NCBI GenBank assembly: GCA_963785165.1 | Contig: CAWAUI010000007.1 | Location: 1,304,725 to 1,368,724 of the forward strand | Source of the DNA: Thermoanaerobaculaceae bacterium | GTDB taxonomy: Bacteria > Acidobacteriota > Thermoanaerobaculia > Multivoradales > UBA5704 | Reading direction: 5' to 3' | DNA length: 64,000 nucleotides | Shown here: positions 1 through 64,000 of the stretch, one piece after another | Position numbering within the stretch: the stretch's first letter is position 1 | Layout of the letters: each line of letters opens with the position of its first letter | Notes under the pieces: generated by a model | Told to the model about the DNA's origin: nothing | The model's database searches: none | Seen by the model: only the letters and a program-made list of their open reading frames with translations | Made by a program: the position numbers and the translations under genes

Positions 1-603
1 CAGGGTGACGATGGTGAGCGGCGTGCCCGTGAGCGTGAGCCCCAGGTTGTTCGCGTCGAACACCCAGACGTCCGCCCGGCCCACACCGGGAGTGGTGAGC
101 TGGGGATCGTAGGGGACGTTCTGGCCGCGGTGGGCGGTGGTGACGAAGGCGCGGTTCTTCGCCGCTCCGCCGAAGACGACGTCGCGCGGCTCATCTCCCA
201 CCAGCAGGGTGCGCACCACGCGTCCGTTGTGCCCGCCCTGGGTCAGCTCGACGACGCTGACGCTGTCGGAGAGATGGTTGACGACCCAGACCTCGTCGTC
301 GCCACGCGCCGCGACGGCCACGGGCTCGAGGCCCACGGGGATGGAGACCTGGTGCTCCAGTCCGTCGTTCTTGACGCGGTAGACCTCGAGGCGGTTGTCC
401 GGCGTATTGGCGGCGAAGAGGAGCTTGCCGCTCGGCGACAGGGCCAGGGGGCGCACCTGGCCGCTCTCGAAGAGCGTGAAGCTCGCCGGGAGGGATTTGT
501 GGGCCGGCCGAAGCGCGGGGGCGGCGGCGGCAAGGGACGGGAAAAGGGCGGCCAGGCTGATCAACGGCACGATCGACCGGCGGGCAAGGGAAGGCAGGGC
601 CAT
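1..603 (-). CDS. Secreted beta-propeller repeat protein (YVTN/lactonase-like), N-terminal part; the gene runs off the left edge
   Basis: ATG at 603-601 (complement), 8 nt after GGAGG. My translation begins [29 protein letters not shown] (signal peptide), then [25 protein letters not shown] and [22 protein letters not shown] blade-like repeats. Open to nt 1, so absent from the ORF track. Confidence 0.6.
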
Positions 604-760
604 GGGAAACCTCCAACAGGCGTCGTATCCGCTGCCCCCTGAGCCCTCAGGGGAAAAGGAGATTCCCACCGGGAACCCAAGAGCAACGAATTGTCCAAAT
701 CCTTTAACGCCTGCAATGCTGAATTCCCCTCACGTGGGGTGGAGAGAATTTCGGCGTAGA

Positions 761-924
761 CGCGAGCCCGGCAGGGCGTCCTACCCCTAGCCCAGGGTGC
801 AACCCTGGGAAAACGGATGCGGCCCCATCCTCCACGATCCGCGTAGGGCGTGCCGCGCGGCGCGTCCCTCGACCACCCAGGGTTGCACCCTGGGCTACGA
901 GTAGGACGCCCTACCGGGCTCACG
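761..924. repeat. Snap-back inverted-repeat (REP/MITE-like) element: 49-nt arms 761-809 and 876-924, 66-nt spacer
   Basis: Hand alignment shows the right arm is the reverse complement of the left at 45/49 positions. Each arm holds its own hairpin CCCAGGG-N5-CCCTGGG. No ORF with transposase features. Confidence 0.75.
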
Positions 925-932
925 GTTAGTAA

Positions 933-2396
933 TTAGGGGACCGTCTCCCCATACACCGCCGTCCGGGGATAGAACGAGAACCAGCCGAACCAGTACGCGA
1001 GGTGGCCGGGGAGGCGCGGCAGGGATTTACCGTCCGGCGTGGTGAGGGCTTCCTCGGTGACGCGCCAGGGCTTGCCGTCCTGGTCGTTCAAGAACACCAG
1101 GCCGAGGAAGGAGCGCTCCGAGCGGGCGAAGACGCGGTCTCCCCGGTCGTAGGCGCGGACGGTGCGGTCCTGCCCCTCGGCGCCCGGCTCGTAGACGAGG
1201 AGGACGGGCTTGCCGCCGAGCTCGTCGTTCACGATCCCCTCTTTCTTCAGGCGGTCCAGGGGATACGCCTTGGGCGCGCCGTTCACGATCAGGGCGTAGA
1301 TCCAGGACTTCTCCGGCAGGATCTGGCTCCGCCGGTGGACCGGGAACATGGTCTCCGCGCCGGCGAAGTAGGAGCCGTAGGGCTTGCCGGGGGTGTAGTC
1401 GCGCTGGTAGCCCGTTTCCAGGGCGAGCACCCGGGTCTCCGGATGGCCCCGCAGCCAGCTCCCCCACGAGGTGACGACCACGGGCAGGCGCTCCAGCTTG
1501 ATGCCGGAGCCCACCAACGGCCCGTTGACCGGCTCGCCCGTGAGCTGGTTCCACAGGGTGCCCGTCTGCCGGTCGTACATGAGCTTGTTGCTCTCGTAGA
1601 GGAAGCCCGAGGAGCCGAAGGTGAGGGTGCCCTTGGGGGTGTCCGTCCGGTAGAGCACGCCCGCGCCGCAGAGGGTGCAGTAGGCGAGCGAGACGGGGAC
1701 CTTGCCCACCACGTCGTTCGCCATCTCGTGCCAGTCGAGAATGCGCAGGGGGTAGGCCCGCGTGTCGCCCGCGATCTCGACGCCGAAGACCGGCTCTTCC
1801 GGCGTCAGGTAGGCCGCCGCCTTGCCCCGGATGAGCGGTGAATTCACCAGGGCCGGGATGCCGTCCACCTTCACGCCGCCCCACTGGATCAGCTCGACCG
1901 GAAGGGTGGTGGGCCGGCTGCTGTCGAGGAACCGTTTCATGGCGGGATCGACCATGCGGGCGTAGAGGTCTCCCTTCCAGGTGGCGAAGCCGGGGACGGT
2001 CGTCACCTCCGGATGATCGGCGAGCCACTTGTACCAGCTTGCCCATTCGCCCCCGAGTTTCTTGGTCCCGGCCGCCTCGCCCGCGATGGCGGCCATGGCC
2101 GCGCCAATCTCCGCGCGGGGGGCCACGGACGGGAAACGCAGCAGCTCGAACAGGGGCGCCAGGTAGCGCCGGTCCTTCTTGGCCGTAGCCCGGCGCAGAA
2201 CCTCGCGGGTGGACCCCGCGTCGAAGCGCAGAAGGGTCTCGAGGTCCGCCTCAACGATTGCCGGGTCAACGGAAACGTCGGCCACGGCGGTGCCGGCCGG
2301 AGCCGGGGCCGGTATCCGGGAAATCGCGGATTCGGAGCCGGCGCAGCTCGCGGTGGCGAGAAGGAGCACGAACAAAGGGAAGGACGGGGTGCGCAT
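933..2396 (-). CDS. DUF3179-family lipoprotein
   Basis: ORF 933..2462. Likely start is the ATG at 2396 (MRTPSFPLFVLLLATASC, lipobox-like ASC). DUF3179 signature seen: VDGIPAL...AYPLRILDWHEMANDVVGKVPVSLAYCTLCGAGVLY...FGSSGFLYESNKLMYDRQTGTLWNQ. Confidence 0.75.
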   Translation of the reverse strand: MRTPSFPLFVLLLATASCAGSESAISRIPAPAPAGTAVADVSVDPAIVEADLETLLRFDAGSTREVLRRATAKKDRRYLAPLFELLRFPSVAPRAEIGAAMAAIAGEAAGTKKLGGEWASWYKWLADHPEVTTVPGFATWKGDLYARMVDPAMKRFLDSSRPTTLPVELIQWGGVKVDGIPALVNSPLIRGKAAAYLTPEEPVFGVEIAGDTRAYPLRILDWHEMANDVVGKVPVSLAYCTLCGAGVLYRTDTPKGTLTFGSSGFLYESNKLMYDRQTGTLWNQLTGEPVNGPLVGSGIKLERLPVVVTSWGSWLRGHPETRVLALETGYQRDYTPGKPYGSYFAGAETMFPVHRRSQILPEKSWIYALIVNGAPKAYPLDRLKKEGIVNDELGGKPVLLVYEPGAEGQDRTVRAYDRGDRVFARSERSFLGLVFLNDQDGKPWRVTEEALTTPDGKSLPRLPGHLAYWFGWFSFYPRTAVYGETVP

Positions 2397-2477
2397 GCTC
2401 CCCATCCTAATCGATGTCCCGGCCGCCGCTCCCGGAGCTTCTCCCCCTCCTGATCGCGGCACCCGGAAAGCCTCGTG

Positions 2478-2885
2478 CGCCTCCTCCCTCTCTTACCGCG
2501 CTTCCTCCCCTTCTTCCCGCGGCCTTCCCCTCTCTTCCCGCGCCATCCGGTAAGAAGGGGGAGCGAGTCGGCAAGAAGGGGGAGCGGCTCGGCAAGAGAG
2601 GGGAGCGACTCGGCAAGAGAGGGGAGCGACTCGGCAAGAGAGGGGAGCGACTCGGCAAGAGAGGGGAGCGGCTCGGCAAGAAGGGGCGGTGGCGCGGCAG
2701 CGGGGGGAGCGCACGCGGCAAGAGGGGGCGGACCCGTACCCGCCTGGGGGGCTGTCGCGGCAAGGGAGGGAGCCGGCTCGGCAAGAAGGGGGAGCGCCGC
2801 GGCAAGAAGGGGGAACACCGCGGGACGAGCGGTAAGTGACGCACCAAGAGGGGGCGGTGCCCCGGCAAGAGGGGGGAATGCCAGG
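2478..2885. repeat. 21-bp phased tandem array (unit CGGCAAGAGAGGGGAGCGACT): 3 inverted units followed by about 14 direct units
   Basis: Forward units start at 2548, 2569, 2590, 2611, 2632, 2653, 2674, 2695, 2716, 2758, 2779 and 2800 (exact 21-nt phase), then at 2830 and 2863. Reverse-complement units end at 2498, 2519 and 2540. Dyad centre is near 2544. Confidence 0.9.
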
Positions 2886-2922
2886 GGAACGGAGGGGAGA
2901 GGCGCGGAACCGTTCCCGCGCC

Positions 2923-3174
2923 TCACTGAATCTCGGAATCCGGCGGCCCCACGTCGTACCCGCCGGCCCGTTCGACGCCCGCGACCCCCGCGATCCGGGA
3001 GAGGCCGTCCATCTTCCCGGGTTGGATCGAGCCCGTGATGGTTCCGATCTGGTCGAGCGCCTGATCGACGCGCAGTCCCGCGGCCTGGCAGCGCTCCACG
3101 ACCTGGCGCATCTTCGGAAGGTGCTCGTCGTCCACCGAGATGAGCACCGCGATCCTGTCGTCCGTCTTCGCCAT
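2923..3174 (-). CDS. Small conserved hypothetical protein (83 aa) downstream of the S8 peptidase
   Basis: ORF 2923..3195, probable ATG at 3174 (MAKTDDRIAVLISVDDEHLPKMRQVVERCQAAGLRVDQ...). Same strand, 48 nt after the peptidase stop. Non-shadow amino-acid composition. Confidence 0.45.
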   Translation of the reverse strand: MAKTDDRIAVLISVDDEHLPKMRQVVERCQAAGLRVDQALDQIGTITGSIQPGKMDGLSRIAGVAGVERAGGYDVGPPDSEIQ

Positions 3175-3222
3175 GGGGGCACCTCTGCCGTCCACTATAC
3201 CGCCCCGTTGGAGAGGAGGGTC

Positions 3223-4612
3223 CTAGGGCGCCTGCACGAGGCCGGCTCCCACGTCCGAGGACGACGCGCCCAGGCGCCGGGCCAAGGCCGCCACGATCTG
3301 GATCAGGGCGGCGCCCGTGACCTGCCGGGCCTCGGCCCACAGCGCGGCGATGCCCGCCACGTGCGGGGTGGCCATGCTGGTGCCGGAGAGGATGCGGTTG
3401 CGCGACGGCATGGGGGCGCAGGAGAAGACGTCCACGCCCGGGCCCGCGATGTCCACCTGGCCGCCGGCCACGCTCGTTCCCCGGTTGGAGAAGTTGGCGA
3501 TCTGGAAGCGGGAGTCCACCGCCGCCACGGCCAGAAACGACACGCAGTTGGCCGGCCGGCTGACGGGCCGGATCAGGTTCTGGTTGCGCTTGCTGTCGTT
3601 GCCCGCCGCCGAGATGAAGACGGTGCCGGCCGCCAGCGCCCGCCGGGCCACCTGCTCGTAGGCCACCGAGGCCGGTGCCTGCGAGCCGAGCGACATGGAG
3701 ATGACGTGGCACCGGTTCAGGATCGCCCAGTTGATGCCGGCCAGGATGCTGCCGTCCGGCCCCCGGCCACTGTTGGCCAGCACCTTGCCGGCGAAGATCT
3801 GCGCCTCGCCGGCCACGCCGTAGCGCCGCCCCTGGACCGGGCGCGCCGGTCCGCACGACGTGCCGATGCAGTGCGTGCCGTGGCCGTGGCCGTCCTGCAC
3901 GGCCTCGCCGGGTATGAACGACTGGCTCGTCAGCGACCGGCCCGCGAAGTCCGGATGCTGAAGGTCCATGCCCGTGTCGAGCACCGCCACCCGGATCCCC
4001 CGGCCGGTGTACCGGGAGGTCAGGGCCTTGGTGGCCGCGATCCCCCAGGTCGCCGTGTCGGTGTCTGCCAATGCGGCTGCCGCGGCGGCCTGCTCCTCCT
4101 CCGAGCCGCCCGAGCCGCCGCCGGCCGAGAGCTGCTCGTAGAGATGGGCCACGGCATCCCGGTACCCCCGCAGGTACGCCAGCGGCACCTCCTGGATGGC
4201 CTCCATGATCCGCTCGGGCTCGATGGCGAGGATGGAGCTTCTCGTCATCCTCGGCCGCGGCGGCGGACAGGGCGTTCAACTGGTCCGGCGGCGTGCTCAC
4301 CACGGCGATGCCGAGCTGGTCGAAGTAGACCGCCCCGGCATCCTGCAGCTGCCCGAAGTCCATGGCCCCGCCGCCAAAGTCCGCCGAGCTCGCGACCATC
4401 CCGATCCCGGCCGACTTGCTCATCAGGTTGACGGCCTTCTGGTCCGTCCCCTCGCGGAAGGTGACGATGTACCGCCCCGTCAGATCCCCCGCAGGCTCCG
4501 CGGCCGGCGTGGCCATGGGAGGCGGCGGAACCGCAGGATCGCCCGCCGGAGCGAACGGCGGTGTGGATAGAGAACGGGACCGCGGGGTCTTGGGATCGGA
4601 TTTCTTGGCCAT
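3223..4612 (-). pseudogene. Secreted subtilisin-like S8 serine peptidase with N-terminal I9-like propeptide; one frameshift near 4240 as assembled
   Basis: Catalytic motifs VAVLDTGMD, HGHGTHCIGT and SGTSMATPHVAG lie in ORF 3223..4248. The N-terminus (MAKKSDPK...YIVTFREGTDQKAV...AAAEDDE) is in another frame (part of ORF 2003..4648), with ATG at 4612 after GGGAGG. The frames rejoin if one base of the TT at 4239-4240 is removed. Confidence 0.85.
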
Positions 4613-4873
4613 GGCGCCTACCTCCCTCAGATCTCCTGAATGATTCAAGAGACACTTCCAAGCTTACAGGCGGCAGGGAGGGCGCGGACGTTACGCCAAG
4701 CCGGACGGCGTCTTCACCTTCGTCTCCGCCCGCGAAATCCGGACGCATGACGCCCAACCAGCGCCGTGACAACCTCATGGCGGCCGGTTGACGGCCCTAT
4801 CGAGGCTGCGCTATGTAGAGGAATCGATGCAGTCGTCCCCTCCCTTCAACTTTCCGCACCTGGGAGAAGAGCC

Positions 4874-7800
4874 ATGCTCAGAGCTTTGAGGTTTGCCGCG
4901 CTGGCGGCGGCCGTCCTCCTGCCCGTTCCCGCCCACGCGGCGGCGCCGGTCGATCCCGACCTGTTCGCCGGCCTCAAGGCGCGGCTCGATCGGCCCGGCC
5001 ACCATGAGCGGCCGCGTCGCCGCCGTGGAGGCCGCCGAGTCCGATCCCGACATTCTCTATGTCGGCGCCGCGACCGGCGGCGTCTGGAAGTCGGTCAACG
5101 GCGGGCTCACCTGGAAACCGCTGTTCGACGACCAGCCGGTGGCCGCGATCGGCGCGCTGGCCCTCGATCCCTCGAATCCGAACGTGGTCTGGGTGGGCAC
5201 CGGCGAAGGCAACCCGCGCAACAGCGTGTCGGTCGGCAACGGCGTCTACCGCACGCTCGACGGCGGCCGGACCTGGACGCACCTGGGCCTCGAGAAGACG
5301 GAGCGCATCCACCGCATCGTGCTCCATCCCTCCAATCCCGAACATCGCCTGGGTGGCGGCCCTCGGGCAGCTCTGGGGCGAGAACCCCGAGCGCGGCGTC
5401 TTCAAGACGGTCGACGGCGGCAAGACCTGGCGCAAGGTGCTCTACGTCGACGAGCGGACCGGCGCGGCGGACCTGGTGATCGACCCGACCAATCCCAACA
5501 AGCTGTTCGCGGCGATGTGGGACTACCGCCGCTGGCCCTGGTTCTTCCGCTCGGGCGGCCCGGGCTCCGGCCTCTACGTCACCTACGACGGCGGCGAGAC
5601 CTGGAAGCGCCGCACGCGAGGACGACGGCCTGCCCAAGGGGGACCTCGGCCGCATCGGCGCTCGCGATCTCGCGCTCCAACCCGAGCATCGTCTACGCCC
5701 TGGTCGAGGCCGAGAAGAGCGCCCTGCTGCGCTCGGACGACGGCGGCCGCACCTGGAAGACGGTCAACGACGGACCAGCGGACGCGCGGAGCGGCCCTTC
5801 TACTACGCGGACATCCGGGTCGACCCGGCGTGGCCGAACCGGGTCTACAACCTGACCGCGCCGGCTCGACGGTGTCGAACGACGGCGGCAAGACGCTTCG
5901 ACGTGCTCGGCGGTCGCGCGAGGTCCACGGCGACTACCACGCCCTGTGGATCAATCCCGACGACCCGCGACCACCTGGTGACGGGCAACGACGGCGGCGT
6001 CGCCGTCAGCCACGACCGCGGGCGAGACCTGGCAGTTCGTGGGCAACCTGCCGCTCGGCCAGTTCTACCACGTGCGCCGTCGACATGGAGCGCCCCTACA
6101 ACGTCTACGGCGGCCTCCAGGACAACGGCTCCTGGCGGGGGCCGAGCGCCATCTGGGAGACGGCGGGCATCCGCAACCACCACTGGGACCCGGTGGGCGG
6201 CGGCGACGGCTTCGACACCCGGCCCGACCCGCGAGGACTCCAGGGCGGGCTACTCCATGTCCCAGGGCGGCTACCTGGTGCGCTGGAACCTGCGCACGCG
6301 GCGAGATGCAAGCCGATCAAGCCGCCGGAGCCGCTGCCGGGGAGCGGCCTCGAGCCGCTGCGCTTCAACTGGAACGCCGGCATCGCCCTCGACCCCTTCG
6401 AGCCGGGGACGATCTACTACGGCAGCCAGTTCGTCCACAAGTCGACCGACCGCGGCGAGACCTGGACGGTGATCAGCCCCGACCTGACCACCAACAACCC
6501 GGAGTGGCAGCAGCAGGCGAAGAGCGGCGGCCTGACCCCGGACGTGACCGGCGCCGAGAACTTCACCACGATCGTCGCCATCGCCCCCAGCCCGCTCCAG
6601 CAGGGGCGTGATCTGGGTCGGCACCGACGACGGCCGCCTGCACGTCACCCGCGACGGCGGCAAGAGCTGGACGAGCGTCGAGAAGAACGTCTTGGGCGCG
6701 CGGGGCGTGCCGGCCAACACCTGGATCCCCCACATCCTCCCCTCGCGCTACGACGCGGGCACCGCCTTCGTGGTGTTCGACAACCACCGGCGCTCCGACT
6801 TGACGCCCTACGTCTGCCGCACCGACGACTGCGGCAAGACCTGGAAGAGCCTGGCCACCACGGACCTCCGCGGCTACGCCCTGGCGATCGAGCAGGATCC
6901 GGTGGACCGGGACCTGCTCTTCCTCGGCACCGAATTCGGCCTCTGGGTCTCGCTCGACGGCGGCGCCCGCTGGATGCCCTGGCGCCACGGCGTGCCCACC
7001 ACCTCGGTGATGGACCTGGTGATCCACCCGCGCGAGCACGACCTGGTGATCGCCACCCACGGCCGGGCCGTCTACGTGCTCGACGACATCACCCCCTTGC
7101 GGGGGATCTCGGCGGAGACGCTCGCCAAGCCGGTGGTGCTCTACCCGAGCCAGCCCGCCACGCTGATCCGTGGAGCGCGGGGCGGCGGCGTGCGGGGTGG
7201 CGGAGCCGGCGAGTTCCAGGGCGAGAACCGGCCCAACGGCGCGCTCCTCACCTTCTCGCTCAACGCGCCGGGTCTGCCGCTCCCCAACGCGGAGAAGGAG
7301 CGGGCGCGCAAGGAGGCCGAGCGGGCGTCGGCGCGGGAGAAGGCGCAGCAGGGCTCGACCGCGCGCAAGGAGGATCCGCCGGCCTCGCCGGAGGCCCCTG
7401 GCGCGGCAGAACCCGCGGCGGACGCCGGCAAAGACGACAAGGGGCCGCAGGCCGAGATCCGCATCGCCGACGCCTCCGGCAAAGTGATCCGCACCTTCAA
7501 GCGGCCGGTCACCCTGGGGGTCAACCGGGTGGTCTGGAACCTGACCCGCGATCCCTTCCGCACGCCGCCCACGGACAACCGCGGCCGGCCGCGCCAGGAC
7601 GACAACGGCCCCACCGTGGTGCCGGGCACCTACGGCGTCACCGTGAAGTACGGTGGCCAGGAGGCCCAGGGGACGGTGCAGGTGGCGGCCGATCCCGGCG
7701 TCGAGAACACCGAGGCCGACTGGCAGGCCCGCGAAGCCGCCGTGCAGCGGGTGGGAGAGCTCCAGAACGCGGTGACGGACGCCATCGCCCGCATCGGCTC

Positions 7801-8248
7801 GACCCGCAAGGACGTCGAAGCCGTGCTCGCCAAGCTCGACGCCCAGGACAAGGAGAGGATGCAGGCCAATCCGGACGCCAAGCCGGGTGACGGACCGAAT
7901 TCCCCCAGATTCCTCCCAAATAAGACCCTGCGCCAGTCCGCCCGCGATCTCCAGAAGAAGCTGTCGGACATCGAGCGGCGCCTCTACGTGCCCCCCACCA
8001 CCAAGGGGATCGTGGTGGACGAAACGGCCTCCGCCCACGTGGAGGCGGCGGGCCGGGCCCTCGGGTCCACCTGGAGCCCGCCGAGCGCGACCACCAAGAG
8101 CTACATGGAGCTGGCCGAGAGGTCCGTCCGCGAAGTCCTCGCCGACTTCAACAAGCTCTACGCCGAAGACGTCGCCGCCTTCGGGCGGAAGGCGGCGGAA
8201 GCCAAGGTGGGGCTGCTGGGCGAGGTGGGGGCGATCGAGGTGCGGTAG
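4874..8248 (+). pseudogene. Sortilin/VPS10-like BNR (Asp-box) repeat protein, about 1120 aa; about 12 frame changes between 4980 and 6610, 3' half intact
   Basis: ATG at 4874 after GGGAGAAG. Signal peptide MLRALRFAALAAAVLLPVPAHA. Repeated DGGxTW boxes (VNGGLTW, LDGGRTW, VDGGKTW, YDGGETW, DDGGRTW, TDRGETW, RDGGKSW, LDGGARW) are spread over ORFs 4766.., 4893.., 5059.., 5903.., 6039.. and 6608..8248. Confidence 0.8.
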
Positions 8249-8258
8249 GGGGGCAAAA

Positions 8259-8278
8259 GGGCGCAATGAATTGCGCCC
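8259..8278 (+). terminator. Perfect 9-bp hairpin GGGCGCAAT-GA-ATTGCGCCC, 11 nt after the sortilin-like stop
   Basis: Seen directly. No T-run follows, so intrinsic-terminator function is uncertain. Confidence 0.4.
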
Positions 8279-8322
8279 CTACACCAGATACCGTGTGCGG
8301 TGTAGGGACGCGTGTCATCGCG

Positions 8323-8365
8323 CCCTCCTCTCCCTGTGGGAGAGGAGGGCCGGGGAGGTGAGGGC
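8323..8365. repeat. REP-like GC-rich hairpin element (CCCTCCTCTCCC-TGT-GGGAGAGGAGGG followed by CCGGGGAGGTGAGGGC)
   Basis: Lies between convergent genes. Related to the copies at 29064-29117 and 55437-55565, which share the GCCCTCACC..CCCCGG / GGGGTGAGG motifs. Confidence 0.7.
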
Positions 8366-8374
8366 GTTACAAGA

Positions 8375-10045
8375 CTAGCGGCGCTTCACCTTGAAGGCGT
8401 CGTGGTCGATCTCGCGGCGGTCGATGCCGGAGTTGTTGAGGATCAGGTCCGACAGCGTGTACTTCTCCACCTCGCGGATCTCGTCGCGCGAGAGGACGTT
8501 CTCATACCAGAAGCGGTCGGCGGCCCGGAGATCCTGGATCTGCCGGTGGACGACGGCGGTGATGAGAGGCCCCGTGTGGCCCCTGCCCGGGTTGGCCGCC
8601 CGCTCGCAGACACCGCCCGCGAACAGGTCCACCTTGTCGGGGTTGGGGTAGATCGAGGCCAGGCGTCCCACGGCCTCGAAGTCGAAGGCCGCGAACCAGT
8701 TAAAGACCCTCGGCAGGCCAAAGCCCTGGCGCATCTGATTGTAGCTGGGCAGGCCGAGCTCGCGGCCCCGGGCGAGGTTGATGGCCGGCAAATCAAAAAG
8801 GGTGCCAGGGGTGCCGGGCTCGTCCACGATCAGCGTGTTGCGCACGCCGTCGGCCACCACGCAGTCCACCTTCTCGTGCGTCTGGCGGATGAAGCCACGG
8901 ACCACCGTGTCGAGGTCGGCGGAGGTCTGGAAGAGCGCGGCCGCCTGGAACAGCGAATCACCCAGGCCGAGCGGCGGCAGCGAGTGGTGGCCGTCGTGGC
9001 GTTCGAGCTCGCGCGGCAGCAGCGTGTGGCCCAGGCGGTAGAGCGACTGCTCGAACTCCATGGCCAGGCGGCCGTCCACCCACGGCTTGTGGCCGGTGTA
9101 GGGGGCCACCCGCTGGCCGGTCAGCGTCGGGACGAACTCGTTGACCACGATCGACTGCATGAGGCTCGCCACCCACCGGCGGCCGAGCTGGAAGAGCTGC
9201 TCGTCGGTGAGAGCCGGGTTGTCCGCGGCGTATTCAGCAACCTTCCGGTTGTGCTCGCGCACGAAGAGGGTGTGGATCATCGTCAGGCCCGGGGTCTCGT
9301 TGCACCGCGGGAAGAAGTCGCCACAAACGAACAGCGTGGAAGGGAACTGCGGCGTCGGCAGCACCGTGGGGACCCGGGGGAGCAGGTTGGTGCCCGCCTC
9401 CACGAGCAGGCGGCCGCCGGCAAACTCCCGCAGCACGCCCGGGGTCGGCCCGGCGGGGCCGGGGCCCGGAAGAGCCTGGCCGTAGCCATAGACCTGTGAC
9501 GCGTCGATCCAGCCGGTCTGTTCGTTGATCGACATCCGGGGGTTCGGAGCCGGCCCCACGCCGGTCGCCGGGTCGTACTTCTGCCGCTCGATGGTGATGA
9601 ACGGCCGGAGGATCGGATCGAAGAACGGATCGTCGGGCGGCACCACGATGTCGATCGGTTCGGCCGGGACGCCTTCGACCGTAATGCCGAAGTCATGGTC
9701 CAGGAACTGGCCGAACTGCCACAGGAAGTTGTTGTTGCGGAGCGAGTTCAGGACCGGCTCGGGATCCTGGGCGAAGACGTGGTTCGAAATGTCCCGCTCG
9801 CCGGGGCGGTCCTGCCCCGGGAACTGAGATGAATCGCCGCCCAGATGGTCGAGATAGCGGTCCGCCAGGAAGCGCTTCTCGCGGGTGCCGGCCTGGTTGG
9901 CGTGCGGGTCGCTCAGATTGTGGTTACTGCCGTCGATCGGGGGGACGACCGTAACCGGTTGAACCGGGTGCCCGGACGCGCTCGCCTCAACTGGCACCAG
10001 GACCGCCGTCATAAGGACGGCCGTTGCGATAGAGCCAAGTTTCAT
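8375..10045 (-). CDS. Secreted animal-type haem peroxidase (peroxidase-cyclooxygenase superfamily)
   Basis: ORF 8375..10213. Probable ATG at 10045 after AGGAGG (MKLGSIATAVLMTAVLVPVEASA, signal peptide). Motifs WQFGQFLDHDF and LPAINLARGRELGLPSYNQMR. Confidence 0.8.
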   Translation of the reverse strand: MKLGSIATAVLMTAVLVPVEASASGHPVQPVTVVPPIDGSNHNLSDPHANQAGTREKRFLADRYLDHLGGDSSQFPGQDRPGERDISNHVFAQDPEPVLNSLRNNNFLWQFGQFLDHDFGITVEGVPAEPIDIVVPPDDPFFDPILRPFITIERQKYDPATGVGPAPNPRMSINEQTGWIDASQVYGYGQALPGPGPAGPTPGVLREFAGGRLLVEAGTNLLPRVPTVLPTPQFPSTLFVCGDFFPRCNETPGLTMIHTLFVREHNRKVAEYAADNPALTDEQLFQLGRRWVASLMQSIVVNEFVPTLTGQRVAPYTGHKPWVDGRLAMEFEQSLYRLGHTLLPRELERHDGHHSLPPLGLGDSLFQAAALFQTSADLDTVVRGFIRQTHEKVDCVVADGVRNTLIVDEPGTPGTLFDLPAINLARGRELGLPSYNQMRQGFGLPRVFNWFAAFDFEAVGRLASIYPNPDKVDLFAGGVCERAANPGRGHTGPLITAVVHRQIQDLRAADRFWYENVLSRDEIREVEKYTLSDLILNNSGIDRREIDHDAFKVKRR

Positions 10046-10330
10046 GACTTCCTCCTTGAAAACAACCCACCAGGGTTGAAAGTTGGACGCGCGGGATGTC
10101 CCGCGCATCCGGCACCTACAGAAATAAGGGTGCTCCCGCCCGGAAGGACGTGACAAAATTGAAGAGAAATGGCGTCTAAATTTAAATTGATAGAAATCAA
10201 CGATGGTTGCCATAAGAAATTCCTATTTATTCCTCCCGCTCCCTTGCAGACGCGCCGGGCGCCTGGTCGAGCGACATCGAATAGACAACTTTCTATAGGA
10301 ATATTCTCAAATGTCCGACACCTGCCCGGG
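10046..10330 (-). promoter_or_regulatory. AT-rich upstream region of the peroxidase gene carrying short palindromes
   Basis: The most AT-rich intergenic stretch in the window. AATTTAAATT at 10179-10188, GAATATTC at 10299-10306, and inverted AATTCCTAT (10218-10226) / ATAGGAATA (10295-10303). No promoter mapped. Confidence 0.35.
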
Positions 10331-10395
10331 GGGGTGGAGCGAGCATGGAGGGGTAGGCATTCCGCCTACCCATGCGGGGGGCTGAGGATGCGGCC

Positions 10396-11412
10396 TTAGA
10401 GCCGCACGGCGATCTTGCCGAAATGGCCGCCCGCCGCCATGTGATCGAGGGCGGCGGGGGCATCCTCCAGCGGGAAGGCGCGGTCGATCACGGGCCGGAG
10501 CCCGTGGAGGGCGATGGCGCGGTTCATGGCTTCGAAGCTCTCGCGGTGGCCGACCAGGATGCCCTGGACGCGGATCTTCTGCATGAAGATGAGGGTGAGC
10601 GAGGATCTCGGTCTTCGTCCCCGACAAGGTTGCCGATCAGGCTGACCGTGCCGCCGAAGCGGATGGCCTGGAGGGACTGCTGAAGGGTGCCGGCGCCGCC
10701 CACCTCGACCACGTGGTCCACGCCGAGGCCGTCCGTCAGCTCCTTGGCCCGCGTCGCCCCAGTCCGGCATCTCCCGGTAGTTGATGCTGTCGTGGGCACC
10801 CAGCTCACGGACGCGCTCCAGCTTCTCGTCCGCTGCTGGAGGTGACGATGACGCGGGCGCCGAGGACGCGGGCGAGCTGGAGGGCGAAGAGGGAGACGCC
10901 GCCGGTGCCCTGGACGAGCACGGTGTCACCCGCCTTGACGCCCCCCTCGGTGACCAGGGCGCTCCAGGCGGTGACGGCGGCACAGGGGAGGGTGGCGGCC
11001 TCCTCGTCCGACAGGTGCGGCGGGGATTTTGACCACGCCGTCCTGATCGAGCACGACCAGCTCGGCGAGCGTGCCGTCGAGCGGGCCGCCCAGGGTGGCG
11101 CGCAGGCGCTCGCGGTTGGGCTCGCCCGCGAGCCAGCTCTGGGCGAAAATGCCGCAGACCCGGTCCCCCGGCTGCACGCGGGTCACGCCCTCGCCCACCT
11201 CCACCACCTCGCCGGCGCCGTCCGAGCAGGGGATCAGCGGCAGCTTCTGCTTGGGGTTGTACTTCCCTTCCACCATGAGGAGGTCGCGGTAGTTGAGCGA
11301 GGCGGCGCGCAGGCGCACCAGCACCTGGCCGGGGCCGGGGCGCGGGTCCGGGCCGCTCGGCGAGGGCCAGGTTGGCGAGGCCGAAGGCTCCGTGGATCTC
11401 GACGGCGCGCAT
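10396..11412 (-). pseudogene. Zinc-type/MDR NAD(P)H:quinone oxidoreductase family; at least 5 frameshifts as assembled
   Basis: Fragments in three frames: [23 protein letters not shown]; [55 protein letters not shown]; [35 protein letters not shown]; RAFPLEDAPAALDHMAAGGHFGKIAVRL. Confidence 0.7.
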
Positions 11413-11417
11413 GGGCC

Positions 11418-11852
11418 TCAGCTCTCCAGGGATGCCAGCGCGGCGCGGATCTTCTCCTGGAGATCGCGGGCGGTCGACTCCGAGAGGCTCTTGGCGGACC
11501 AGCCGATGCCGAGCCCGTCGTCGCCGAGCTTGGGGATGATGTGGAAGTGCACGTGCATCACCACCTGGTGGGCCGCCGAGCCGTTGTTCTGGAGGATGTT
11601 GTAGGCGGTGGCGCCGGTCGCCCGCATCACCGCCCGGCAGAGCCGCGGCAGGACGCGGCCGATGGCGGCCGCGGACTCGTCCGAGAGCTGGTGGAGCTGC
11701 GCCTTGCGCTCCTTGGGGATGACCAGGGTGTGCCCGTCCGAGAGCGGGCCGATGTCCAGGAAGGCGAAGACGTGGTCGTCCTCGTAGACCTTGCAGGAAG
11801 GGATGTCCCCGGAGAGGATCTTGTCGAAGATGGTCGGTTGGTGGTCGCTCAT
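11418..11852 (-). CDS. HIT-family (histidine triad) nucleotide hydrolase
   Basis: ATG at 11852 (MSDHQPTIFDKILSGDIP...). Histidine triad HVHFHIIP. The stop lies 6 nt before the start of the MDR gene. Confidence 0.85.
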   Translation of the reverse strand: MSDHQPTIFDKILSGDIPSCKVYEDDHVFAFLDIGPLSDGHTLVIPKERKAQLHQLSDESAAAIGRVLPRLCRAVMRATGATAYNILQNNGSAAHQVVMHVHFHIIPKLGDDGLGIGWSAKSLSESTARDLQEKIRAALASLES

Positions 11853-11936
11853 GGAAAGGTATTGTATAGACCTGACAGGAGGGGACGGCTGTCCCCGCGG
11901 ACAGCACATCGTCCGCGGAGACGGAGCACCATCTTC

Positions 11937-12386
11937 TTACCAGACGAACAGCAGGTCGAACCGGTTGTCCGAGAGAGCGCCCGCGTGGTTGTAGCACCTC
12001 ACCGTCGCCGAGAAGTCCGCGCCGCCCGACGTCCAGCTCGTGACTTTGCACTGATCGGCATCCTCACCGCCGTAGGCCGTCACCTGAACATGTCCCCCGG
12101 CTCCCCAGGAGCCGCTGCCGCTGAACAGGCCGCCGCCGCCGACGCCCTTGCATACGACCGTATAGACGCCGACGGCGGTCCGCGTGACGGTGTTCGCCGC
12201 GGCCTTGCCAACGGCGTTGTAGGAATAAATGGCGGTGGGTGAATAGGGGGTGCCGATGGTGGAAGTGGCATCGTTGGCCCAGACGTAGCATTGGACCGAG
12301 GAGCCGCGGCCCGGGTCGGCCATGGAAGGCGATGCCCAAGCGGCCAAGGCGAGCGCGAAGACGCAGACTGCGGTAATTCTCTTCAT
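11937..12386 (-). CDS. Small secreted Gly/Cys-containing protein of unknown function (149 aa)
   Basis: ATG at 12386 after AGGAG. Signal peptide MKRITAVCVFALALAAWASPSMA. Four Cys. No motif I recognise. Confidence 0.6.
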   Translation of the reverse strand: MKRITAVCVFALALAAWASPSMADPGRGSSVQCYVWANDATSTIGTPYSPTAIYSYNAVGKAAANTVTRTAVGVYTVVCKGVGGGGLFSGSGSWGAGGHVQVTAYGGEDADQCKVTSWTSGGADFSATVRCYNHAGALSDNRFDLLFVW

Positions 12387-12465
12387 GGATGGATCTCCTT
12401 TTGGGTTCAACCTCCTTTGAGGCGATCCATCCCCTCCAGCCGTTACATCGCGCGCGATGTGAGAC

Positions 12466-13218
12466 TTACTTCCTCCACGGCGCCAGCCGGCTCCACCAGG
12501 ACGCCGGCTGTTGGGTTGCGGTCTCCGGAGGATCCGTCTCGCCATAGCGGTGCAGCGGCGACGGGTCGTTCGGGGGCCACATGGAGCTGGTGGAGCCGTC
12601 GCGGTAGAAGGTGACGGTGACACTGCGGCGGGAGAGGCGGCTGCCGTTGACGACGGGGGCGACGGCGTGCCAGGAGCTCTCGGAGCGGACGAGCACGGCG
12701 GAGGTGCCTACGAGGGGCGGGATGACGGCGGCGACGTCCTTGTCGTCCGCGGAACGCAGGATGGACAAGCAGCCGCCGTCGTCCGGGTTCCACGACTCGT
12801 TGAAGTAGAAGACGTGGGTGACGACCTTGTCGGACAGGTCGGGGTGGGCGCCCAGCGAGGAGCCCGGGCCGTAGTGGAAGACGTTCACTTCGAGCGGCGC
12901 GGTGGCCAGGTCGCAGCCGGTCAGCCGCGACATGGCCTGGCGGTATTCCGGGGAGAGGAGGTCCGCCGCGAAACGCTTCCAGGCTTCGCTCAGCTCCTCG
13001 GGATAGGAAGCGGCCGCCGCGCCCATCCGGATCAGCGCGCGGGACTCGTATTCGTAGTCTTTCTCCCCACCGCGGCCCGACACCAATTTGAAATGATCGA
13101 GGGGATAGGTGGAGGCCAGGGCCGCGGCGTCCGGCGGCGAGAACAGGTCGTCGACCCGGGCCCAGCGGTAGGGTTCGGTTTCCAGCTTGTGCTGCTCGAT
13201 TCGGTCCAGTTGGATCAT
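12466..13218 (-). CDS. 2OG-Fe(II) oxygenase-superfamily protein (prolyl-hydroxylase-like)
   Basis: Intact 250-aa ORF. HxD...H pattern (GAHPDLSDK ... SSWHAV) followed by RRSVTVTFY. Its ATG overlaps the upstream stop (ATGA at 13215-13218). Confidence 0.6.
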   Translation of the reverse strand: MIQLDRIEQHKLETEPYRWARVDDLFSPPDAAALASTYPLDHFKLVSGRGGEKDYEYESRALIRMGAAAASYPEELSEAWKRFAADLLSPEYRQAMSRLTGCDLATAPLEVNVFHYGPGSSLGAHPDLSDKVVTHVFYFNESWNPDDGGCLSILRSADDKDVAAVIPPLVGTSAVLVRSESSWHAVAPVVNGSRLSRRSVTVTFYRDGSTSSMWPPNDPSPLHRYGETDPPETATQQPASWWSRLAPWRK

Positions 13219-14518
13219 GGTCCCCCCTCGGATCTCCCTCTCAGCCAGCGTCCGATCGAGCGTAGTGGAGAGGTCAGTTTCCAGGAATTTGAATTGTAGA
13301 GAGCGGCGATGTGTTGGTCACGGGCCGCGATCTCCGCGTGAGCGCGGGTCAGGAGAGCGCTCGGATCCTCCAGGCGCCCAGGCAGGGATTGCCAGAACCG
13401 GTTGAGCGCCGGCAGCGCCTCGGCGGGGCCGGCCTCGAGGGCTGCGGCCACGCGGTCCCAATGAACGGCGAGCCGTCCAGCGTAGCGCGAACCGCGGCCG
13501 TGGGGGCCGTCCGCCCCACCCGGGCGAGGAACCAACCCGGGTCCGGCTCGCGGCTGGGGTCCAGTTGGAAGATCCTCTCGAAGGCCCGCAGGGCAGAGTA
13601 TTTTCCGGCCGTCAGATCCTGCGGCGTAAAGACGGGGACGCCGGCGGTGAGCGCCGTGATGGCGAGGTGGTAGCTGTGGCCGACGACCGCGTCGGCGTGG
13701 CGGATCAATTCCGCGAGCTGCAGCGGGTGCGGCCAGGCGGACAGGCGGACGATCCCCGGCAGGTCCGCTGCCAGGATCTCCGCGGTGTCACCCAGCACGG
13801 GACCGATCGGCAGGGCCAGGAACCGGAACCCCCGCAGCCGCTGCTCATGCTTTTTGACGAAGCTCGTGAAGGCATCCAGACCCAAGGCTGCCTGGACAAC
13901 GATGTACGGCCCCGTCAGGCCGGCGGCTTCCCGCAGGCGGATCAGATCGCTCGACGGCTCGTCCGCCAGCAGGCTGGAAAGCCCGAAGGCGGTGTCGGGG
14001 ACGACCGTGATGCGGGAAGGGTCGGTGAAGCGCTTCAGGGCTTCCCGTGTCGGCTGGTCGCGCACGGCGACGTAGCGGCTCTGCGTGAGGGCCAGCTCCA
14101 TCAACGGGTGGGCCCATTCGGGAATCTCGTTGCGGTGCAGGCCGGGCGCGTTCCAGACCAGCGGGATTCCGGACTGGAGGGCGATCAGCGCCGGGGTCAG
14201 CCAGTAGCCGGTGGGGTGGTGGATCGCGGGGGACGGCGGGCCGTACCCGGGAGCCACGGCCTTGTCGAAGCGGATGAGGTACCCGCCGCCGATCAGCAGG
14301 CCGTCGAGGCCGGCCGCCTTCTCTGGGAGGTCCGCCGTGGAGGTGACCGGGTAGGGCCAGTCTGGCGGTGTCCTGGCATTGTAGGAAAACCGGTGCAGCC
14401 GGACGGCGCCGAGGCGTGCCTTCAGCTCCGCCTCGGCGAGGAGCGGGAAGAGCAGATCGCCGTAGTTCCGCAGATCGAAGGTACCGGTGACCCCGATCTG
14501 CCACTCGCGAGCGGTCAT
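13215..14518 (-). pseudogene. Polysaccharide pyruvyl transferase family protein with a C-terminal SWKLTSPLR tail; one frameshift near 13450
   Basis: ORF 13349..14518 begins MTAREWQIGVTGTFDLRNYGDLLFPLL (GxxNxGD-type motif). The C-terminus continues in ORF 13215..13535 (..LAVHWDRV...ALYNSNSWKLTSPLRSIGRWLR). Confidence 0.65.
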
Positions 14519-14544
14519 GGAAAAGGAGAGTGAACGAGGGGGAT

Positions 14545-14618
14545 TGGCTGGGAGGCAGGGATTCGAACCCCGATTCTGCGGGTCAGAGCCGCATGTCCTA
14601 CCGTTGAACGACCTCCCA
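14545..14618 (-). tRNA. tRNA-Gln (anticodon CUG)
   Basis: Hand-folded 74-nt cloverleaf: acceptor UGGGAGG/CCUCCCA, discriminator G, encoded CCA, T-arm CGGGG-UUCGAAU-CCCUG, anticodon loop CU-CUG-AC. Confidence 0.85.
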
Positions 14619-14662
14619 GTAGAACAACAGGCCGGGAAGGGTAGCGAAACCCTTGCCCGGCG

Positions 14663-16146
14663 TCAACCCTGAGGGGCCGAGGCCTGAGGCCGGCCGGCCG
14701 GCGGGCCTGCCGCAGGAAGTCGATGAAGCGGCCGAGGCGCCCGAGGGTCCGGTCCCGGCCGATCAGCTCGATCAGGTCGAACAGCGGCGGGCCGCCGGTG
14801 GCCGCCGGAGAGGGCCATCCGCGTGGGGTGGATGAGGACGCCGGCCTTGACCCCCCGCTCCTCGGAGAGGGCACGCAGAGCGGCCTCCAGGGCGTCCTTG
14901 TCGAAGTCGGGGAGGGCGGCATAGCGGTCCCGCAGCGTCTCCAGGCAGCTCCGGCAGAGCAGGGTCCTTGAGGAACTTGGCGCAGGCCGCCGGGTCGTAG
15001 GCGAACCGTCCTGGAAGTAGGGGACGATCTGCTCCACCAGCTCCTTCAGGGTGCGGGCGCGGGGGCGGTGGAGGTTGACGGCGGCCTCCAGGCGCGCCGG
15101 GTCCGCGGCGGCGGCGTCCGCCAGGCCCGCCTGGGCCAGGAAAGGCTCCAGGTGAGGGAGCAGGCTTTGGTGATCGAGGGCCGCGAGGTACTGGGAGTTC
15201 ATCCACCAGAGCTTCTCGCGGTCGAACACGGCGGCCGACGCGTTCAGGCGGTCGACGGAGAAGGCGGATCATCTCGTCGCGGGAGAGGACCTCGCGGTCG
15301 TCCCCGGGGTTCCAGCCGAGGAGGGCGAGGAAGTTGTAGAGCGCCTGGGGGAGGATCCCCTCGTTGCGGAACTCCTCGACGGAGGTGGCGCCGTAGCGCT
15401 TGGAGAGGCGCTTCTTGTCCGGCCCGAGGATCAGCGGCAGGTGGCCGAAGGTCGGCACGGTGCCGCCCAGGGCCCGGAAGAGCGGGATGTGCTTGGGCGT
15501 GTTCGACAGGTGGTCCTCGCCGCGGATGACGTGGGTGATCGCCATGTCGATGTCGTCGACCACCACGGACATGTGGTAGGTGGCGTTGCCGTCGGAGCGC
15601 AGCAGGATGAAGTCGTCGAGCGCGTCGGGCGGGAAGTCCATGTCGCCGCGCACGAGGTCGGTGAAGGTGATGTTCTCGTCCGGCATCCGGAAGCGGACGG
15701 CGAAGGGCTTGCCGGCGGCCACGGCGCGCTCGACCTCTTCCGGCGCGAGGCTGCAGGCAGGTGCGCGGATAGCGGAAGGCGACGCCCCGCTTCTGGGCCT
15801 CGTCGCGCTGGGCGTCCAGCTCCTCCGGGGTGCAGAAGCAGCGGTAGGCCTTGCCGGCGGCCAGCAGCTCCTCGGCCCGCTCGTGGTGGCGGGGCAGCCG
15901 CTCGCTCTGGAGGAACGGCCCCTCGTCCCAGACGGTGCCGATCCAGGCCAGGGCGGACTGGATCTGGCGGGTCATGGCCTCGTCGGAGCGCTCCTTGTCG
16001 GTGTCTTCGATGCGCAGGACGAAGGCGCCGCCGGCGTGCTGCCGCAGCAGGTCGTTGTAGATGGCGGTGCGGGCTCCGCCCACGTGCAGGAATCCCGTGG
16101 GCGAGGGGGCGAAACGGACCCGGATGGGCCCCTGGACTTCAGTCAT
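14663..16146 (-). pseudogene. gltX: Glutamate--tRNA ligase; at least 5 frameshifts as assembled (3' end uncertain)
   Basis: MTEVQGPIRVRFAPSPTGFLHVGGARTAIYN (HIGH-type motif) is in ORF 15244..16146. VIRGEDHLSNTPKH and KKRLSKRYG (KMSKS-type) are in ORF 14772..15722. The C-terminal anticodon-binding part lies in ORFs 14663..15229 and 14515..14922. Confidence 0.85.
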
Positions 16147-16224
16147 GGCTTGGCTCCGAAATCGCTCCGAAATCGCTCCGGAAGTGGCCCCGCCGGCTGG
16201 CGGGGTCTGGGACCGGAAACGCTA

Positions 16225-17367
16225 TCACAGCCCCTGGCGGGGGAAGGCCGGGTCCTCGACCGGGTCCGCCTGGTCCCGCCAGCAGCCGATGCGGTAGCAG
16301 ATCCAGGCCAGAAGCACGCCCGCATAGCCGTCCACGGCGTAATGCCAGCCGGTTAGGAGCGAACCGGCGAAGGTCAGGCACGTGGCGATCGCGAAGTATT
16401 TGGCCAAGGGGCGGGCCCGCCGCCACGCCCAGAAGAAGAAGAAGGCGTGGACGGCGACGTGCAGGCTGGGCAGGCAGGCAATACCCCGTGTGGGGTTGAT
16501 CCCTTGCGGAGCGACGCCCCGTGCCCGCCCTTCGAGCATCAATTGATAGTTCCCCCACAACAGCTCCTGCAAGCCCTCGGCGTTCGGCATCTCGCGGATG
16601 ACGCCGTCAAAGGTCCGCGGCGTCACGAAGACCGGCCCCAGGGCCGGCATCGACATGTAGGTCCAACTGCCGAGGATCCAGAGAAGCACGAAAGAGAGGA
16701 CGAAGCGGCGCCGGAGCCGCGCGTCCATGCCGGTGTTCCAAAAAGCCACGGTGTAGAAGAGGCCCGGGAGCCAGAGGTAGTACCAGGCGTCCATCCACAC
16801 GGCCAGGGGCGTGCCGGCGAACAGTTTGACGGTGAGGTCGGTCGGCGAGAGGCCGAAGTGGAGCCAGGTGTCGAAACGCCCGAGAGCCTCGTCCCATAGG
16901 CGCGGGTTGATCAACGGGATCGACACCTTGAGCCAGAAGTAGCCGTAGTTCACCAGGACCAGGGCGAGCGACAGCCGCAGCCAGAGGATCCACCACCGCG
17001 GGCGCGCCAGCTCGCGCAGGTAGTCCTTGACCGGAAGCCGCTTCAGCATGCGGTAGAGGATCTGCATCGAGATGCCGGTGAGCAGCGTCTTGGGCAGCAG
17101 GCGGACCGATGCCTGGAAGAGATAGAGCGCTCTGGACCAGTCCATTCGCAGCGCCCCATGGAAATGCAGGAAGGCGAAGGCGGCCAGCAGGCTGCCGAGG
17201 GTGACCACCTCGAAGGGATGGAGGCGGAGTACCCTGCCCAACCGGCGAGGCACGTCAACGGCGGGCAGAGCCACGGCGGACGCCGGGCTGGCCAACTGGG
17301 AATCGAATTGCATGAAAGATTTATTTTGACGCAATCGGACCGGCGGCGCTACCCCCTCGCTCCCCAT
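16225..17367 (-). CDS. PAP2-superfamily membrane protein, AUR1/IPC-synthase-like (PAP2_3), paralog 1
   Basis: Intact ORF, multi-TM. Motifs LPSLHVAVH and GWHYAVDGYAG. Alternative ATG at 17313. The 17367 start overlaps paralog 2 by 19 nt. Confidence 0.7.
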   Translation of the reverse strand: MGSEGVAPPVRLRQNKSFMQFDSQLASPASAVALPAVDVPRRLGRVLRLHPFEVVTLGSLLAAFAFLHFHGALRMDWSRALYLFQASVRLLPKTLLTGISMQILYRMLKRLPVKDYLRELARPRWWILWLRLSLALVLVNYGYFWLKVSIPLINPRLWDEALGRFDTWLHFGLSPTDLTVKLFAGTPLAVWMDAWYYLWLPGLFYTVAFWNTGMDARLRRRFVLSFVLLWILGSWTYMSMPALGPVFVTPRTFDGVIREMPNAEGLQELLWGNYQLMLEGRARGVAPQGINPTRGIACLPSLHVAVHAFFFFWAWRRARPLAKYFAIATCLTFAGSLLTGWHYAVDGYAGVLLAWICYRIGCWRDQADPVEDPAFPRQGL

Positions 17368-18386
17368 TGCCCGATGCGGAAGCAGATCCAGGCGAGGAGC
17401 ATGCCTACGTAGCCGTCCACGGCGTAATGCCAGCCGGTGAGGAGCGAGCCGGCGAAGGTGAGGGCCGTGGCCAGGGCGAAAAACACGGCGAGAGGCCTTG
17501 CCCGCCGGCGCGCCCAGAGGAAGAAGAAGAAATGGACGCCCACGTGCAGGCTGGGCATGGCGGCAATGCCGCGGGTCGGATTGAGCTGGCGCAGGGCACC
17601 CCCGCGCCGCCCCTCCAGGAGGCGCCCGTAGTTCTCCCGCAGCACCCGCTGGCCGCCCCGGGCCCTCGGCATCTCACCACTGACGGCGTCGAAAACCCGG
17701 GGCGCCAGGTAAATGGGCCCCAGGGCCGGCACCGACATGTAGATCCAACTGCCGAGCGTCCACAGCAGCACGCTCGAGAGCAGGACCCGGCGCCGCAGCG
17801 GTGCGTCGAGCCCGGCGCTCCAGAAGGTGAGGGTGCCGAAGACCGTGGTGACCCACAAGGCGTACCAGCGGTCGAGCAGCGAGACCAGGGGCGTGCCGGC
17901 GCAGAGGTTGACCACGAAGACCGAGGGCGAGATGCCGAAATGGAGCCAGGTGTCGAGCTGCCAGAGGGCATGGTCCCACAGCCGCGGATGGACCAGCGGC
18001 ACCGACACCTTCATCCAGAAGTAGCCGTACTGCATCGCCACCAGGGCGAGCATCAGCCGCAGCCAGAGGAGCCACCACCGGGGGCGCACCACCTCGCGCA
18101 GGTACTCGCGCAGTGGCTGCCGGGTCAGCAGGCGATAGAGGAGCTGGAGGGCGACCCCGAGCCCCAGGGCCGCCGGCAGCTTGCCGAGCGGCGGCACGAC
18201 GATCCAGCGCACCGTCTCCCAGTCCATCCGCAACCCGTGGGCGCGGAGGAAGACGAAGGCGATCAGCATGCTGGCGAGGGTGACCAGCTCGAAGGGGTAG
18301 GGGCGCAGCGCGGCGGTCCAGCGCCGGGGCGCCGGCGCCTCGGCGGGCGCCGGGATGGTGGGCTCGGGTTCGGTCTCGATGGCCAT
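17349..18386 (-). CDS. PAP2-superfamily membrane protein (PAP2_3-like), paralog 2
   Basis: ATG at 18386 after GAAGGAG. MPSLHVGVH and GWHYAVDGYVG. Collinear similarity to paralogs 1 and 3. Confidence 0.75.
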   Translation of the reverse strand: MAIETEPEPTIPAPAEAPAPRRWTAALRPYPFELVTLASMLIAFVFLRAHGLRMDWETVRWIVVPPLGKLPAALGLGVALQLLYRLLTRQPLREYLREVVRPRWWLLWLRLMLALVAMQYGYFWMKVSVPLVHPRLWDHALWQLDTWLHFGISPSVFVVNLCAGTPLVSLLDRWYALWVTTVFGTLTFWSAGLDAPLRRRVLLSSVLLWTLGSWIYMSVPALGPIYLAPRVFDAVSGEMPRARGGQRVLRENYGRLLEGRRGGALRQLNPTRGIAAMPSLHVGVHFFFFLWARRRARPLAVFFALATALTFAGSLLTGWHYAVDGYVGMLLAWICFRIGQWGARG

Positions 18387-18395
18387 GAGACTCCT

Positions 18396-19535
18396 TCAGG
18401 ACCCCATGGCCGGGACCGGATCCGCGCCGTCACCCCACCGGCCGGCCCGGTAGCAGAGCCAGGCGAGGAGCATGCCCGCGTAGCCGTCCACGGCGTAGTG
18501 CCAGCCGGTGAGGAGCGAACCGGCGAAGGTCAGGGCCGTGGCGAGAGCGAAGAACACGGCGAGCGGCCGCGCCCGCCGGCGCGCCCAGAGGAAGAAGAGG
18601 AAATGGGCGGCGACGTGCAGGCTGGGCATGGAGGCCACGCCATGGGTGGGCCGGAACCGGCGCAGGATGCCGGTTCGCCGCCCCTCCAGCACCCACTGGT
18701 AGTTCTCCCACAGCAGACCCTGGAGCCGGCCGGCGGCCGGCAGGTCGTTGGTGACGGAGGCGAAGGTCTGGGGCGCCACGTACACCGGGCCCAAAGCCGG
18801 TACGGCCATGTAGAACCAGCTGCCGAGCGTCCACAGCAGGACGCTCGAGAGCAGGACCCGCCGGCGGAGCCGGCTGTCGAGCGACGCGGTCCAGAAGGCG
18901 AGCGTGTAGAAGACCGACCAGACCCACAGGTCGTACCAGAGGTCGAGCACCAGGACCAGGGAGGTGCCCGTGAACAGGTTGACGATGAAAACCGTGGGCG
19001 AGAGGCCGAAGTGCAGCCAGGTGTCGAGCCGCCAGAGGGCGTCGTCCCACAGCCGGGGGTTGATCAGCGGCACCGAGACCTTGACCCAGAAGTAGCCGTA
19101 CTGCATCACGATCAGGGCCAGGGAGAGCCGCAGCCAGAGGATCCACCAGCGGGGGCGCACGACCTCCCGCAGGTAGGCCCGCACCGGCAGGTGCGCCAGC
19201 CGGCGGTAGGCGAGCTGCATGGCGATGCCGATGAAGAGCGCCCAGGGGAGGAGGAGAGTCGGGTTCCAGAGAATGATCGCCGTCCGCCGGTCCATGCGCA
19301 GGCCGTGGCGGCGCAGGAACACGATGGCGAGAAGTGCCGCCGCGAGGACGACGATCTCGAAAAGGTACGGCCGGAACGCGATGTGCTCCCCGCGCGCGGG
19401 GGGCTCCGGCACGGACGGCGTCTCCGCGGCGGTCGCCGCGACGGGTTCGGGCTGGGCGGACATGGAGGCGTGATTATGCCGTAATCTTGAAAGAATGCCG
19501 ATGGGACGCGGCCCGGAAAAGGGTGCGGTTCCCAT
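18396..19535 (-). CDS. PAP2-superfamily membrane protein (PAP2_3-like), paralog 3
   Basis: MPSLHVAAH and GWHYAVDGYAG. Start is uncertain (19535 or the ATG at 19463, MSAQPEPV...). Confidence 0.7.
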   Translation of the reverse strand: MGTAPFSGPRPIGILSRLRHNHASMSAQPEPVAATAAETPSVPEPPARGEHIAFRPYLFEIVVLAAALLAIVFLRRHGLRMDRRTAIILWNPTLLLPWALFIGIAMQLAYRRLAHLPVRAYLREVVRPRWWILWLRLSLALIVMQYGYFWVKVSVPLINPRLWDDALWRLDTWLHFGLSPTVFIVNLFTGTSLVLVLDLWYDLWVWSVFYTLAFWTASLDSRLRRRVLLSSVLLWTLGSWFYMAVPALGPVYVAPQTFASVTNDLPAAGRLQGLLWENYQWVLEGRRTGILRRFRPTHGVASMPSLHVAAHFLFFLWARRRARPLAVFFALATALTFAGSLLTGWHYAVDGYAGMLLAWLCYRAGRWGDGADPVPAMGS

Positions 19536-19653
19536 TCATGTTAGAGTCCTCCGCCGGCCGGGGGTCTGTCCGCCTGGCGTTTTCCCCAGAACCCGACCCA
19601 ATCCAGAAAACCAGGCCCCCTCCGGGGCTTCTGAGAGGAGCATTCGCACCACG

Positions 19654-21582
<1,929 letters not shown>

Positions 21583-21602
21583 ACTTGCAGGAGGGATTTG
21601 CG

Positions 21603-22175
21603 ATGAAGACTCTGGCCCCCGTGGTGGACTCCCTGATCGACCAACTCCGTGACGCGGTGCGCCTGCGCGACGTCGCCGCCATCACCTCGCGCATCAAGGA
21701 GGATCTGGAGTCCTTCATTCCCGCCGAGGGGCTGATGCTGCCCGAACGGTTTCGCCAGCCGAAGCCGAATTCCTACGCCCGGCGCCTCCTCTACAAGGAT
21801 GAAGACCTGGGTTTCACGGCCCTGATCATGACCTGGGGGCCAGGCCAGAAGACGGCGCTCCACGACCACGCGGGCATCTGGTGCGTGGAGGGCGTGGTCG
21901 AGGGGAAGATGGAAGTGACCCGCTACGAGCTGATGGAGGAGCTGGCGGACGGCCGATGTAGGTTCGAGCAGCGCGGCGCTCCCGTGCCCGCCATGGCCGG
22001 CTCGGCCGGAGCGCTCATTCCCCCCTTCGAGCACCACGTCCTCGCCAACGCTGCCGACCGCCCCTCTCTGACCCTCCACGTCTACGGCGGGGAGATGACC
22101 CACTGCAACATCTTCGAGCCCCTGGGGGACGGCCTCTACAAGCCGTCCGAGCGGGCGCTCTCGTACGACGACTAG
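21603..22175 (+). CDS. Cysteine dioxygenase type I-like cupin protein
   Basis: ATG at 21603 inside ORF 20823..22175. Cupin metal motif region [22 protein letters not shown] ... PPFEHHVL. Intact. Confidence 0.55.
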
Positions 22176-22242
22176 GCGGGCGGCGGCGGCCCGAGCACGA
22201 GATTGCAAAAGCGGCCCCATGGGGCCGCCCCTCGGGAACCGC

Positions 22243-22410
22243 TCAGTCTTGATCGAACAGCGCCCGCAGGGGGTTTTCTCCCCGGCGGCGCAATACGCGC
22301 ATCCTCATGCGGCTCTGCCGGCTCCAGCGCACCAGTTGGGCCCCCCACTGCTGCTCCATGGCCCAGCCCGCAACCGCTCCGATCAGCAACGTACCGACAA
22401 AAATGACCAT
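22243..22410 (-). CDS. Possible small membrane protein (55 aa)
   Basis: ATG at 22410 after GAGG. MVIFVGTLLIGAVAGWAMEQQWG (one TM) followed by a basic tail. No homology recognised. Confidence 0.3.
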   Translation of the reverse strand: MVIFVGTLLIGAVAGWAMEQQWGAQLVRWSRQSRMRMRVLRRRGENPLRALFDQD

Positions 22411-22648
22411 GCGTCCTACCTCGTAAAAAAGAAAATCGCCTGGGCGGACATCCCCAGGGGTGCAGTGCAAGTCCTACCGATACCCCTTTGGCTATTTTGT
22501 AGAACAAAGTCTAAGCTCCACCCGGCTTCCCGTCAACCACCCGCCCCTCTTTGAACGGAAACGGACCGCGCTCCGCTTCCCACCCCGGAGACGGCACGGC
22601 GATTGCGTGCCCTCTTCGCGCTCGAAGTCTCTTCAGGAAGGTTGTGAC

Positions 22649-24350
22649 ATGACGACAGATGCCATTCCGCTCTCGACGACTCTCCGGCGCACGCTGCGCC
22701 GTACGTTCGGCTTCCGCAAGCTCCGCGAGGGGCAGGAGGAGGTCATCCGCTCGGTTCTGGCCGGCAAGGACACCCTCGCCATCATGCCCACGGGAGCGGG
22801 CAAATCGCTCTGCTACCAGCTGCCGGGCGCGGAGCTGCCAGGCACCACGGTCGTCGTCTCCCCCCTGATCTCTCTGATGAAGGACCAGGTGGACAAGCTG
22901 CGCGAGCTGGGGATCGAAGCCGTCCAGGTCAACAGCACACTCACCGCCGCCGAGCAGAGCGAAGCGCTGGAGCAAATCGCCAAGGAACAGCGGGAGCTCG
23001 TCTTCGTGACCCCCGAGCGGGTCACCCAGCCGGAGCTGCCTGGCAACGCTCAAGACCAACAAGATCGACGTCTTCGTGATCGACGAGGCGCACTGCATTT
23101 CCCACTGGGGGCACGACTTCCGCCCCTCCTACCTGCACCTGCGCGCGGCCGTCGAGGCGCTGGGCAATCCCCCCATCCTGGCTCTCACCGCCACGGCCAC
23201 GCCCGAGGTGGTGGACGACATCCGGCGGCAGCTCGGCCGGGAGGAGATGACAGTGTTCGACATCGGCGTCTACCGCGAGAACCTCCGTTTCGAGGTCATC
23301 CCGTCCCCTCGGGAGGACTCCAAGCAGGCCCACCTCGTCCGGCTCCTGGGGGAGACGGAGGGTTCGGGCATCGTCTACGTCTCCACCATCAAGGACTGCG
23401 AGGCCGTCACCGACTACCTGGAGGGCCTGGGCTTCGGCGTGGGGCGCTACCACGGCCGGCTCGGCGGCCGCGAGCGCAAGAAGACCCAGGAGCGCTTCAT
23501 GTCCGGCGACCTGCGGGTGATCGTGGCCACCAACGCCTTCGGCATGGGGATCGACAAGCCGGACATCCGCTTCGTCATCCATTACAACCTGCCGGGGTCT
23601 CTCGAGTCCTACTACCAGGAGGCGGGCCGCGCCGGGCGCGACGGCGAGCCGGCCCGCTGCGTCCTCTTCTACCAGGCGGAGGACCGGAACACCCAGATCT
23701 TCTTCCTCAACGGGCGCTATCCGAAACAGGAGCACTTCACCGCCGTCTACAAGGCCCTGGAGAAGCTCGGGGCCGAGCGCCGGGAGGTCTCGATCGCCGA
23801 CGTCCACAAGCGCGCTTCGGCCGTGGCCCCGGCCAAGGCCAAGGTGGTGCTCGCCATGATGAAGGATCTGGAGATGGCGGCCGAGCCCCAGCCCGGCGAG
23901 TACCGTCTGCTGCGGGCCGACCTGACCGCGGAGGAGCTGGGCGAGATGGCCGGCCGCTACGAGAAGCGGGCCGAGGGTGACCGCGACCGGCTGCGCCGCA
24001 TGGTTCTCTACGCCCAGACCGCCCTGTGCCGCTGGAAGGCCATCCTCGACTACTTCGGCGAGCCGGCCGGCAGCGACTTCACGGGCGACCACTGCGGGCA
24101 CTGCGACAACTGCTCGCACCCCATCCGCGAGCTCGCCGCGCCGCCGCCGGCCGAGATCCCGCTCCGGCCGCCGCACGGCGCCACCGAGGTGCTCCCCCTC
24201 CCCCCGATCTTCGGCGACCGCGATCCGGCCACCCTCCAGGCCGGCGATGAGGTGACCCTGCCGATCTTCGGTGCCGGCAAGGTCGTGTCCAACGGCCGTA
24301 CCCTCGTCGTCGAGCTCTCCGGCGGGGAGGTGCGGGAGTTCCGCAGGTAG
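22649..24350 (+). pseudogene. recQ: RecQ-family ATP-dependent DNA helicase; single 1-nt insertion near 23039-23040
   Basis: ATG at 22649. Walker A MPTGAGKSLCYQLP. DEAH box VIDEAHCISHWGHDFRP lies in the frame of ORF 23076..24350. Removing one C from CTGCCTGGC restores ...PELLATLKTNKIDVFVIDEAH. Confidence 0.85.
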
Positions 24351-24429
24351 GGGGGCTGGTCGACTCCGCTACAATACGTCCTCTTTGCCGCCCCCCGTCC
24401 AGGGGAGCGCGGCGCGCGAGGGTTTCCTG

Positions 24430-27400
24430 ATGAGCGAGAAGCGATTTCCCGACGTCCCGGGCGGATACCCGTTCCCCCGGCTCGAGCAGGAGGTGCTGGC
24501 GGAGTGGCAGAGCCGGAGCGTCTTCGAGAAGACCCTGGAGAAGCCATCCCCAAAAGGGGAGTTCGTGTTCTTCGAGGGCCCGCCCACGGCCAACAACGTG
24601 CCCCACGTGGGGCACGTGGTCACCCGGGTGGTCAAAGATCTGTTCCCCCGCTTCCGCACCATGCGCGGCTATCACGTGGCCCGCAAGGCGGGGTGGGACA
24701 CTCATGGCCTGGCCGTCGAGATCGAGGTGGAGAAGCGCCTCGGGTTCTCCGGCAAGCAGCAGATCGAGGCCTACGGCATCGCCGAGTTCAACAAGGCCTG
24801 TCTGGAGAGCGTCCATGTCTACGAGCGCCAGTGGCGCGCCATGACCGAGCGCATCGGCTACTGGACGGACCTGGACCACGCCTATCTCACCTATACCAAC
24901 GAATACGTCGAGTCGGTCTGGTGGGCGCTCTCGGGAGCTCGCCGCGCGCGGCCTTCTCAACGAGGGCTACAAGATCCAGCCCTACTGCGCCCGCTGCGGC
25001 ACCACCCTTTCCAGCCACGAGGTGGCCCAGAACTACAAGGACGCGGACGATCCGTCCATCTGGACCCTGTTCCACGCCCGGCCGGGACAGTCGATCCGCA
25101 CGACGACGGAGGGAGAGTCCTGGGAGATCCCCCAGAGCCTCTATCTGGTCGCCTGGACCACGACGCCCTGGACGACCCTCGCCAACGTCGGGCTCGCCGT
25201 GCACCCCGATCTTCTCTATAAGGTCGTCGAGCACCCCGCCAAGCCGGGCGACCTCATCCTCCTGGGCGAGGATCTCGGCACCCCCGTTCCCGTGGTGATC
25301 GAGGAGGAAGGGAAGCGCCGGCAGATCGACTTGCGCGAAGCCCCCGCCCTGGCCCGGTTCCGTGGCCGGGACCTTGAAGGCGTGGTCTACGACCGGCTCT
25401 TCACCTTCTTCGAGCCGGACGTGCCGGGGAAGGTGGTCCTGGGCGACTACGTGACGGCGGCGGACGGCACCGGCCTCGTCCACACGGCCCCGCCCTTCGG
25501 CGAGGACGACTACCAGACCGGCACCCGCTACGGCCTGCCCATGATCCTCTCCGTGGATGGCGAGGGGAAGATCGTTCCCGGCGCCGGGGCCTTCGCGGGG
25601 CTGTGGTTCAAGGACGCGGACCCCAAGATCATCCAGGACTTGAAGAGCCGGGGCCTGATGCTCCACAACGACCGCTACCACCACAGCTATCCCTTCTGCT
25701 GGCGGTGCGACCGGCCGCTCCTCTATTACGCCACCACGAGCTGGTTCATCCGCACCACGGAGAAGAAGGCCGGGCTGGTGGCGAAGGACAAGGAGATCGA
25801 CTGGCACCCGCCGCACATCGGCGAAGGGCGGTTCGGCAACTGGCTGGAGAACCTGGTGGACTGGGCGCTGTCGCGCCGCCGGTACTGGGGCACGCCGCTC
25901 CCCATCTGGCGCTGCAACGAGTGCAACCACCAGCAGGTGATCGGCTCGTACGAAGAGCTGTTCGCCGCCTCGGGCCGGGAGAAGCCGGAGAACGTCTACG
26001 ACCCCGAGCAGTTCAACCCGCACCGCCCCTACGTGGACGAGATCGCCTGGCCTTGCCCGGAATGTGGTGACCGCGGGAAGGGGACGATGAGGCGGGTCGA
26101 GGAGGTCATCGACGCCTGGTTCGACTCGGGCGCCATGCCGTTCGCCCAGCACCACTACCCGTTCGAGAACCGGGAGCTGATCGACGGCCGCATCCAGTAC
26201 CCCGCCGACCTCATCTCCGAGGCGGTGGACCAGACGCGCGGCTGGTTCTACACCCTTCATGCCCTCGGTGTGCTGCTCTTCGATTCAGTCGCCTACAAGA
26301 CCTGCATCGTGCTCGGCCATGTCAACGACGAGCAGGGGCGGAAGATGTCGAAGCGCCTGGGCAACGTGGTGGAGCCCATGGCGGTGATCGCGGAGACCGG
26401 CGCCGACGCCCTGCGCTGGTATTTCTGCATCAACAACCCAGAGGTCCCGTCGCGCTTCTCGGCCCGGCTGGTGCGCGAGGCGGCCCAGGGGTTCCTGCTG
26501 CCGCTGTGGAACGCCCTGTCGTTCTTCACGATCTATTCGAATCTGGACGGCTGGCGGCCCGGCCCGGCGGAGCAGGCGCCGTTTGACGGCAGGCCCGCGT
26601 TGGACCGCTGGGTCCTCCTCCGCCTGGGCCGTCTGGTGAGCGACACCACGGCCAAGCTGGACGGCTATGACCTGAACGCCGCGGCGCGGGGCGTCGAGGA
26701 GTTCCTGGACGACCTGACGAACTGGTACATCCGCCGGAGCCGCAACCGCTTCTGGGCACCCAATGGTGAGGGGAAGCTCGGACAAGACGAGCGCCTACGA
26801 GGCCCTCTACGAGGTGCTCACCACGCTCGCCCGGCTGGTGGCCCCGTTCACCCCCTTCGTGGCCGAGATCCTCCACCGCCAGCTCGTGCGCAGCCAACGG
26901 GCGGATGCTCCCGAAAGCGTGCACCTGGAAGACTGGCCGGAACCGGTCGAGGGGCGGTCCGACGAGGCCCTGGAGAAGGGGATGGCCGCCGTGCAGCGCA
27001 TCGTCCGCCTTGGCCATGCGGCCCGGAACGTGCACTCGCTCAAAACCCGGCAGCCGCTCCCGGCGGTCACCTTGGTGACGGCGGACGAGGCGCTCCCCCG
27101 GCTGGTCGAGCCGTACCTCGACATCCTGCGCGACGAGTTGAACGTCAAGGAGGTGCGCTGGGCCGCGGACCGCACGGTTTACGTGCACCACGAGATCAAG
27201 CCCATCTTCCCCAAGACCGGCCCCCGGTTTGGCAAGAAGATGCCGGAGGTCAAGAAGGCGCTCGACTCAGGGGACGGCGACGCCTTGGCCGCGGAGCTCG
27301 AGCGGGCGGGGAAGATCACCCTTCAGATCTCGGACGGCCCCGCCGAGCTGTCGGCCGAGGAGGTCGAGGTCCGGCTCGTGGAGCGCGAAGGCACGGCCAC

Positions 27401-27686
27401 CCAGGGGGACCGCGAGCTGCTGGTGGCCCTGGAGACGGCGTTGACGCCGGAGCTGGAAGCCGAGGGCCTGGCCCGCGAATTCGTCCACTGGGTGCAGCAG
27501 GCGCGGAAGAAAGAGGATCTGGACTACGCGGACTGCATTCGGGTGACCGTCGAGGCCAGCCCGGAGATGAAGGCCGCCGTCGACGCCCATCTCGACTGGA
27601 TCCGGGGCGAGACCCTGGCCGTCGCGATCGAGGTCACGGAAGGGTCCGCGGGCGAGCCGGTGGTGCGGATCGAGAAGGCTCACTAA
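24430..27686 (+). pseudogene. ileS: Isoleucine--tRNA ligase; two +1 frame changes (near 24930 and 26765)
   Basis: ATG at 24430. HIGH motif PTANNVPHVGHVV; KMSKS motif GRKMSKRLGN. Pieces lie in ORFs 24271.., 25022..28441 (real up to about 26765) and 26763..27686. Confidence 0.9.
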
Positions 27687-27707
27687 GAGAAAGAATTGAG
27701 GGAGAGA

Positions 27708-29063
27708 ATGGCGGGAATCTTCAAAGCCTACGACATCCGGGGCCTCGTCCCCGGTCAGCTCAACGAGGAGATCGCGCGCAAGATCGGCGCCTCCTTTCAG
27801 TTCGTCCTGGACGAGGAAGACCGGGCGCTCGGCAACGCCGTGGTGGTGAGCCGCGACATGCGCTCCCACAGCCCGGGTCTGGAGCGGGCGGTCATCGACG
27901 GCCTCACCGCGTCGGGTCTGGACGTGGTCGAGATCGGCCTCTCGACCACGCCCATGAATTACTTCGCCATCAGCCACTTGAAGACGGCCGGCGGCGTGCA
28001 GGTCACGGCCAGCCACAACCCGGCCGAGTACAACGGGCTCAAGTTCAGCCGCCACGGCGCCCGGCCCGTCTCGGGAGACCACGGCATCGCCCTCATGGAG
28101 GAGAAGGTCAACACCGGCGACCTCCCCGAGGCGGCGGCGCCGGGCACGGTGACCCAGGCGAACGTCTTCGAGGAGTACTCGAAGCACGTCCTCTCCTTCC
28201 TGCGGGGAGCCGAGGGGAAGCGCCTCAAGGTGGTGGCCGACGCCGCCAACGGCATGGGGACGATCGACCGGCCCATCCTGGAGGCCATGAACATCGAGCT
28301 GATCCCCCTCTACTTCGAGCTCGACGGCACCTTCCCCAACCACGAGGCCAATCCCCTCAAGGAAGAGAACCTCCACGACCTCATGCGGGCCGTGCGCGAG
28401 CACAAGGCCGACCTGGGCGTCTCCTTCGACGGCGACTCTGACCGCGCGGCCTTCATCGACGAGCGGGGCCAATCCATCGGCAGCGACCTCATGACGGGGC
28501 TGATCGCGGGCGAGCTGTTGAAGCGCGAGCCCGGCAAGGCGGTGGTCTACGATCTCCGTTCCTCGCGGGCCGTGGCCGAGTACATCGAGGAGAACGGCGG
28601 CGTCCCCGTGCGCGAGCGGGTGGGGCATTCCTTCATCAAGGCCACGCTCCGGAACCGCAACGGCATCTTCGGCGGCGAGCTGGCCGGCCACTACTACTGG
28701 CGCGACCACTCCTACGCCGACTGCCCGCTGCTCTCCCTGGTGGAGGTGCTGAACCTTCTCCGGTCGAGCGGCAAGCCGCTCTCCGAGCTCGTGGCCCCCC
28801 TCAGGCGCTACTCCAAGAGCCCGGAGATCAATTTCGAGGTGGAAGACAAGCAGGGGAAGATGAATGAGCTGGCCCAGCGCTTCTCCGACGCCCAGATCGA
28901 CCACCTGGACGGCATCACCTTCAGCTACCCCACCTGGTGGGCGAACGTCCGCCCCTCCAACACCGAGCCGTTCCTGAGGCTGGTGCTGGAGGCCAAGACG
29001 CCGGAGGAAATGGAGAGCCGGAAGAAGGAGCTGATCGGGATTCTGGGAGAGCCGGCGGAGTAG
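27708..29063 (+). CDS. Phosphomannomutase/phosphoglucomutase (alpha-D-phosphohexomutase)
   Basis: ATG at 27708 after GAGGGAGAG. Active-site TASHNPAEYNGLKF. Mg site FDGDSDRAAF. Intact. Confidence 0.85.
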   Translation: MAGIFKAYDIRGLVPGQLNEEIARKIGASFQFVLDEEDRALGNAVVVSRDMRSHSPGLERAVIDGLTASGLDVVEIGLSTTPMNYFAISHLKTAGGVQVTASHNPAEYNGLKFSRHGARPVSGDHGIALMEEKVNTGDLPEAAAPGTVTQANVFEEYSKHVLSFLRGAEGKRLKVVADAANGMGTIDRPILEAMNIELIPLYFELDGTFPNHEANPLKEENLHDLMRAVREHKADLGVSFDGDSDRAAFIDERGQSIGSDLMTGLIAGELLKREPGKAVVYDLRSSRAVAEYIEENGGVPVRERVGHSFIKATLRNRNGIFGGELAGHYYWRDHSYADCPLLSLVEVLNLLRSSGKPLSELVAPLRRYSKSPEINFEVEDKQGKMNELAQRFSDAQIDHLDGITFSYPTWWANVRPSNTEPFLRLVLEAKTPEEMESRKKELIGILGEPAE

Positions 29064-29117
29064 GCCCTCACCTCCCCGGCCCTCCTCTCCCGCCCCCTCC
29101 AGGGCCGGGGTGAGGGC
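29064..29117. repeat. REP-like GC-rich hairpin (GCCCTCACCTCCCCGGCCC ... GGGCCGGGGTGAGGGC)
   Basis: Starts 1 nt after the phosphohexomutase stop. Same family as 8323-8365 and 55437-55565. Confidence 0.7.
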
Positions 29118-29227
29118 TTTCGGGCGGCGGGTCCTCGAAGTGGGCCGCCTGCTAAGATCCCTGCCGTGAGAGTGAGAGGAGCACAACCGTGGTAACACGC
29201 AATCCCTTTCCTGGCGGCCCCGGCCGC

Positions 29228-30028
29228 ATGGGCATGAGCAGCTTCGGCCTCGGGGGTCCGGCTCCCCGGGACCTGCTGATCCTCATCGGCGTCCTGTTCG
29301 TCACGTTCGCCCTGCGGTTTTTCGAGACGACGGCGATCATTCCCGCCCTGCTGGACCTGACGCCCGCGGTCTGGCAGCGGGGATGGGTGTGGCAGTTGGT
29401 CACCTATCCCTTCATGGGGTACGGGAGCCCGGGGATCTGGTTCCTGCTGGAGCTGCTCTTCCTCTACATGTTCGGGCGGGACGTGTACTACGGGCTCTAC
29501 CGGCGGCACTTCTGGCGGCTGATCCTGTTCATCTCAGCCGCTTCGGCCCTGCTGGCGGTGGGCGTTCACGCTCTCCTCACGCTGACGGGGGCGATGCAGA
29601 CGCCGGCGCCGTTCACCATCATGCAGGGCCAGCGGGTGCTGATGGCGATCTTCGTGGCGGCCTTCGCCACGGCGCACAAGGACGCGACGATCTATCTCTT
29701 TTTCGTCCTGCCCATCCGTGCCCGCTGGTTCCTGGGCCTGGAGATCGTCTTCGCCTTCATGGCCTTCCTGGTCACCCGCGACCTCCCGGGCTTCCTGGGC
29801 ATCTGCGCGGCCACGGGCCTCACGTATCTCTACGTCCGCTCCAGCGGCTCGTTCAAGGGCGGCAGGCGGACCCTGCGGGAAATCCGGCTGCGGCTGGAGC
29901 GCTGGTGGATCCAGAAGAAGCTGGAACGGGCACGGCGCAAGCGGGGTTTCAAGATCATTCCGGGCGAAGGCGGGCGGGGCGGAAGCGGCGGTGGGCCGAA
30001 CGTGCGGAAGGGGCCTTGGGTGAATTGA
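29228..30028 (+). CDS. Rhomboid-like polytopic membrane protein, apparently lacking the GxSG catalytic serine motif
   Basis: ORF 29189..30028, ATG at 29228/29234. WQRGWVWQLVTYPFMGYG...LLELLFLYMFGRDVY resembles rhomboid L1/TM2. I found no GxSG. Basic C-terminal tail. Confidence 0.4.
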   Translation: MGMSSFGLGGPAPRDLLILIGVLFVTFALRFFETTAIIPALLDLTPAVWQRGWVWQLVTYPFMGYGSPGIWFLLELLFLYMFGRDVYYGLYRRHFWRLILFISAASALLAVGVHALLTLTGAMQTPAPFTIMQGQRVLMAIFVAAFATAHKDATIYLFFVLPIRARWFLGLEIVFAFMAFLVTRDLPGFLGICAATGLTYLYVRSSGSFKGGRRTLREIRLRLERWWIQKKLERARRKRGFKIIPGEGGRGGSGGGPNVRKGPWVN

Positions 30029-30189
30029 TAGCGGGATAGCGGTGCATTTATAAGCTTTCCCTTTCCGGCCCCGCGTGTTATAAAAACTTCGCAAGCTGAA
30101 AAGTTGTTCCCTGGGCTGCTCGCGGCCAGCCCTGCCTGGGCTCGCCTGTGCCCGGGGTCCGCGAGGAGTCCGTCCAGAAAGGGGCGAAC

Positions 30190-33100
30190 ATGTCCTTCGG
30201 GAACGCGACTTCCTCTCCCCGCCGCCTCGTCGTCTCCTTGTGCTTCGCGCTGCTGGCCCTTCCAGCCGGCGCTCAGGTGCCCTGGTGCGCGGAGGATCCT
30301 CTCAATCCCGGCGCCCAGCCGTACCCGGCGCCGAAGTGGAGCGATCTCGGCACGGCAGTTCCTGACTATCACGAGGTGACGGAAAATTTCCGGATCGCGC
30401 AGAGCCTGCGGCTGCTGGCCACGGTCCTGGAGAAGAGCCTGGAGCAGTTGCGGAGCGGCAAGAGCCTGGCCGGCACGTCCGACATCGATGGTGCCTGCCT
30501 GTGCAACTGCAACGTCCAGGACGTCTCCTACTGGGCCAATTTCCTCGAGACGACGGTCAGGACCGAAACGGAGCAGGCGCTTCAGAAGACGCAGGACCGT
30601 TATCTGAGCGACATCCAGGCCAAGATCGACAAGGGAAAGAAGGTGCTGGAGGACACGGTCCCCGCGTTCAAGATGGACGTGGAAGGGATCATCAAGAACA
30701 CTTGCGAGACGCTGGTCACCTGCGATCCCACGGATCCCAATGCGGTCCTCGAGGATCTCTACGAGGAGGGGGCGGAAACCGTACAGGGAGAGCTCGACGA
30801 GATTCTCGGCCCGGAGATCAGCGCGGCCAAACTGAAGCAGCTCAAGATGGAGACCGAGGATCTGCTCAAGGAAGTGAAAGACCTCCTGGCGCGGGTCTCC
30901 GGTCCCGGCGCAGGACAGGTGCTCTCGCTTCAGCAGGAACGGGAGCGGATCAAACAGGTGATCGAAAAGGCCCGCAAGCTTTTCGACGATCTGGAGGCGA
31001 GCACGAGGGCTCTGGCGGACCTGGTCAAGAACAGTGACCCGATAGCCTGGAAGAAGCAGGTCGAGAAGGCCTTGACCGATCGGCTCGGCCAGATCGTCGA
31101 GCAGGACGGCCAGGTCTTTGAAGCCATGAAGGTTCAGATCCGCACGAAAATCGACGAGCGCATCCAGGCGATCCGGACGGCGGCCGAGGACATCTACGAA
31201 ACCGCGACGGACGGCCAGAAGGCGTTCGATCAGTTCAAGATGGAGCTCGCGAATGGGCTCCTCGACAGCCTGACCTCGGTCGAGGGGTGCTATGGGATAA
31301 CGAAGCGCAAGGACTGCAGCGTCGATGCCTTCTGCAGCAGTAACTCGCAGCCGGGCATGCTCTTCGGCAACGAGAACCTGGAGCTTCCTCTCTGGATCCC
31401 CACCGGGGTGTTCAAGGACGGCAAGACGGCGCTGCGCTACGCGCTCGAATCGATCGACTGGCTGGAGAAGGTGCGGGATTACCTCAACAGCGCCGAGGCA
31501 CCCGCCGCGGTCGGCGGTGGCAGGCTGGTGTCCCTGCTGAAAGACGGCGACGAGCTGATCATGAAGCTCAACCACTATGTCGATCTCTTCACCGAGGGGT
31601 ATCACCTGGGGGCTTACGCGGACATCCGGCCGGACCTCCACATGTGCGTCGGTTGGGCCGGCCACGGGGCTCTGGCCGAAGTCTTCAGCACGGCGAACGG
31701 TAATTTCCGGGGCGGCGCGAGCTATCTGTCCGCGAACCTGGTGGAGAAACACCGGGCGCAGTTCCGCGCCGGCGGCTTCGCCCTCTTCATCAACGGCCGT
31801 ACCCTGCCGCTCGCTCCCGGACTGTCGGTCAATCTGCAGATGGACGGGTTCCGGCTGTGGGATAGGAATCATCCTTTCGGCATCCAGGAGGTTGACGACA
31901 ACGGCCTCTTCTCGGTGGACACCTCCAAGGTGGAGGAATACGACGTCTTCAACCTGGTGGAGGAGAAAGACCTGCGTCGTTTCTGCTGCGCCGACCTGTC
32001 TACAGATTGTCCAGAGACATCCTGCATGCTCGGCATCGAGGATTTCCTTCATGATCAGTTTTTCCCCGTGAGGTACGGCTCGAGCCGGGAGTGGCCGCGG
32101 CCGGGCGTCGAGGCGGAGAAGGACCAGCGCGTCTCGGCGGTGTTCGGCGCGGGCGTGAACCTCGACCTGGAGATGAAGACCCGTTATTGGAGCGCGGCCC
32201 CGATCCCGGTGTTTCCCGGGGCCACGATCATTCCCTGGCTGTCTCTGGACGCCGGCATCAACTGGCTCTATGACGCGAACCACCTCCGCGGCATCCTCCA
32301 GGAAAAGATCAATCAGAACTTACCCGCGGCGAGCCGGCTCAACAACGATGATTTCAAGCGCGACCAGCATGCCTTCCAGGCACCGGACGTGACGGAGGAC
32401 GTGGGCAACGGCGCCCATGTCAATCCCAAGCTCGGAGCCGACCTCGTCCTGGGCATCGACATCGCCCGTTTCCTGAGAGTGGGAGTCACGGCCAACCTCT
32501 TTGTCGGGGTGGACGTGAATGCCGCGGGTTTTGGAGGCGTGCTCGACCTCAGCCGCGCCCTCACCGAAACATTGGCCCAGAGCAATCCCGAGGGAGACGA
32601 CTGTACGCCGAAGATCGAAGAGAACGTCACGCGTACGTGCTCCAATGAGACGTTCAAGAAGAAAGACCCGTGCGCGAACGTCCCCGAAGAGGACCGTGAA
32701 GATTGCATCGACCTCTCGGAAACGGAACCGGAGGGTGTGCTCTATTCAACGGGAACCTATGACTGTACGGAAGAGAACCTCGCCTGCGACGGCGGAAACG
32801 GCTATTGCACGGATGTCAGAGGACAGATCGTCCTCCACGACGTCACCCGGGATCAGTGCGAGGCCGAGCTGCCGGTCTCCCGGTGCGTGGCGGTATACAA
32901 AGACTTCCCTGGTGGCCTGGGTTCCATCAGCAGCCCTGAAGATGTGATCGATCAGTGGCCACCCGTAGGCATTCATAACTCCAAAGGCCATCAAGAGGGC
33001 GAAGTGGCGAAGGCGCAGGCCGCAGCGGGCCGGCTCGCGGCCCCCCAGTCCTGCTCGTCTCTGGGCTGGTGCTACAACTGGGGTTACAAACCTGGCGTCG

Positions 33101-36100
33101 GCGGCTTCGATTATGTCGGAGTCTTCACGGGAACGGCGGCGTCCCAGGAGGCTTGCCCGCCGGGGCTCTACCGGAATGGCCGGCCTATCCCTATTTTCTC
33201 CCAGTTCATTCCGTTCGAATGGCAGGTCCAGGGTCCCATCCCCGAAACCACGAAGATCGGCCGCACGTTCCATCCCTATCAGTGCGTCCAATCCTCGCGT
33301 CCAGAGGTGACGGGCTTCGAGGGGCCGGACTGCAATCCGATCGAGTTCGGCTACCCGTCGGCGTGTCCCGGGGAGTCCTGCTCGTGCGATCCCAAGGCAC
33401 CGGCGCCGGGCTGCGCGGCCGGACGGACGTGCGTGGAGGGAGCCTGCCTCACCCAGTGCGGGACGTGCGGCGCGGGCCAGGCCTGCCGGAACGGTACGTG
33501 CGAGATGACCAATGGCGTCCCGTTCGCCGAACAGATCGTCTGGCGCCTCCGCAACGCCGGCCAGCCCCAGCACACGGTGGCGAGCTATTCACTCAACAAG
33601 CTGATCACCAGCGTCGCCCTGGGCTTCGGCGTGCGGGTGGGGCTGGATTACAAGCTGTTCCGGAGCTGGAAGAGCAAAAACCTGATCGATTTCAAGAAGT
33701 CGATCCCCCTGGTCGCGTTCCCCTTCGTCAAGCACCAGCTCGGGCTCGAAGCCCAGTACCAGGACGACTGCGATCCCAGCCTGGGCGAGGTCACGAACCA
33801 CCAGCCTGACCTGGTGAAGCGTCCGCCCGAGATCCCCACCGAGATCCGCACCTCGTCCGAGTTGGTGGCATGGTGCAAGCCGCAAATGGAGGCCGAGCCG
33901 GAGAACCCTGCCGCCATGGCTCCGCACGACCAGGTGATTGGCGAGGGGATCGAGGAGAGCTTCAAGTTCGCCACCGACATCGGCGTGGACTTCTGGGGCC
34001 GGAGCCAGCTCTGCGTGGGAGACCAGACGTGGGACCAGTACTTCGGGAGCTTCAAGAGCAATCCCACCTCGGTGTGGCCGAAGCTGAGCTGCTCCTATCT
34101 CCGCGGAGGTGTGCGGCGGACGCTCTCCTGCGTGAGCCCGGGCGACCTCCAGGGCTCTCTGGTGACGGCCCTCGGATGCCTCGATGCCGCGGGGCCGGAC
34201 GCCCTGCCCAGGAGCACGCAGCTCCTCGCTCTGCTCCGCTCCCGGGGCCAGGCGGACCCCTGGCTCCTCACCCCCGGCGGAAACGTCTTCGATCTGAAAA
34301 AGCTTCTGGTCGATGACGAGGGTGAGATCGTGCGGTCCAATCTCGATCCGTTCATCCTCAGCCTGGAAGCGGACGGCTTCCCCATCGACCTCTGGCTCCA
34401 GGCCGTGAACGTCTGCGTGGGAGACGCCCCGGCCGGCCGGCTCGTGGACGCGAACCTGGAGGTCTCCCTGGACCTCGATCCCGACGACTTCCAGCCATGC
34501 GGCGGCTTCTGCTGCGTGGACGGCATTTGCGATCCGGTGGCCTCGCCGGCTCAGTGCCAGGGAACGTTCCAGCCGGGCACCACGTGCTTCAGTCCCGACG
34601 CGGGCCCCGGCTGTGAGCCCGGCTCCGGAGGGCCGCCGCCGGGCCGGGGCGCCTGCTTCCTCTTCGGCCAGTGCCAGGAGGTGGCCTCGGCGGCCCAGTG
34701 CCAGGGCTCCTTCTTCTACGCCGGAATGAAGTGTAAGGATCTGGGATCGGCCTGCGCCACGGATGCGGACTGCACGCCGGGCAACTGGTGCCGCCCGGTG
34801 GCCCAGGGCGGCCGAGAATGCGTGCCCTTCCAGTCCGAGGGGGGTCACTGCGGCGGCTTCGTCGCGCCCTGGAACCGGGAAATCTGCGCGCCTGGGCTTC
34901 TCTGCACGGATTTCATCGAGCCGACGGGCGACCTCGGCGGCTTCTGCCGCCGGTCCTGCGCCGCGCCGCCGGTGGAGCTCGCCGCCTGGTGGCCTCTCGA
35001 CGAGCCGGCGGGCCCCAAGGCCGCCGAATTCCTGGCAAAGAACGACGGCCGCCACGTGGCCGGCCCCACCCCGGTGACGGGAGCCGTGGGCCGGCGCGCG
35101 CTCCGCTTCGACGGCGTCGACGACTTCCTGGAGGTCCCCGATCATCAGGACCTGGACTTCGGCACGGGGGACTTCTCCTTCGCGGCCTGGATCCGGACGT
35201 CGCACGACAGCGGCGTCCAGTCCATCCTCGACAAGCGCCGCAACGGTGTGGGCTACCACCTCTATCTGCACAACGGCCGGCTGGGGCTGCAACTGGCCGA
35301 TGGCCGGTACGACAACTACACCTCGCAGGCCGTGGTATCTGACGGGGCGTGGCACTTCGTGGCCGTGACCGTGGAGCGAGGCCGTAGGGACGGCATCCGC
35401 TGGTATCTCGACGGCGCGCCCGTGGGCCCGCCGAACGATCCCACGGGCCACCCGGGCTCGCTCAGCAACGCCTCTCCCCTGCGCTTCGCCGTCCGCACGG
35501 TCTCCCGCAGCGGCTGGTGGAACGGGTCTCTCGACGAGCCGGCCCTCTTCAGCCGCGCCCTCACCCCGGCCGAGGTGGAGGCGGTGCGCAAGGCCGGCTC
35601 GGCCGGTCTCTGCAAATGCATCGGGGAGCACCGCAACCTCGAGGCGTACTGGCCCTTTGAAGAGGGCGCCGACTTCCTTGGCAGCCTCTCCGCGGCCGAT
35701 GCCTCGGGGCACGGCCACACCGGGGAGAAGGTCAACCAACCCGCTTCGGTGCCGGGCCGGGTGGGCCGAGCGCTCGACTTCGACGGCGTCGACGACTGGG
35801 TGCGGGTGCCGCCTGCCCCGGGTCTCAACCTGGGCGAGGGGAACCTCTCGCTGGAGGGTTGGATCCAGACCACCGACAGGGTAGGGACGCGGGTGATCCT
35901 CAGCAAGCGGAGCTCCCTGACCGGCTATCAGCTCGTCCTGCTGGACGGCCGGCTGGCTCTGCAACTCGGCGATGGCAGGTTCACCCTCTTCGACTCCAGG
36001 GTGGCCGTGGCCGATGGCCAGTGGCACCATGTGGCGGTGACGGTGGAGCGCCAGAGCCCGAGAGGCGTTCGCTTCTATCTGGACGGCCGGGAGGCGGGGA

Positions 36101-36324
36101 GGCCAGGGAATGCGACTCTCCGGAGCGGCTCCCTGGACAACCCGTCACCCTTGCGGCTCGGAACCCGGACGGCCCGGACGGGCGCGTTCTGGAAGGGGAG
36201 GCTCGACGAGATGACGGTCTACCGCCGTCTCCTCCTCCCCGAGGAGATCACCGCCATCTACCGGGCGGACAAGCTCGGCCGGTGCGCCGCCCATCCGATC
36301 GTGGTCCGGCCGCGGTTGGATTGA
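30190..36324 (+). CDS. Giant secreted multidomain protein (2044 aa): signal peptide, helical/coiled-coil region, beta-rich region with Cys-rich inserts, two C-terminal LamG (Laminin_G_3) domains
   Basis: Uninterrupted ORF 30148..36324, ATG at 30190 (MSFGNATSSPRRLVVSLCFALLALPAGAQV). LamG_3-like repeats begin near 34981 (AAWWPLDEPAG...ALRFDGVDDFLEVPDHQDLDFGTGDFSFAAWIR...LDEPALFSRALTPAEV) and near 35641 (EAYWPFEEG...ALDFDGVDDWVRVP...LDEMTVYRRLLLPEEI). Confidence 0.85.
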   Translation: MSFGNATSSPRRLVVSLCFALLALPAGAQVPWCAEDPLNPGAQPYPAPKWSDLGTAVPDYHEVTENFRIAQSLRLLATVLEKSLEQLRSGKSLAGTSDIDGACLCNCNVQDVSYWANFLETTVRTETEQALQKTQDRYLSDIQAKIDKGKKVLEDTVPAFKMDVEGIIKNTCETLVTCDPTDPNAVLEDLYEEGAETVQGELDEILGPEISAAKLKQLKMETEDLLKEVKDLLARVSGPGAGQVLSLQQERERIKQVIEKARKLFDDLEASTRALADLVKNSDPIAWKKQVEKALTDRLGQIVEQDGQVFEAMKVQIRTKIDERIQAIRTAAEDIYETATDGQKAFDQFKMELANGLLDSLTSVEGCYGITKRKDCSVDAFCSSNSQPGMLFGNENLELPLWIPTGVFKDGKTALRYALESIDWLEKVRDYLNSAEAPAAVGGGRLVSLLKDGDELIMKLNHYVDLFTEGYHLGAYADIRPDLHMCVGWAGHGALAEVFSTANGNFRGGASYLSANLVEKHRAQFRAGGFALFINGRTLPLAPGLSVNLQMDGFRLWDRNHPFGIQEVDDNGLFSVDTSKVEEYDVFNLVEEKDLRRFCCADLSTDCPETSCMLGIEDFLHDQFFPVRYGSSREWPRPGVEAEKDQRVSAVFGAGVNLDLEMKTRYWSAAPIPVFPGATIIPWLSLDAGINWLYDANHLRGILQEKINQNLPAASRLNNDDFKRDQHAFQAPDVTEDVGNGAHVNPKLGADLVLGIDIARFLRVGVTANLFVGVDVNAAGFGGVLDLSRALTETLAQSNPEGDDCTPKIEENVTRTCSNETFKKKDPCANVPEEDREDCIDLSETEPEGVLYSTGTYDCTEENLACDGGNGYCTDVRGQIVLHDVTRDQCEAELPVSRCVAVYKDFPGGLGSISSPEDVIDQWPPVGIHNSKGHQEGEVAKAQAAAGRLAAPQSCSSLGWCYNWGYKPGVGGFDYVGVFTGTAASQEACPPGLYRNGRPIPIFSQFIPFEWQVQGPIPETTKIGRTFHPYQCVQSSRPEVTGFEGPDCNPIEFGYPSACPGESCSCDPKAPAPGCAAGRTCVEGACLTQCGTCGAGQACRNGTCEMTNGVPFAEQIVWRLRNAGQPQHTVASYSLNKLITSVALGFGVRVGLDYKLFRSWKSKNLIDFKKSIPLVAFPFVKHQLGLEAQYQDDCDPSLGEVTNHQPDLVKRPPEIPTEIRTSSELVAWCKPQMEAEPENPAAMAPHDQVIGEGIEESFKFATDIGVDFWGRSQLCVGDQTWDQYFGSFKSNPTSVWPKLSCSYLRGGVRRTLSCVSPGDLQGSLVTALGCLDAAGPDALPRSTQLLALLRSRGQADPWLLTPGGNVFDLKKLLVDDEGEIVRSNLDPFILSLEADGFPIDLWLQAVNVCVGDAPAGRLVDANLEVSLDLDPDDFQPCGGFCCVDGICDPVASPAQCQGTFQPGTTCFSPDAGPGCEPGSGGPPPGRGACFLFGQCQEVASAAQCQGSFFYAGMKCKDLGSACATDADCTPGNWCRPVAQGGRECVPFQSEGGHCGGFVAPWNREICAPGLLCTDFIEPTGDLGGFCRRSCAAPPVELAAWWPLDEPAGPKAAEFLAKNDGRHVAGPTPVTGAVGRRALRFDGVDDFLEVPDHQDLDFGTGDFSFAAWIRTSHDSGVQSILDKRRNGVGYHLYLHNGRLGLQLADGRYDNYTSQAVVSDGAWHFVAVTVERGRRDGIRWYLDGAPVGPPNDPTGHPGSLSNASPLRFAVRTVSRSGWWNGSLDEPALFSRALTPAEVEAVRKAGSAGLCKCIGEHRNLEAYWPFEEGADFLGSLSAADASGHGHTGEKVNQPASVPGRVGRALDFDGVDDWVRVPPAPGLNLGEGNLSLEGWIQTTDRVGTRVILSKRSSLTGYQLVLLDGRLALQLGDGRFTLFDSRVAVADGQWHHVAVTVERQSPRGVRFYLDGREAGRPGNATLRSGSLDNPSPLRLGTRTARTGAFWKGRLDEMTVYRRLLLPEEITAIYRADKLGRCAAHPIVVRPRLD

Positions 36325-36347
36325 AGAGCTGGAAGGAGAGCGGACGG

Positions 36348-37550
<1,203 letters not shown>

Positions 37551-37566
37551 GCGCTGGGCGGGCTTC

Positions 37567-37593
37567 AAATCAAAAGACCCGGCGGGTGCCGGG
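37567..37593 (-). terminator. Intrinsic terminator downstream of tRNA-Glu
   Basis: On the minus strand: CCCGGC-ACCC-GCCGGG followed by TCTTTTGATTT. Confidence 0.6.
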
Positions 37594-37613
37594 CCTGGAT
37601 TGAGTCGTCAGGT

Positions 37614-37689
37614 TGGTAGCGCATACGGGATTCGAACCCGTGTTACCGGCGTGAGAGGCCGGCGTCCTGGACCCCTAGACGAATGCGCC
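37614..37689 (-). tRNA. tRNA-Glu (anticodon CUC)
   Basis: Hand-folded 76 nt: GGCGCAU/AUGCGCU acceptor, D-arm GUCU-AGGGGUCC-AGGAC, anticodon loop CU-CUC-AC, T-arm ACGGG-UUCGAAU-CCCGU, A-CCA encoded. Confidence 0.85.
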
Positions 37690-37883
37690 ACATGTCCGAT
37701 GAGCCGTCCCACGGACCCGCGAAGGGTAACATAGACAGTTCAGGCCGTTCAACCCGTCAAGTGCGGGTCGTATTCCGTGGACGGGCCGAGATGCCGGCGG
37801 GCCCTGTTCCCGCGCGGCCTCGCACCTGTCTCTTGTGTAGGGGCCGCTTGTGTAGAGGTGAAGCGGGAAGGAGCGAGATTCTT

Positions 37884-39530
37884 TTGACTATCAAGCTGGT
37901 TGCCGCCGCCGGAAGCCCCTCCGTCCTGGTGACGGGCGGCCGCTCGTTCCTCGTGGGACGCTCGGCGTCGTGCGACCTGCCGATCCAGGATCCCACCGTG
38001 TCGCGGCGCCACGCCGAGCTGGAGCTGACGGGTGCCGGCGTGCGGGTGCGGGACGTGGGCTCGACCAACGGCACGTATCTCGACGGCGTGCGGGTGACCG
38101 ACGCCCTGGCCACGCCGGGTTCGCGGGTGTCCTTCGGCAAGATGGAGTTCGACGTGGTGGCCCAGCGGCCGGAGGAGACCCTCCCTCTCGAAGAGATGCT
38201 GGGCGAGGACTCGCTCGACGCCACCATCCTGCGCCAGGTGCCGGTGCGCGGCCAGGCGGACGTCGCCTCCCAGCTCGGGGACGGGCACCGGGGCGACTCG
38301 CTGCTCAAGATCGGCGGCGACTCGCTGGAAGACCGGCAGGCGCGCAAGCTCAATCTTCTTCTGGAGATCGCCAAGGAGCTCTCGCAGCAGACCGAGGTCG
38401 ACCGGCTGCTCGACCGCATCGTGGGCCTCACCTTCCAGGTGATGGACGTAGACCGGGTCGCCATCATGACGGCCGAGGCCGGCGAGGAGCTCGTGCCGCG
38501 GGTCTGGCGCAGCCGGGTCGAGGCGCCGGCCGGAAGCTGGCGGGTGCCGCGGCGGATCGCGCGCAAGGCGGTGGAGGACCGGGTCGCCGTGCTCTCGAAC
38601 CTGGCGGACGACGACAAGGCAGCCGCGGCATCAGGGGGCGGGGGCGGGGGCGGCACGGGATCACGGATCGAGAGCGCCCTCTGCGCTCCCCTTCTGGGCA
38701 GCGAGGGGACGGTGCTGGGCATCATCTACCTCGACCATCTGGGGAAAGGTCAGGGCAATGGCCAGTCCTTTCAGCGGGAGGATCTGGAGTTCTTCACCGC
38801 CTTCGCGGGCATGGCGGCGGTCGCCATCGAGAACAGCCGGCTGATCGACCGCATGCGGCGCGAGGCGGTGGTGCTCTCGAACTTCCAGCGCTACTTCGCG
38901 CCCGACCTGGTGCGCCAGATCGCGGACCAGGAGAGCGCCATCCAGCTCGGCGGCGCCAAACGGCGGGCCGTGGTGCTGTTTTCCGACATCCGCGGCTTCA
39001 CCTCCATCTCCGAGAAGATGAGCCCGGACGACATCGCCACCCTGCTGACCGACTACTTCACGGAGATGGTGGAAATCGTCTTCGAGCACGGCGGCACGCT
39101 CGACAAGTTCATGGGCGACGCCCTGATGGCCCTCTGGGGCGCTCCCCTTTCGCGGCCGGACGACGCGGACCGGGCCGTGCGGGCGGCCATGGCCATGCAG
39201 CGCAAGCTCACGCGGCTGAACCGCCAATGGCGCGAGCAGGGGCGGCCCCCGCTCACCATCGGCATCGGCATCAACCAGGGCGAGGTCTTCGCGGGCAACA
39301 TCGGCAGCGCCCGCCGCCTGGAGTACACGGTCATCGGCGACGCCGTCAACATCGCGGCCCGCCTCTGCGCCGAAGCCGAGCCCGGCGAGATCCTCATCGG
39401 CGAGCCCCTCTTCGCCGCCCTCCGCCAAAAACCCCCCGGTTCCTCCCTCACTCCTTTGCCGCTACGGGGAAAGGCACAGCCCGTGGGGGTGTACAGCGTG
39501 GATTGGGAAGAGGGGCAGACGGCGCAGTAG
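37884..39530 (+). CDS. FHA-GAF-class III adenylate/guanylate cyclase
   Basis: ORF 37683..39530, but its 5' end overlaps the tRNA. TTG at 37884 lies 10 nt after GGAAGGAG; alternative ATG at 37791. FHA: FLVGRSASCDLPIQDPTVSRRHAEL...GSTNGTYLDG. Cyclase: VLFSDIRGFTSISE, KFMGDALMALWGAP, YTVIGDAVNIAARL. Confidence 0.8.
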   Translation: MTIKLVAAAGSPSVLVTGGRSFLVGRSASCDLPIQDPTVSRRHAELELTGAGVRVRDVGSTNGTYLDGVRVTDALATPGSRVSFGKMEFDVVAQRPEETLPLEEMLGEDSLDATILRQVPVRGQADVASQLGDGHRGDSLLKIGGDSLEDRQARKLNLLLEIAKELSQQTEVDRLLDRIVGLTFQVMDVDRVAIMTAEAGEELVPRVWRSRVEAPAGSWRVPRRIARKAVEDRVAVLSNLADDDKAAAASGGGGGGGTGSRIESALCAPLLGSEGTVLGIIYLDHLGKGQGNGQSFQREDLEFFTAFAGMAAVAIENSRLIDRMRREAVVLSNFQRYFAPDLVRQIADQESAIQLGGAKRRAVVLFSDIRGFTSISEKMSPDDIATLLTDYFTEMVEIVFEHGGTLDKFMGDALMALWGAPLSRPDDADRAVRAAMAMQRKLTRLNRQWREQGRPPLTIGIGINQGEVFAGNIGSARRLEYTVIGDAVNIAARLCAEAEPGEILIGEPLFAALRQKPPGSSLTPLPLRGKAQPVGVYSVDWEEGQTAQ

Positions 39531-39633
39531 GTTCACCTGCCCTGGGATGGGTACCGGGGCTCTGATCCGGGAATGGTCCCTCGCCAGGAGAAGCCAAAGG
39601 CATTGTTGCCGTTGATCTCCAGAAGGTGTCGCC

Positions 39634-40146
39634 ATGATCAAAAACGAGCGCGAGTACCGCATCACCAAAGCCCAAGCGCTGAAATTCGAGCAGGCCCTCT
39701 CACAACTCTCTGGCCCGGGAGAAGGCGCCCAGCTCCATCCTCTGGTGAAAAAGGCACAGGTGGATGCTGTTTGGAGTCAACTGGAAGAACTGAAGGAGGA
39801 GCTGGCCGAATATGAGCTGTTACGGTCCGGGGGATGCTCCGTGTTGTCGCTGGACTCTCTTGGAGAGCTTCCCAAAGCTTTGATCCGTGCCCGCATAGCG
39901 GCTGGTCTGACCCAGCGCGAGCTTGCCGGGAGGCTCGGGCTCAAGGAACAACAAATCCAGCGTTATGAGGCGACGGAGTATGCCTCCGCGGACTTTGCTC
40001 GCCTGAACGAGGTCGCACGGGCTCTGGGTGTCCAGGTGCGAGAAGATCTCTTCCTCAATACTCCTCAACCACTCTCCGAAGAATTACTCCAGCGCCTGAA
40101 GGAAGTGGTGCAACAGACCGTGGTGGCTTTTTCCAAAAACGCGTGA
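39634..40146 (+). CDS. XRE-family HTH protein with N-terminal helical extension (HigA/antitoxin-like architecture)
   Basis: ATG at 39634. MIKNEREYRITKAQALKFEQAL... then the HTH LIRARIAAGLTQRELAGRLGLKEQQIQRYE. Lower GC than its neighbours. Confidence 0.7.
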   Translation: MIKNEREYRITKAQALKFEQALSQLSGPGEGAQLHPLVKKAQVDAVWSQLEELKEELAEYELLRSGGCSVLSLDSLGELPKALIRARIAAGLTQRELAGRLGLKEQQIQRYEATEYASADFARLNEVARALGVQVREDLFLNTPQPLSEELLQRLKEVVQQTVVAFSKNA

Positions 40147-40451
40147 GCTGGTTTACCCACGCAGCGTACGCAAAGGGAGGAGCCTCGCCAGCTCAAAAAA
40201 ACCGGAACCGGACCGCGGAGGTCCCACGCCACCGCAAGGCGCCCCTTCGCGGAAGCTCGCGCCGGCAGGAGCGTAACGATCCCACTCTTCTTTCATCAAA
40301 TTGCGGCCTTCTCCAGACGGCGCAGTAGCCCCCTGCCCACCTCCTCTCGGGAGACGTCTACACAAAATTCTGCCCTCGGGATCTAGCCGGTGAGAAGGTT
40401 CGCGTACCGCTGTCGGGCTGGCGGACGCTTTCAACCAGAGAGGACGATCTC

Positions 40452-43394
40452 ATGGTGCACCCGATAGATCCCTTGCCGGCAAAGCCACGAAGCCCACGCC
40501 GGGATCCCCTCCAAGCTCTGCGGCTGCTGGGGACCCTGGCACTGGTCTTGACCTTGGGTGGTATGGCCACCCCGCGGACCGCGTCCGCGCAGGCTGTGGT
40601 GCTCACCTCGGTCGAGGCATTTCCGAACGGGCGAACCTCGAACGACCTGCCGCCCAACGCGATTGACGGAAACCTCAACACCTACACCTGGACCACCCGG
40701 GAATTCAACTTCATCAATCCCGCCTATCTCGCCGTGGGCTTTGCCGCGACTCCGATCAACCGGGTCCGCCTCTGGAAGAGCCGGGCGAGTGGCGCGGGCG
40801 GCGTTGAGGACTCGAAGAACATTGTCGTCCAGTACACGACGGGCACCGGGCCCCTGAGCTTCCCGAACGTGGCTCAACGTTACCGAAATGGCGAGCGGGT
40901 TCAACGGAACGGAGACTTTTCGGGGAGTGGTGTCCCCTGATGGAACCGTGCAAAACGACGTTCACGACAGCTCGAGTGGCGACGGTTATGGCTCGCTGAG
41001 CTTCAAGACAGTCACCGCGACCGGGATTCGGATCGGCTTCAGCAACATCGTCTTCAATCCGACCGCGCCCAACCACTACCGGGTCGGAGAAGCTCGAGGT
41101 CTGGTCCGACACCAAGGTGGAGATCGTCGATCCGAATCCTGGCCTCCTGCAGAATGGAGCCGTGGTCACCGGCAGCGAAGCGCTCGCCACGGGGAATGCC
41201 GCGGTCCGGTCCGGAGCCTCCGCAGACGGTGTCACCCAGGTGCTCTTGCGTACCACCGTGCAGGGTCCAGGCAGCGTCCAGGTGTCCTTCGATTTTCCGG
41301 GCCGCTTCCCCGAGGACGGCGGCTTTCGCGCGCCCGGAGGCTCCACGGATCAGGCTTCCGTCGAGTTGCCCGCCGTCCAGACCTCGAAAGGTTTCCAGGC
41401 CTTCGCCATCTATCGCGTTCCACCCGAATTCAACCGGCCCGGCGACGAGGGCGACGAAGTCCTGGGAGAGCGCTTCTTCAACTTTCGGATCGTCTACACG
41501 CCGGCCGGAGGCAGCCCGCGGGAAACCAGGGTCAGCTTCAAGCTGGTGCGGCCACCGGTGGTGCTCATCCACGGCCTGTGGTCCGATGCGGGGACCTGGA
41601 GCTTCCCGCTGGTGACGGACTCGCGCTTTTCGATCGAAAGGGCCGACTACCGAGGCCGGCATGCCGACCGCTTTGCCGCCAACGCGGGCGTGGTCTCGAG
41701 GTCGATCCAAGCCGCCGTCTACCGGCTCCGTGAAGAGAAGAACGTCGCGGCGACCCAGGCGGATGTCATTGGGCACAGCATGGGCGGCCTGCTGAGCCGG
41801 ATCCGGGTGAACGACGCCACCTACAAGTCCAACGAGAATTTCTTCTCAGGGGACGTTCACAAACTGATCACTCTGGACTCGCCGCACAGGGGCTCGCCGT
41901 TGGCGAGCTGGCTGGTCCAGCTCCGCGACCACCCCATCGCAGGCGTGGTGGCCCGGGGAGCGGCGGAGAGATTGAAGATGCCGATCGGCGGCGCGCTCGA
42001 CGACCTCTCCAGCGGCAGCCCCGCCCTGCTAGCGATTCCCGCGGCTCCTGTTCCGGCCCACGCGTTGGTGGGAGTCGGTGGCTCCGACGTCCTGACTTTG
42101 GCGCCAGGGGCTTTGGGTGCCTTCTATACGGCGATGCTCTTTTTCACTCCCGGGAACACGATCTGGCAGGGGGGCCAGCACGACTTCGTCGTAGGCCGCC
42201 AGAGCCAGGAAGGAGGGCTGCCACCGGCCGCCACCACGGTCATCGGAGGGCTCGACGGAATCCATACACGCAACACCGCGAGCAGCGTCTATTCCAACCG
42301 CCTCGAGGAGCTCTTGAACACGGACGGCACCGCGGACACCTTTGCCGAGCTCCCCGGCGGTCGCCGGGCTGGGAGACACCGCCACGCCGGAAGCCTTGGC
42401 GCAGGCCGGCGTTCGGGATTTCGTCTCCGCCCAGCCAAGCCTGCGGATCACCGCCCCCGCCGCGGGAGCCATCGTCTTGCCGGGCACCAGGATCCAGGTG
42501 GCCGTCGAGGCGCTTCCAGGAGTGGCCGTGGACCGTGTCCTGCTCGTCGGTCCTTTCCTGGCAGCCGTAGACGAGGCTCCTCCGTTCCTCCTGGACCTGG
42601 ACGTTCCCAATGAGGCGTTCGGCGATTTCGTGCTGACCGCCATCGGCATGAACGCTGCGGGGCAGCTCTTCACCTCCCCCGACGTGCGGCTAGAGGTGCG
42701 CCCCACCACCGCTCTGCAAGGAATCACGGTGCTCCCGGACAGGCTCGTTCTCGTTGGTCTCGGCGACCAGGCGTCCCTCGGCGTGACCGGACACTTCGAG
42801 GACGGGATCGATCGCCCGGTTGGCGCCGGTGCCGGGCTGGAATTCGAGACCGCAGATCCTCAGGTTGCCCTCGTCTCCCCCGAAGGTGAGGTGACCGCCG
42901 CCGGTCTGGGCACGACGACGGTGACCGTCCGGAGCGGAGCCTTCGAACAGACCACCGCCGTCACCGTGCTCGATGGTCATCCTGTTCCAGCTCTGGTCAC
43001 GGTCGTGCCTGGATCGGTGACCGCCGGTGGCCCAGGCCTGACGCTGGTGGTTCGGGGCTCGGGATTCGTCTCCGGATCGATCGTCCTGTGGGATGGCTCT
43101 CCCCGTGCCACCACGTTCGTCTCGGCCAATGAGTTGAACGCCGGCATTCCTGCCGCGGACCTCACCCTCCCGGGCGAGGCTGAGGTCAGAGTCCTGAGCC
43201 CGTCCCCTGGAGGGGGAAGCTCGTCCGCGGTTTCTTTGCCAATCCTTCAACAAGGGGTTGCGGCACCGGTCTCCGTACCGACCCTCTCAGAATGGGGGCT
43301 TGCCTTGCTGGCGTCAATCCTCGCCGCGGGCGGCCTCCTGGCCCTGCGGCACCGCCGAGGCCCCCGCCCGCCAGTGCCACGGCATGACCTGTAA
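40452..43394 (+). pseudogene. Surface protein (about 980 aa): signal peptide, F5/8-type C (discoidin) domain, alpha/beta-hydrolase (lipase, GHSMGG), Big_2 and IPT/TIG-like Ig domains, IPTL-CTERM sorting tag; three +1 frame changes (near 40870, 41095, 42350)
   Basis: Pieces lie in ORFs 40452.., 40888.., 41117.. and 42342..43394. Motifs: NAIDGNLNTYTW; VVLIHGLWSD...VIGHSMGGLLSR...DSPHRGSP; LGVTGHFEDG...TVTVRSG. C-terminus VPTLSEWGLALLASILAAGGLLALRHRR. Confidence 0.7.
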
Positions 43395-43502
43395 CCTCTC
43401 CGCCTCTCCCGCATCTCAATGGCAGACGGGGCCGCCGAGCATTCTCAAACGATCAAAGGCGGCCGTCAGCAACTTCAAACACGGGAAAAAGGAGAGATAG
43501 AG

Positions 43503-43876
43503 ATGAACAAGAAGCGGATTTTCGGACTGATGCTCGCGCTCGCCCTGATGGCCGGGGCCTTCACCCTCGGGATGCCTCAGACCGCTCAGGCCTGCCCCAG
43601 CAACGAGGTGACGACCACGTACTACTCGGACGCCGCCGGTGGCGGGCTTCCTCGACGGACGGCCTCAACCTGATCCTGGCTGTACTGGTAATTAAGCTCG
43701 TCCAGAATACCGCCTTCTTCATCTACACCTCGGGTCCGGCAGGAGGGAGGCGCCTGCCCGTCAACGGCATCGGCATCTTCCTTGGGGAGAACGAGAACGG
43801 CTTCAACGTCGGCTTCATCAAGATCGACAATTGTCCGTCTCCCGGGCGCCCGGTTGCCGCTCCGCTGAAAAGATGA
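43503..43876 (+). pseudogene. Possible small secreted protein; frame change near 43640
   Basis: ATG at 43503 after AAAGGAGAG. Signal peptide MNKKRIFGLMLALALMAGAFTLGMPQTAQA then CPSNEVTTTYYSDAA. A plausible continuation (..DGLNLILAVLVIKLVQNTAFFIYTSGP...GENENGFNVGFIKIDNCPSP..) is in the +2 frame, ending in TGA at 43874-43876. Weak. Confidence 0.3.
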
Positions 43877-44159
43877 TCTTGGCTTCGCCGCGGTCCATTC
43901 CCTTGCCGGGATGGACCGCGGCACCCTCACCCGCCTCCTCCTCGCGGTTCTCGCCCTGCTACGCCTGCGGGGCCGACGGACAGCCGTATAGCGTTGCCGG
44001 GCTTCCGCAACCACCCTCTTGCGTCTGGGGAAAATCTCTGGCACTATTTCTGTCGTTGGAGCGATAACAGCTCGAAGATAGAACCAGAAGAGAGTACCAG
44101 CTCTGGCGTCATGAAGGCGCCGGATTTCGAGCCCAAGCGGCTCAAAGAAGGAGAAGAAG

Positions 44160-44558
44160 ATGTCTCAGGAAACGACGTACGCAGGTATGCAGGGCGACTG
44201 GAGCCAGCTCGTGAGGTCGCTCGAGGCGAATGTCGCCGAGCTCGGCCATCTGGAGGTGTCCCGGATCAAGCTCCGGGGCTTTCTGGCCCAGGCCGAGGAG
44301 ATCAACAATCAGCAGAAGGCGTTGACGGCGAGCAAGCAGGAGGCCTCGCGGCAGCTCAAGCTGATCATGACCGAGGGCCAGCGCCTGTCGAACGCCCTGC
44401 GCACGATGCTTCGGGAGCACTACGGCATCCGCGCCGAGAAGCTCGCCGAGTTCGGACTGCAGCCGTTCCGCGGCCGGACCCGGAAAGCGAGGACGGCCCC
44501 GACGGAGCCCACCACGCCGGCCCCCACTCCCACGGATCCCGCCAATCCCGCCCGCTAG
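44160..44558 (+). CDS. Coiled-coil hypothetical protein (132 aa) with Pro/Thr-rich basic tail
   Basis: ATG after GAAGGAGAAG. Heptad-like QQKALTASKQEASRQLKLIMTEGQRLSNALRTML. Followed by a textbook terminator. Confidence 0.55.
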   Translation: MSQETTYAGMQGDWSQLVRSLEANVAELGHLEVSRIKLRGFLAQAEEINNQQKALTASKQEASRQLKLIMTEGQRLSNALRTMLREHYGIRAEKLAEFGLQPFRGRTRKARTAPTEPTTPAPTPTDPANPAR

Positions 44559-44583
44559 TCTTTCCAGCTTTCCTGTCTTACTT

Positions 44584-44615
44584 GGGGGCGTGCTTCGGCA
44601 CGCCCCCTTTTTTTT
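44584..44615 (+). terminator. Rho-independent terminator
   Basis: GGGGGCGTGC-TTCG-GCACGCCCCC followed by T8. Confidence 0.9.
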
Positions 44616-44616
44616 G

Positions 44617-44980
44617 CATCCGTTGAGCCCAGCGTATCCATAAGCTGGCTCGTCCCAAGGATAGACCCGCCGTTTTATGGATAGGCAGCCCGTCGTATCG
44701 ATAGGCAGCCTGTTGTATCCATGAATTGGTCCGCCGTATCGATAGCTGAGCCGGCGTAAGGATAGGCAGCCCGTTGTATCCATAGACAGGCCAGCGATCC
44801 ATAAGTTGGCTCGCCGTATGGATGGCTGGGCCGTCCTATCGATGGCTGGCCCGTTTTATCCATACGTTGACCCGTCGTATCCATAGCTGAACCGTCGTAT
44901 GGATAGCTGGCTCAGCGATCCATAAGTTGGCCCGTCTTATCGATAGGACGGGCTGTCGTATCCATGAGTTGGGCTGTTTT
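44617..44980. repeat. Array of 18 phased ~20-bp direct repeats (consensus about ATCCATAGCTGGCCCGTCGT), iteron/centromere-like
   Basis: Core AT[CG][CG]AT (or AAGGAT) starts at 44618, 636, 657, 677, 697, 717, 738, 758, 778, 797, 818, 838, 858, 879, 899, 918, 939 and 960. Spacing is 18-21 nt. Confidence 0.9.
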
Positions 44981-45019
44981 GCGCCAAAATGGCTGGCTTA
45001 CTCGTCGATCACTCGCCGG

Positions 45020-45098
45020 TCACAGGCCGGAGCCGTCGAGGTAGCCGGCAACCATGGGCCGGTCCTCCCAGGCGCCGGCGTTCGGAGTCACCGCGTAG
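45020..45098 (-). pseudogene. Orphan 3'-terminal remnant (last 25 codons plus stop) of a paralog of the gene at 51166..52014
   Basis: 69/79 nt identical to 51166-51244 by hand alignment. Encodes YAVTPNAGAWEDRPMVAGYLDGSGL* versus YAVTPNAGTWEYRPMVAGFLDGPGL*. Similarity stops where the SDR gene ends. Confidence 0.65.
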
Positions 45099-45915
45099 CC
45101 TGGCGCTTGCGGAAAGCCCTCGCCGTCTGGCGGTTGATGGCCACGGCGATGGCGGGGTGGAGGCGGGTGAGCCACCAGAGGAGGCGGGCGTAGAAGGGGA
45201 AGACGATCAGGGCCTTGTTGCGCTCGACGCCGTGCAGGACGGCGCGGGCGGCGGCGTCCACTGGCACGAACTTGAAGGGGATGAGCGAGCGGATGCCGTG
45301 CATGTCCGTGCCGGCATAGGTGCCGGATTCGAAGATGCGGGTCTCGATGTAGGCCGGGCAGACGGCGCTGACTTTGACGCCCAAGTCCGCCCCTTCGGCC
45401 CGCAGGGTGAGGGAGAGACCCACCACGGCGAACTTGCTGGTGGCGTAAGGGATGGAGAGCGCCAGGCCGGCGATCCCCGCGAGCGAGGCGACGTTGACGA
45501 TGTGCCCCGAGCCCTGGCGGACCATGCGGGCATAGGCGGCGGTGGTGCCGTGGATGATGCCGCCGAGGTTGACGTCCAGCACTCTGCGCCAGTGGTCGAG
45601 GGGGAGCTTCTGAGCTTCGCCGGCCGCCGCGAGGCCGGCGTTGTTGAAGAGGTAGTCGAGGCGCCCCAGGGAGGCGGCCGTCTCATCGAGCAGGCGCTCG
45701 AAGGCGGCGGCGTCCCGCACGTCCAGGCCCGCCGCGGTGGCCCGCCCCCCGGCCGCCACGATGGCGGCGGCCACGGCCCGGGCGCCGGACTCGTCGAGGT
45801 CCGTCACCACCACCCGGGCGCCGCGCCGGCCCAGCTCCGCCGCGAGAGCGCGGCCGAGGCCGGAAGCGGCGCCGGTGACCACGGCCACGGCGTCCTGGAA
45901 CGGGGCTGCTGACAT
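45088..45915 (-). CDS. Short-chain dehydrogenase/reductase (classical SDR)
   Basis: ATG at 45915 after GGGAGG. VTGAASGLGRA cofactor motif. YATSKFAV catalytic YxxxK. Intact. Confidence 0.85.
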   Translation of the reverse strand: MSAAPFQDAVAVVTGAASGLGRALAAELGRRGARVVVTDLDESGARAVAAAIVAAGGRATAAGLDVRDAAAFERLLDETAASLGRLDYLFNNAGLAAAGEAQKLPLDHWRRVLDVNLGGIIHGTTAAYARMVRQGSGHIVNVASLAGIAGLALSIPYATSKFAVVGLSLTLRAEGADLGVKVSAVCPAYIETRIFESGTYAGTDMHGIRSLIPFKFVPVDAAARAVLHGVERNKALIVFPFYARLLWWLTRLHPAIAVAINRQTARAFRKRQATR

Positions 45916-45964
45916 CTGAGACCTCCCTCGGGGAATGGCGGGAAGGATAGCACCCGGGGCGTGC

Positions 45965-46426
45965 TCAGCCCTGTTTCGTCTTTGCCTTGCGAAGAGAGCG
46001 GAGATCTGCCCTGTCTTGATCCCGCCCGGCGTGCTCTTTTTCTCGGATGAGGTCGTCGAGGGAAAGATAGTGGGCGTCTACATCCCCGAATCGGGCGTCT
46101 ACTCGGGACTCCCAGGCGGAGTCGAAGGTCTGGCGGCCGGCGAGGCGCGAGAGGAGGTCGATCCGGGTCGGCGCCACACCGAGTTGGATGATCCGGCCGA
46201 GAGTCGTCAGATCTTCCGCCGTCAATCCCAGATCGCTTCCCAGGAAGGTTCGGATCGCGGCGAGAACCCGTTCCGCGTTGGCGGGGGTAGGCTCAATGAA
46301 AAGGTCAAAGTCCTTGGTCGCGCGGGGCCGGGCGTGGAGAGCGACCGCGTGGGCTCCCACGATGAGATATCGGGCGCCGGACGCGTTCAATGACTCGACA
46401 AACTCTTCGTAGTCGCGGTATTTCAT
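45965..46426 (-). CDS. Nucleotidyltransferase-fold protein (DUF2204/DUF6036-like)
   Basis: MKYRDYEEFVESLNASGARYLIVGAHAVALHARPRATKDFDLFIEP... The ATG is immediately preceded by TGA (TGAATG junction). Confidence 0.5.
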   Translation of the reverse strand: MKYRDYEEFVESLNASGARYLIVGAHAVALHARPRATKDFDLFIEPTPANAERVLAAIRTFLGSDLGLTAEDLTTLGRIIQLGVAPTRIDLLSRLAGRQTFDSAWESRVDARFGDVDAHYLSLDDLIREKEHAGRDQDRADLRSLRKAKTKQG

Positions 46427-46604
46427 TCACGCCTCGCGCCTTGAGGGAGGAGAGCAGGCAGTCTTCGACGGCGCGGACGCGCTCCTCCGGGGTCATGTCC
46501 TCGTACCAGAACCGGAAATCTTCCTCTTCGGCCTCGTCCGTGGAGCCGACCTTGGCGACCCAGACCCGCCCATGCCGATCCGTGGCCTGTCCCCTTTTCT
46601 CCAT
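46305..46604 (-). CDS. Small acidic protein upstream of the nucleotidyltransferase-fold gene; real end probably near 46427 (frame uncertain)
   Basis: MEKRGQATDRHGRVWVAKVGSTDEAEEEDFRFWYEDMTPEERVRAVEDCLLSSLKARG looks protein-like. The remaining about 40 codons overlap the next gene and are Arg-rich (out-of-frame look). Confidence 0.35.
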   Translation of the reverse strand: MEKRGQATDRHGRVWVAKVGSTDEAEEEDFRFWYEDMTPEERVRAVEDCLLSSLKARGVNEIPRLRRVCRVIERVRRPISHRGSPRGRSPRPAPRDQGL

Positions 46605-46639
46605 GGACGGATCGTAGCACCGTGCCTCATCCCTGTAAG

Positions 46640-47200
46640 ATGATCCCCATGTTCCATAAGAGATCGAATCGGGTATGGACCACGCTTCTGGCCACGGTAT
46701 GCCTCTGGAGCGCCACGGCCGCCCTGGCGCAGGCTCGGCGGACGGAGGAGCAGACGCGGAAGTTGGAGAGCGGGCTCGCGGCGATCCTGCGGGAGGGGCT
46801 CTCGCGGGAGACGGTCGAGAGCCAGCTGGGGAAGCTCAAGGTGGCGTCCGGAGTGCGCTCGGTGAAGGGGCTGGACTGGGAGCTCCGGGTGGAGCCTGCC
46901 GGGAAGAGGGACGCCGTGCGGAAGGCGGTCTTCGAGACCCGGAACCCCATCGCGGGCGGCGTTCTCCTCGAAGCCCTGGGCGTGGATGAGCCGGGCGTGG
47001 TCTCCACGGACGCCCAACAGAAGGACCGGTGGATTCTCGATCTCAAAACGAGAATGCCCCCGGCGGCCAAGAGCTTCGAGGTCCGGATCTACCTGGAGCC
47101 CGGGAGCCCCATGAGGGAAATCGACGGGCGGTGGAACGCCAATCCCATCTGGCGGGCCAGCAGCTATCCGGTCGTTCGGGTGGAGATCGGGCGGCCCTGA
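46640..47200 (+). CDS. Secreted hypothetical protein (186 aa)
   Basis: ORF 46622..47200, ATG at 46640. Signal-like VWTTLLATVCLWSATAALAQA. No motif recognised. Confidence 0.5.
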   Translation: MIPMFHKRSNRVWTTLLATVCLWSATAALAQARRTEEQTRKLESGLAAILREGLSRETVESQLGKLKVASGVRSVKGLDWELRVEPAGKRDAVRKAVFETRNPIAGGVLLEALGVDEPGVVSTDAQQKDRWILDLKTRMPPAAKSFEVRIYLEPGSPMREIDGRWNANPIWRASSYPVVRVEIGRP

Positions 47201-47297
47201 GGATCGTCCGAAGCCGGCAATGCGGTCCCGCCAGGAGCGGCGAGGCGGGGGATTTTGGGGTTGCCTCGGCGTCCGCCTCAGTGGCCGTCCCAACGGC

Positions 47298-47367
47298 CGC
47301 CTCAACCGCCTCATCCGCCTCCGCCGCCTCATCCGCCTCAACGCCTCATCCGCCTCAACGCCTCCGC
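47298..47367. repeat. 8 tandem units of an 8-9-bp microsatellite (CGCCTCAWC/CGCCTCCGC)
   Basis: Units read directly at 47298, 47307, 47316, 47325, 47334, 47342, 47351 and 47359. Confidence 0.8.
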
Positions 47368-47373
47368 CGACAC

Positions 47374-47421
47374 CCCAGGGTTGCACCCTGGGCTACGGGT
47401 AGGACGCCCTGCCGGGCTCGC
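47374..47421. repeat. Solo copy of the snap-back element arm (same family as 761-924)
   Basis: Its reverse complement differs from the arm at 762-809 at one position by my alignment. Confidence 0.8.
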
Positions 47422-47536
47422 CGCCGCGATGTTCACCAAGATATGTGCCCTGCTCGGCTCTCTGGGTGCGCTTCGCGCAGTCCTTCTCGCGTCAACGGGC
47501 CTTCCTTCTGTGACTCCAGTCTGTCCTGATGCGGGT

Positions 47537-47660
47537 CCTCCCTCACTTGCCGCGGCAGCTCCCCCTCTTGAGCTGCTATTTCCCCTTCTTATCGCGTCTC
47601 TGGATAAGAGAGGGGAGGTCTATCCCAAGAAGGGGCAGACCCGCGGTAAGAGAGGGGAGC
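47537..47660. repeat. Second dyad array of the 21-bp GGGGAGC-type unit (3 inverted plus 3 direct units), 128 nt upstream of the KAP NTPase ATG
   Basis: Inverted units end at 47552, 47573 and 47594 (21-nt phase). Direct units start near 47602, 47624 and 47644 (GATAAGAGAGGGGAGG, CCCAAGAAGGGGCAG, CGGTAAGAGAGGGGAGC). Confidence 0.8.
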
Positions 47661-47787
47661 ACCCGGGGGCCGTCACAAAGAGGTGGGCTGTGTCGCCTAA
47701 TCCATAAGGCCGGTCCCCTGTATGCCCGTGAAGGGTGTCTTCAAGGGCGGGGCCTGTGGCCGGATCGCTTCCAGAGGAGGTTGAAGA

Positions 47788-50700
47788 ATGTCCGCGTCTA
47801 AACAAGCCCGCCCATCTCGGCGGCCGTCTGGTCCTCTTCCCCGGTCGCTCTGGTTCGGGGCGGCCCTGTTCGTGTTCCTGGCCTGCTCGTGGATCGCCTT
47901 TCGCCAGGAACCGCATCCGGATGCCTACCGCCAGTCCAGTCTCCTGACGGCGGATTGGTGGTTCTACCCGGTCGAATTCAATGCGCCCCAGCGGCTGCCG
48001 CTGGTCCGGGCGGACCTCAACGATGTCTTCGCCTTGAAAGGGACGGGACACGTCTGGGTGGTGGGCGGCGGCGGCCTCATCCTGCACAGCCCGGACTACG
48101 GGAAGCACTGGGAGCGGCAGTATCTGGTCGATTCCAAGAACCTCTCAGCGCCGAATCCCGTTCATTTCCGGTCCGGCTCTCCGAGAAGGGCAGCGACCGA
48201 ACCTGCTGCGGGATCCTGGTGGCGTCGCATGTTGCCAGGCCGGCCGTTGGAGGGGGCCACTCTGCTCGGGTTGATCACCGGCGGGGGGCCGGCCCTTGGG
48301 CAGGAACAGGCCCAGCAGCCGATCGATGACAAGAGCCAGGCCGTTCCCCCGCCCCGCCCCTTGACTCCGAACTCAGGTGTCAGTCCTGACGTGGCGTCTC
48401 CACAGGGCATGGACCCTTCAGGGGTCAATCCTGCTGGAATCAACGAAGCGGCGGTCGACCCACCAGTGCAGCAGAGGCCCTTGCCTGATGGAAGAAACGA
48501 ATCGCAGCGCAGGATTCTTGCAGATCCGATCCCAGAGGTTCTAGCGCTTAGAGCCCTCGCGAATTCTGCGCTACAAAGCGTACATTTTGTCGATGCTCAG
48601 AATGGCTGGGTTGCCGGAGAGAATGGGGCTCTGTTCAATACGAACAATGGCGGAAAAACTTGGGAATGGATAAGTGCTCTATCCAGATCTGCTACCACCT
48701 ATGCCGTTTTTTTGGAGGACAGGTCACAAGGCTGGTTGCTGGGTGAATACGGGTTTCTCAAGTTTAATCAATCTGACAATGGTTGGGATTTGAAGGTAAT
48801 TCATGAAGCCAGTCGAGTCAAGCCCGATACCTGCTTCATCATGGGCTCGGACAGATATCTTTGCCTCAGTAAAACCGGGCGAGGCTACTCCACTGAAGAT
48901 CTAGAGTCTTACGAAGGCGAAGGTGTTCTCGATGTAGACCAGAATGGGCGGAGTGGCCAGAAAATTAAGTGGTCGGCTGTTCTTACGGATCGTAGCGTAC
49001 GTCTAATGTTACAGCTCGGCCAAACCAGGGTATGGCCTGTTAAAGGTGGACTGTGGGCTACCCTCAGCTTTACTGGTCCGCAGCAGGGATGGGTTGCGGG
49101 CGCCAGGGGGGCTATGCTGACTACTGAAGACAGGGGTCAGACCTGGCGGAGGGTGACGCGTAAGTGGCAAAACACCGAGCTCAACGAAGGCTACTACTCG
49201 ATCTACCCCGCCCCCTGGTACTACCTCAGCCTCGGCCTTGTCGGCCTTCTCTTCGTTCCAGCTTTAAGGCGCCCACAGCCCCAGGTCATCTCCGAGTCGG
49301 CGGCGGATCTCCTCGTTTCCGATCAACCCATCGGGGCTCCCGAGGGTGACAAATTTGATTTCAGCTCGGTCGCCCTCGGTCTCTCGCGGTTCCTGCGCAA
49401 TGAGAAGACCATGGCACCTCTAACGATCGCGGTGACCGGCGAGTGGGGGACCGGCAAGAGCTCGCTCATGAATCTCCTGCGGGGCGATCTTGCCCGATAC
49501 GGTTTCCGGCCGGTCTGGTTCAACGCCTGGCATCATCAGAAAGAGGAGCACCTGTTGGCCTCGCTCCTCGAGATGGTCCGTTCTCAGGCAATTCCTTCGT
49601 GGTGGCGGCCTGAGGGAGCGATTTTCCGCTTCCAGTTGCTGAGGATACGCTGGTCGCGGTTCTGGCCTTTGATTGCCTTCGTCGTACTCGTGTTCTCTTT
49701 CTCGTTCGGCTATCTACGTGCTCATCCCGAAAGGCTGGATACCGCCTGGGAGAGCCTGAAAAGCCTCGCTGAGCCCATGAAATGGTTGGAGACGGAGGCG
49801 CATGCGGTGGCAGGACAGAAGGGAGGGGAACGCGCACCCTGGATCATCTTCTTCCTGAGCACTTTAGGTCTCCTCATCTCCCTCTGGAAAGGACTCCAGG
49901 GCTTCGGGGTCAATCCCGCCAGCCTCCTTGCGAAGGATTCGGGCCGGGCGCGGGTGCGCGACCTTGAAAACCTGACGGGTTTCCGCCATCAATTCGCGAC
50001 GGAGTTCAAGGACATCACGCAGGCGCTTAATCCGCGGACGATGCTGGTGCTGATCGACGATCTGGACCGGTGCCGGCCGGAGATGGTTCTGGAAGTCCTG
50101 GAGGCGGTGAATTTCCTCATTTCCTCCGGGGATTGCTTCGTCGTGCTCGGTATGGCCCGAGAGCGGGTGGTGCGGTGCGTGGGACTGAGCTTCAAGGACG
50201 TAGCGAGCGAGTTGCTGCTTACGGAGGCTCGTGAGGATGAGAAAGAGCTTTCATCAGAGGATCTGGCCCGTAAGAGGCGGATCGAATTCGCTCGGCAGTA
50301 CCTGGAAAAGCTGATCAACATCGAGGTGCCGGTGCCGACGCCGACGGATCAGCAGGCGCGCCGGTTGTTCCAGGCCAACGTTCCGCAAGAGGAGACGCCG
50401 GACGACATCCGCTACCGCCGTTGGAGCAGGGCCTGGGGGATGGCCCGGAAAGCCCTTCCCACGGCAGCGGTCGCTGGCCTGCTCGTGCTGGGTTTCTGGT
50501 TCGGATCCACGCGTCCTGCTCACCAGGAGGTAAAGGTTGAGACAGGCGCGCCGGTCCCCACCGGTGCTCCGACCGGGACGGACGCCGGCTCCGTGGCGAC
50601 GAAGGTCCCCGCTGACGGCAAGATCCCCGTGGGACCGGCGGAGATGGAGGCAGGGCAGGAGGCAAGCCTACCCGTGCTGGCCGTCCTCGTTCTCGCCGCG

Positions 50701-51150
50701 CTGATGGTGGGGCTCGGGATTTGGCGGCTGTCCATCCCCCCAGGGGTGGTGATCCGTGATTCCGCGGAGTTCGAGGAGGCGCTGGCGACGTGGCACCCGT
50801 TGATCTTTTCGACTCGCAAGACTCCACGATCGATCAAGCGGTTTCTGAACCGGGTGAGGTACCTTGCGATGCTCCAGCGGTCGCAAAGCCCGGAGCCGAC
50901 CCGATGGCAGCAGATCCTCCGCTGGCTCCGCCTTGCAAAAGGTCCCGAGTTGGTTGCGAGCGGTAAGGCGCCAGCCATTCCCGAGCGAGCACTGGTGGCG
51001 CTCGCCGCGATCGATTATTGCCGGGCGGAATGGCTGCAGTTGGAGGTCAAGGATATGCCGGAGGAAATCAGAAGAAATCTTGAAGGACTCCCCCTCGACT
51101 CCTACCGTGAGGCCTACGGCAGGATGTCGAAGGGGATTTATTTGAGCTGA
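47788..51150 (+). CDS. Membrane KAP-family P-loop NTPase (1120 aa) with N-terminal extracytoplasmic Ycf48/BNR-like beta-propeller
   Basis: ATG at 47788 after GAGGAGG. TM SLWFGAALFVFLACSWIAF. Propeller blades GHVWVVGGGGLILHSPDYGKHWERQ, NGWVAGENGALFNTNNGGKTWEWI, QGWVAGARGAMLTTEDRGQTWRRV. Walker A TGEWGTGKSS; TM hairpin inserted in the NTPase; Walker B MLVLIDDLDRCRPE; KAP C-terminal motif TPRSIKRFLNRVRY. Intact. Confidence 0.8.
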   Translation: MSASKQARPSRRPSGPLPRSLWFGAALFVFLACSWIAFRQEPHPDAYRQSSLLTADWWFYPVEFNAPQRLPLVRADLNDVFALKGTGHVWVVGGGGLILHSPDYGKHWERQYLVDSKNLSAPNPVHFRSGSPRRAATEPAAGSWWRRMLPGRPLEGATLLGLITGGGPALGQEQAQQPIDDKSQAVPPPRPLTPNSGVSPDVASPQGMDPSGVNPAGINEAAVDPPVQQRPLPDGRNESQRRILADPIPEVLALRALANSALQSVHFVDAQNGWVAGENGALFNTNNGGKTWEWISALSRSATTYAVFLEDRSQGWLLGEYGFLKFNQSDNGWDLKVIHEASRVKPDTCFIMGSDRYLCLSKTGRGYSTEDLESYEGEGVLDVDQNGRSGQKIKWSAVLTDRSVRLMLQLGQTRVWPVKGGLWATLSFTGPQQGWVAGARGAMLTTEDRGQTWRRVTRKWQNTELNEGYYSIYPAPWYYLSLGLVGLLFVPALRRPQPQVISESAADLLVSDQPIGAPEGDKFDFSSVALGLSRFLRNEKTMAPLTIAVTGEWGTGKSSLMNLLRGDLARYGFRPVWFNAWHHQKEEHLLASLLEMVRSQAIPSWWRPEGAIFRFQLLRIRWSRFWPLIAFVVLVFSFSFGYLRAHPERLDTAWESLKSLAEPMKWLETEAHAVAGQKGGERAPWIIFFLSTLGLLISLWKGLQGFGVNPASLLAKDSGRARVRDLENLTGFRHQFATEFKDITQALNPRTMLVLIDDLDRCRPEMVLEVLEAVNFLISSGDCFVVLGMARERVVRCVGLSFKDVASELLLTEAREDEKELSSEDLARKRRIEFARQYLEKLINIEVPVPTPTDQQARRLFQANVPQEETPDDIRYRRWSRAWGMARKALPTAAVAGLLVLGFWFGSTRPAHQEVKVETGAPVPTGAPTGTDAGSVATKVPADGKIPVGPAEMEAGQEASLPVLAVLVLAALMVGLGIWRLSIPPGVVIRDSAEFEEALATWHPLIFSTRKTPRSIKRFLNRVRYLAMLQRSQSPEPTRWQQILRWLRLAKGPELVASGKAPAIPERALVALAAIDYCRAEWLQLEVKDMPEEIRRNLEGLPLDSYREAYGRMSKGIYLS

Positions 51151-51165
51151 AGCCTTACGGGTCGA

Positions 51166-52014
51166 TCACAGACCGGGGCCGTCGAGGAAGCCGGCCACCA
51201 TGGGGCGGTACTCCCAGGTACCGGCGTTCGGCGTGACCGCGTAGTAGTAGGAGGTCGTGGTCGAGCTGACGTTCCAGGCCCAGGCCACGAGGCGGCCGGT
51301 GGAGACCTCTTCGTAGATCACGATGGTGCCGGAGCCCACGCCGTCATCGGTGGCCCAGACTTGGATGGGATTGCCGACGAGCCGGTAGCGGGTGTCCGGC
51401 GAGGGGTTGCTGGCATAGGCGCCATGGGGTGACTTGGTGGCGTCGTAGACGGCGACCTGGTACCGGTTGACCGCCCCCACACCGGTGATGGTTTTGCCGG
51501 ACGGCAGAGTGGTGTTGGCGGCCGCGAGCGTGATGCTCCGGACGGTCATGACGTGGCCCGTATCCCCCGACAGGGTGTAGGCGGAGGCCAGGATGTCTCC
51601 GGCTTCGATGTCCGCGACCGACGCCCGCTCGTGGAAGGCGATTCCGGAGGCATCGACGCGGGTTGAGTCGCTCGCCTCGTTCGAGATGGCGTCGTACCAC
51701 TCGTCCGCGAAGGGCGAATTCGAGCCGGTCAGCGCGGTCAGGACGTCGTCGTTGACGGCAGGGTAGGATGCCTTGAGCAGCAAGGCGGTGAAGGAGCCGC
51801 ACTTGGCGGTGGCGTGGACCTTGCCGCCGCCGTCGGTCCAGATGCTGGCGGGTGCGCCATAGACGTTGTTGGCCATTTCGATCAATGGGTCGTTCCAATC
51901 GAACGCCTGGTTCAGGTGATCGGTGGGCCAAGCGGCGGAAGCGGCGGACGAGGTGGCGAGAGTCGCGCAGGCAGCCAGCAGGAGCGGCCTGGAAAAGGTG
52001 CTGATCCGGTTCAT
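51166..52014 (-). CDS. Secreted protein, possibly papain-fold (NlpC/P60-like Cys...His order)
   Basis: ATG at 52014 after AAGGAG. Signal peptide MNRISTFSRPLLLAACATLATSSAASA. Candidate catalytic residues in AKCGSFTALLLK and AGDILASAYTLSGDTGHVMTV. The assignment is weak. Confidence 0.55.
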   Translation of the reverse strand: MNRISTFSRPLLLAACATLATSSAASAAWPTDHLNQAFDWNDPLIEMANNVYGAPASIWTDGGGKVHATAKCGSFTALLLKASYPAVNDDVLTALTGSNSPFADEWYDAISNEASDSTRVDASGIAFHERASVADIEAGDILASAYTLSGDTGHVMTVRSITLAAANTTLPSGKTITGVGAVNRYQVAVYDATKSPHGAYASNPSPDTRYRLVGNPIQVWATDDGVGSGTIVIYEEVSTGRLVAWAWNVSSTTTSYYYAVTPNAGTWEYRPMVAGFLDGPGL

Positions 52015-52286
52015 CGTGGTCTCCTTGCAGTCTTGGGGCGCGGAGTCATCTCCGCACGGCAGGAGGAACGATGTCGGAGCCCGGATCTCCTCAGTGTTTA
52101 AGGAAAAATTTTAAACGGAAATCTCTGTAACTTTCAGGTGTCGGCGGTCGCCTAAGAACGGAGGATCTCAAGACAATGCGGTCCCGCCAGGGACCGCAAG
52201 GCCGGCAAGGATGCCGGCGGTCCCAGGGGGCGCTACGCCGGCAGTCTGCTTCTCCCCGGTCCCGCCTGCGGTAGACTCCTGGCGCC

Positions 52287-53747
52287 ATGGCGCGCGAAGA
52301 CTATGAGGCGGTCATCGGGCTGGAGGTGCACGTCCAGCTGCTGACCGAGACCAAGATGTTCTGCCGTTGCCCCAACCGGTTCGGGGCGGAGCCGAACACC
52401 CTGGTCTGTCCGGTGTGCCTCGGCTATCCCGGTACCCTGCCGGTGCCCAACCGCCATGCCGTGGACCTGGCGGCCAAGCTGGCCCTGGCCCTGGGGTGCG
52501 AGGTTCATGGCACCTCGGTCTTCGCGCGCAAGAATTACTTCTACCCGGACCTCCCGAAGGGGTACCAGATCAGCCAGTTCGACCGCCCCCTGGCCGAGGG
52601 CGGGACGCTGCCGCTCAGCCAGAGTGACAAGACGGTAAGTCTCGAAAGGCTGCATCTGGAGGAGGACGCGGGGAAGCTCCTGCACGAGGCTCCGGGGGGC
52701 GCCGCGCTGCCGGGGCAGAGCCTGGTGGACTTCAACCGCTGCGGCGTGCCGCTGGTCGAGATCGTTTCCCGGCCGGACCTGTCGAGCCCCGCCGAGGCGC
52801 AGGACTATCTCCAGACCCTCCACCAGCTCCTCCTCTACACGGGGACGAGCGACGGCAACATGGAGGAGGGGAGCCTGCGGTGCGACGCCAACGTCTCGGT
52901 GCGCAAGCGCGGCGAGACCCGGCTGGGGACCAAGGTGGAGATCAAGAACGTCAACTCCTTCCGCAACGTCGCCCGCGCCATCGAGCACGAGATCGAGCGG
53001 CAGGCCGGGGTGATCGACGCGGGCGGCCGGGTGGTGCAGGAGACCCGCAGCTTCAACGCCGACACGGGTGCCACGAAGACCCTCCGCAGCAAGGAGGAGG
53101 CGCACGACTACCGCTACTTCCCGGACCCGGACCTGCCGCCGCTCGTGCTGACGCCGAAGCGGATGGAGGTGCTGAAGGCCGAGCTTCCCGAGCTGCCTTG
53201 GCTCCGGCGGGCGCGGTTCGCCGGGCAGTACGGCGTACCGGCCGACGCCGCCCAGGTGCTGACGGGCACGCGGGAGCTGGCGGACTACTACGAGGCCGCC
53301 GTCTCCGGGCTGCCTACCAACCCCAAGGGGATCGCCAACTGGGTGATGGGCGAGGTGCTGCGCGATCTCAAGGAGCGGAAGGTGGAGCTTGCCGGCACGA
53401 TCTCGCCGGAGCGGCTGGCCGCCCTGGTGGGGATGGTGGACGCGGGGACGATCTCGACCAGCGCGGCGAAAGAGGTCTTCGCCGCGGTGCTCGAGACGGG
53501 CGAGGATCCGGGCACAGCGGTCGAGAGGCTCGGCTTGGCCCAGGTTTCCGACATGCCGCGGATCGAGGGTTGGATCGACGAGGTCATCGCGCAGAGCCCG
53601 GCCCAGGTGGCGCAGTACCGGTCGGGCAAGACACAGATCGTCGGCTTCCTGGTCGGCCAGGTCATGAAGCGTTCGGGTGGCCGGGCCGAGCCCAAGGTGG
53701 TTCAGCAGCTCCTTCGCCAGGCGTTGGAGCGCGAGCCGGTGGCTTGA
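52287..53747 (+). CDS. gatB: Asp-tRNA(Asn)/Glu-tRNA(Gln) amidotransferase subunit B
   Basis: Intact 486-aa ORF. MAREDYEAVIGLEVHVQLLTETKMFC...CPVCLGYPGTLPVPN. C-terminal YqeY-like tail. Confidence 0.9.
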   Translation: MAREDYEAVIGLEVHVQLLTETKMFCRCPNRFGAEPNTLVCPVCLGYPGTLPVPNRHAVDLAAKLALALGCEVHGTSVFARKNYFYPDLPKGYQISQFDRPLAEGGTLPLSQSDKTVSLERLHLEEDAGKLLHEAPGGAALPGQSLVDFNRCGVPLVEIVSRPDLSSPAEAQDYLQTLHQLLLYTGTSDGNMEEGSLRCDANVSVRKRGETRLGTKVEIKNVNSFRNVARAIEHEIERQAGVIDAGGRVVQETRSFNADTGATKTLRSKEEAHDYRYFPDPDLPPLVLTPKRMEVLKAELPELPWLRRARFAGQYGVPADAAQVLTGTRELADYYEAAVSGLPTNPKGIANWVMGEVLRDLKERKVELAGTISPERLAALVGMVDAGTISTSAAKEVFAAVLETGEDPGTAVERLGLAQVSDMPRIEGWIDEVIAQSPAQVAQYRSGKTQIVGFLVGQVMKRSGGRAEPKVVQQLLRQALEREPVA

Positions 53748-54550
53748 TCCAGTTCTTCCATGTCACCAAGCGGTACCCCGGGGGCCAGGCGGCCCTCGAT
53801 GACGTCACGTTCGACATCCCCCGAGGGGAGTTCGTCTTTCTGACCGGCGCGAGCGGCGCGGGCAAGACGACGCTGCTGCGCATGATCTTCCGCGCCGAGG
53901 TCCCCTCCGGGGGGCAGATCCTGGTCAACGGGAGGAACGTCGCCTCCATCCCCGAGAGCAAGATCCCCTACCTGCGGCGGTCCATCGGCGTGGTGTTCCA
54001 GGACTTCCGGCTGATCCCGCGCAAGACGGTGTTCGAGAACGTCACCTACCTGCCGCGTGTGCTGGGCACCGATCTCCAGAGCCAGAAGAAGATGGCCTAC
54101 CAGTCGCTGCGCCGGGTCGGGCTCGCCCACCGGCTCAACGCCTTCCCGCCGGAGCTGTCGGGCGGCGAGCAGCAGCGGGTGGCCATCGCCCGCGCGCTCA
54201 TCAACGAGCCGGAGATCTTGATCGCGGACGAGCCCACGGGGAACCTCGACCCGGACCTTTCACGCGAGATCCTCCGGCTCTTCCTGGAGGTCAACCTGCG
54301 GGGGACCACGGTGATCCTGGCCACCCACGACCGCGACACCATCCAGCGGGTGGGCCGCCGGGTGTTGACGCTGGACCATGGCCGGCTGGCGCTCGACCAG
54401 GAGCTGGTGGGGACGGACCCGCCGGTGCTCGACCCCCTGGCGGGCGAGCTCGCGGGTGAGACGGACGAGCGGCCGATTCCCGGCGACCGGTCCCTTCCGG
54501 ACGAGCTGTCTCCTGCGTCCCCGGAGCCGCCGGAGGAGCCCGGCGAGTGA
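53744..54550 (+). CDS. ftsE: Cell-division ABC ATPase FtsE
   Basis: TTG at 53744 overlaps the gatB stop (TTGA), giving (M)IQFFHVTKRY. Walker A GASGAGKTT, signature LSGGEQQR, Walker B ILIADEPTGNLD. Unusual acidic/Pro-rich C-terminal tail. Confidence 0.85.
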   Translation: MIQFFHVTKRYPGGQAALDDVTFDIPRGEFVFLTGASGAGKTTLLRMIFRAEVPSGGQILVNGRNVASIPESKIPYLRRSIGVVFQDFRLIPRKTVFENVTYLPRVLGTDLQSQKKMAYQSLRRVGLAHRLNAFPPELSGGEQQRVAIARALINEPEILIADEPTGNLDPDLSREILRLFLEVNLRGTTVILATHDRDTIQRVGRRVLTLDHGRLALDQELVGTDPPVLDPLAGELAGETDERPIPGDRSLPDELSPASPEPPEEPGE

Positions 54551-55434
54551 AGCTCTTCGCGGCTCTCCGCTACTTCTTCCGCGAGGCGGTGGTCAACCTC
54601 GTGAGGGGCTGGAAGGTGAGCCTGCTCGCCGTGCTCACCATCGCGGTGAGCCTGTTCATCGGCGGCGCCTTTCTTCTGGTGAGCGGCAACCTTTCGGCCT
54701 CGGTGGAGCGCTGGCGGGGGGAGATGAGGGTGGTCATCTACCTCGAGCCCGAGACGACGGAGGCGGACCTGCGGAAGCTGGCCGCCGAGGCCTCCACCGG
54801 CCCGGGAGTCTCCTCCGTGGAGCCGGTCACCGCGCAGGCGGCCCGCAAGCGGTTCCAGGACGTCTTCCCCAGCCTCGCCGAGCTGGTGTCCGGCTGGGAG
54901 GACGAGCCGCTGCCGGCTTCGCTGGAAGTCGGGCTCGATCCCAAGACTTCCCAAGGGCGCGACGCCTGGCTGGACGGCTGGCGCAAGCGGCCCGAGGTGA
55001 CCCTGGTGGACGACGACCGCGAGTGGCTGGGGCAGCTCGAAGCCCTGGTGGCCGTGGTGCAGGCCGTGGGGCTGGCCCTGGTGGCGGGGCTCCTGGGCGC
55101 GGCCATCTTCACCATCGCGAGCGTCATCCGGCTGACCGCCTACCTCCACCACGAGGAGACGGAAATCATGCGGCTCGTGGGCGCCACGGAGTTCTTCATC
55201 CGCGGCCCCTTCTACGTGGAAGGCCTGCTCCAGGGGCTCCTCGGCGGGTTCCTGGCGAGCGGTGCCCTCTGGGGGGTGTACCAGCTCGTCCATGTGAAAA
55301 GCCGGGGATCGCTGTTGTCCACCCTCCTGGCGCTCGACTTCCTGAGCCTCCAGGAGGTGGCCTTTCTGGTGGTGCTGGGCGGCGCGGCGGGGCTGTTCGG
55401 CGCGGTGATCTCTCTGCGGCGGGAGGCCCTGTAG
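54547..55434 (+). CDS. ftsX: Cell-division permease-like protein FtsX
   Basis: GTG start overlaps the ftsE stop. 4-TM FtsX layout (LLAVLTIAVSLFIGGAFLLV ... periplasmic domain ... three C-terminal TMs). Confidence 0.8.
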   Translation: MKLFAALRYFFREAVVNLVRGWKVSLLAVLTIAVSLFIGGAFLLVSGNLSASVERWRGEMRVVIYLEPETTEADLRKLAAEASTGPGVSSVEPVTAQAARKRFQDVFPSLAELVSGWEDEPLPASLEVGLDPKTSQGRDAWLDGWRKRPEVTLVDDDREWLGQLEALVAVVQAVGLALVAGLLGAAIFTIASVIRLTAYLHHEETEIMRLVGATEFFIRGPFYVEGLLQGLLGGFLASGALWGVYQLVHVKSRGSLLSTLLALDFLSLQEVAFLVVLGGAAGLFGAVISLRREAL

Positions 55435-55436
55435 GG

Positions 55437-55565
55437 GCCTCACCTTTCCGAGCGACCTCACCCTCCGGCTCCCTCTCCTAAAGGAGAGGGAGAGACCAGC
55501 AAGCCAGCTCTCTTGAAGCCCCTCTCCTTTAGGAGAGGGGTTGGGGTGAGGTCACCCCCGGGCCT
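55437..55565. repeat. Composite REP-like palindromic element
   Basis: Nested hairpins CCCTCTCCTAAAGGAGAGGG and CCCCTCTCCTTTAGGAGAGGGG flanked by GACCTCACCC / GGGGTGAGGTC. Fills the gap between convergent ftsX and TerC. Confidence 0.75.
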
Positions 55566-56348
55566 CTACCGCTTCTTCTTGACCCCCTTCTCAGCCGCCC
55601 GGGGCGCCTCGGCCACATACGGCTCGTGGAGGTGGACGGGCTTGACCCCCTTCTTCGTCATGCGCAGGTTCAACATCTCGACGAACACCGAGAAGCCCAT
55701 GGCGAAGTAGACGTACCCCTTGGGGATGTGGAAGTCGAGCCCCTCGGCGATCAGCGACATGCCGATCAGCAGCAGGAAGGACAGGGCCAGCATCTTGACC
55801 GTGGGGTGGGCCGACACGAAGGTGGAGATGGGGCCGGCGGCCACCATCATCACCGCCACGGCGACCACCACGGCCGTGATCATCACGGGGAGGTGGTTGG
55901 CCATGCCCACGGCGGTGATCACCGAGTCGAGCGAGAAGACGATGTCGAGCAGCAGGATCTGCACGATGACGGAGGAAAACGAGGCGGCCACCCGGGCGCT
56001 CGCGTGCCCCTCCTCCCCCTCCATCCGCTCATGGATCTCGCGGGTGGCCTTGAAGAGCAGGAACAGCCCGCCGACGAGCAGGATCAGGTCCCGCCCCGAG
56101 ATCTCCTGGCCGAGGAGGGTGAAGATCGGCGCCGTCAGCTTCACCATCCAGGCCAGCGAGGCGAGCAGGCCGATGCGCAGGAACATGGCGAGCCCCAGGC
56201 CGACCCGCCGCGCCTTGGGCTGCTGGTCCTTCGGCAGCTTGCCGGCGAGAATGGAGATGAAGATCACGTTGTCGATGCCGAGCACGATCTCGAGCACCGT
56301 CAGCGTCAGCAGCGCGACCCACGTTTCGGGGCTTGAAAGCCATTCCAT
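55566..56348 (-). CDS. TerC-family integral membrane protein
   Basis: ATG at 56348 after GGGAGGG. LEIVLGIDNVIFISILAGKLP and LLDIVFSLDSVITAVG motifs. Intact. Confidence 0.85.
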   Translation of the reverse strand: MEWLSSPETWVALLTLTVLEIVLGIDNVIFISILAGKLPKDQQPKARRVGLGLAMFLRIGLLASLAWMVKLTAPIFTLLGQEISGRDLILLVGGLFLLFKATREIHERMEGEEGHASARVAASFSSVIVQILLLDIVFSLDSVITAVGMANHLPVMITAVVVAVAVMMVAAGPISTFVSAHPTVKMLALSFLLLIGMSLIAEGLDFHIPKGYVYFAMGFSVFVEMLNLRMTKKGVKPVHLHEPYVAEAPRAAEKGVKKKR

Positions 56349-56463
56349 GGTATCCCTCCCTTGCTCTCTGCAGGAGGGCGGATTCTAACCCAGTGGTCCC
56401 TTCAGCACCCCATGCGGTATTTCATGAGATACCTCACGCAATAGCCCATGAGATAATGAGCCC

Positions 56464-56850
56464 ATGAGCGATACGACGACCCGCGGAATCCGGGTCCAGG
56501 TTCAGAGCTTCTACGACGAGGAGCGCAGCTCTCCCCAGGAGAGCTACTACTTTTTTGCCTACCAGGTCCGCATCTCGAACGTGGGAAGCGACACCGCCCA
56601 GCTCGTCAGCCGCGAGTGGCTGATCACGGACGGCAACGGCGACACCCAGCGCATCCAGGGGCCGGGCGTGGTGGGCGAGCAGCCCGTGCTCGCCCCCGGG
56701 GAGGAGTTCGAGTACACGAGCTTCTGCCCGCTGCCCACCCCGGTCGGCGCCATGCACGGCTCCTACCTCATGAGGGTGCCCGGCAGCGGCGAGAGCTTCG
56801 AGGCGGAGATCGCCCCGTTTTCCCTCGCCATGCCGCACGCGGTGAATTGA
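56464..56850 (+). CDS. apaG: ApaG (DUF525) protein
   Basis: 128 aa. IRVQVQSFYDEERSSPQESYYFFAYQVRISN...GPGVVGEQPVLAPGEEFEYTS. Confidence 0.85.
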   Translation: MSDTTTRGIRVQVQSFYDEERSSPQESYYFFAYQVRISNVGSDTAQLVSREWLITDGNGDTQRIQGPGVVGEQPVLAPGEEFEYTSFCPLPTPVGAMHGSYLMRVPGSGESFEAEIAPFSLAMPHAVN

Positions 56851-56879
56851 CGGCGTATTCCGCCGCCCGAAGGCGCGGC

Positions 56880-57419
56880 CTACCGCTTCTTCGCCTCGAG
56901 CCGGGCCTTCTGCCCGGGCGTCAGCACGTCGGGCATGGGGCCACCGAAATGGCTCCAGGAGTTGAGCGCAATCGCCTGGGCCTCGGTGAGGTCCAGGTCG
57001 AGCAGCTCGGGATGGACCACCCGTAGCGAGTGCTTGGGCTCTTCCGTGTAGCGCACCTGCCCGGAAACCACGTCGTAGAAGGAATTGCGCCGCTTGAGCG
57101 CCTGGGTGAGGCTCTCGACGTTCGTCTTCGCGGGGTCGAACTCCACCTCGACGACCTCGTTGCCGCCCAGGCTGCCGATGCGGGTGCGCACCACGCCGGG
57201 GACCTGCCCCACGGTGGCCTCGCCGGTCCAGTAGCAATACATGGAGAAAACCGCCTTCTCCGTCTTCGCGGGGGAGGAGGCGGGATTGGCGGCGTCCGCG
57301 GGATTGGCGGCGTCAGCGGCGTCAGCGGCGTCAGCGGCGTCAGCGGCATTGGAGGTCATGGCCTGGCCTCCCCAGAGGACGGCGGTGAGCAGAAAGACGG
57401 TTGCGGGTTTCATGTTCAT
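56880..57419 (-). CDS. Secreted MsrA-like (peptide methionine sulfoxide reductase fold) protein with Ala/Asp repeat linker
   Basis: Signal peptide [20 protein letters not shown]. Linker [47 protein letters not shown] resembles the MsrA GCFWG region. Confidence 0.5.
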
Positions 57420-57537
57420 CAGGAAAGTTTACGAGGCCGGCGGGCCTTCCGGATGTTTTCTGAGGCATGGCTGGAGCCATGGCCCCCATTTTGCGTCGTG
57501 TGGTAGCGTACGGACCCAAATCCTGGAGGTTCTGGGC

Positions 57538-59920
57538 ATGGCCATTTCTGAAGTCCCCCGCCAAGAGTTCCCCGACGTCGTCGGCGCGGTTCCGGAAGAT
57601 ACCCGGGCAGCCGCTTTCCGGCCGTTCATCCCGGCCGAAGTGCGGCTGCGGGAGCTGACTCCGGTCCCGCTGATCGTCGGCACGATCCTTGGGATCATCT
57701 TCGGCGCGTCGTCCCTCTACCTGGTGCTCAAGGTCGGGTTGACGGTGAGCGCCTCGATCCCCGTGGCGGTGATCTCGCTGACCGTCTTCCGCCTCCTGGG
57801 CAAGATGGGGCTGCGCGGCGCCACGATCCTGGAGAACAACATCGTGCAGACGGCCGGTTCGGCGGGTGAGTCGATCGCCTTCGGCGTGGGCGTCACCATG
57901 CCGGCGATCATGATCCTGGGCTTCGACCTGGAGATCACCCGCGTGATGCTGGTGGCCGTGCTCGGCGGCCTGCTCGGCATCCTGATGATGATCCCGCTGC
58001 GCCGGGCGCTCATCGTCCAGCAGCACGGCATCCTCAAGTACCCCGAGGGCACGGCCTGCGCCGAGGTGCTCAAGGCCGGCGCGACGCCCGAGGAGTGGGC
58101 CATCGCCACCCGCGCGGCCACCGCCGCCGGGGACGCGCCCGCGGCCGACCAGGCGTCGCAGTCCGGCGCCAAGACGATTTTCACCGGCTTCGGCATCGGC
58201 TTCGCCTACCAGGTGGCCATGATGGTCTTCAAGGGCTGGAAGGACGTGCCGGAGAAGGTCTTCGGAGCCGCCCTTCCGGGCCGGCTCGATCGCGGCCGAG
58301 ATCTCGCCCGAGCTGCTCGGCGTCGGCTACATCATCGGCCCCCGCATCGCCTCCATCATGTGCGCGGGCGGCGTGCTGGCCTACCTGGTGCTCATCCCGG
58401 CGATCAGCCTTCTTCGGCTCGGCGGCCACCGGCATCGTGGCGCCCGGCACCATCCCCATCTCCGAGATGGGGCCGGACGAGATCCGCGGCGCCTACGTGC
58501 TCTACATCGGCGCCGGCGCGGTGGCCGCGGGCGGCATCATCAGCCTGTTCCGCTCGCTCCCCACGATCTGGCACGGCTTGAAGGGCGGCCTCGCCGACTT
58601 CAAGGGGCGCAAGGGGAACGGGGCGGGCGCCGCGGTGGCCCGCACCGACCAGGATCTCTCGCTCAAGCTGGTGGCCGGCGGCATCGTGGCCCTGATCGCC
58701 ATCATCATGCTGATGCCCCAGCTCCACCTCGGGAACCTCCTGGGCGCCATCCTCATCATCGTCTTCGGCTTCCTCTTCGTCACCGTCTCCTCGCGCCTGA
58801 CGGGCGAGATCGGCTCGTCGTCCAACCCCATCTCGGGCATGACGGTGGCCACGCTGCTCCTCACCTGCCTGATCTTCCTGGCCATCGGCTGGACGGGGCC
58901 GAGCTACTACGTCACGGCGCTCTCGGTCGGCGCCATCGTCTGCATCGCGTCGTCGAACGGCGGCACCACCTCCCAGGACCTGAAGACCGGCTACCTCGTG
59001 GGCGGCACGCCGAAGCACCAGCAGGTGGCCATCCTGGTCGGCGCCCTCGCCTCGGCCCTGGTGCTCGGTCCCATCCTGCTGCACCTGAACGACGCCGCCA
59101 CCGTCTACGTGCCGGTCGCGGACCGGGCCACGGGCCAGATCTCCACCCAGGGGTATGACCCGGCCTTGCGGGCCGACCCCGCGACGCTGTCGCTCGCTCC
59201 ACACGGAGACGCTCAAGGGGCCCCAGGGGCGGACCGACACCGGCTCCTACCGGGTCTGGCAGAAGATCGGCGACGAAGGCGGCCCGGCCGGCCACTACCT
59301 GGTCAACGAGGCCGGCGTGCCCGTCTACCTCGTGGATCCGGGCATCAACGGCATCCACCGCATGCGGCCCGACGGCACCGAGGTGCCCAAGTTCGACGCT
59401 CCCAAGGCGACGCTGATGTCCTACATCATCAAGGGGATCCTCAACCGGCAGCTCCCTTGGGGGCTGGTGCTCCTGGGGGTGATGATCGCCGTCGTGCTGG
59501 AGATGTCGGGCATCCCCTCGCTGGCCTTCGCCGTCGGCGTGTACCTGCCGCTGTCGTCGTCCAGCCCGATCTTCATCGGCGGCATGGTGCGCTGGCTGGT
59601 GGACCGCCACCTGCGCAAGAAGCTCGCCGCACAAGAAGCTCACCGAGGAAGAGCTGATGGCCGAGGGCGACAAGAGCCCCGGCGTGCTGATGGCCTCCGG
59701 CTACATCGCGGGCGGTGCCATCGCCGGCATCGTCGTCGCCTTCTCGCAGGGCGTGCTGACCGACTTCGACCGTTCGATCACCAACACCATGCGGGAGGCC
59801 AACCCGTTCTTCAACGGCGCCAACGCCGACCTGCTCTCCTTGCTTCCCTTCCTGCTCCTGGTGGTGCTGCTGTACTTGACGGGCCGGGAGATGATGCTCG
59901 CGGGTAAGAAGACGGCGTAG
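57538..59920 (+). pseudogene. OPT-family oligopeptide transporter; about 5 frame changes (near 58265-58400, 59190, 59630)
   Basis: ATG at 57538 after [42 protein letters not shown]..., [64 protein letters not shown]. Spread over ORFs 57241.., 58358.., 58095.., 59155.. and 59657..59920. Confidence 0.8.
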
Positions 59921-60013
59921 GCTCCCTCACTCTGCCCCTTACCCTGGCGGGCCTCACCCCATGGAGTGAGGCCCGCCAGGGCGCGGACGCCCCGGCGCGC
60001 TACAATCCGCGTC

Positions 60014-60943
60014 ATGGAACCGCAAAGCTCTTCCCCCGCCTCTCCCTCCCCGGCCCCCGTCGTCCTGGTCGCCACCGACTTCTCCGAAACGGCTTCCGCC
60101 GCCCTGGACTGGGCCCTGGAGCTGGCCCGCCAGCAGGGCGCCGGCGTCGAGGTGGTCCACGCCGTCACCCTCCCCCCCTCGGTGCCGGGCTATGTGCCCA
60201 CGGCGAGCCTCGACTTCGAGGCCGAGGTGCTGCGGGCCGCCGAGGACCGGCTGGCGGAGGCCGCCGCCGGCCTGAAGGAGAAGGGGGTGGAGGTCACGAC
60301 CTTCCTGGCTCCCGGTACGCCGTCGCAGGTGATCCGCGACCGCGCCGAGTCCGTCTCGGCCCTGGCCATCGTCATCGGCACCCGGGGGCTCACCGGCCTG
60401 CGCCACCTGCTCCTCGGCAGCACCACCCAGCGGGTGGTCCACGCCGCCAAGTGCCCGGTGCTCACCGTTCACCCGGGGGACATGGGCCGGCACAGGGCCA
60501 TCCGCACGATCCTTGTGCCCACCGACTTCTCGGCGGACGCGGAAGTGGCCATCCACACCGCCCACCGGCTTCTCGCCGCCCTGGAGCAGGACGCCCGGCT
60601 CGTCCTCGTCCACGCCTTCAACCTGCCGATCGAGTACACCGCGTACGGCCCCATCCCCACCTCCATCAATTTCCTGGAAGACACGGGATTGGACGCCGAG
60701 CGGCGCCTGTTCGAGAAGGCCCAGGCGCTTCAGCGCGAGGGGCTGGTCATCGAGACCGTGGCCCGCGAGGGGGACCCGGCGCACGTGATCGCGGAAGAGG
60801 CGGAGAAGCGGGGGGCGGACCTGATCGCCATGGGCACCCACGGCCAGAGCGGGCTGCGCCACCTCCTCCTCGGCAGCACGGCCGAGCGGGTGGTGGAACA
60901 CGCACCGTGTCCGGTGATGACGATCCGGAACGAGACGGAGTGA
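60014..60943 (+). CDS. Tandem-domain universal stress protein
   Basis: ATG at 60014. Two UspA modules ending GTRGLTGLRHLLLGSTTQRVVHAAKCPVLTV and GTHGQSGLRHLLLGSTAERVVEHAPCPVMTI. Confidence 0.8.
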   Translation: MEPQSSSPASPSPAPVVLVATDFSETASAALDWALELARQQGAGVEVVHAVTLPPSVPGYVPTASLDFEAEVLRAAEDRLAEAAAGLKEKGVEVTTFLAPGTPSQVIRDRAESVSALAIVIGTRGLTGLRHLLLGSTTQRVVHAAKCPVLTVHPGDMGRHRAIRTILVPTDFSADAEVAIHTAHRLLAALEQDARLVLVHAFNLPIEYTAYGPIPTSINFLEDTGLDAERRLFEKAQALQREGLVIETVAREGDPAHVIAEEAEKRGADLIAMGTHGQSGLRHLLLGSTAERVVEHAPCPVMTIRNETE

Positions 60944-60959
60944 CCGAAGTCGGTCCGGC

Positions 60960-62332
60960 CTATTTGATCCAGACGGTCTTGACGTTGACGAATTCGCGGA
61001 TCCCCACCTCGGCCAGCTCGCGGCCGTAGCCCGAGTGCTTGACGCCGCCGAAGGGGAGCCGCGGGTCGCTCTTGACGATCCCGTTCACGAACACGTTGCC
61101 GGCCTCGATCTCGGCGGCCAGGTGCTCGCCCCGCTGCGGGGTCGCCCGTCCAGATGCTGGCTCCGAGACCGAAATCGGACCGGTTCGCCAGCTCCACCGC
61201 ATCGGCGGCGTCGCGCGCCCGGATCACCGCCGCCACCGGCCCGAACGTCTCCTCGTCGAAGGCCGGCATGCCCGGCTCCACCCCCGTCAGCACCGTCGGC
61301 GCGTAGAACCAGCCGTCCCCCGGCAGCCGCTTGCCGCCGGTGCGGAGCGTGGCTCCGGCCTCCACCGTGCGCTGCACCTGGTCGTCCAGGTCGTCCAGCA
61401 GATCCCGGCGCGCCATGGGGCCCACCTCGCGTTGCGGTCCAGGGGATCGCCCACCGCGCAGCCCTTGCATGGCCTCGACGAATTCATCCTCGAAACGCTC
61501 GGCGACGCCGTCTTCCACGATGAACCGCTTGGCCGCGATGCAGCTCTGGCCCGAGTTGATGGTACGTGCCCGCGCCGCCTGCTTGGCGGTCTCCACGGGG
61601 TCGGCGTCGGCCAGCACGATGAACGGGTCGGAGCCGCCGAGCTCCATCACCGTCTTCTTGAGCTGCTGCCCGGCCTCGGCCGCCACCTCCCGGCCGGCCC
61701 GGTCGCTCCCCGTGAGCGTGACGGCGCGGATGGCCGGGTGGCCGATCAGCTCCTTGGCGCCGTTCGGAGGAGATCAAGAGCGTGGTGACCACGCCGTCCG
61801 GGAAGCCCGCCTCCCGGAACACCGCCTCGATGGCCAGCGCGGAGCCCGGCACGTTGGAGGCGTGCTTGAGCAGCCGCCACGTTGCCCGCCATGAGGGCCG
61901 GCGCCGCGAAGCGGAAGACCTGCCAGAACGGGAAGTTCCAGGGCATGACCGCCAGCACCGGCCCGATCGGGTCGTAGCGCACCAGGCTCCGGCAGGCGTC
62001 GGTGGCCACGGGCTCCGTGGCCAGGAAGCCCTCGGCGTGCTCGGCGTAGAAGTCGCACGACCCAGGCGCACTTCTCGACCTCGGCCTCGGCGGCGGCGAT
62101 CGGCTTGCCCATCTCCTCGGTCATCAGCCGGGCGTAGCGCCGCCATCTCCTCGCGCAGCAGGTCCGCCACACTCGTCAGGTGCCGGGCCCGCTCCTCGAA
62201 ATCGAACCGGCGCCACGACGCGAACGCCTCCCCGGCCCGCTCCAGCCGCTGGGCGACCTCGTCCTCGCTGTGCTCGGGATACTCGCGGATCAGCTCACCG
62301 GTGGCGGGATTGACGGCTTTCATCATGGTCAC
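60960..62332 (-). pseudogene. NAD(P)-dependent aldehyde (succinate-semialdehyde-type) dehydrogenase; about 8 frame changes
   Basis: MTMMKAVNPATGELIREY...; [22 protein letters not shown]; KKTVMELGGSDPFIV; INSGQSCIAAKRFIV (catalytic Cys); [31 protein letters not shown]. Pieces lie in ORFs 61484.., 61774.., 61746.., 60730.., 61287.. and 60960... Confidence 0.8.
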
Positions 62333-62410
62333 GGCCTCCCTTCCTCTGCCAGCGGGAAAGTCTGCAACGAGCAGGGCCGCTGCTGAACGAAGGATCTGCG
62401 GAAGGAAATT

Positions 62411-62503
<93 letters not shown>

Positions 62504-62576
62504 CTGAGGGTATCCCCGTAGGGACCCCACATTGTAGGGAACACGGGGCCCGGAGTCAAAGCGGCATAATGAGCTC

Positions 62577-63563
62577 ATGATCTGGCCTCCTCTCCCCGCC
62601 CCTTCGCGCGTCCTCGACATCCCCGGGTTCTCGATCGGCCACGGCACGGACCGCGAGGCCATGACCGGTGCCACCGTCATCCTCTGCCCGGAGGGCGCTC
62701 TCGGGGCGGTCGAGGTGCGGGGATCGGCCACGGGCACCCGGCAGTTCGACGCCCTGGTGTCCGGCCATCACGTGTCGAGCCGCGCCCACGCCTTCGTCCT
62801 CTCCGGCGGCAGCGCCTTCGGCCTCGCCTCCGCCGATCCCGTGGTGAGTTGGCTGGCCGGCCGCGGCTTTGGATTTCAGACCGGCATCGCTCCCATCCCC
62901 ATCGTCCCCACCGCCATCCTCTTCGACTTGAGCCTCGGCCGGCCGGTGGCGCCTGGCCCCGAGATCCTCGAAGCCGCCCTCGCCGCCGCGTCCCAGGGAT
63001 CCGTCGGCGTGGGGAGCCTGGGTGCGGGCACCGGCGCCACCGTCGGCAAGTCCCTCGGACCCTTGAATGGGATGAAAGGCGGCTTCGGCTTCGCGAGCCT
63101 CACCGTGCCAGGCGGCCCCACCGTGGCCGCCGCCGTGGCGGTCAACGCCTTCGGCGACGTCCGGAGGCTCGACGGCACACCCCTCGCCGGCTGCCGCACC
63201 GCTCCGGACTCGCTGGAGCTCGCCTCCGCCGAGAGAGTCCTCGGCAACCTTCCCCCGGACACCCCCAACCCCTGGGAAGGCAACACCACCCTCGCCGTGG
63301 TCCTCACCGACGCCGCCCTCTCCAAGGCCGCTCTCCTCAAGGTCTGCCAAATGGCCTTCGGCGGCCTCTACCGCACCCTCGCCCCAGCCCTCTCCCTCTT
63401 CGACGGCGACCTCGTGGCCGTCCTCACCTCCGGGGCCCGCAAGGCTCACGTCAATCAGATCGGCGTCCTGGCCGAGCGGGCCGTGGCGGAGGCGATCCTG
63501 ACCGGAGTCGGGGAAGCGGACGGGTTCGGCCTGGTGCCGGCGGCGAGGGATCTGGGCCTCTGA
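62577..63563 (+). CDS. Peptidase family S58/P1 (DmpA-like aminopeptidase)
   Basis: Intact 328 aa. GFSIGHGTD, MTGATVIL, LSGGSAFGL, and EGNTTLAVVLTDAALSKA (autoprocessing-site region). Confidence 0.75.
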   Translation: MIWPPLPAPSRVLDIPGFSIGHGTDREAMTGATVILCPEGALGAVEVRGSATGTRQFDALVSGHHVSSRAHAFVLSGGSAFGLASADPVVSWLAGRGFGFQTGIAPIPIVPTAILFDLSLGRPVAPGPEILEAALAAASQGSVGVGSLGAGTGATVGKSLGPLNGMKGGFGFASLTVPGGPTVAAAVAVNAFGDVRRLDGTPLAGCRTAPDSLELASAERVLGNLPPDTPNPWEGNTTLAVVLTDAALSKAALLKVCQMAFGGLYRTLAPALSLFDGDLVAVLTSGARKAHVNQIGVLAERAVAEAILTGVGEADGFGLVPAARDLGL

Positions 63564-63610
63564 GCCCACTCCCCTCGGCGAGGCATCTCCTGACGCGAAA
63601 AGTGCCCTTC

Positions 63611-63643
63611 GATTATCATTTGGTTATCATTCGGCTATCATAC
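63611..63643 (+). promoter_or_regulatory. Three phased 11-bp direct repeats (GATTATCATTT / GGTTATCATTC / GGCTATCATAC), 8 nt upstream of the xth ATG
   Basis: Read directly. Each unit contains a TATCAT (-10-like) hexamer. Function untested. Confidence 0.35.
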
Positions 63644-63651
63644 GGCCCGCC

Positions 63652-64000
63652 ATGGCTCTAACCGTCGCTACCTGGAACGTCAACGGCATCCGCGCCCGCC
63701 AGGCGCAATTCCTCGAATGGCTGGAGCGCGACCGCCCGGACGTGGTCTGCCTCCAGGAGATCAAGGCGTCCCCCTCGCAGCTCGAGGAGAATCTCTGCAA
63801 TCTGGGCGATTACTGGTGCTTCTGGCACGGCTCGGGCGGTTACTCGGGCGTCAGCCTGCACCTGCGGAAAGAGGTTTTCCCCGAGGAGCCGAAGTTCGAG
63901 CACCCCTCGTTCGATCTCGAAACGCGCATCGTCACCGCCGGGGTGGGAGACCTGACCTTCGCCTCCATCTACGTCCCCAACGGCGGCAAGGACTTCCCGG
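63652..64000 (+). CDS. xth: Exodeoxyribonuclease III (5' part; runs off the right edge)
   Basis: ATG at 63652. MALTVATWNVNGIRARQAQFLEWLERDRPDVVCLQEIK...GYSGVSL. Confidence 0.85.
   Translation, partial: MALTVATWNVNGIRARQAQFLEWLERDRPDVVCLQEIKASPSQLEENLCNLGDYWCFWHGSGGYSGVSLHLRKEVFPEEPKFEHPSFDLETRIVTAGVGDLTFASIYVPNGGKDFP

Follow-up and report, generated by a model that had tools for sequence, protein, structure and literature searches.

The window, a stretch of 64,000 nucleotides, belongs to a 7.5-Mb Thermoanaerobaculia MAG of a soil acidobacterium, referred to here as G000. Near one end of the window, an array of short tandem units fills the gap between two minus-strand genes, a 90-aa ORF and a DUF3179 gene. 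The 90-aa ORF (2923-3195) has no Pfam match; by eye, the C-terminal half of its product appears subtilase propeptide-like, which would fit the adjoining S8 peptidase gene. The features of the locus are given below, together with a second family copy that lies elsewhere in the window.

933-2396, minus strand: DUF3179 gene, the downstream neighbour, with its start about 50-70 nt past the array
2443-2540, no strand: C-rich arm, with reverse cores at 2485-2498, 2506-2519 and 2527-2540, a 7-nt linker after each, and degenerate units at 2443 and 2464 (21-nt register print; PWM map '(.<<<>>>>...')
2541-2547, no strand: 7-nt centre linker CGCCATC, at which the core orientation flips; the same -/+ geometry is found at 42 of 43 flips genome-wide
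2548-2904, no strand: G-rich arm of 17 in-phase units, each with core CGGNAAGRRRGGGG and a 7-nt linker; variant units at 2737 (TACC type), 2821 and 2842
2590-2673, no strand: recent whole-unit expansion, comprising three identical 21-mers and one with a single change
2897-2923, minus strand: palindromic end unit CGGAACCGTTCCCG, with an 11-bp hairpin GAGGCGCGGGAAC/GTTCCGCGCCTC (RNA fold)
2923-3195, minus strand: 90-aa ORF, the upstream neighbour, downstream of the S8 peptidase gene at 3223-4248
47518-47664, no strand: second, small family copy of about 3 + 3 units, with centre CGTCTCT

From 2443 to 2925, the array keeps a strict 21-nt lattice made of three to five C-rich units, a 7-nt centre, 17 G-rich units and a small hairpin unit that closes it. 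If the sequence is broken into 21-nt rows with 2548 as the anchor, CGGNAAG opens nearly every row from 2548 to 2863. TRF reports a period of 21 at 2477-2544, 2558-2812 and 2548-2882, and the consensus 21-mer, with up to three mismatches allowed, is matched 5 times compared to 0 times in 100 shuffles. The strict phasing from 2548 that had been described in an earlier, sequence-only reading of this DNA is confirmed by the row print, the TRF period and the shuffles. Its dyad at about 2544 is equally borne out by the reverse cores, which end at 2498, 2519 and 2540, and by the centre CGCCATC at 2541-2547. Two of its details are to be corrected: the “double-length unit” at 2716-2757 consists of two in-phase units, the second of TACC type, and the junction between GGACCCG and TACC recurs in other copies; and a unit at 2830 would be out of phase, the units that keep the lattice being those at 2821 and 2842.

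To the left, the lattice continues through degenerate units in phase at 2464 and 2443, and on the right the in-phase units at 2821, 2842, 2863 and 2884 are followed by the palindromic end unit at 2905-2925. In the RNA fold, part of this end unit forms a perfect 11-bp hairpin that immediately follows the 90-aa gene's stop codon. Ends of a like kind, AGAGGCG followed by CGGGAGCGTTCCCG, are found in seven other copies, and the centre seen most often genome-wide is CGCCATY or its complement. Only three units in the window array (2590-2652) are identical. A scan of the window from 2300 to 3300 for promoter and terminator consensus sequences found nothing.

The sequence-only reading had named a conserved protein, encoded across this region at homologous loci in relatives, as one observation that would refute it. 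The syntenic DUF3179 loci in relatives lack the region, and no array was found upstream of the DUF3179 orthologues at the syntenic loci in L015, L017, L018, G005 and G045. The orthologue in G005 (L122, G005:C11:1821762-1823176) gives a two-piece match with one in-frame TAG, and may be broken or mis-assembled.

A dispersed intergenic family and its unit grammar

A degenerate core pattern has 102 matches in G000, compared to 18 for the reversed control, and a PWM scan of the genome gives 36 clusters of at least three units, of 130-470 bp each, among which the window array is the largest. The layout of unit and dyad, for which a genome-wide search had been proposed, thus does recur, and the window array is one of about 36 copies rather than a locus-specific device. 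The family unit consists of a 14-nt core, CGGNAAGRRRGGGG, and a 7-nt variable linker. In nearly all copies the C-rich (reverse) arm comes before the G-rich (forward) arm (“<<<>>>”). The cores point away from the 7-bp centre, and a copy therefore reads as a C-rich and then a G-rich arm on either strand, which makes it a long imperfect palindrome.

The phasing of the units is strict throughout the genome. Steps between neighbours of the same orientation are exact multiples of 21 in 207 of 216 cases, so that only 9 are off phase despite a unit divergence of about 25%. Reverse-to-forward flips take place at offset 7 (42 of 43), and forward-to-reverse flips at offset 14 (17 of 18). This means that the lattice slots are common to both core orientations and that the lattice survives the flips. 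Within the unit, roughly one helical turn separates the conserved blocks CGG, AAGA and GGGGAG, and positions 17-21 are free. That all cores face the same side of the helix, as the sequence-only reading had argued from a 21-bp period, is upheld by a lattice that is kept genome-wide and by conserved core blocks spaced about 10.5 bp. The only palindromic parts of the family are the centre (14 + 7 + 14 nt) and rare palindromic hybrid units, CGGGAnCGnTCCCG; the G-type and C-type units are not palindromic. These hybrid units occupy some slots, are about 14-fold enriched at arrays and are often terminal.

All of the approximately 36 copies are intergenic, and they nearly fill their gaps, mostly just behind a gene. 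Gene context was taken from a crude GC3-based gene caller, with which no ORF bearing a coding GC3 signature was found to overlap any copy in G000. Among the copies for which a gene was called on both sides, about 9 have convergent neighbours, about 10 tandem ones and at most 4 divergent ones, and only one of these last has both genes close. As had been suspected, the ORFs across the window array are driven by the repeat: the unit is T-poor and forms no stop codon in any frame, and all six frames are open because it contains no stop-forming triplets. The three array ORFs have no Pfam match, and a coding GC3 signature is likewise missing. The array is also not a CRISPR, in agreement with the earlier reading, given a variable part of 7 nt, orientation flips and no CRISPR Rfam match on the array; the Rfam scan of window positions 1-8000 gave only sub-threshold miRNA-like matches that are caused by the hairpin.

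Distribution, insertion sites and growth of copies

The survey comprised 92 genomes of the bacterial family, and a wider search used one genome per species for 185,579 species. Among the 92 genomes, adjacent core pairs at 21-nt spacing number 36 in G000 and 102 in G005 (MFD03066.bin.1.255), which holds at least 30 copies. Apart from G016, which is described below, all others, three closed genomes of the genus among them, lack such pairs or show a few weak matches near the level of the control. In the 185,579 species genomes, the exact double core occurs, besides G000, only in G005 and in one unrelated archaeal contig. G000 and G005 have a 12-bp part of the core, AAGAGAGGGGA, in common, while their linkers differ. 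As an interspersed repeat the family is non-coding and restricted to one lineage, and the window array is its largest copy.

A single array is found in G016 (L099:1275-1687, G016:C5), where 19.7 units of 21 bp with 92% identity, GCTCTGGCCCAAGCGAGGGGA, are all direct. It has the core AAG(A/C)GAGGGGA in common with the family.

Orthologous sites were compared at six single loci. In sister genomes about as close as G005 (flanking genes approximately 85% identical at the nucleotide level), sites are found empty, and these comparisons are too diverged for TSDs to be read. Three empty sites are the following.

Copy C7:1061178: empty in G041, convergent stop codons about 12 bp apart
Copy C4:4647008: empty in G056, convergent stop codons 4 bp apart
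Copy C7:103177: empty in G045, convergent stop codons 2 bp apart

Insertions seem to favour the ends of convergent genes, and several copies lie at synteny breakpoints. At two loci, C4:4760689/L143 and C4:4286933/L144, G000 and G005 each have an array directly behind an orthologous gene that they share, and the arrays agree in arm order and have recognisably similar outer units. The presence of both shared and private sites indicates that the family predates the split of G000 and G005 and has gained sites since.

Other repeats and inserts were observed at the same junctions. At the junction of the C7:1061178 copy, G056 (L133, C5:10577-11280) and G045 (L132, C16:133153-133466) carry an insert that resembles a two-gene cassette, and G015 and G005 have other palindromic repeats at such junctions. 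A GTAG-tagged REP hairpin, GGCGTAGCGCC...GGGACCGCCGGCATCCCTGCCGGCC, lies at L124:1222-1270 (G000:C7:1061521-1061569) and at G000:C7:103562-103600, and sometimes abuts an array. Dozens of near-identical matches to it in G005, G056, G045 and G041 indicate that this REP is genus-wide, unlike the lattice family.

In G005, copies have a common step pattern of 21, 42, 26, 20, 21, 21, 42, 20 and 37, which includes a 1-nt phase slip, and three loci have a 470-bp element in common, degenerate outer units included. The common step pattern and the 470-bp element imply that the G005 copies derive from a master element. In G000, most copies are 70-75% alike, which is no more than any two units, so in-place growth from small seeds could account for much of the family. 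The centres in G000 have a CGGGAAG-type 5′ arm and a CGGCAAG-type 3′ arm, which gives six copies an identical C·C mismatch, and a TCCC-type unit fills the second slot in many copies. Runs of identical units (three in the window array, eight at C4:4408152 and five at C4:4760689) show recent growth by whole units.

No leader, tail or TIR was found in G000, where BLAST homology between copies ends at the array edge. The 470-bp element of G005 has ends that are similar but direct rather than inverted, and no TIR. TIRs, TSDs and a partner transposase were looked for and not found, and alignments of the G000 ends show no common termini. A comparison of the flanking ORFs of at least 70 aa and of small ORFs of 45-200 aa at 51 loci of G000 and G005 gave no recurrent neighbour gene; those that recur are only histidine kinases, ABC ATPases and sigma-54 activators, which are large paralogous families, and segmental duplicates.

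An autonomous element was also considered and rejected: the sole pair of arrays that encloses genes is in fact one array, interrupted by an IS1-family insertion. This 3.5-kb element at G000:C4:4287080-4290605 (L107:1581-5106) has a 296-aa ORF with a DDE_Tnp_IS1 match, its own inverted repeats, GGTAGTGTCCTAGTTTGAATTC, and an 8-bp duplication, CTGCTGCC.

A separate “family B” was noted in G000, with nine copies of approximately 500-770 bp at 75-95% identity, partly 21-nt periodic, which are made of GCATCATT-type linkers and a few main-family units. They lie on G000:C4 at 1327727, 2572034, 1820927, 3227182, 2317552, 783150, 1561682, 295497 and 2283607.

Comparison with known elements

The closest known relatives of the lattice family are the BrickBuilt MITE and REP/BIME elements. 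BrickBuilt is found in Porphyromonas gingivalis in 19 intergenic copies, which are made of spacer-less imperfect units of about 23 nt (Klein et al. 2015, PMC4596501). Its units are direct repeats only, and they are accompanied by leader and tail segments with small inverted-repeat ends (PMC4596501). Like BrickBuilt, the lattice family is intergenic, species-restricted and multi-copy, and consists of tandem units with conserved and variable parts, so that the length of a copy is set by its number of units. The dispersed intergenic body of both is formed by spacer-less tandem units of about 20-23 nt. The lattice family differs in that its units flip at a centre, in that G000 copies are without leader, tail or TIR, and in a far stricter phasing.

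REP/BIME elements are extragenic palindromes tagged with GTAG or CGTC, with stem-loop units of 20-40 nt, and are associated with RAYTs (Di Nocera et al. 2013, PMC3733652). They have been proposed to act in termination or mRNA stability, and CGTC REPs have no dedicated transposase (PMC3733652). The lattice family resembles them in being extragenic, often behind genes, multi-copy, patchy among related species, mixed in orientation and capable of large hairpins. In contrast to REP units, most of its units are not palindromic and, within each arm, follow one another head-to-tail in a fixed 21-bp phase. GTAG is absent from the lattice unit consensus, and CGTC is present in some linkers only.

Arrays of 17-22-bp sites at about two helical turns, both direct and inverted, are known from the 22-bp iterons of R6K, parC of R1 and parC of pSK41. 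Iteron arrays and type II/Ib centromere arrays occur once or a few times per replicon and adjoin a rep or par gene. Two-turn spacing and a conserved core with a variable remainder are features that the lattice family has in common with them, but it occupies about 36 chromosomal loci, for which no common neighbour gene was found. CRISPR arrays combine identical repeats with unique spacers of about 26-72 nt, usually beside cas genes.

The ends of Tn7 and Mu have TGT...ACA termini, few fixed sites and a 5-bp TSD, and the autonomous form carries a TnsB/MuA-type gene. In the lattice family there are 1-17 units per arm, and no autonomous form was found in G000. In common with MITEs, the family is small, non-coding, multi-copy and either present or absent at orthologous sites (36 copies, three empty sites); ends that match an autonomous transposase element were not found, and no arm pair encloses a gene of its own. 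The unusual feature of the lattice family is the combination of a strict two-turn lattice with in-place flips of orientation. To our knowledge, no described bacterial interspersed repeat (REP/BIME, MITEs, BOX or BrickBuilt) is a strict two-turn lattice with in-place core flips.

Proposed recognition of the lattice and competing explanations

The dyad raises the question of whether a hairpin, an RNA or the duplex itself is the constrained feature. Selection for a hairpin was considered and rejected: mirrored unit pairs agree at 12.3 of 21 positions and non-mirrored ones at 11.7 (p = 0.2), a central stem pairs over 11.6 of 14 positions whether its partner is its own arm or an arm from another copy, and in the window array 17 units face only 3. 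The fold is moderately better than that of shuffles for RNA (z = -3.3), while the DNA centre gives z = -0.9. No base-pair covariation and no register-specific pairing was found across copies. The long cruciform that the sequence-only reading had considered, or a hairpin, could form only over the first 3 units of the window array, and covariation gives it no support. An intrastrand triplex (PMC4666352) was rejected as well, the core not being mirror-symmetric.

A lattice that is kept, a core that is conserved, linkers that drift and the lack of covariation together suggest that any selective reading is most likely of double-stranded DNA. Recognition of the duplex on one helix face is thus the most likely mode, as judged from the lattice and the core conservation, and a protein, either a host factor or the mobilising enzyme, may contact that face every two turns. 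Binding of a protein to the array is plausible. A search for a candidate binding protein found none, and a tandem-HTH protein as the reader of the array was dropped when the repeat-protein scan returned a TPR-like protein instead.

We consider it probable, with moderate confidence, that the family is a selfish interspersed repeat, specific to its lineage, whose arrays gain or lose whole units by slippage, and which is probably read as a duplex on one face and probably blocks transcription as a side effect. A mobilising enzyme would copy whole elements to new sites, and replication slippage would then lengthen or shorten the arrays by whole units. At the window locus, transcription from the 90-aa gene would first run through 357 nt whose RNA is rich in C and poor in G, and a hairpin of 3 units would follow near the DUF3179 start. 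The array transcript in this direction has, over its 357 nt, a C content of 0.51, a G content of 0.22 and about twice the YC dinucleotides of coding RNA, and the 3-unit hairpin follows the C-rich tract about 50 nt before the DUF3179 start. The window copy thus probably attenuates or insulates the junction of the 90-aa gene and DUF3179, as a side effect rather than a selected feature. In general, the arrays mark synteny breakpoints and gene junctions and may block transcription there. A 12-bp core in two species, with about 36 and at least 30 copies, shared and private sites and clean empty sites, makes the family a tractable test case.

Counting against this reading, the arrays are retained at orthologous sites and their lattice is strict, which could point to a function for the host instead of selfish DNA. 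The periods of other repeats bear on the same point. Among the non-coding tandem repeats that TRF finds in G000, period 21 accounts for 41 arrays outside the family and 21 inside it, a period of 20 bp for 16 arrays, 42 bp for 15 and any other period for at most 7. The non-family units are unrelated in sequence, and many carry short palindromes (TCCAGTGGA, ACCGGT, TATCGATA, GGGAACGCTCCC), whereas the main family has a non-palindromic core with arm-wise orientation. This quantisation at 21 bp points to a common constraint, which may be a protein footprint or a shared way in which arrays are made. In the window itself, separate 20/21-bp arrays with TATCGATA cores are found by TRF at 44670-44977.

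A host-selected docking lattice would provide such a constraint: a dedicated DNA-binding protein would polymerise on one helix face, the arrays would serve as a nucleoid-organising, insulating or partition-like platform, and mobility would be secondary. Much of the grammar would suit this explanation, including the phase kept across flips (9 of 216 steps off, at about 25% unit divergence), the CGG, AAGA and GGGGAG blocks about one turn apart with free linkers between them, the core common to G000 and G005 with differing linkers, the arrays kept at two orthologous sites, and the unrelated non-coding repeats that are likewise quantised at 21 bp. It is nevertheless unlikely, since equally related congeners, three closed genomes among them, are entirely without the family, and sister genomes have empty sites. 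Moreover, no cognate gene was found, the copies lie behind genes at no special chromosomal position, and all G005 copies tolerate a common 1-nt phase shift. The broader proposal that the family and the 40-odd unrelated 21-bp arrays are all docking lattices, for proteins that coat a helix face every two turns, is similarly doubtful. If true, chromosomes of Thermoanaerobaculia would be organised or insulated at a level not described before, and the flipping cores would set filament polarity.

Somewhat more doubtful again is an RNA-level element, in which copies would be selected as bidirectional terminators or mRNA 3′ stabilisers, and transcription from either direction would give a C-rich, G-poor tract for Rho loading and then a fold-back hairpin. 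The positions of the copies are consistent with this, as nearly all are behind at least one gene, about 9 are between convergent genes, and the whole gap is filled; so are the order of C-arm and then G-arm on both strands, the rut-like composition, the RNA fold (z = -3.3) and the perfect 11-bp hairpin after the stop codon. However, the pairing lacks covariation and specificity of register, unequal arms (3 versus 17 units) leave most units unpaired, and the side on which the long arm lies does not vary consistently with how the upstream gene is oriented. There is also no U-tract and no terminator-like match, and a hairpin does not need a strict 21-nt lattice.

A further explanation is very improbable: that the copies are abutted multi-site transposon ends, namely a MITE that descends from a Tn7/Mu-like element and carries the many subterminal sites of 21 bp to which its transposase would bind. 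In its favour, the sites form inverted arrays and are roughly of transposase-site size, and the copies are insertions relative to sister genomes. Yet there are no conserved TGT/ACA-type termini, no TSD was found, no gene lies between the arms, and the arms are unequal, with up to 17 sites each; the only nearby transposase is that of the IS1-family insertion, which has its own IRs and 8-bp TSD. The joined Tn7/Mu-like ends suggested in the sequence-only reading are accordingly not supported, as neither conserved termini nor a TSD nor a transposase partner was found and homology stops at the array edge.

Coding of a heptad-repeat protein by the array, be it GKRGERL or the product of another frame, can practically be dismissed: 21 nt do equal 7 codons and ORFs of 141-229 aa do cross the array, but all six frames are open, an ORF across the dyad would change from a P/L/S-rich to a G/K/R/E-rich product, copies occur in both orientations with none overlapped by a coding-GC3 ORF, the conserved positions form contiguous blocks without a 3-nt rhythm, and the region has no Pfam match and is missing in relatives. 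Such arrays spawn spurious repeat-protein ORFs in annotation.

Follow-up and report, generated by a model that had tools for sequence, protein, structure and literature searches.

The locus and the integrity of the gene

The stretch of DNA analysed, here called the window, is 64,000 nucleotides long, and at 30190-36324 on its + strand it carries a single open reading frame of 2,044 codons that starts at ATG 30190 (an alternative start is GTG 30148) and stops at 36324. The ATG start agrees with the N-terminus of P0001, the closest homologue, and the purine-rich AAAGGGG lies 7-13 nt 5' of it. A sigma-70 consensus was sought in the 160-bp leader and was not found; the leader probably holds the gene's own promoter, which would allow independent transcription. 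The parts of the gene and of the protein are given in Table 1.

Table 1. Features of the gene and its product, in window coordinates
Feature	Position	Strand	Basis or characteristics
Intergenic leader	30029..30189	+	Sequence; 160 bp, AT-richer, Shine-Dalgarno-like AAAGGGG
Whole gene	30190..36324	+	2,044 aa; mature protein ~219 kDa; 69 Cys
Sec signal peptide, aa 1-28	30190..30273	+	Sequence; predicted signal peptidase I cut between AGA and QV
Conserved N-segment, aa 29-115	30274..30534	+	Family-wide; PWC, PYPAPxWS, PDYxxV, NFxxxQSLRLL, DGxCLCNC
Charged insert, probably helical, aa 116-362	30535..31275	+	Lineage-specific
Core block 1, aa 363-800	31276..32589	+	Beta-rich; TEGYHLGAY..RPDLHxC, WPR, QAPDVTxD, GGxxD
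Variable central insert, aa 801-1024	32590..33261	+	Cys-rich here, 12 Cys
Core block 2, aa 1025-1210	33262..33819	+	PYQC..GxEGPDCNP, small Cys-knot cluster, AEQIxW, long beta-hairpin, QLGLEAQYQDDC
Family-specific domain, mostly helical, aa 1211-1436	33820..34497	+	AlphaFold model
Two ~40-aa 6-Cys repeats, aa 1437-1515	34498..34734	+	Sequence, homologue alignment; CCxxGxC...C.G.F..G..C
Cys-rich module, Dickkopf_N (PF04706), aa 1516-1592	34735..34965	+	Pfam match
LamG domain 1 (Laminin_G_3 / ConA-like jelly roll), ~aa 1596-1800	34975..35589	+	Pfam, PDB match
LamG domain 2 (Laminin_G_3), ~aa 1820-2030	35647..36279	+	Pfam, PDB match

The original prediction described an intact 2,044-aa frame in a contig full of indels, and it was right on both counts. 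The contig is indeed of poor quality, since adjoining housekeeping genes are frameshifted (IleRS reads in three frames, a RecQ-like helicase in two), and this raises the question whether the long ORF is a functional gene or has arisen by chance, from a decayed pseudogene or from a chimeric assembly. Against this, the own-frame third-position GC signal that marks coding periodicity persists over the entire 6.1 kb of the ORF. Aligned as DNA with L036, its closest relative (85% nt identity), the ORF shows 11 indels, each a multiple of 3, and no compensated frameshifts are hidden in it. Homologues of the protein are full-length and colinear at 40-83% identity, and the pattern of Cys and motifs is kept across phyla. 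The homologues, the in-frame indels and the codon periodicity effectively refute a non-functional gene, an explanation whose probability we put close to nil, and the window ORF is a genuine intact gene. Its homopolymer density is about half that of its neighbours, so that, should the indels stem from errors in sequencing homopolymers, the ORF may have escaped them partly for this reason.

The gene is flanked downstream by mltA on the - strand. The upstream neighbour at 29189-30028, which had been called rhomboid-like, is a polytopic membrane protein; it had no match in Pfam, NCBIfam or PDB, no rhomboid HMM matched it and no GxSG motif is visible in its sequence, and the rhomboid assignment is not supported. 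The adjacency of these two genes, to which the original prediction had drawn attention, is local synteny only. Neighbour clustering over 35 loci gave no recurrent neighbour family, MltA included, L001, L003, L004 and L006 likewise lack MltA and every other recurrent neighbour, and synteny around the gene is gone already at 65% identity. An opposite-strand 431-aa downstream gene, putatively mltA, occurs only at L036, the 81%-identical relative. No immunity gene is conserved beside the giant gene in the 35 loci. Judged from these loci, the gene appears to act alone, without MltA or the upstream membrane protein.

A rare family built on a common core

It had been predicted that the N-terminal ~1,550 residues could not be assigned, and this was borne out, for the N-terminal ~1,450-1,550 residues had no match in Pfam, NCBIfam, PDB sequence and profile searches or Foldseek, and no characterised adhesin or toxin matched them with confidence. 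When 1.84 billion representative proteins were searched with a profile, only 115 matched, and word-index searches of 5.8 billion sequences returned 18 + 10 + 10. By genome scan the family is found in 29 species, mainly Myxococcota, among them the cultured Sorangium sp. So ce131, and also Acidobacteriota and Binatia, and it is concentrated in Myxococcota and Bradymonadia. From these searches we conclude that the window protein is a member of a rare, undescribed family.

The invariant unit of the family, as it emerges from the alignments, comprises ~1,000 residues, namely, the N-segment, the split beta-rich core and the helical domain. Among 87 aligned sequences, which are ~25-35% identical to one another, R480, R724 and D786 are conserved at 100%, D733 and Y1190 at 99%, and W402, W635, W692 and E1114 at 96% or more; within core block 1, C486 and R637 are also near-invariant. 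Modules enter this unit at two hot-spots, and binding modules are added C-terminally, lineage by lineage. In the window protein the inserts are a charged, probably helical segment of ~250 aa and a Cys-rich domain of ~220 aa. The first of these (aa 116-362) has 34% charged residues and 48% A/E/L/K/Q, its coiled-coil-type Pfam matches are weak noise only, and its counterpart is longer in the MYXO-CTERM clade and missing from minimal members and the Sorangium protein. Thus, the charged N-terminal segment of the original prediction is there, but a helical domain followed by a beta core is not the basic plan of the family because the helical segment is a lineage-specific insertion. The central insert (aa 801-1024) is minimal in the minimal member P0030, and in Myxococcota relatives RCC1, NHL or other beta-propellers are found instead. 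The C-terminal additions in the window protein are two 6-Cys repeats, a unit present in up to five copies in relatives, a Dickkopf_N-like knot and two LamG jelly rolls. Of its 69 Cys, ~60 are invariant within the LamG clade and ~20 are conserved family-wide. Over the family the accessory modules are all of extracellular binding types: LamG, CBM96/DNRLRE, dockerin, TSP3, PG_binding and RCC1/NHL/other propellers.

The two C-terminal LamG domains had been recognized beforehand, and both passed the Pfam gathering threshold: Laminin_G_3 (PF13385) matched two stretches with 156.1 bits (cut-off 27.6; E 9.5e-46), and among PDB sequences the region matched 4qvs (E 1.8e-6) and 4c1w (E 0.004). The window protein shares its two C-terminal jelly rolls with secreted bacterial LamG proteins (the S-layer-domain protein of PDB 4qvs, sialidase lectin domains), and the receptor-binding N-domain of clostridial neurotoxins is another LamG/ConA-like comparison for them, but this likeness covers only ~400 of 2,044 residues and says nothing on the core. 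The 10-Cys module that precedes them had been likened to Dickkopf and colipase folds. The Dickkopf part of this stands, because the isolated module, aa 1522-1572, matched Dickkopf_N with 29.2 bits (cut-off 25; E 1.1e-6; profile positions 2-45 of 51); scanned inside a 171-aa segment the same module gave 21.4 bits, which is below threshold. Of 9 homologues, 8 had Dickkopf_N as their best-scoring family, and four, not counting the window's own module, reached at least 25 bits. The colipase part is not supported, since colipase, prokineticin and DKK-C profiles did not match the module at E up to 10 (segment) or E up to 1 (isolated). The likeness to Dickkopf proteins ends with the Pfam profile of their N-terminal domain: a DKK C-terminal/colipase-fold domain is missing from the window protein, and so is a Wnt-pathway context.

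The signal peptide has a hydrophobic core and A-G-A followed by Q at aa 26-29, and it lies at the same position in 11 aligned homologues. The protein is predicted from its sequence to be Sec-exported, heavily disulfide-bonded, modular and extracellular. Among 82 near-full-length relatives a lipobox-like motif occurs in 29 and a MYXO-CTERM-like tail in at least 11, and many Myxococcota members have both; P0014-16 and P0019-22 are among those that carry the tag, with TIGR03901 scoring 19.9 bits in P0014 and P0021 being annotated by JGI as a MYXO-CTERM protein. Processing of the MYXO-CTERM tail takes place at the inner membrane, type II secretion exports it, and in Myxococcus it stands for cell-surface lipid anchoring after that secretion (PMC11980579). 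The disulfide-rich core together with surface-sorting tags in the family suggests folding in the periplasm and then export. The window protein itself ends in ...GRCAAHPIVVRPRLD and has no transmembrane helix, MYXO-CTERM, lipobox or lipid anchor, and it may end up either free or attached to the cell that makes it.

Predicted structure of the core and its possible relation to membranes

The core was modelled by AlphaFold in the minimal member (pLDDT 72, pTM 0.62), which is a 32%-identical homologue in which some family motifs are lost; RPDLHxC..GHG, for example, is changed to RPALWHC..GSG. Its strands are up to 29 residues long, and hairpins with 26-29-residue strands have pLDDT 80-95, so that strands are predicted where amphipathic beta-strand-like stretches had originally been seen. 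In the window's own protein the best-modelled part is aa 1211-1436, with pLDDT 80-90 from ~aa 1269; this helical domain is acidic (pI 4.3). The core strands show strict dyad alternation with one face ~100% hydrophobic, and the tight turns at aa 757-763 and 1155-1164 carry conserved K/R plus W/F. The fold search of the unassigned region was run on models, and the minimal-member model had no significant match in PDB or BFVD. For both models the best neighbours were outer-membrane barrels (TonB-dependent receptors, BamA, SusC, LptD, porins), all non-significant (E 7e-3 or worse), and the only toxin among the matches was the perforin pore 7pag (E 0.099, TM 0.05). With TM-scores of 0.05-0.14, where a superposing barrel would exceed 0.5, and rmsd >30 A, neither the barrels nor the perforin pore are fold matches. 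The core is like the barrels and pore-state perforin in its long antiparallel beta-meander and its dyad hydrophobic/Gly-polar strands; it differs from them in being disulfide-rich, in having no sequence-family match and in belonging to a family with surface-sorting tags.

It is very unlikely that the core is an integral outer-membrane beta-barrel, inverse-autotransporter-like or with giant loops, whose inserts and C-terminal modules lie outside. A MYXO-CTERM tail with type II secretion is hard to square with BAM insertion (PMC11980579), and so are folded 300-400-aa propellers or Cys-rich domains in the loops. The strands are OMP-like, with Gly or small residues on one face, hydrophobic residues on the other and aromatic ends, short turns and long inserts lie at opposite ends, and the best Foldseek matches of both models are all such barrels. 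However, none of these matches is significant or superposes (TM <=0.14), the hydrophobic faces of 15-17 residues exceed the membrane belt, many conserved disulfide Cys are in the core, and no OMP, autotransporter or TonB-receptor Pfam match was found in the window protein or 21 relatives.

The long amphipathic hairpins could instead belong to a membrane-active effector, pore-forming or membrane-perturbing, that docks by way of LamG or a propeller, then inserts them into the membrane of its target, and is used by predatory or competitive bacteria against neighbouring cells. Myxococcota and Bradymonadia, in which the family is concentrated, are known predators, and the hairpin lengths, the alternation, the basic and aromatic residues at the tight turns and the perforin pore and barrels among the weak Foldseek matches all agree with this. 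We nevertheless regard it as distinctly unlikely. Those matches are non-significant, no MACPF/CDC, aerolysin/ETX-MTX2, leukocidin, Tc or other toxin family matched, and no beta-pore-forming toxin family, binary-toxin PA included, had a Pfam match in the window protein or 21 relatives. A soluble beta-sandwich would equally be expected to show the hydrophobic/polar alternation, and an immunity gene is lacking alongside. In addition, the strand order puts the chain's exit from the last core strand at the basic-turn end, and thus the turns may contact the acidic helical domain rather than a membrane. The pore-forming or lipid-binding idea of the original prediction stays a speculation. A bolder form of it, a long shot in our opinion, is that the core is a new fold and a contact-dependent membrane-engaging machine, either a beta-hairpin pore-former or a membrane-fusion/exchange device of a new class. 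If this were true, the core would be displayed at the cell surface by two flanking lipid anchors in Myxococcota and released in a soluble, LamG-targeted form by Acidobacteriota, with the target determined by exchangeable propeller, LamG or CBM modules.

Proposed function

Our best guess, offered tentatively, is that this is an extracellular protein with a non-catalytic core that engages a ligand on an envelope or polymer surface. The protein would pass the inner membrane by Sec, fold oxidatively in the periplasm and then be released or displayed on the surface, as the lipobox and MYXO-CTERM of relatives suggest. Outside the cell, the LamG pair and the Cys modules would bind to a ligand, glycan or protein, that a surface or polymer carries, and the conserved core would provide the common activity of the family, which we take to be non-catalytic engagement of the envelope or polymer surface through invariant Arg/Asp/Trp/Tyr/Glu residues and the long beta-hairpin sheet. 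Against this reading, the core has neither a fold match nor a homologue of known function, and its invariant charged residues are so numerous that they would be less typical of a passive adhesin scaffold than of an enzyme or a site for ions.

An enzyme is indeed the reading that these residues bring to mind: R480, R724, D733, D786, E1114, Y1190, H472, W402, W635 and W692 are near-invariant and polar or aromatic, and the core could be a new catalytic fold that cleaves or modifies extracellular polysaccharide, peptidoglycan or protein. LamG, CBM96 and dockerin would then be the substrate-targeting modules, as in many carbohydrate-active enzymes, and Laminin_G_3, CBM96/DNRLRE, dockerin and PG_binding are commonly fused to extracellular enzymes; that the gene works alone also fits. 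On the other hand, no enzyme in Pfam, NCBIfam or PDB is alike by sequence, profile or fold, several of the motif residues are replaced in P0030, and 300-400-aa propellers in mid-core and lipid anchors at both ends of many members fit receptors better. We therefore consider a secreted enzyme somewhat unlikely.

A close likeness is with TraA and other MYXO-CTERM Cys-repeat surface proteins of Myxococcota, which are large and exported and have a variable recognition module and runs of Cys-rich repeats (PMC11980579; PMC6372800). Relatives of the window protein have myxo_disulf_rpt/DUF4215 Cys repeats and, in many cases, a MYXO-CTERM tail, and a stand-alone gene and polymorphic modules are further points in common. 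In contrast, TraA has a PA14-like variable domain and nothing that corresponds to the ~1,000-aa core, and the window protein has no MYXO-CTERM, lipobox or TIGR02232 repeats and its gene has no TraB-like partner.

The propellers of relatives suggest a further possible likeness. In TcB/RHS cocoons and teneurins a beta-propeller is inserted into or beside a beta-hairpin shell, and Myxococcota relatives have an NHL or RCC1 propeller inside a beta-rich core. YD/RHS repeats had no Pfam match in the window protein or its relatives, and RHS or teneurin shells are absent from the top 50 Foldseek matches. The strands of the family are also much longer than those of TcB/RHS proteins and teneurins, and the window protein has a Cys-rich insert, not a propeller.

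A protein family with an orphan core

The N-terminal region of the window protein that had been left unassigned is a real and rare family with an orphan core that is conserved across phyla. When aa 1-1537 were used as the query only 18 proteins were found among 5.8 billion. Those of the LamG clade are colinear with the window protein over the full length at 40-83% identity, and their alignment has a mean column identity of 57% and ~60 invariant Cys. Members of a more distant clade are 27-32% identical in two aligned blocks, aa 44-826 and aa ~1016-1450. A profile of aa 360-1460 run against 1.84 billion cluster representatives matched 115 proteins at E ≤1e-3, 82 of them at E ≤1e-30; the weakest matches were mostly short sequences of fragment size, and the members scanned with Pfam showed no tail into another family. 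At least 10 proteins were found in a further word-index homologue search with a profile. Among species-representative genomes the family is present in 29 species, most of which are Myxococcota (the cultured Sorangium sp. So ce131 and Bradymonadia among them), and the remaining ones are Binatia, Acidobacteriota (Terriglobia and Thermoanaerobaculia), and one Gammaproteobacteria MAG. The closest named relatives of the window protein are Acidobacteriota.

Many giant exported proteins have swappable binding modules, and modular bacterial proteins of this general kind, with LamG and Cys modules, are already known. It is the invariant core that is new: ~1,000 residues are conserved in at least three phyla and yet no Pfam or NCBIfam model matched the core in scans of the whole protein, sub-segments, and 25 or more relatives, which returned accessory domains only, and nothing was found in PDB sequences with a single protein or with a 16-sequence profile. 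The family was nowhere described in the literature searched. If the core is a structural scaffold only, then the finding shrinks to another domain of unknown function, and many orphan domains of this sort exist; the family is nonetheless solid and well-delimited and has a culturable host. Since Sorangium sp. So ce131, a cultured strain whose genome is complete, has one member, the function is open to experiment.

The window protein is exported, disulfide-rich, and modular. It has a signal peptide (aa 1-28, AGA|QV), the position of which is kept in the homologues, and two Laminin_G_3 domains (156 bits, Pfam) with 4qvs and 4c1w as PDB sequence relatives. The mature protein is ~219 kDa, there are 69 Cys, and neither a lipobox nor a MYXO-CTERM tail is present. 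Two ~40-aa repeats with six Cys each lie N-terminal to a Cys module that the original prediction had likened to Dickkopf and colipase folds. The Dickkopf half of this likeness was borne out: aa 1522-1572 scanned alone matched Pfam Dickkopf_N at 29.2 bits (cut-off 25), although in a longer segment the score was only 21.4 bits, and Dickkopf_N was the best-scoring family in eight of nine LamG-clade homologues. The colipase half was not, because none of the colipase-type families sought by profile scan matched. This animal-type module in a bacterium is kept throughout the Acidobacteriota-type LamG clade and is a minor point of interest in how Cys-knot domains evolved.

The window protein was compared with the minimal member P0030 (1,037 aa), the Sorangium protein (1,901 aa), and the MYXO-CTERM clade (~2,400-2,530 aa), and all follow one common plan of ten ordered elements: an export signal; an N-segment (PPRPxW..PDYxNV..NF..SLxLL..GxCxC); an optional helical insert; core block 1 (TEGYHLGAY..RPDLHxC, WPR, QAPDxTxD, GGxxD); a variable insert, which is Cys-rich in the window protein, consists of RCC1, NHL or other propellers elsewhere, and is almost lacking in P0030; core block 2 (PYxC..GWxGPGCxP, small Cys knots, AEQIxW, QxGLEAxYQ); a helical domain; Cys repeats; variable binding modules (LamG, CBM96/DNRLRE, dockerin, TSP3, PG_binding, and one subtilase); and an optional MYXO-CTERM tail. 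Because this plan is common to the members, the putatively helical segment of aa 116-362, which had been read earlier as a helical domain before a beta-rich core, is a lineage-specific insertion and lies outside the invariant unit. A lipobox-like motif is present in 29 of the 82 near-full-length members and a MYXO-CTERM-like tail (Cys, TM, Arg-rich) in at least 11 of them. In Myxococcus xanthus, myxosortase cleaves the MYXO-CTERM tag and type II secretion takes the protein to the cell surface (PMC11980579).

Further details were noted for individual homologues. The gene of the Sorangium member (NZ_CP150455, at about 2.52-2.53 Mb; L022, 9212-14917) encodes a lipoprotein that contains a long poly-Ser linker, has an NHL propeller as its insert, and carries CBM96/DNRLRE at the C-terminus; a VWA-domain gene follows, and the two lie within L022 9212-16708. 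No other member was found in a complete genome of a cultured strain. In the long-read Acidobacteriota MAG MFD01213.bin.1.234 the homologue (L021, 8756-14714) is in two overlapping ORFs, 8756-11740 and 11523-14714, and because of this frameshift its database product, P0012, is truncated to 942 aa.

Predicted structure and possible role of the core

AlphaFold on aa 360-1460 of the window protein with 19 sequences gave an unusable model (pLDDT 56, pTM 0.30), which was confident only at aa ~899-1009 and ~1269-1440, and Foldseek with it returned noise. The model of P0030, made with 35 sequences, was usable (pLDDT 71.8, pTM 0.62, beta core 80-95). It has ~14-16 strands, some of them 26-29 residues in length, long hairpins, two of which match window aa ~737-786 and ~1130-1192, and a confident helical domain after the beta core. 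Foldseek with the P0030 model found no PDB match at E 1e-3 or better and nothing in BFVD. The best PDB matches (E 7e-3 to 0.1) were TonB-dependent receptors, BamA, SusC, LptD, porins, and a perforin pore, but with TM-scores of 0.05-0.14 and rmsd >30 A the likeness is one of local strand pattern and not of fold. An internal repeat among the four beta-rich sub-regions was rejected (hhalign, best probability 45%).

In an alignment of 87 sequences the core strands show a strict dyad alternation, with one face ~100% hydrophobic for a stretch of 15-17 residues and Gly, small or polar residues on the opposite face. Such strand chemistry would fit an integral outer-membrane barrel, which we nevertheless consider highly improbable because of the disulfides, the large folded inserts in the loops, and the MYXO-CTERM tags of the relatives. 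In the same alignment the tight turns at aa 757-763 and 1155-1164 have conserved Lys/Arg and Trp/Phe. These basic and aromatic turns, together with the long amphipathic hairpins and the predatory hosts, would suit a membrane-active effector; this is unlikely, however, since there was no match to a toxin family or to a fold and the strand order puts the turns next to the point where the chain leaves for the acidic helical domain.

Ten residues are 96-100% conserved, namely, W402, W635, W692, R480, R637, R724, D733, D786, E1114, and Y1190, and ~20 Cys are likewise conserved. The near-invariant Arg/Asp/Trp/Tyr set would suggest a defined biochemical activity. A new enzyme, for which the invariant polar residues and the CAZyme-like appendages in the family argue, is a rather doubtful but serious candidate. 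Our tentative preference is that the core may be a non-catalytic extracellular recognition or adhesion platform, because the accessory modules are of the binding type, double lipid anchoring is predicted in relatives, and the inserts include propellers. The family is enriched in Myxococcota and Bradymonadia, which are social and predatory bacteria, and is often predicted to be held on the cell surface by a lipid anchor at each end; therefore it may act in cell-cell or cell-substrate interactions of soil and sediment bacteria.

Intactness and neighbourhood of the giant gene

The indel-rich state of the contig that had been noticed earlier was confirmed by a RecQ-like helicase gene and an IleRS gene that are split over several frames (see the table). 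These frameshift-broken housekeeping genes occupy window 22460-27686 and look like uncorrected long-read assembly indel errors rather than pseudogenes.

Features in and around the giant gene (window positions)
Feature	Position	Strand	Remark
RecQ-like helicase	22460-23980; 23076-24350		two frames
IleRS	24271-25221; 25022-~26765; 26763-27686		three frames
Phosphoglucomutase-type gene	27696-29063		upstream of giant gene
Polytopic membrane protein, 279 aa	29189-30028	+	directly upstream; basic C-terminal tail
Giant gene	30148/30190-36324	+	single ORF, 2,044 codons from ATG
Dickkopf N-terminal cysteine-rich domain match (PF04706)	34735-34965	+	aa 1516-1592; Pfam
FHA-GAF-adenylate/guanylate cyclase	37683-39530	+
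531-aa ORF	37970-39565		no Pfam match
Small HTH (Xre-type) gene	39634-40146

That the giant ORF is itself an artefact is effectively excluded. Its third-position GC is 0.67-0.90 in its own frame in each 300-nt bin across the gene, and its ATG, which has AAAGGGG and an AT-richer intergenic region of 160 bp upstream of it, agrees with the N-terminus of the closest homologue. Hidden compensated frameshifts were rejected because, in a DNA alignment with the nearest relative, L036 (85% nucleotide identity), all 11 indels are multiples of three. Homopolymer runs of 5 or more occur at 1.6/kb in the giant ORF versus 3.0-5.0/kb in its neighbours, and if the indels of the contig are homopolymer sequencing errors, as we infer, this low density is an ordinary partial explanation of why the ORF is intact. 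The GC content is 62-63% in window 30001-34000, the first two thirds of the gene, versus 67-70% in the flanks and the LamG part; since third-position GC is still high, the dip is mostly one of amino-acid composition and not an obvious sign of foreign origin.

Upstream of the giant gene the frameshifted IleRS gene and the phosphoglucomutase-type gene are followed by the membrane protein gene, the product of which is 73% identical to that of L036 221-1000, the gene upstream of the 81%-identical closest homologue. Scans against Pfam, NCBIfam, and PDB gave this membrane protein no match, and its assignment as rhomboid-like was rejected because neither a rhomboid nor any other HMM matched. Downstream are MltA on the opposite strand and the cyclase gene. 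None of these genes, the membrane protein gene and MltA included, which had been put forward as possible conserved neighbours, accompanies the giant gene in more distant relatives. Four individual contexts and an all-vs-all BLAST of the ORFs from 35 loci yielded no recurrent neighbour, only the giant gene and its antisense ORFs recurring; the giant gene is a stand-alone unit. At one locus (L001, 3065-7569 and 9139-9522) a lanthipeptide cluster (LanB dehydratase, LanC cyclase, and a 55-aa candidate precursor) adjoins the homologue P0006; two tiny ORFs of 60 and 64 aa lie immediately upstream of the giant gene there, a transposase lies downstream, and none of these is conserved in the other loci. 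In the window, the 531-aa ORF overlaps the cyclase ORF that precedes the small HTH gene, and third-position GC there peaks in the frame of the 531-aa ORF and not in that of the cyclase ORF, a sign that this stretch may have a frame problem.

What the first reader, a model, noticed from the sequence alone, without database searches (positions are those of the whole stretch)
44160..44980. 364-bp array of 18 phased ~20-bp repeats (iteron/centromere-like) directly behind a terminated coiled-coil ORF
Core hexamers AT[CG][CG]AT comprise ATCCAT, its complement ATGGAT, palindromic ATCGAT and two AAGGAT variants. They recur 18 times at 18-21-nt spacing (positions listed in the feature), each followed by a degenerate GC-rich tail. 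The consensus is roughly ATCCATAGCTGGCCCGTCGT. There is a higher-order ~61-bp GG-CG-CC triplet pattern (44677-44737 versus 44818-44878). The array is AT-richer than its surroundings and non-coding. It starts 1 nt after a perfect intrinsic terminator (44584-44615) of a 132-aa coiled-coil protein with a basic Pro/Thr tail. It ends about 40 nt before an orphan gene remnant at 45020. Arrays of about 20-bp direct repeats at two-helical-turn spacing are the hallmark of plasmid/phage iterons and partition centromeres (established). Here no Rep, ParA/ParB or integrase is present, so it may be a relic of an integrated replicon. It may also be the binding platform of an unrecognised DNA-binding protein, with the adjacent coiled-coil ORF as the obvious candidate. 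A novel chromosomal organising site is another option.
Basis: partly seen in the sequence, partly recalled or inferred. Interest (0 to 1): 0.7.

Follow-up and report, generated by a model that had tools for sequence, protein, structure and literature searches.

The report
Conserved small-gene plus tandem-repeat module
The 20-bp repeat array is real and is the downstream half of an undescribed two-part unit, a small coiled-coil protein gene followed by its own tandem array, that recurs several times per genome in one class of soil Acidobacteria and most likely acts as a double-stranded DNA binding platform, not as a plasmid relic.

Summary
Window 44616-44980 holds 17 clear units plus one degenerate 19-21-bp unit, each built on A[TA][CG][CG]AT. 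The array sits right behind a strong terminator of a 132-aa helical protein.

The array is not a one-off. A genome scan confirmed 196 relatives of the protein; the best 80 loci, from 38 Thermoanaerobaculia/Holophagales-labelled assemblies, were kept. In 72 of these 80, the DNA after the gene's terminator has a 19-21-bp period, against 1 of 138 control windows that reached the same match threshold at that period. No neighbouring gene is conserved.

The module is a promoter-like site, a two-hairpin leader, the ORF, a terminator and the array.

- Unit sequence differs between paralogous modules.
- It co-diverges with the gene.
- It is conserved beyond synonymous-site saturation.
- It matches unit for unit (17 and 17) in an 85%-identical relative with unrelated flanks.

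The arrays show no strand bias and no compensatory covariation, and the core hexamers are closed under reverse complement. This favours phased dsDNA sites over RNA hairpins.

Iteron, partition centromere, REP and CRISPR membership all fail. The linked protein is the prime binder candidate, but this is unproven. Similar arrays also occur without the gene.

The parts
44019..44047 (+). Promoter-like site: TTGCGT (44019-44024), 17-nt spacer, CACTAT (44042-44047). Homology with relatives begins here.
   Evidence: The window/L003/L004 alignment becomes alignable exactly from the -35 region. Many other loci carry TTGACA at the same place. The consensus scan does not call it, so it is inferred.
44103..44153 (+). 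Conserved 5' leader RNA. Hairpin 1 is 44103-44110 paired with 44116-44123. Hairpin 2 is 44129-44133 paired with 44139-44143. The Shine-Dalgarno AAGGAG lies at 44148-44153.
   Evidence: In a 45-locus alignment, 93.7% of cells are paired and 9 of 13 pairs change on both sides; 0 of 500 shuffles reach the observed values. There is no Rfam match.
44160..44558 (+). 132-aa protein: a helical hairpin/coiled coil, an invariant C-terminal ...EKLAEFGLQPFRGR.RKA motif, and a disordered Pro/Thr tail. It founds a large uncharacterised family.
   Evidence: 701 homologues. 1,276 clusters at 50% identity, and the 150 listed are short stand-alone proteins of 76-210 aa, mostly 120-140. AlphaFold pLDDT 79. No Pfam, NCBIfam, PADLOC, PHROG, PDB-sequence or PDB-fold match.
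44584..44615 (+). Intrinsic terminator: GGGGGCGTGC-TTCG-GCACGCCCCC followed by T8.
   Evidence: An equivalent terminator lies 5-37 nt after the stop codon in 78 of 82 loci, with differing stem sequences.
44616..44980 (.). Tandem array: one degenerate unit plus 17 clear units of 19-21 bp. Consensus CCGTCGT-ATSSAT-AGCTGGC, with a short palindromic core TAT-SS-ATA.
   Evidence: It is orthologous unit for unit to the 17-unit array of L003 at 83.7% identity. Homology with relatives stops at the array end.

Best explanation
The array is the cis-acting half of a self-contained, vertically inherited two-part module in Thermoanaerobaculia-type Acidobacteria. The module is a promoter-like site, a structured leader, a small coiled-coil protein gene, a strong terminator, and then 10-37 tandem units of 19-21 bp.

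I propose that the array works as double-stranded DNA. It would be a row of sequence-specific sites, often dyad-symmetric, spaced about two helical turns apart. Such a row lets many copies of a protein load side by side on one stretch of chromosome and build an extended nucleoprotein complex.

The most economical candidate for that protein is the product of the linked gene. It would oligomerise through its long helices and touch DNA through the invariant basic ...QPFRGR.RKA segment. Each paralogous protein would pair with its own array sequence.

**Shown:** the module, its conservation, co-divergence of gene and array, selection on unit sequence, and the DNA-like (strand-neutral) symmetry.

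**Inferred:** that a protein binds the array, that it is this protein, and what the complex does. Possible roles are chromosome organisation or anchoring, local titration of the protein, or a barrier between convergent transcription units.
For: 1. **Linkage.** In 72 of 80 loci the best self-match lag after the gene is 19-21 bp. 56 of 80 reach a match of at least 0.45, against 1 of 138 control windows. TRF finds arrays of 15-37 units.
2. **Nothing else is conserved.** No neighbouring gene is shared across the loci. Homology between the window and L003 starts at the -35 region and stops at the array end.
3. **Co-inheritance.** Array 7-mer similarity rises with protein identity: 0.05 below 55% aa identity, 0.26 at 65-80%, 0.70 above 80%. 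Pairs from the same genome are no more alike than pairs from different genomes.
4. **Selection on unit sequence.** The unit consensus stays 0.81-0.95 identical where four-fold sites are 0.60-0.63 and the flanks are about 0.55. Random pairs give 0.63 +/- 0.08. Window and L003 both have 17 units in register.
5. **DNA rather than RNA.**
   - The plus strand is the more stable in only 24 of 57 arrays (p=0.33), and G/T skew is about 0.
   - Symmetric positions show no compensatory covariation (mean z 0.27), and G:T mismatches (479) roughly equal A:C (538).
   - The leader hairpins of the same loci do show clear covariation and U.G pairs.
   - The core set ATCCAT/ATGGAT/ATCGAT is closed under reverse complement.
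   - A strong terminator precedes the array in 78 of 82 loci.
   - No promoter-like site lies in or beside the window's array.
6. **Dyad symmetry.** Whole-unit dyad symmetry is significant in 32 of 53 arrays.
7. **Position-independent linkage.** In L022 the array lies upstream of the gene instead of downstream.
Against: - There is no experimental or structural evidence that the protein binds DNA. It matches no DNA-binding family or fold.
- Its most conserved part, the C-terminal basic motif, hardly varies, while array sequences differ widely. A specificity determinant is therefore not evident.
- Own-array 8-mers are not enriched in the module's own promoter or leader.
- Two high-GC metagenome contigs, L116 and L156, carry very similar TATSSATA arrays without any family gene.
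- The window holds a second 21-bp array, 2477-2882, that is not linked to a family member.
- Whole-unit dyad symmetry is absent from the window's own array (z=-0.2).
- The strand-bias and covariation tests have limited power on repeats that evolve in concert.
Confidence: 0.45

Rival explanations
1. The array is transcribed, either by read-through or from its own promoter, into a multi-hairpin RNA. This RNA would partner or antagonise the protein, as a repeat RNA does in type III toxin-antitoxin systems, or it would act as an RNA scaffold or sponge.
For: Arrays fold far better than mononucleotide shuffles (mean z -8.5). Many units are short inverted repeats. The gene's leader carries conserved hairpins, so the protein could be an RNA binder that regulates itself. 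L022 has the array-then-gene order seen in ToxIN-type loci.
Against: There is no consistent strand: the plus strand is the more stable in 24 of 57 arrays. There is no G.U over A.C excess (479 vs 538) and no compensatory covariation, whereas the leader shows both. A very strong terminator lies between gene and array in 78 of 82 loci. No promoter-like site is present, and there is no Rfam match. The window's own units are not hairpins.
Confidence: 0.17
2. The array is a binding platform or barrier for a host factor encoded elsewhere, such as a nucleoid protein, an IHF-like protein or a transcription factor. One example would be an insulator or roadblock between convergent transcription units. 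The linked protein would not be the binder.
For: Similar arrays exist without the gene (L116, L156; window 2477-2882). The downstream neighbour is convergent in 28 of 38 scored loci. The protein's conserved motif does not vary with array sequence. Some window units (TATCCATAAGTTG) resemble the IHF consensus WATCAANNNNTTR; this is from my own reading and memory and was not tested.
Against: Array sequences differ between paralogous modules in one genome and track the linked gene rather than the genome. That is hard to reconcile with one shared host factor. No second gene is conserved nearby.
Confidence: 0.15
3. The array is a functionless minisatellite. It would arise by slippage or unequal exchange and hitch-hike at the 3' end of this gene family.
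For: Higher-order repeats and whole-unit indels show that unequal exchange is active (L014, L022, L004). The array is slightly less conserved than third codon positions between window and L003 (83.7% vs 89.7%). A few loci lack a clear array.
Against: The array is present after about 90% of family genes across 38 assemblies, with the period held at 19-21 bp. The unit consensus is conserved where synonymous sites are saturated and flanks are random. Unit number and order are preserved between species. Control regions lack such arrays.
Confidence: 0.13
4. The array is the iterons or partition centromere of an integrated plasmid or phage replicon.
For: The direct repeats are about 20 bp at two-turn spacing, and the stretch is AT-richer than its surroundings.
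Against: No Rep, ParA, ParB or integrase gene is linked in any of the 80 loci. The protein and the array have no match in plasmid collections, and the protein has none in phage collections. Assemblies carry several chromosomal copies with different unit sequences. The flanks are ordinary chromosomal genes.
Confidence: 0.03
5. The array is a REP/BIME-type cluster of palindromic elements spread by a RAYT-like tyrosine transposase.
For: The location is extragenic and after a terminator, many units are palindromic, and IS200-like Y1 transposase ORFs occur within 5 kb in 5 loci.
Against: The unit sequence is locus-specific rather than genome-wide. There are no other copies in the 64-kb window, and same-genome arrays are no more alike than arrays from different genomes. 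The Y1 ORFs lie at variable distance and on either side. Units are strictly head to tail, not alternating dispersed copies.
Confidence: 0.04

Closest known systems
sopC-SopB of plasmid F (type Ia partition centromere). Comparison from established knowledge, not tested here.
   Same: It is a tandem array of direct repeats, each containing a short inverted-repeat binding site, placed immediately downstream of the gene for the protein that binds it. Many protein copies load on the array.
   Different: sopC has 12 units of 43 bp, and SopB is a ParB-family HTH protein that works with the SopA ATPase on a plasmid. Here the units are 19-21 bp, the protein is an unrelated 132-aa helical protein, no NTPase is linked, and the module is chromosomal and multi-copy.
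parC-ParR (plasmid R1) and similar small centromere-binding proteins (ParG, omega, TubR) with iterated sites. From established knowledge.
   Same: A small protein sits next to phased short direct repeats next to its own gene, and cooperative binding builds a helical nucleoprotein filament.
   Different: Those proteins are RHH or winged-helix dimers and always come with a ParM, ParF or TubZ motor. Their arrays are short (about 4-10 sites) and usually overlap the promoter. None of this is seen here.
Plasmid or phage iterons
   Same: Direct repeats of about 19-22 bp spaced roughly two helical turns apart.
   Different: No Rep gene, DnaA boxes or AT-rich unwinding element were seen. There are 17-37 units instead of 3-7, several arrays occur per chromosome, and plasmid databases hold no homologue.
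REP/BIME extragenic palindromes
   Same: Palindromic short units clustered after terminators, often between convergent genes.
   Different: REPs are one sequence family dispersed genome-wide. These arrays are private to each locus and co-inherited with one gene.
ToxI-type repeat RNA of type III toxin-antitoxin systems
   Same: A tandem repeat and a single protein gene are separated by a terminator and form a two-part module.
   Different: ToxI repeats are 36 nt, lie upstream of the toxin gene, and are strand-specific structured RNA. Here the array lies downstream of the terminator and shows no RNA signature, and the protein is not an endoribonuclease fold.

Membership tests
Plasmid/phage iterons (oriV) | Adjacent or linked rep (initiator) gene | tested here: not met
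   No conserved neighbour in 80 loci. The Pfam scan of window neighbours shows SDR, nucleotidyltransferase, KAP NTPase and HTH genes but no Rep.
Plasmid/phage iterons (oriV) | Located on a plasmid or phage replicon, or on a recognisable integrated one | tested here: not met
   The protein has no match in 72,556 plasmids or 50,697 phages, and the array has none in plasmids. Assemblies carry several chromosomal copies.
Plasmid/phage iterons (oriV) | Direct repeats of about 17-22 bp in helical phase | tested here: met
   Spacing of 19-21 bp.
Partition centromere (parS/parC/sopC) | Linked ParA, ParM or TubZ NTPase and a ParB, ParR or TubR-type binding protein | tested here: not met
   No such gene is conserved nearby. 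The linked protein matches no Pfam, NCBIfam or PDB family.
Partition centromere (parS/parC/sopC) | Array of repeated sites next to the gene of its binding protein | tested here: inconclusive
   Adjacency and co-inheritance are shown. Binding is not testable here.
CRISPR array | Repeats separated by unique spacers; cas genes or a leader | tested here: not met
   Units abut head to tail without spacers. No cas-like neighbour is present.
REP/BIME | The same palindromic unit dispersed at many loci of one genome | tested here: not met
   No copy elsewhere in the 64 kb. Arrays of the same assembly are no more alike than arrays from different assemblies. A whole-genome census was not possible.
Type III toxin-antitoxin repeat RNA | Strand-specific structured repeat RNA upstream of an endoRNase toxin | tested here: not met
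   The array is downstream of a terminator. There is no strand bias or covariation. The protein is a helical hairpin with no fold match. There is no PADLOC hit apart from one weak LmuB match (E=0.006) for one homologue, P0091.
H-NS/Lsr2/MvaT-type AT-hook-like nucleoid proteins | Homology to PF00816, PF11774 or MvaT, or a fold with an N-terminal oligomerisation domain plus a C-terminal Q/RGR DNA-binding domain | tested here: not met
   No Pfam or PDB match. A coiled coil followed by an invariant 'RGR' is a resemblance recalled from memory only.
Known RNA families (Rfam 15) | Covariance-model match at gathering score | tested here: not met
   Only 3 tRNAs in the window. Only sub-threshold terminator-like hits occur in 43800-45300.

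The most novel reading that the evidence does not exclude
Thermoanaerobaculia chromosomes would carry several orthogonal 'protein plus private tandem array' modules. Each small coiled-coil paralogue would polymerise on its own 300-700-bp array of phased sites and form a discrete nucleoprotein body. This would be a motor-less chromosomal landmark or organiser system with no described counterpart, built from a protein family and a DNA grammar that are both new.
Probability: 0.3. Interest if true: 0.85.

Novelty: new variant of a known kind. Interest (0 to 1): 0.7.

Why it matters
The linked protein family has more than 1,200 clusters at 50% identity. Across the 80 loci examined, about 90% carry a long, selected, non-coding tandem array after the gene. 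The family has no annotation and no literature found here.

If the protein binds its array, this is a new and compact protein-DNA recognition system with many naturally orthogonal pairs. It would be useful for understanding chromosome organisation in an uncultured, abundant soil lineage, and as a source of orthogonal DNA-labelling parts.

If the arrays prove to be RNA, it is a new repeat-RNA/protein module. Either way, the result removes the 'integrated plasmid relic' reading and defines a testable unit with exact boundaries.

Tried and rejected
- **Exact-sequence look-ups** of the window's ORF, the downstream SDR and P0001 found nothing.
- **Protein annotation** gave nothing usable: Pfam, NCBIfam, PADLOC, PHROGs, PDB sequence profile and Foldseek against PDB.
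- **Rfam** gave only tRNAs and sub-threshold terminator look-alikes.
- **Conserved neighbours:** none were found. An IS200-like Y1 transposase appears in 5 loci, but at variable distance and side, so it was rejected as a partner.
- **Autoregulatory operator:** own-array 8-mers are not enriched in the module's own promoter or leader (12 of 54 loci against a 17% background).
- **RNA strand test:** no consistent strand emerged. My first version with dinucleotide shuffles timed out.
Most hits were unrelated lower-GC satellites, and none encoded the family. A stricter pattern missed even the closest relatives.
- **Literature searches** found nothing relevant.
- **Whole-unit dyad symmetry** is common in relatives but absent from the window's own array. 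It cannot be the universal requirement.

Full report
**Observation**

Window 44616-44980 is a head-to-tail array. Seventeen hexamers A[TA][CG][CG]AT lie 19-21 nt apart from 44636 to 44960: 8 ATCCAT, 3 ATGGAT, 4 ATCGAT and 2 AAGGAT. A degenerate unit at the 5' end makes 18.

- Fifteen of the window's 36 AT[CG][CG]AT hexamers fall in these 345 bp.
- The degenerate 20-mer matches only inside the array: 5 matches against 0.32 expected.
- TRF reports periods of 20, 21, 61 and 80.
- The array is GC-poorer than its surroundings, 0.55 against 0.65-0.72.
- It is non-coding, because units of 19, 20 and 21 bp are mixed.

The array lies between convergent genes. On the plus strand is a 132-aa ORF (44160-44558) with a good Shine-Dalgarno sequence and a textbook terminator (44584-44615). 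On the minus strand is a complete short-chain dehydrogenase (45088-45915).

**The array belongs to a conserved module**

The ORF has no Pfam, NCBIfam, PADLOC, PHROG, PDB-sequence or PDB-fold match. It does have 701 homologues in one search and 1,276 clusters at 50% identity in another. The 150 listed are short stand-alone proteins of 76-210 aa, mostly 120-140. AlphaFold gives a helical hairpin (helices 7-23, 29-88, 93-98) followed by a disordered tail. The C-terminal ...EKLAEFGLQPFRGR.RKA motif is nearly invariant.

Two homologues in unrelated genomic contexts showed the same layout at once: gene, terminator, then a 20-bp array.

A scan of one genome per species confirmed 196 relatives, and the best 80 loci were kept. 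They come from 38 assemblies labelled Thermoanaerobaculia, Thermoanaerobaculaceae, Acidobacteriota or Holophagales, with several copies per assembly.

- In 72 of 80 loci the best self-match lag in the 700 bp after the stop codon is 19-21 bp.
- 56 of 80 reach a match of at least 0.45, against 1 of 138 control windows.
- TRF resolves arrays of about 10-37 units, 200-740 bp long.
- No neighbouring gene is conserved.
- A strong terminator lies 5-37 nt after the stop codon in 78 of 82 loci.
- The 5' leader carries two hairpins just upstream of the Shine-Dalgarno sequence, with clear covariation.

Between the window and its 85%-identical relative L003, homology starts at the -35 region and ends exactly at the array end. 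The flanks are unrelated.

**How the arrays evolve**

Unit sequence differs widely between modules. Examples are TACGCCGGCCCGCCAAACTT, GCGTGACTCCTGAACCTTCAG, GGACGGAGCCGCTCCGTCCCG and CAGATAAGCTTATCCGGCG.

Array similarity tracks identity of the linked protein: 0.05, 0.26 and 0.70 across identity bands. It is not higher for arrays from the same genome. The arrays are therefore private to each module and inherited with it, not a genome-wide repeat family.

Window and L003 each have 17 units in register at 83.7% identity. L004 differs by whole-unit deletions.

The unit consensus stays 0.81-0.95 identical in pairs whose four-fold sites are near saturation (0.60-0.63) and whose post-array flanks align at chance level, about 0.55. 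Random consensus pairs give 0.63 +/- 0.08. This points to purifying selection on the unit sequence. Higher-order repeats in L014 and L022 show that unequal exchange is also active.

**DNA or RNA?**

Many units are inverted repeats, and arrays fold much better than shuffles (mean z -8.5). Whole-unit dyad symmetry beats a column-permutation null in 32 of 53 arrays. Several results argue against RNA hairpins:

- Relative to the gene there is no preferred strand. The plus strand is the more stable in 24 of 57 arrays (p=0.33), and skews are near zero.
- Symmetric positions show no compensatory covariation (mean z 0.27 over 98 axes).
- G:T and A:C mismatches are balanced, 479 against 538.
- The leader hairpins of the same loci do show covariation and many U.G pairs.
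- The window's core set ATCCAT/ATGGAT/ATCGAT is closed under reverse complement. Between window and L003 the centre flips freely, including GG to CC, while the AT..AT frame stays fixed.
- A strong terminator precedes the array, and no promoter-like site is found.
- In L022 the array lies upstream of the gene, so the linkage does not depend on a fixed transcriptional order.

Together this favours a double-stranded DNA element made of phased sites.

**Mechanism proposed**

A row of sequence-specific sites about two helical turns apart would recruit many copies of a protein into an extended complex. The linked gene product is the obvious candidate. It is the only thing co-inherited with the array, it is predicted to be an elongated helical oligomeriser, and it has an invariant basic RGR segment. 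This is inference.

Against it:
- The protein matches no DNA-binding family.
- Its conserved basic motif does not vary with array sequence.
- There is no cognate site in its own promoter.
- Window-like arrays occur without the gene in two metagenome contigs, L116 and L156.
- A second, unlinked 21-bp array lies in the window at 2477-2882.

What the complex would do is open. It could organise or anchor the chromosome, titrate the protein, or insulate the gene from convergent transcription. The downstream neighbour is convergent in 28 of 38 scored loci, by a rough heuristic.

**Comparison with known systems**

In anatomy the module is closest to a centromere-like site next to the gene of its binding protein (sopC-SopB, parC-ParR) and to iterons. 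Every defining feature beyond 'phased direct repeats' fails:
- There is no Rep, no partition NTPase and no ParB/ParR-type protein.
- There are no plasmid or phage homologues.
- Several copies occur per chromosome.

REP/BIME, CRISPR and type III toxin-antitoxin repeat RNA also fail their tests. Literature searches found no description.

**Verdict**

The 'integrated replicon relic' reading is rejected. The 'platform for the adjacent protein' reading is supported by strong comparative linkage but remains unproven. The finding is a previously undescribed gene-array module conserved across a bacterial class.

Noticed in passing
window 44103-44153 (and the same position in about 45 related loci): A conserved two-hairpin 5' leader lies just upstream of the Shine-Dalgarno sequence of the small gene: CCGGCGyC-loop-GrCGCCGG, then GAGCC-n4-GGCTC. 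93.7% of cells are paired and 9 of 13 pairs change on both sides. It is absent from Rfam and is probably a cis-regulatory RNA.
   Followed up: partly
window 2477-2882: A second, unrelated tandem array of 21-bp units (GGCAAGAGAGGGGAGCGACTC, about 16 copies) is preceded by about 3 units in the inverted orientation. On the minus strand it follows a 90-aa ORF without a Pfam match (3195-2923) and a hairpin, and it lies upstream of a DUF3179 gene. No family member is nearby.
   Followed up: partly
L022 4443-4911: In this relative the array (about 23 units of GATAAGCTTATCT.., with a 101-bp higher-order repeat) lies immediately upstream of the gene, ending about 90 nt before the start codon. No array follows the terminator.
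   Followed up: partly
L116 2062-2480; L156 3737-3955: Two high-GC metagenome contigs carry arrays very like the window's (TATCSATAAGTCGGCTCGACC, alternating 20 and 21 bp) and share a pre-array sequence (GAGCTCyGCCCAGAACGG). Neither has a family gene within the contig.
   Followed up: partly
window 43960-44010 and 44981-45100 vs L003: The module is 84-95% identical to L003 segment by segment, except 82% over the promoter and leader. Both flanks are unalignable and the neighbouring genes differ, so the whole module has moved or been exchanged as a unit. No terminal repeats or recombinase were seen.
   Followed up: no
L014 6437-7390, L049 1462-2382 and three other loci: IS200-like (HUH/Y1, RAYT-like) transposase ORFs recur within 5 kb of modules, at variable distance and on either side. 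They are probably just abundant in these genomes.
   Followed up: partly
L141 1446-1800, L118 3401-3640, L119, L197: Lower-GC metagenome contigs, many from samples Ga0307488 and Ga0307489, carry near-perfect 20-21-bp TATCGATA satellites such as TATCGATAGATCATGATWGA x16. They are unrelated to the Acidobacteria module.
   Followed up: no
window 45965-51150 and 39634-40146: The surroundings look like a variable or defence-type island: a DUF2204/DUF6036 nucleotidyltransferase, a 1120-aa KAP-family P-loop NTPase with BNR repeats, an HTH protein, and tRNA-Glu at 37614-37689.
   Followed up: no
80 related loci: The module tends to be antisense to both neighbours: the upstream neighbour is divergent in 32 of 47 scored loci and the downstream neighbour convergent in 28 of 38. 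This rests on a rough GC3-based ORF heuristic.
   Followed up: partly
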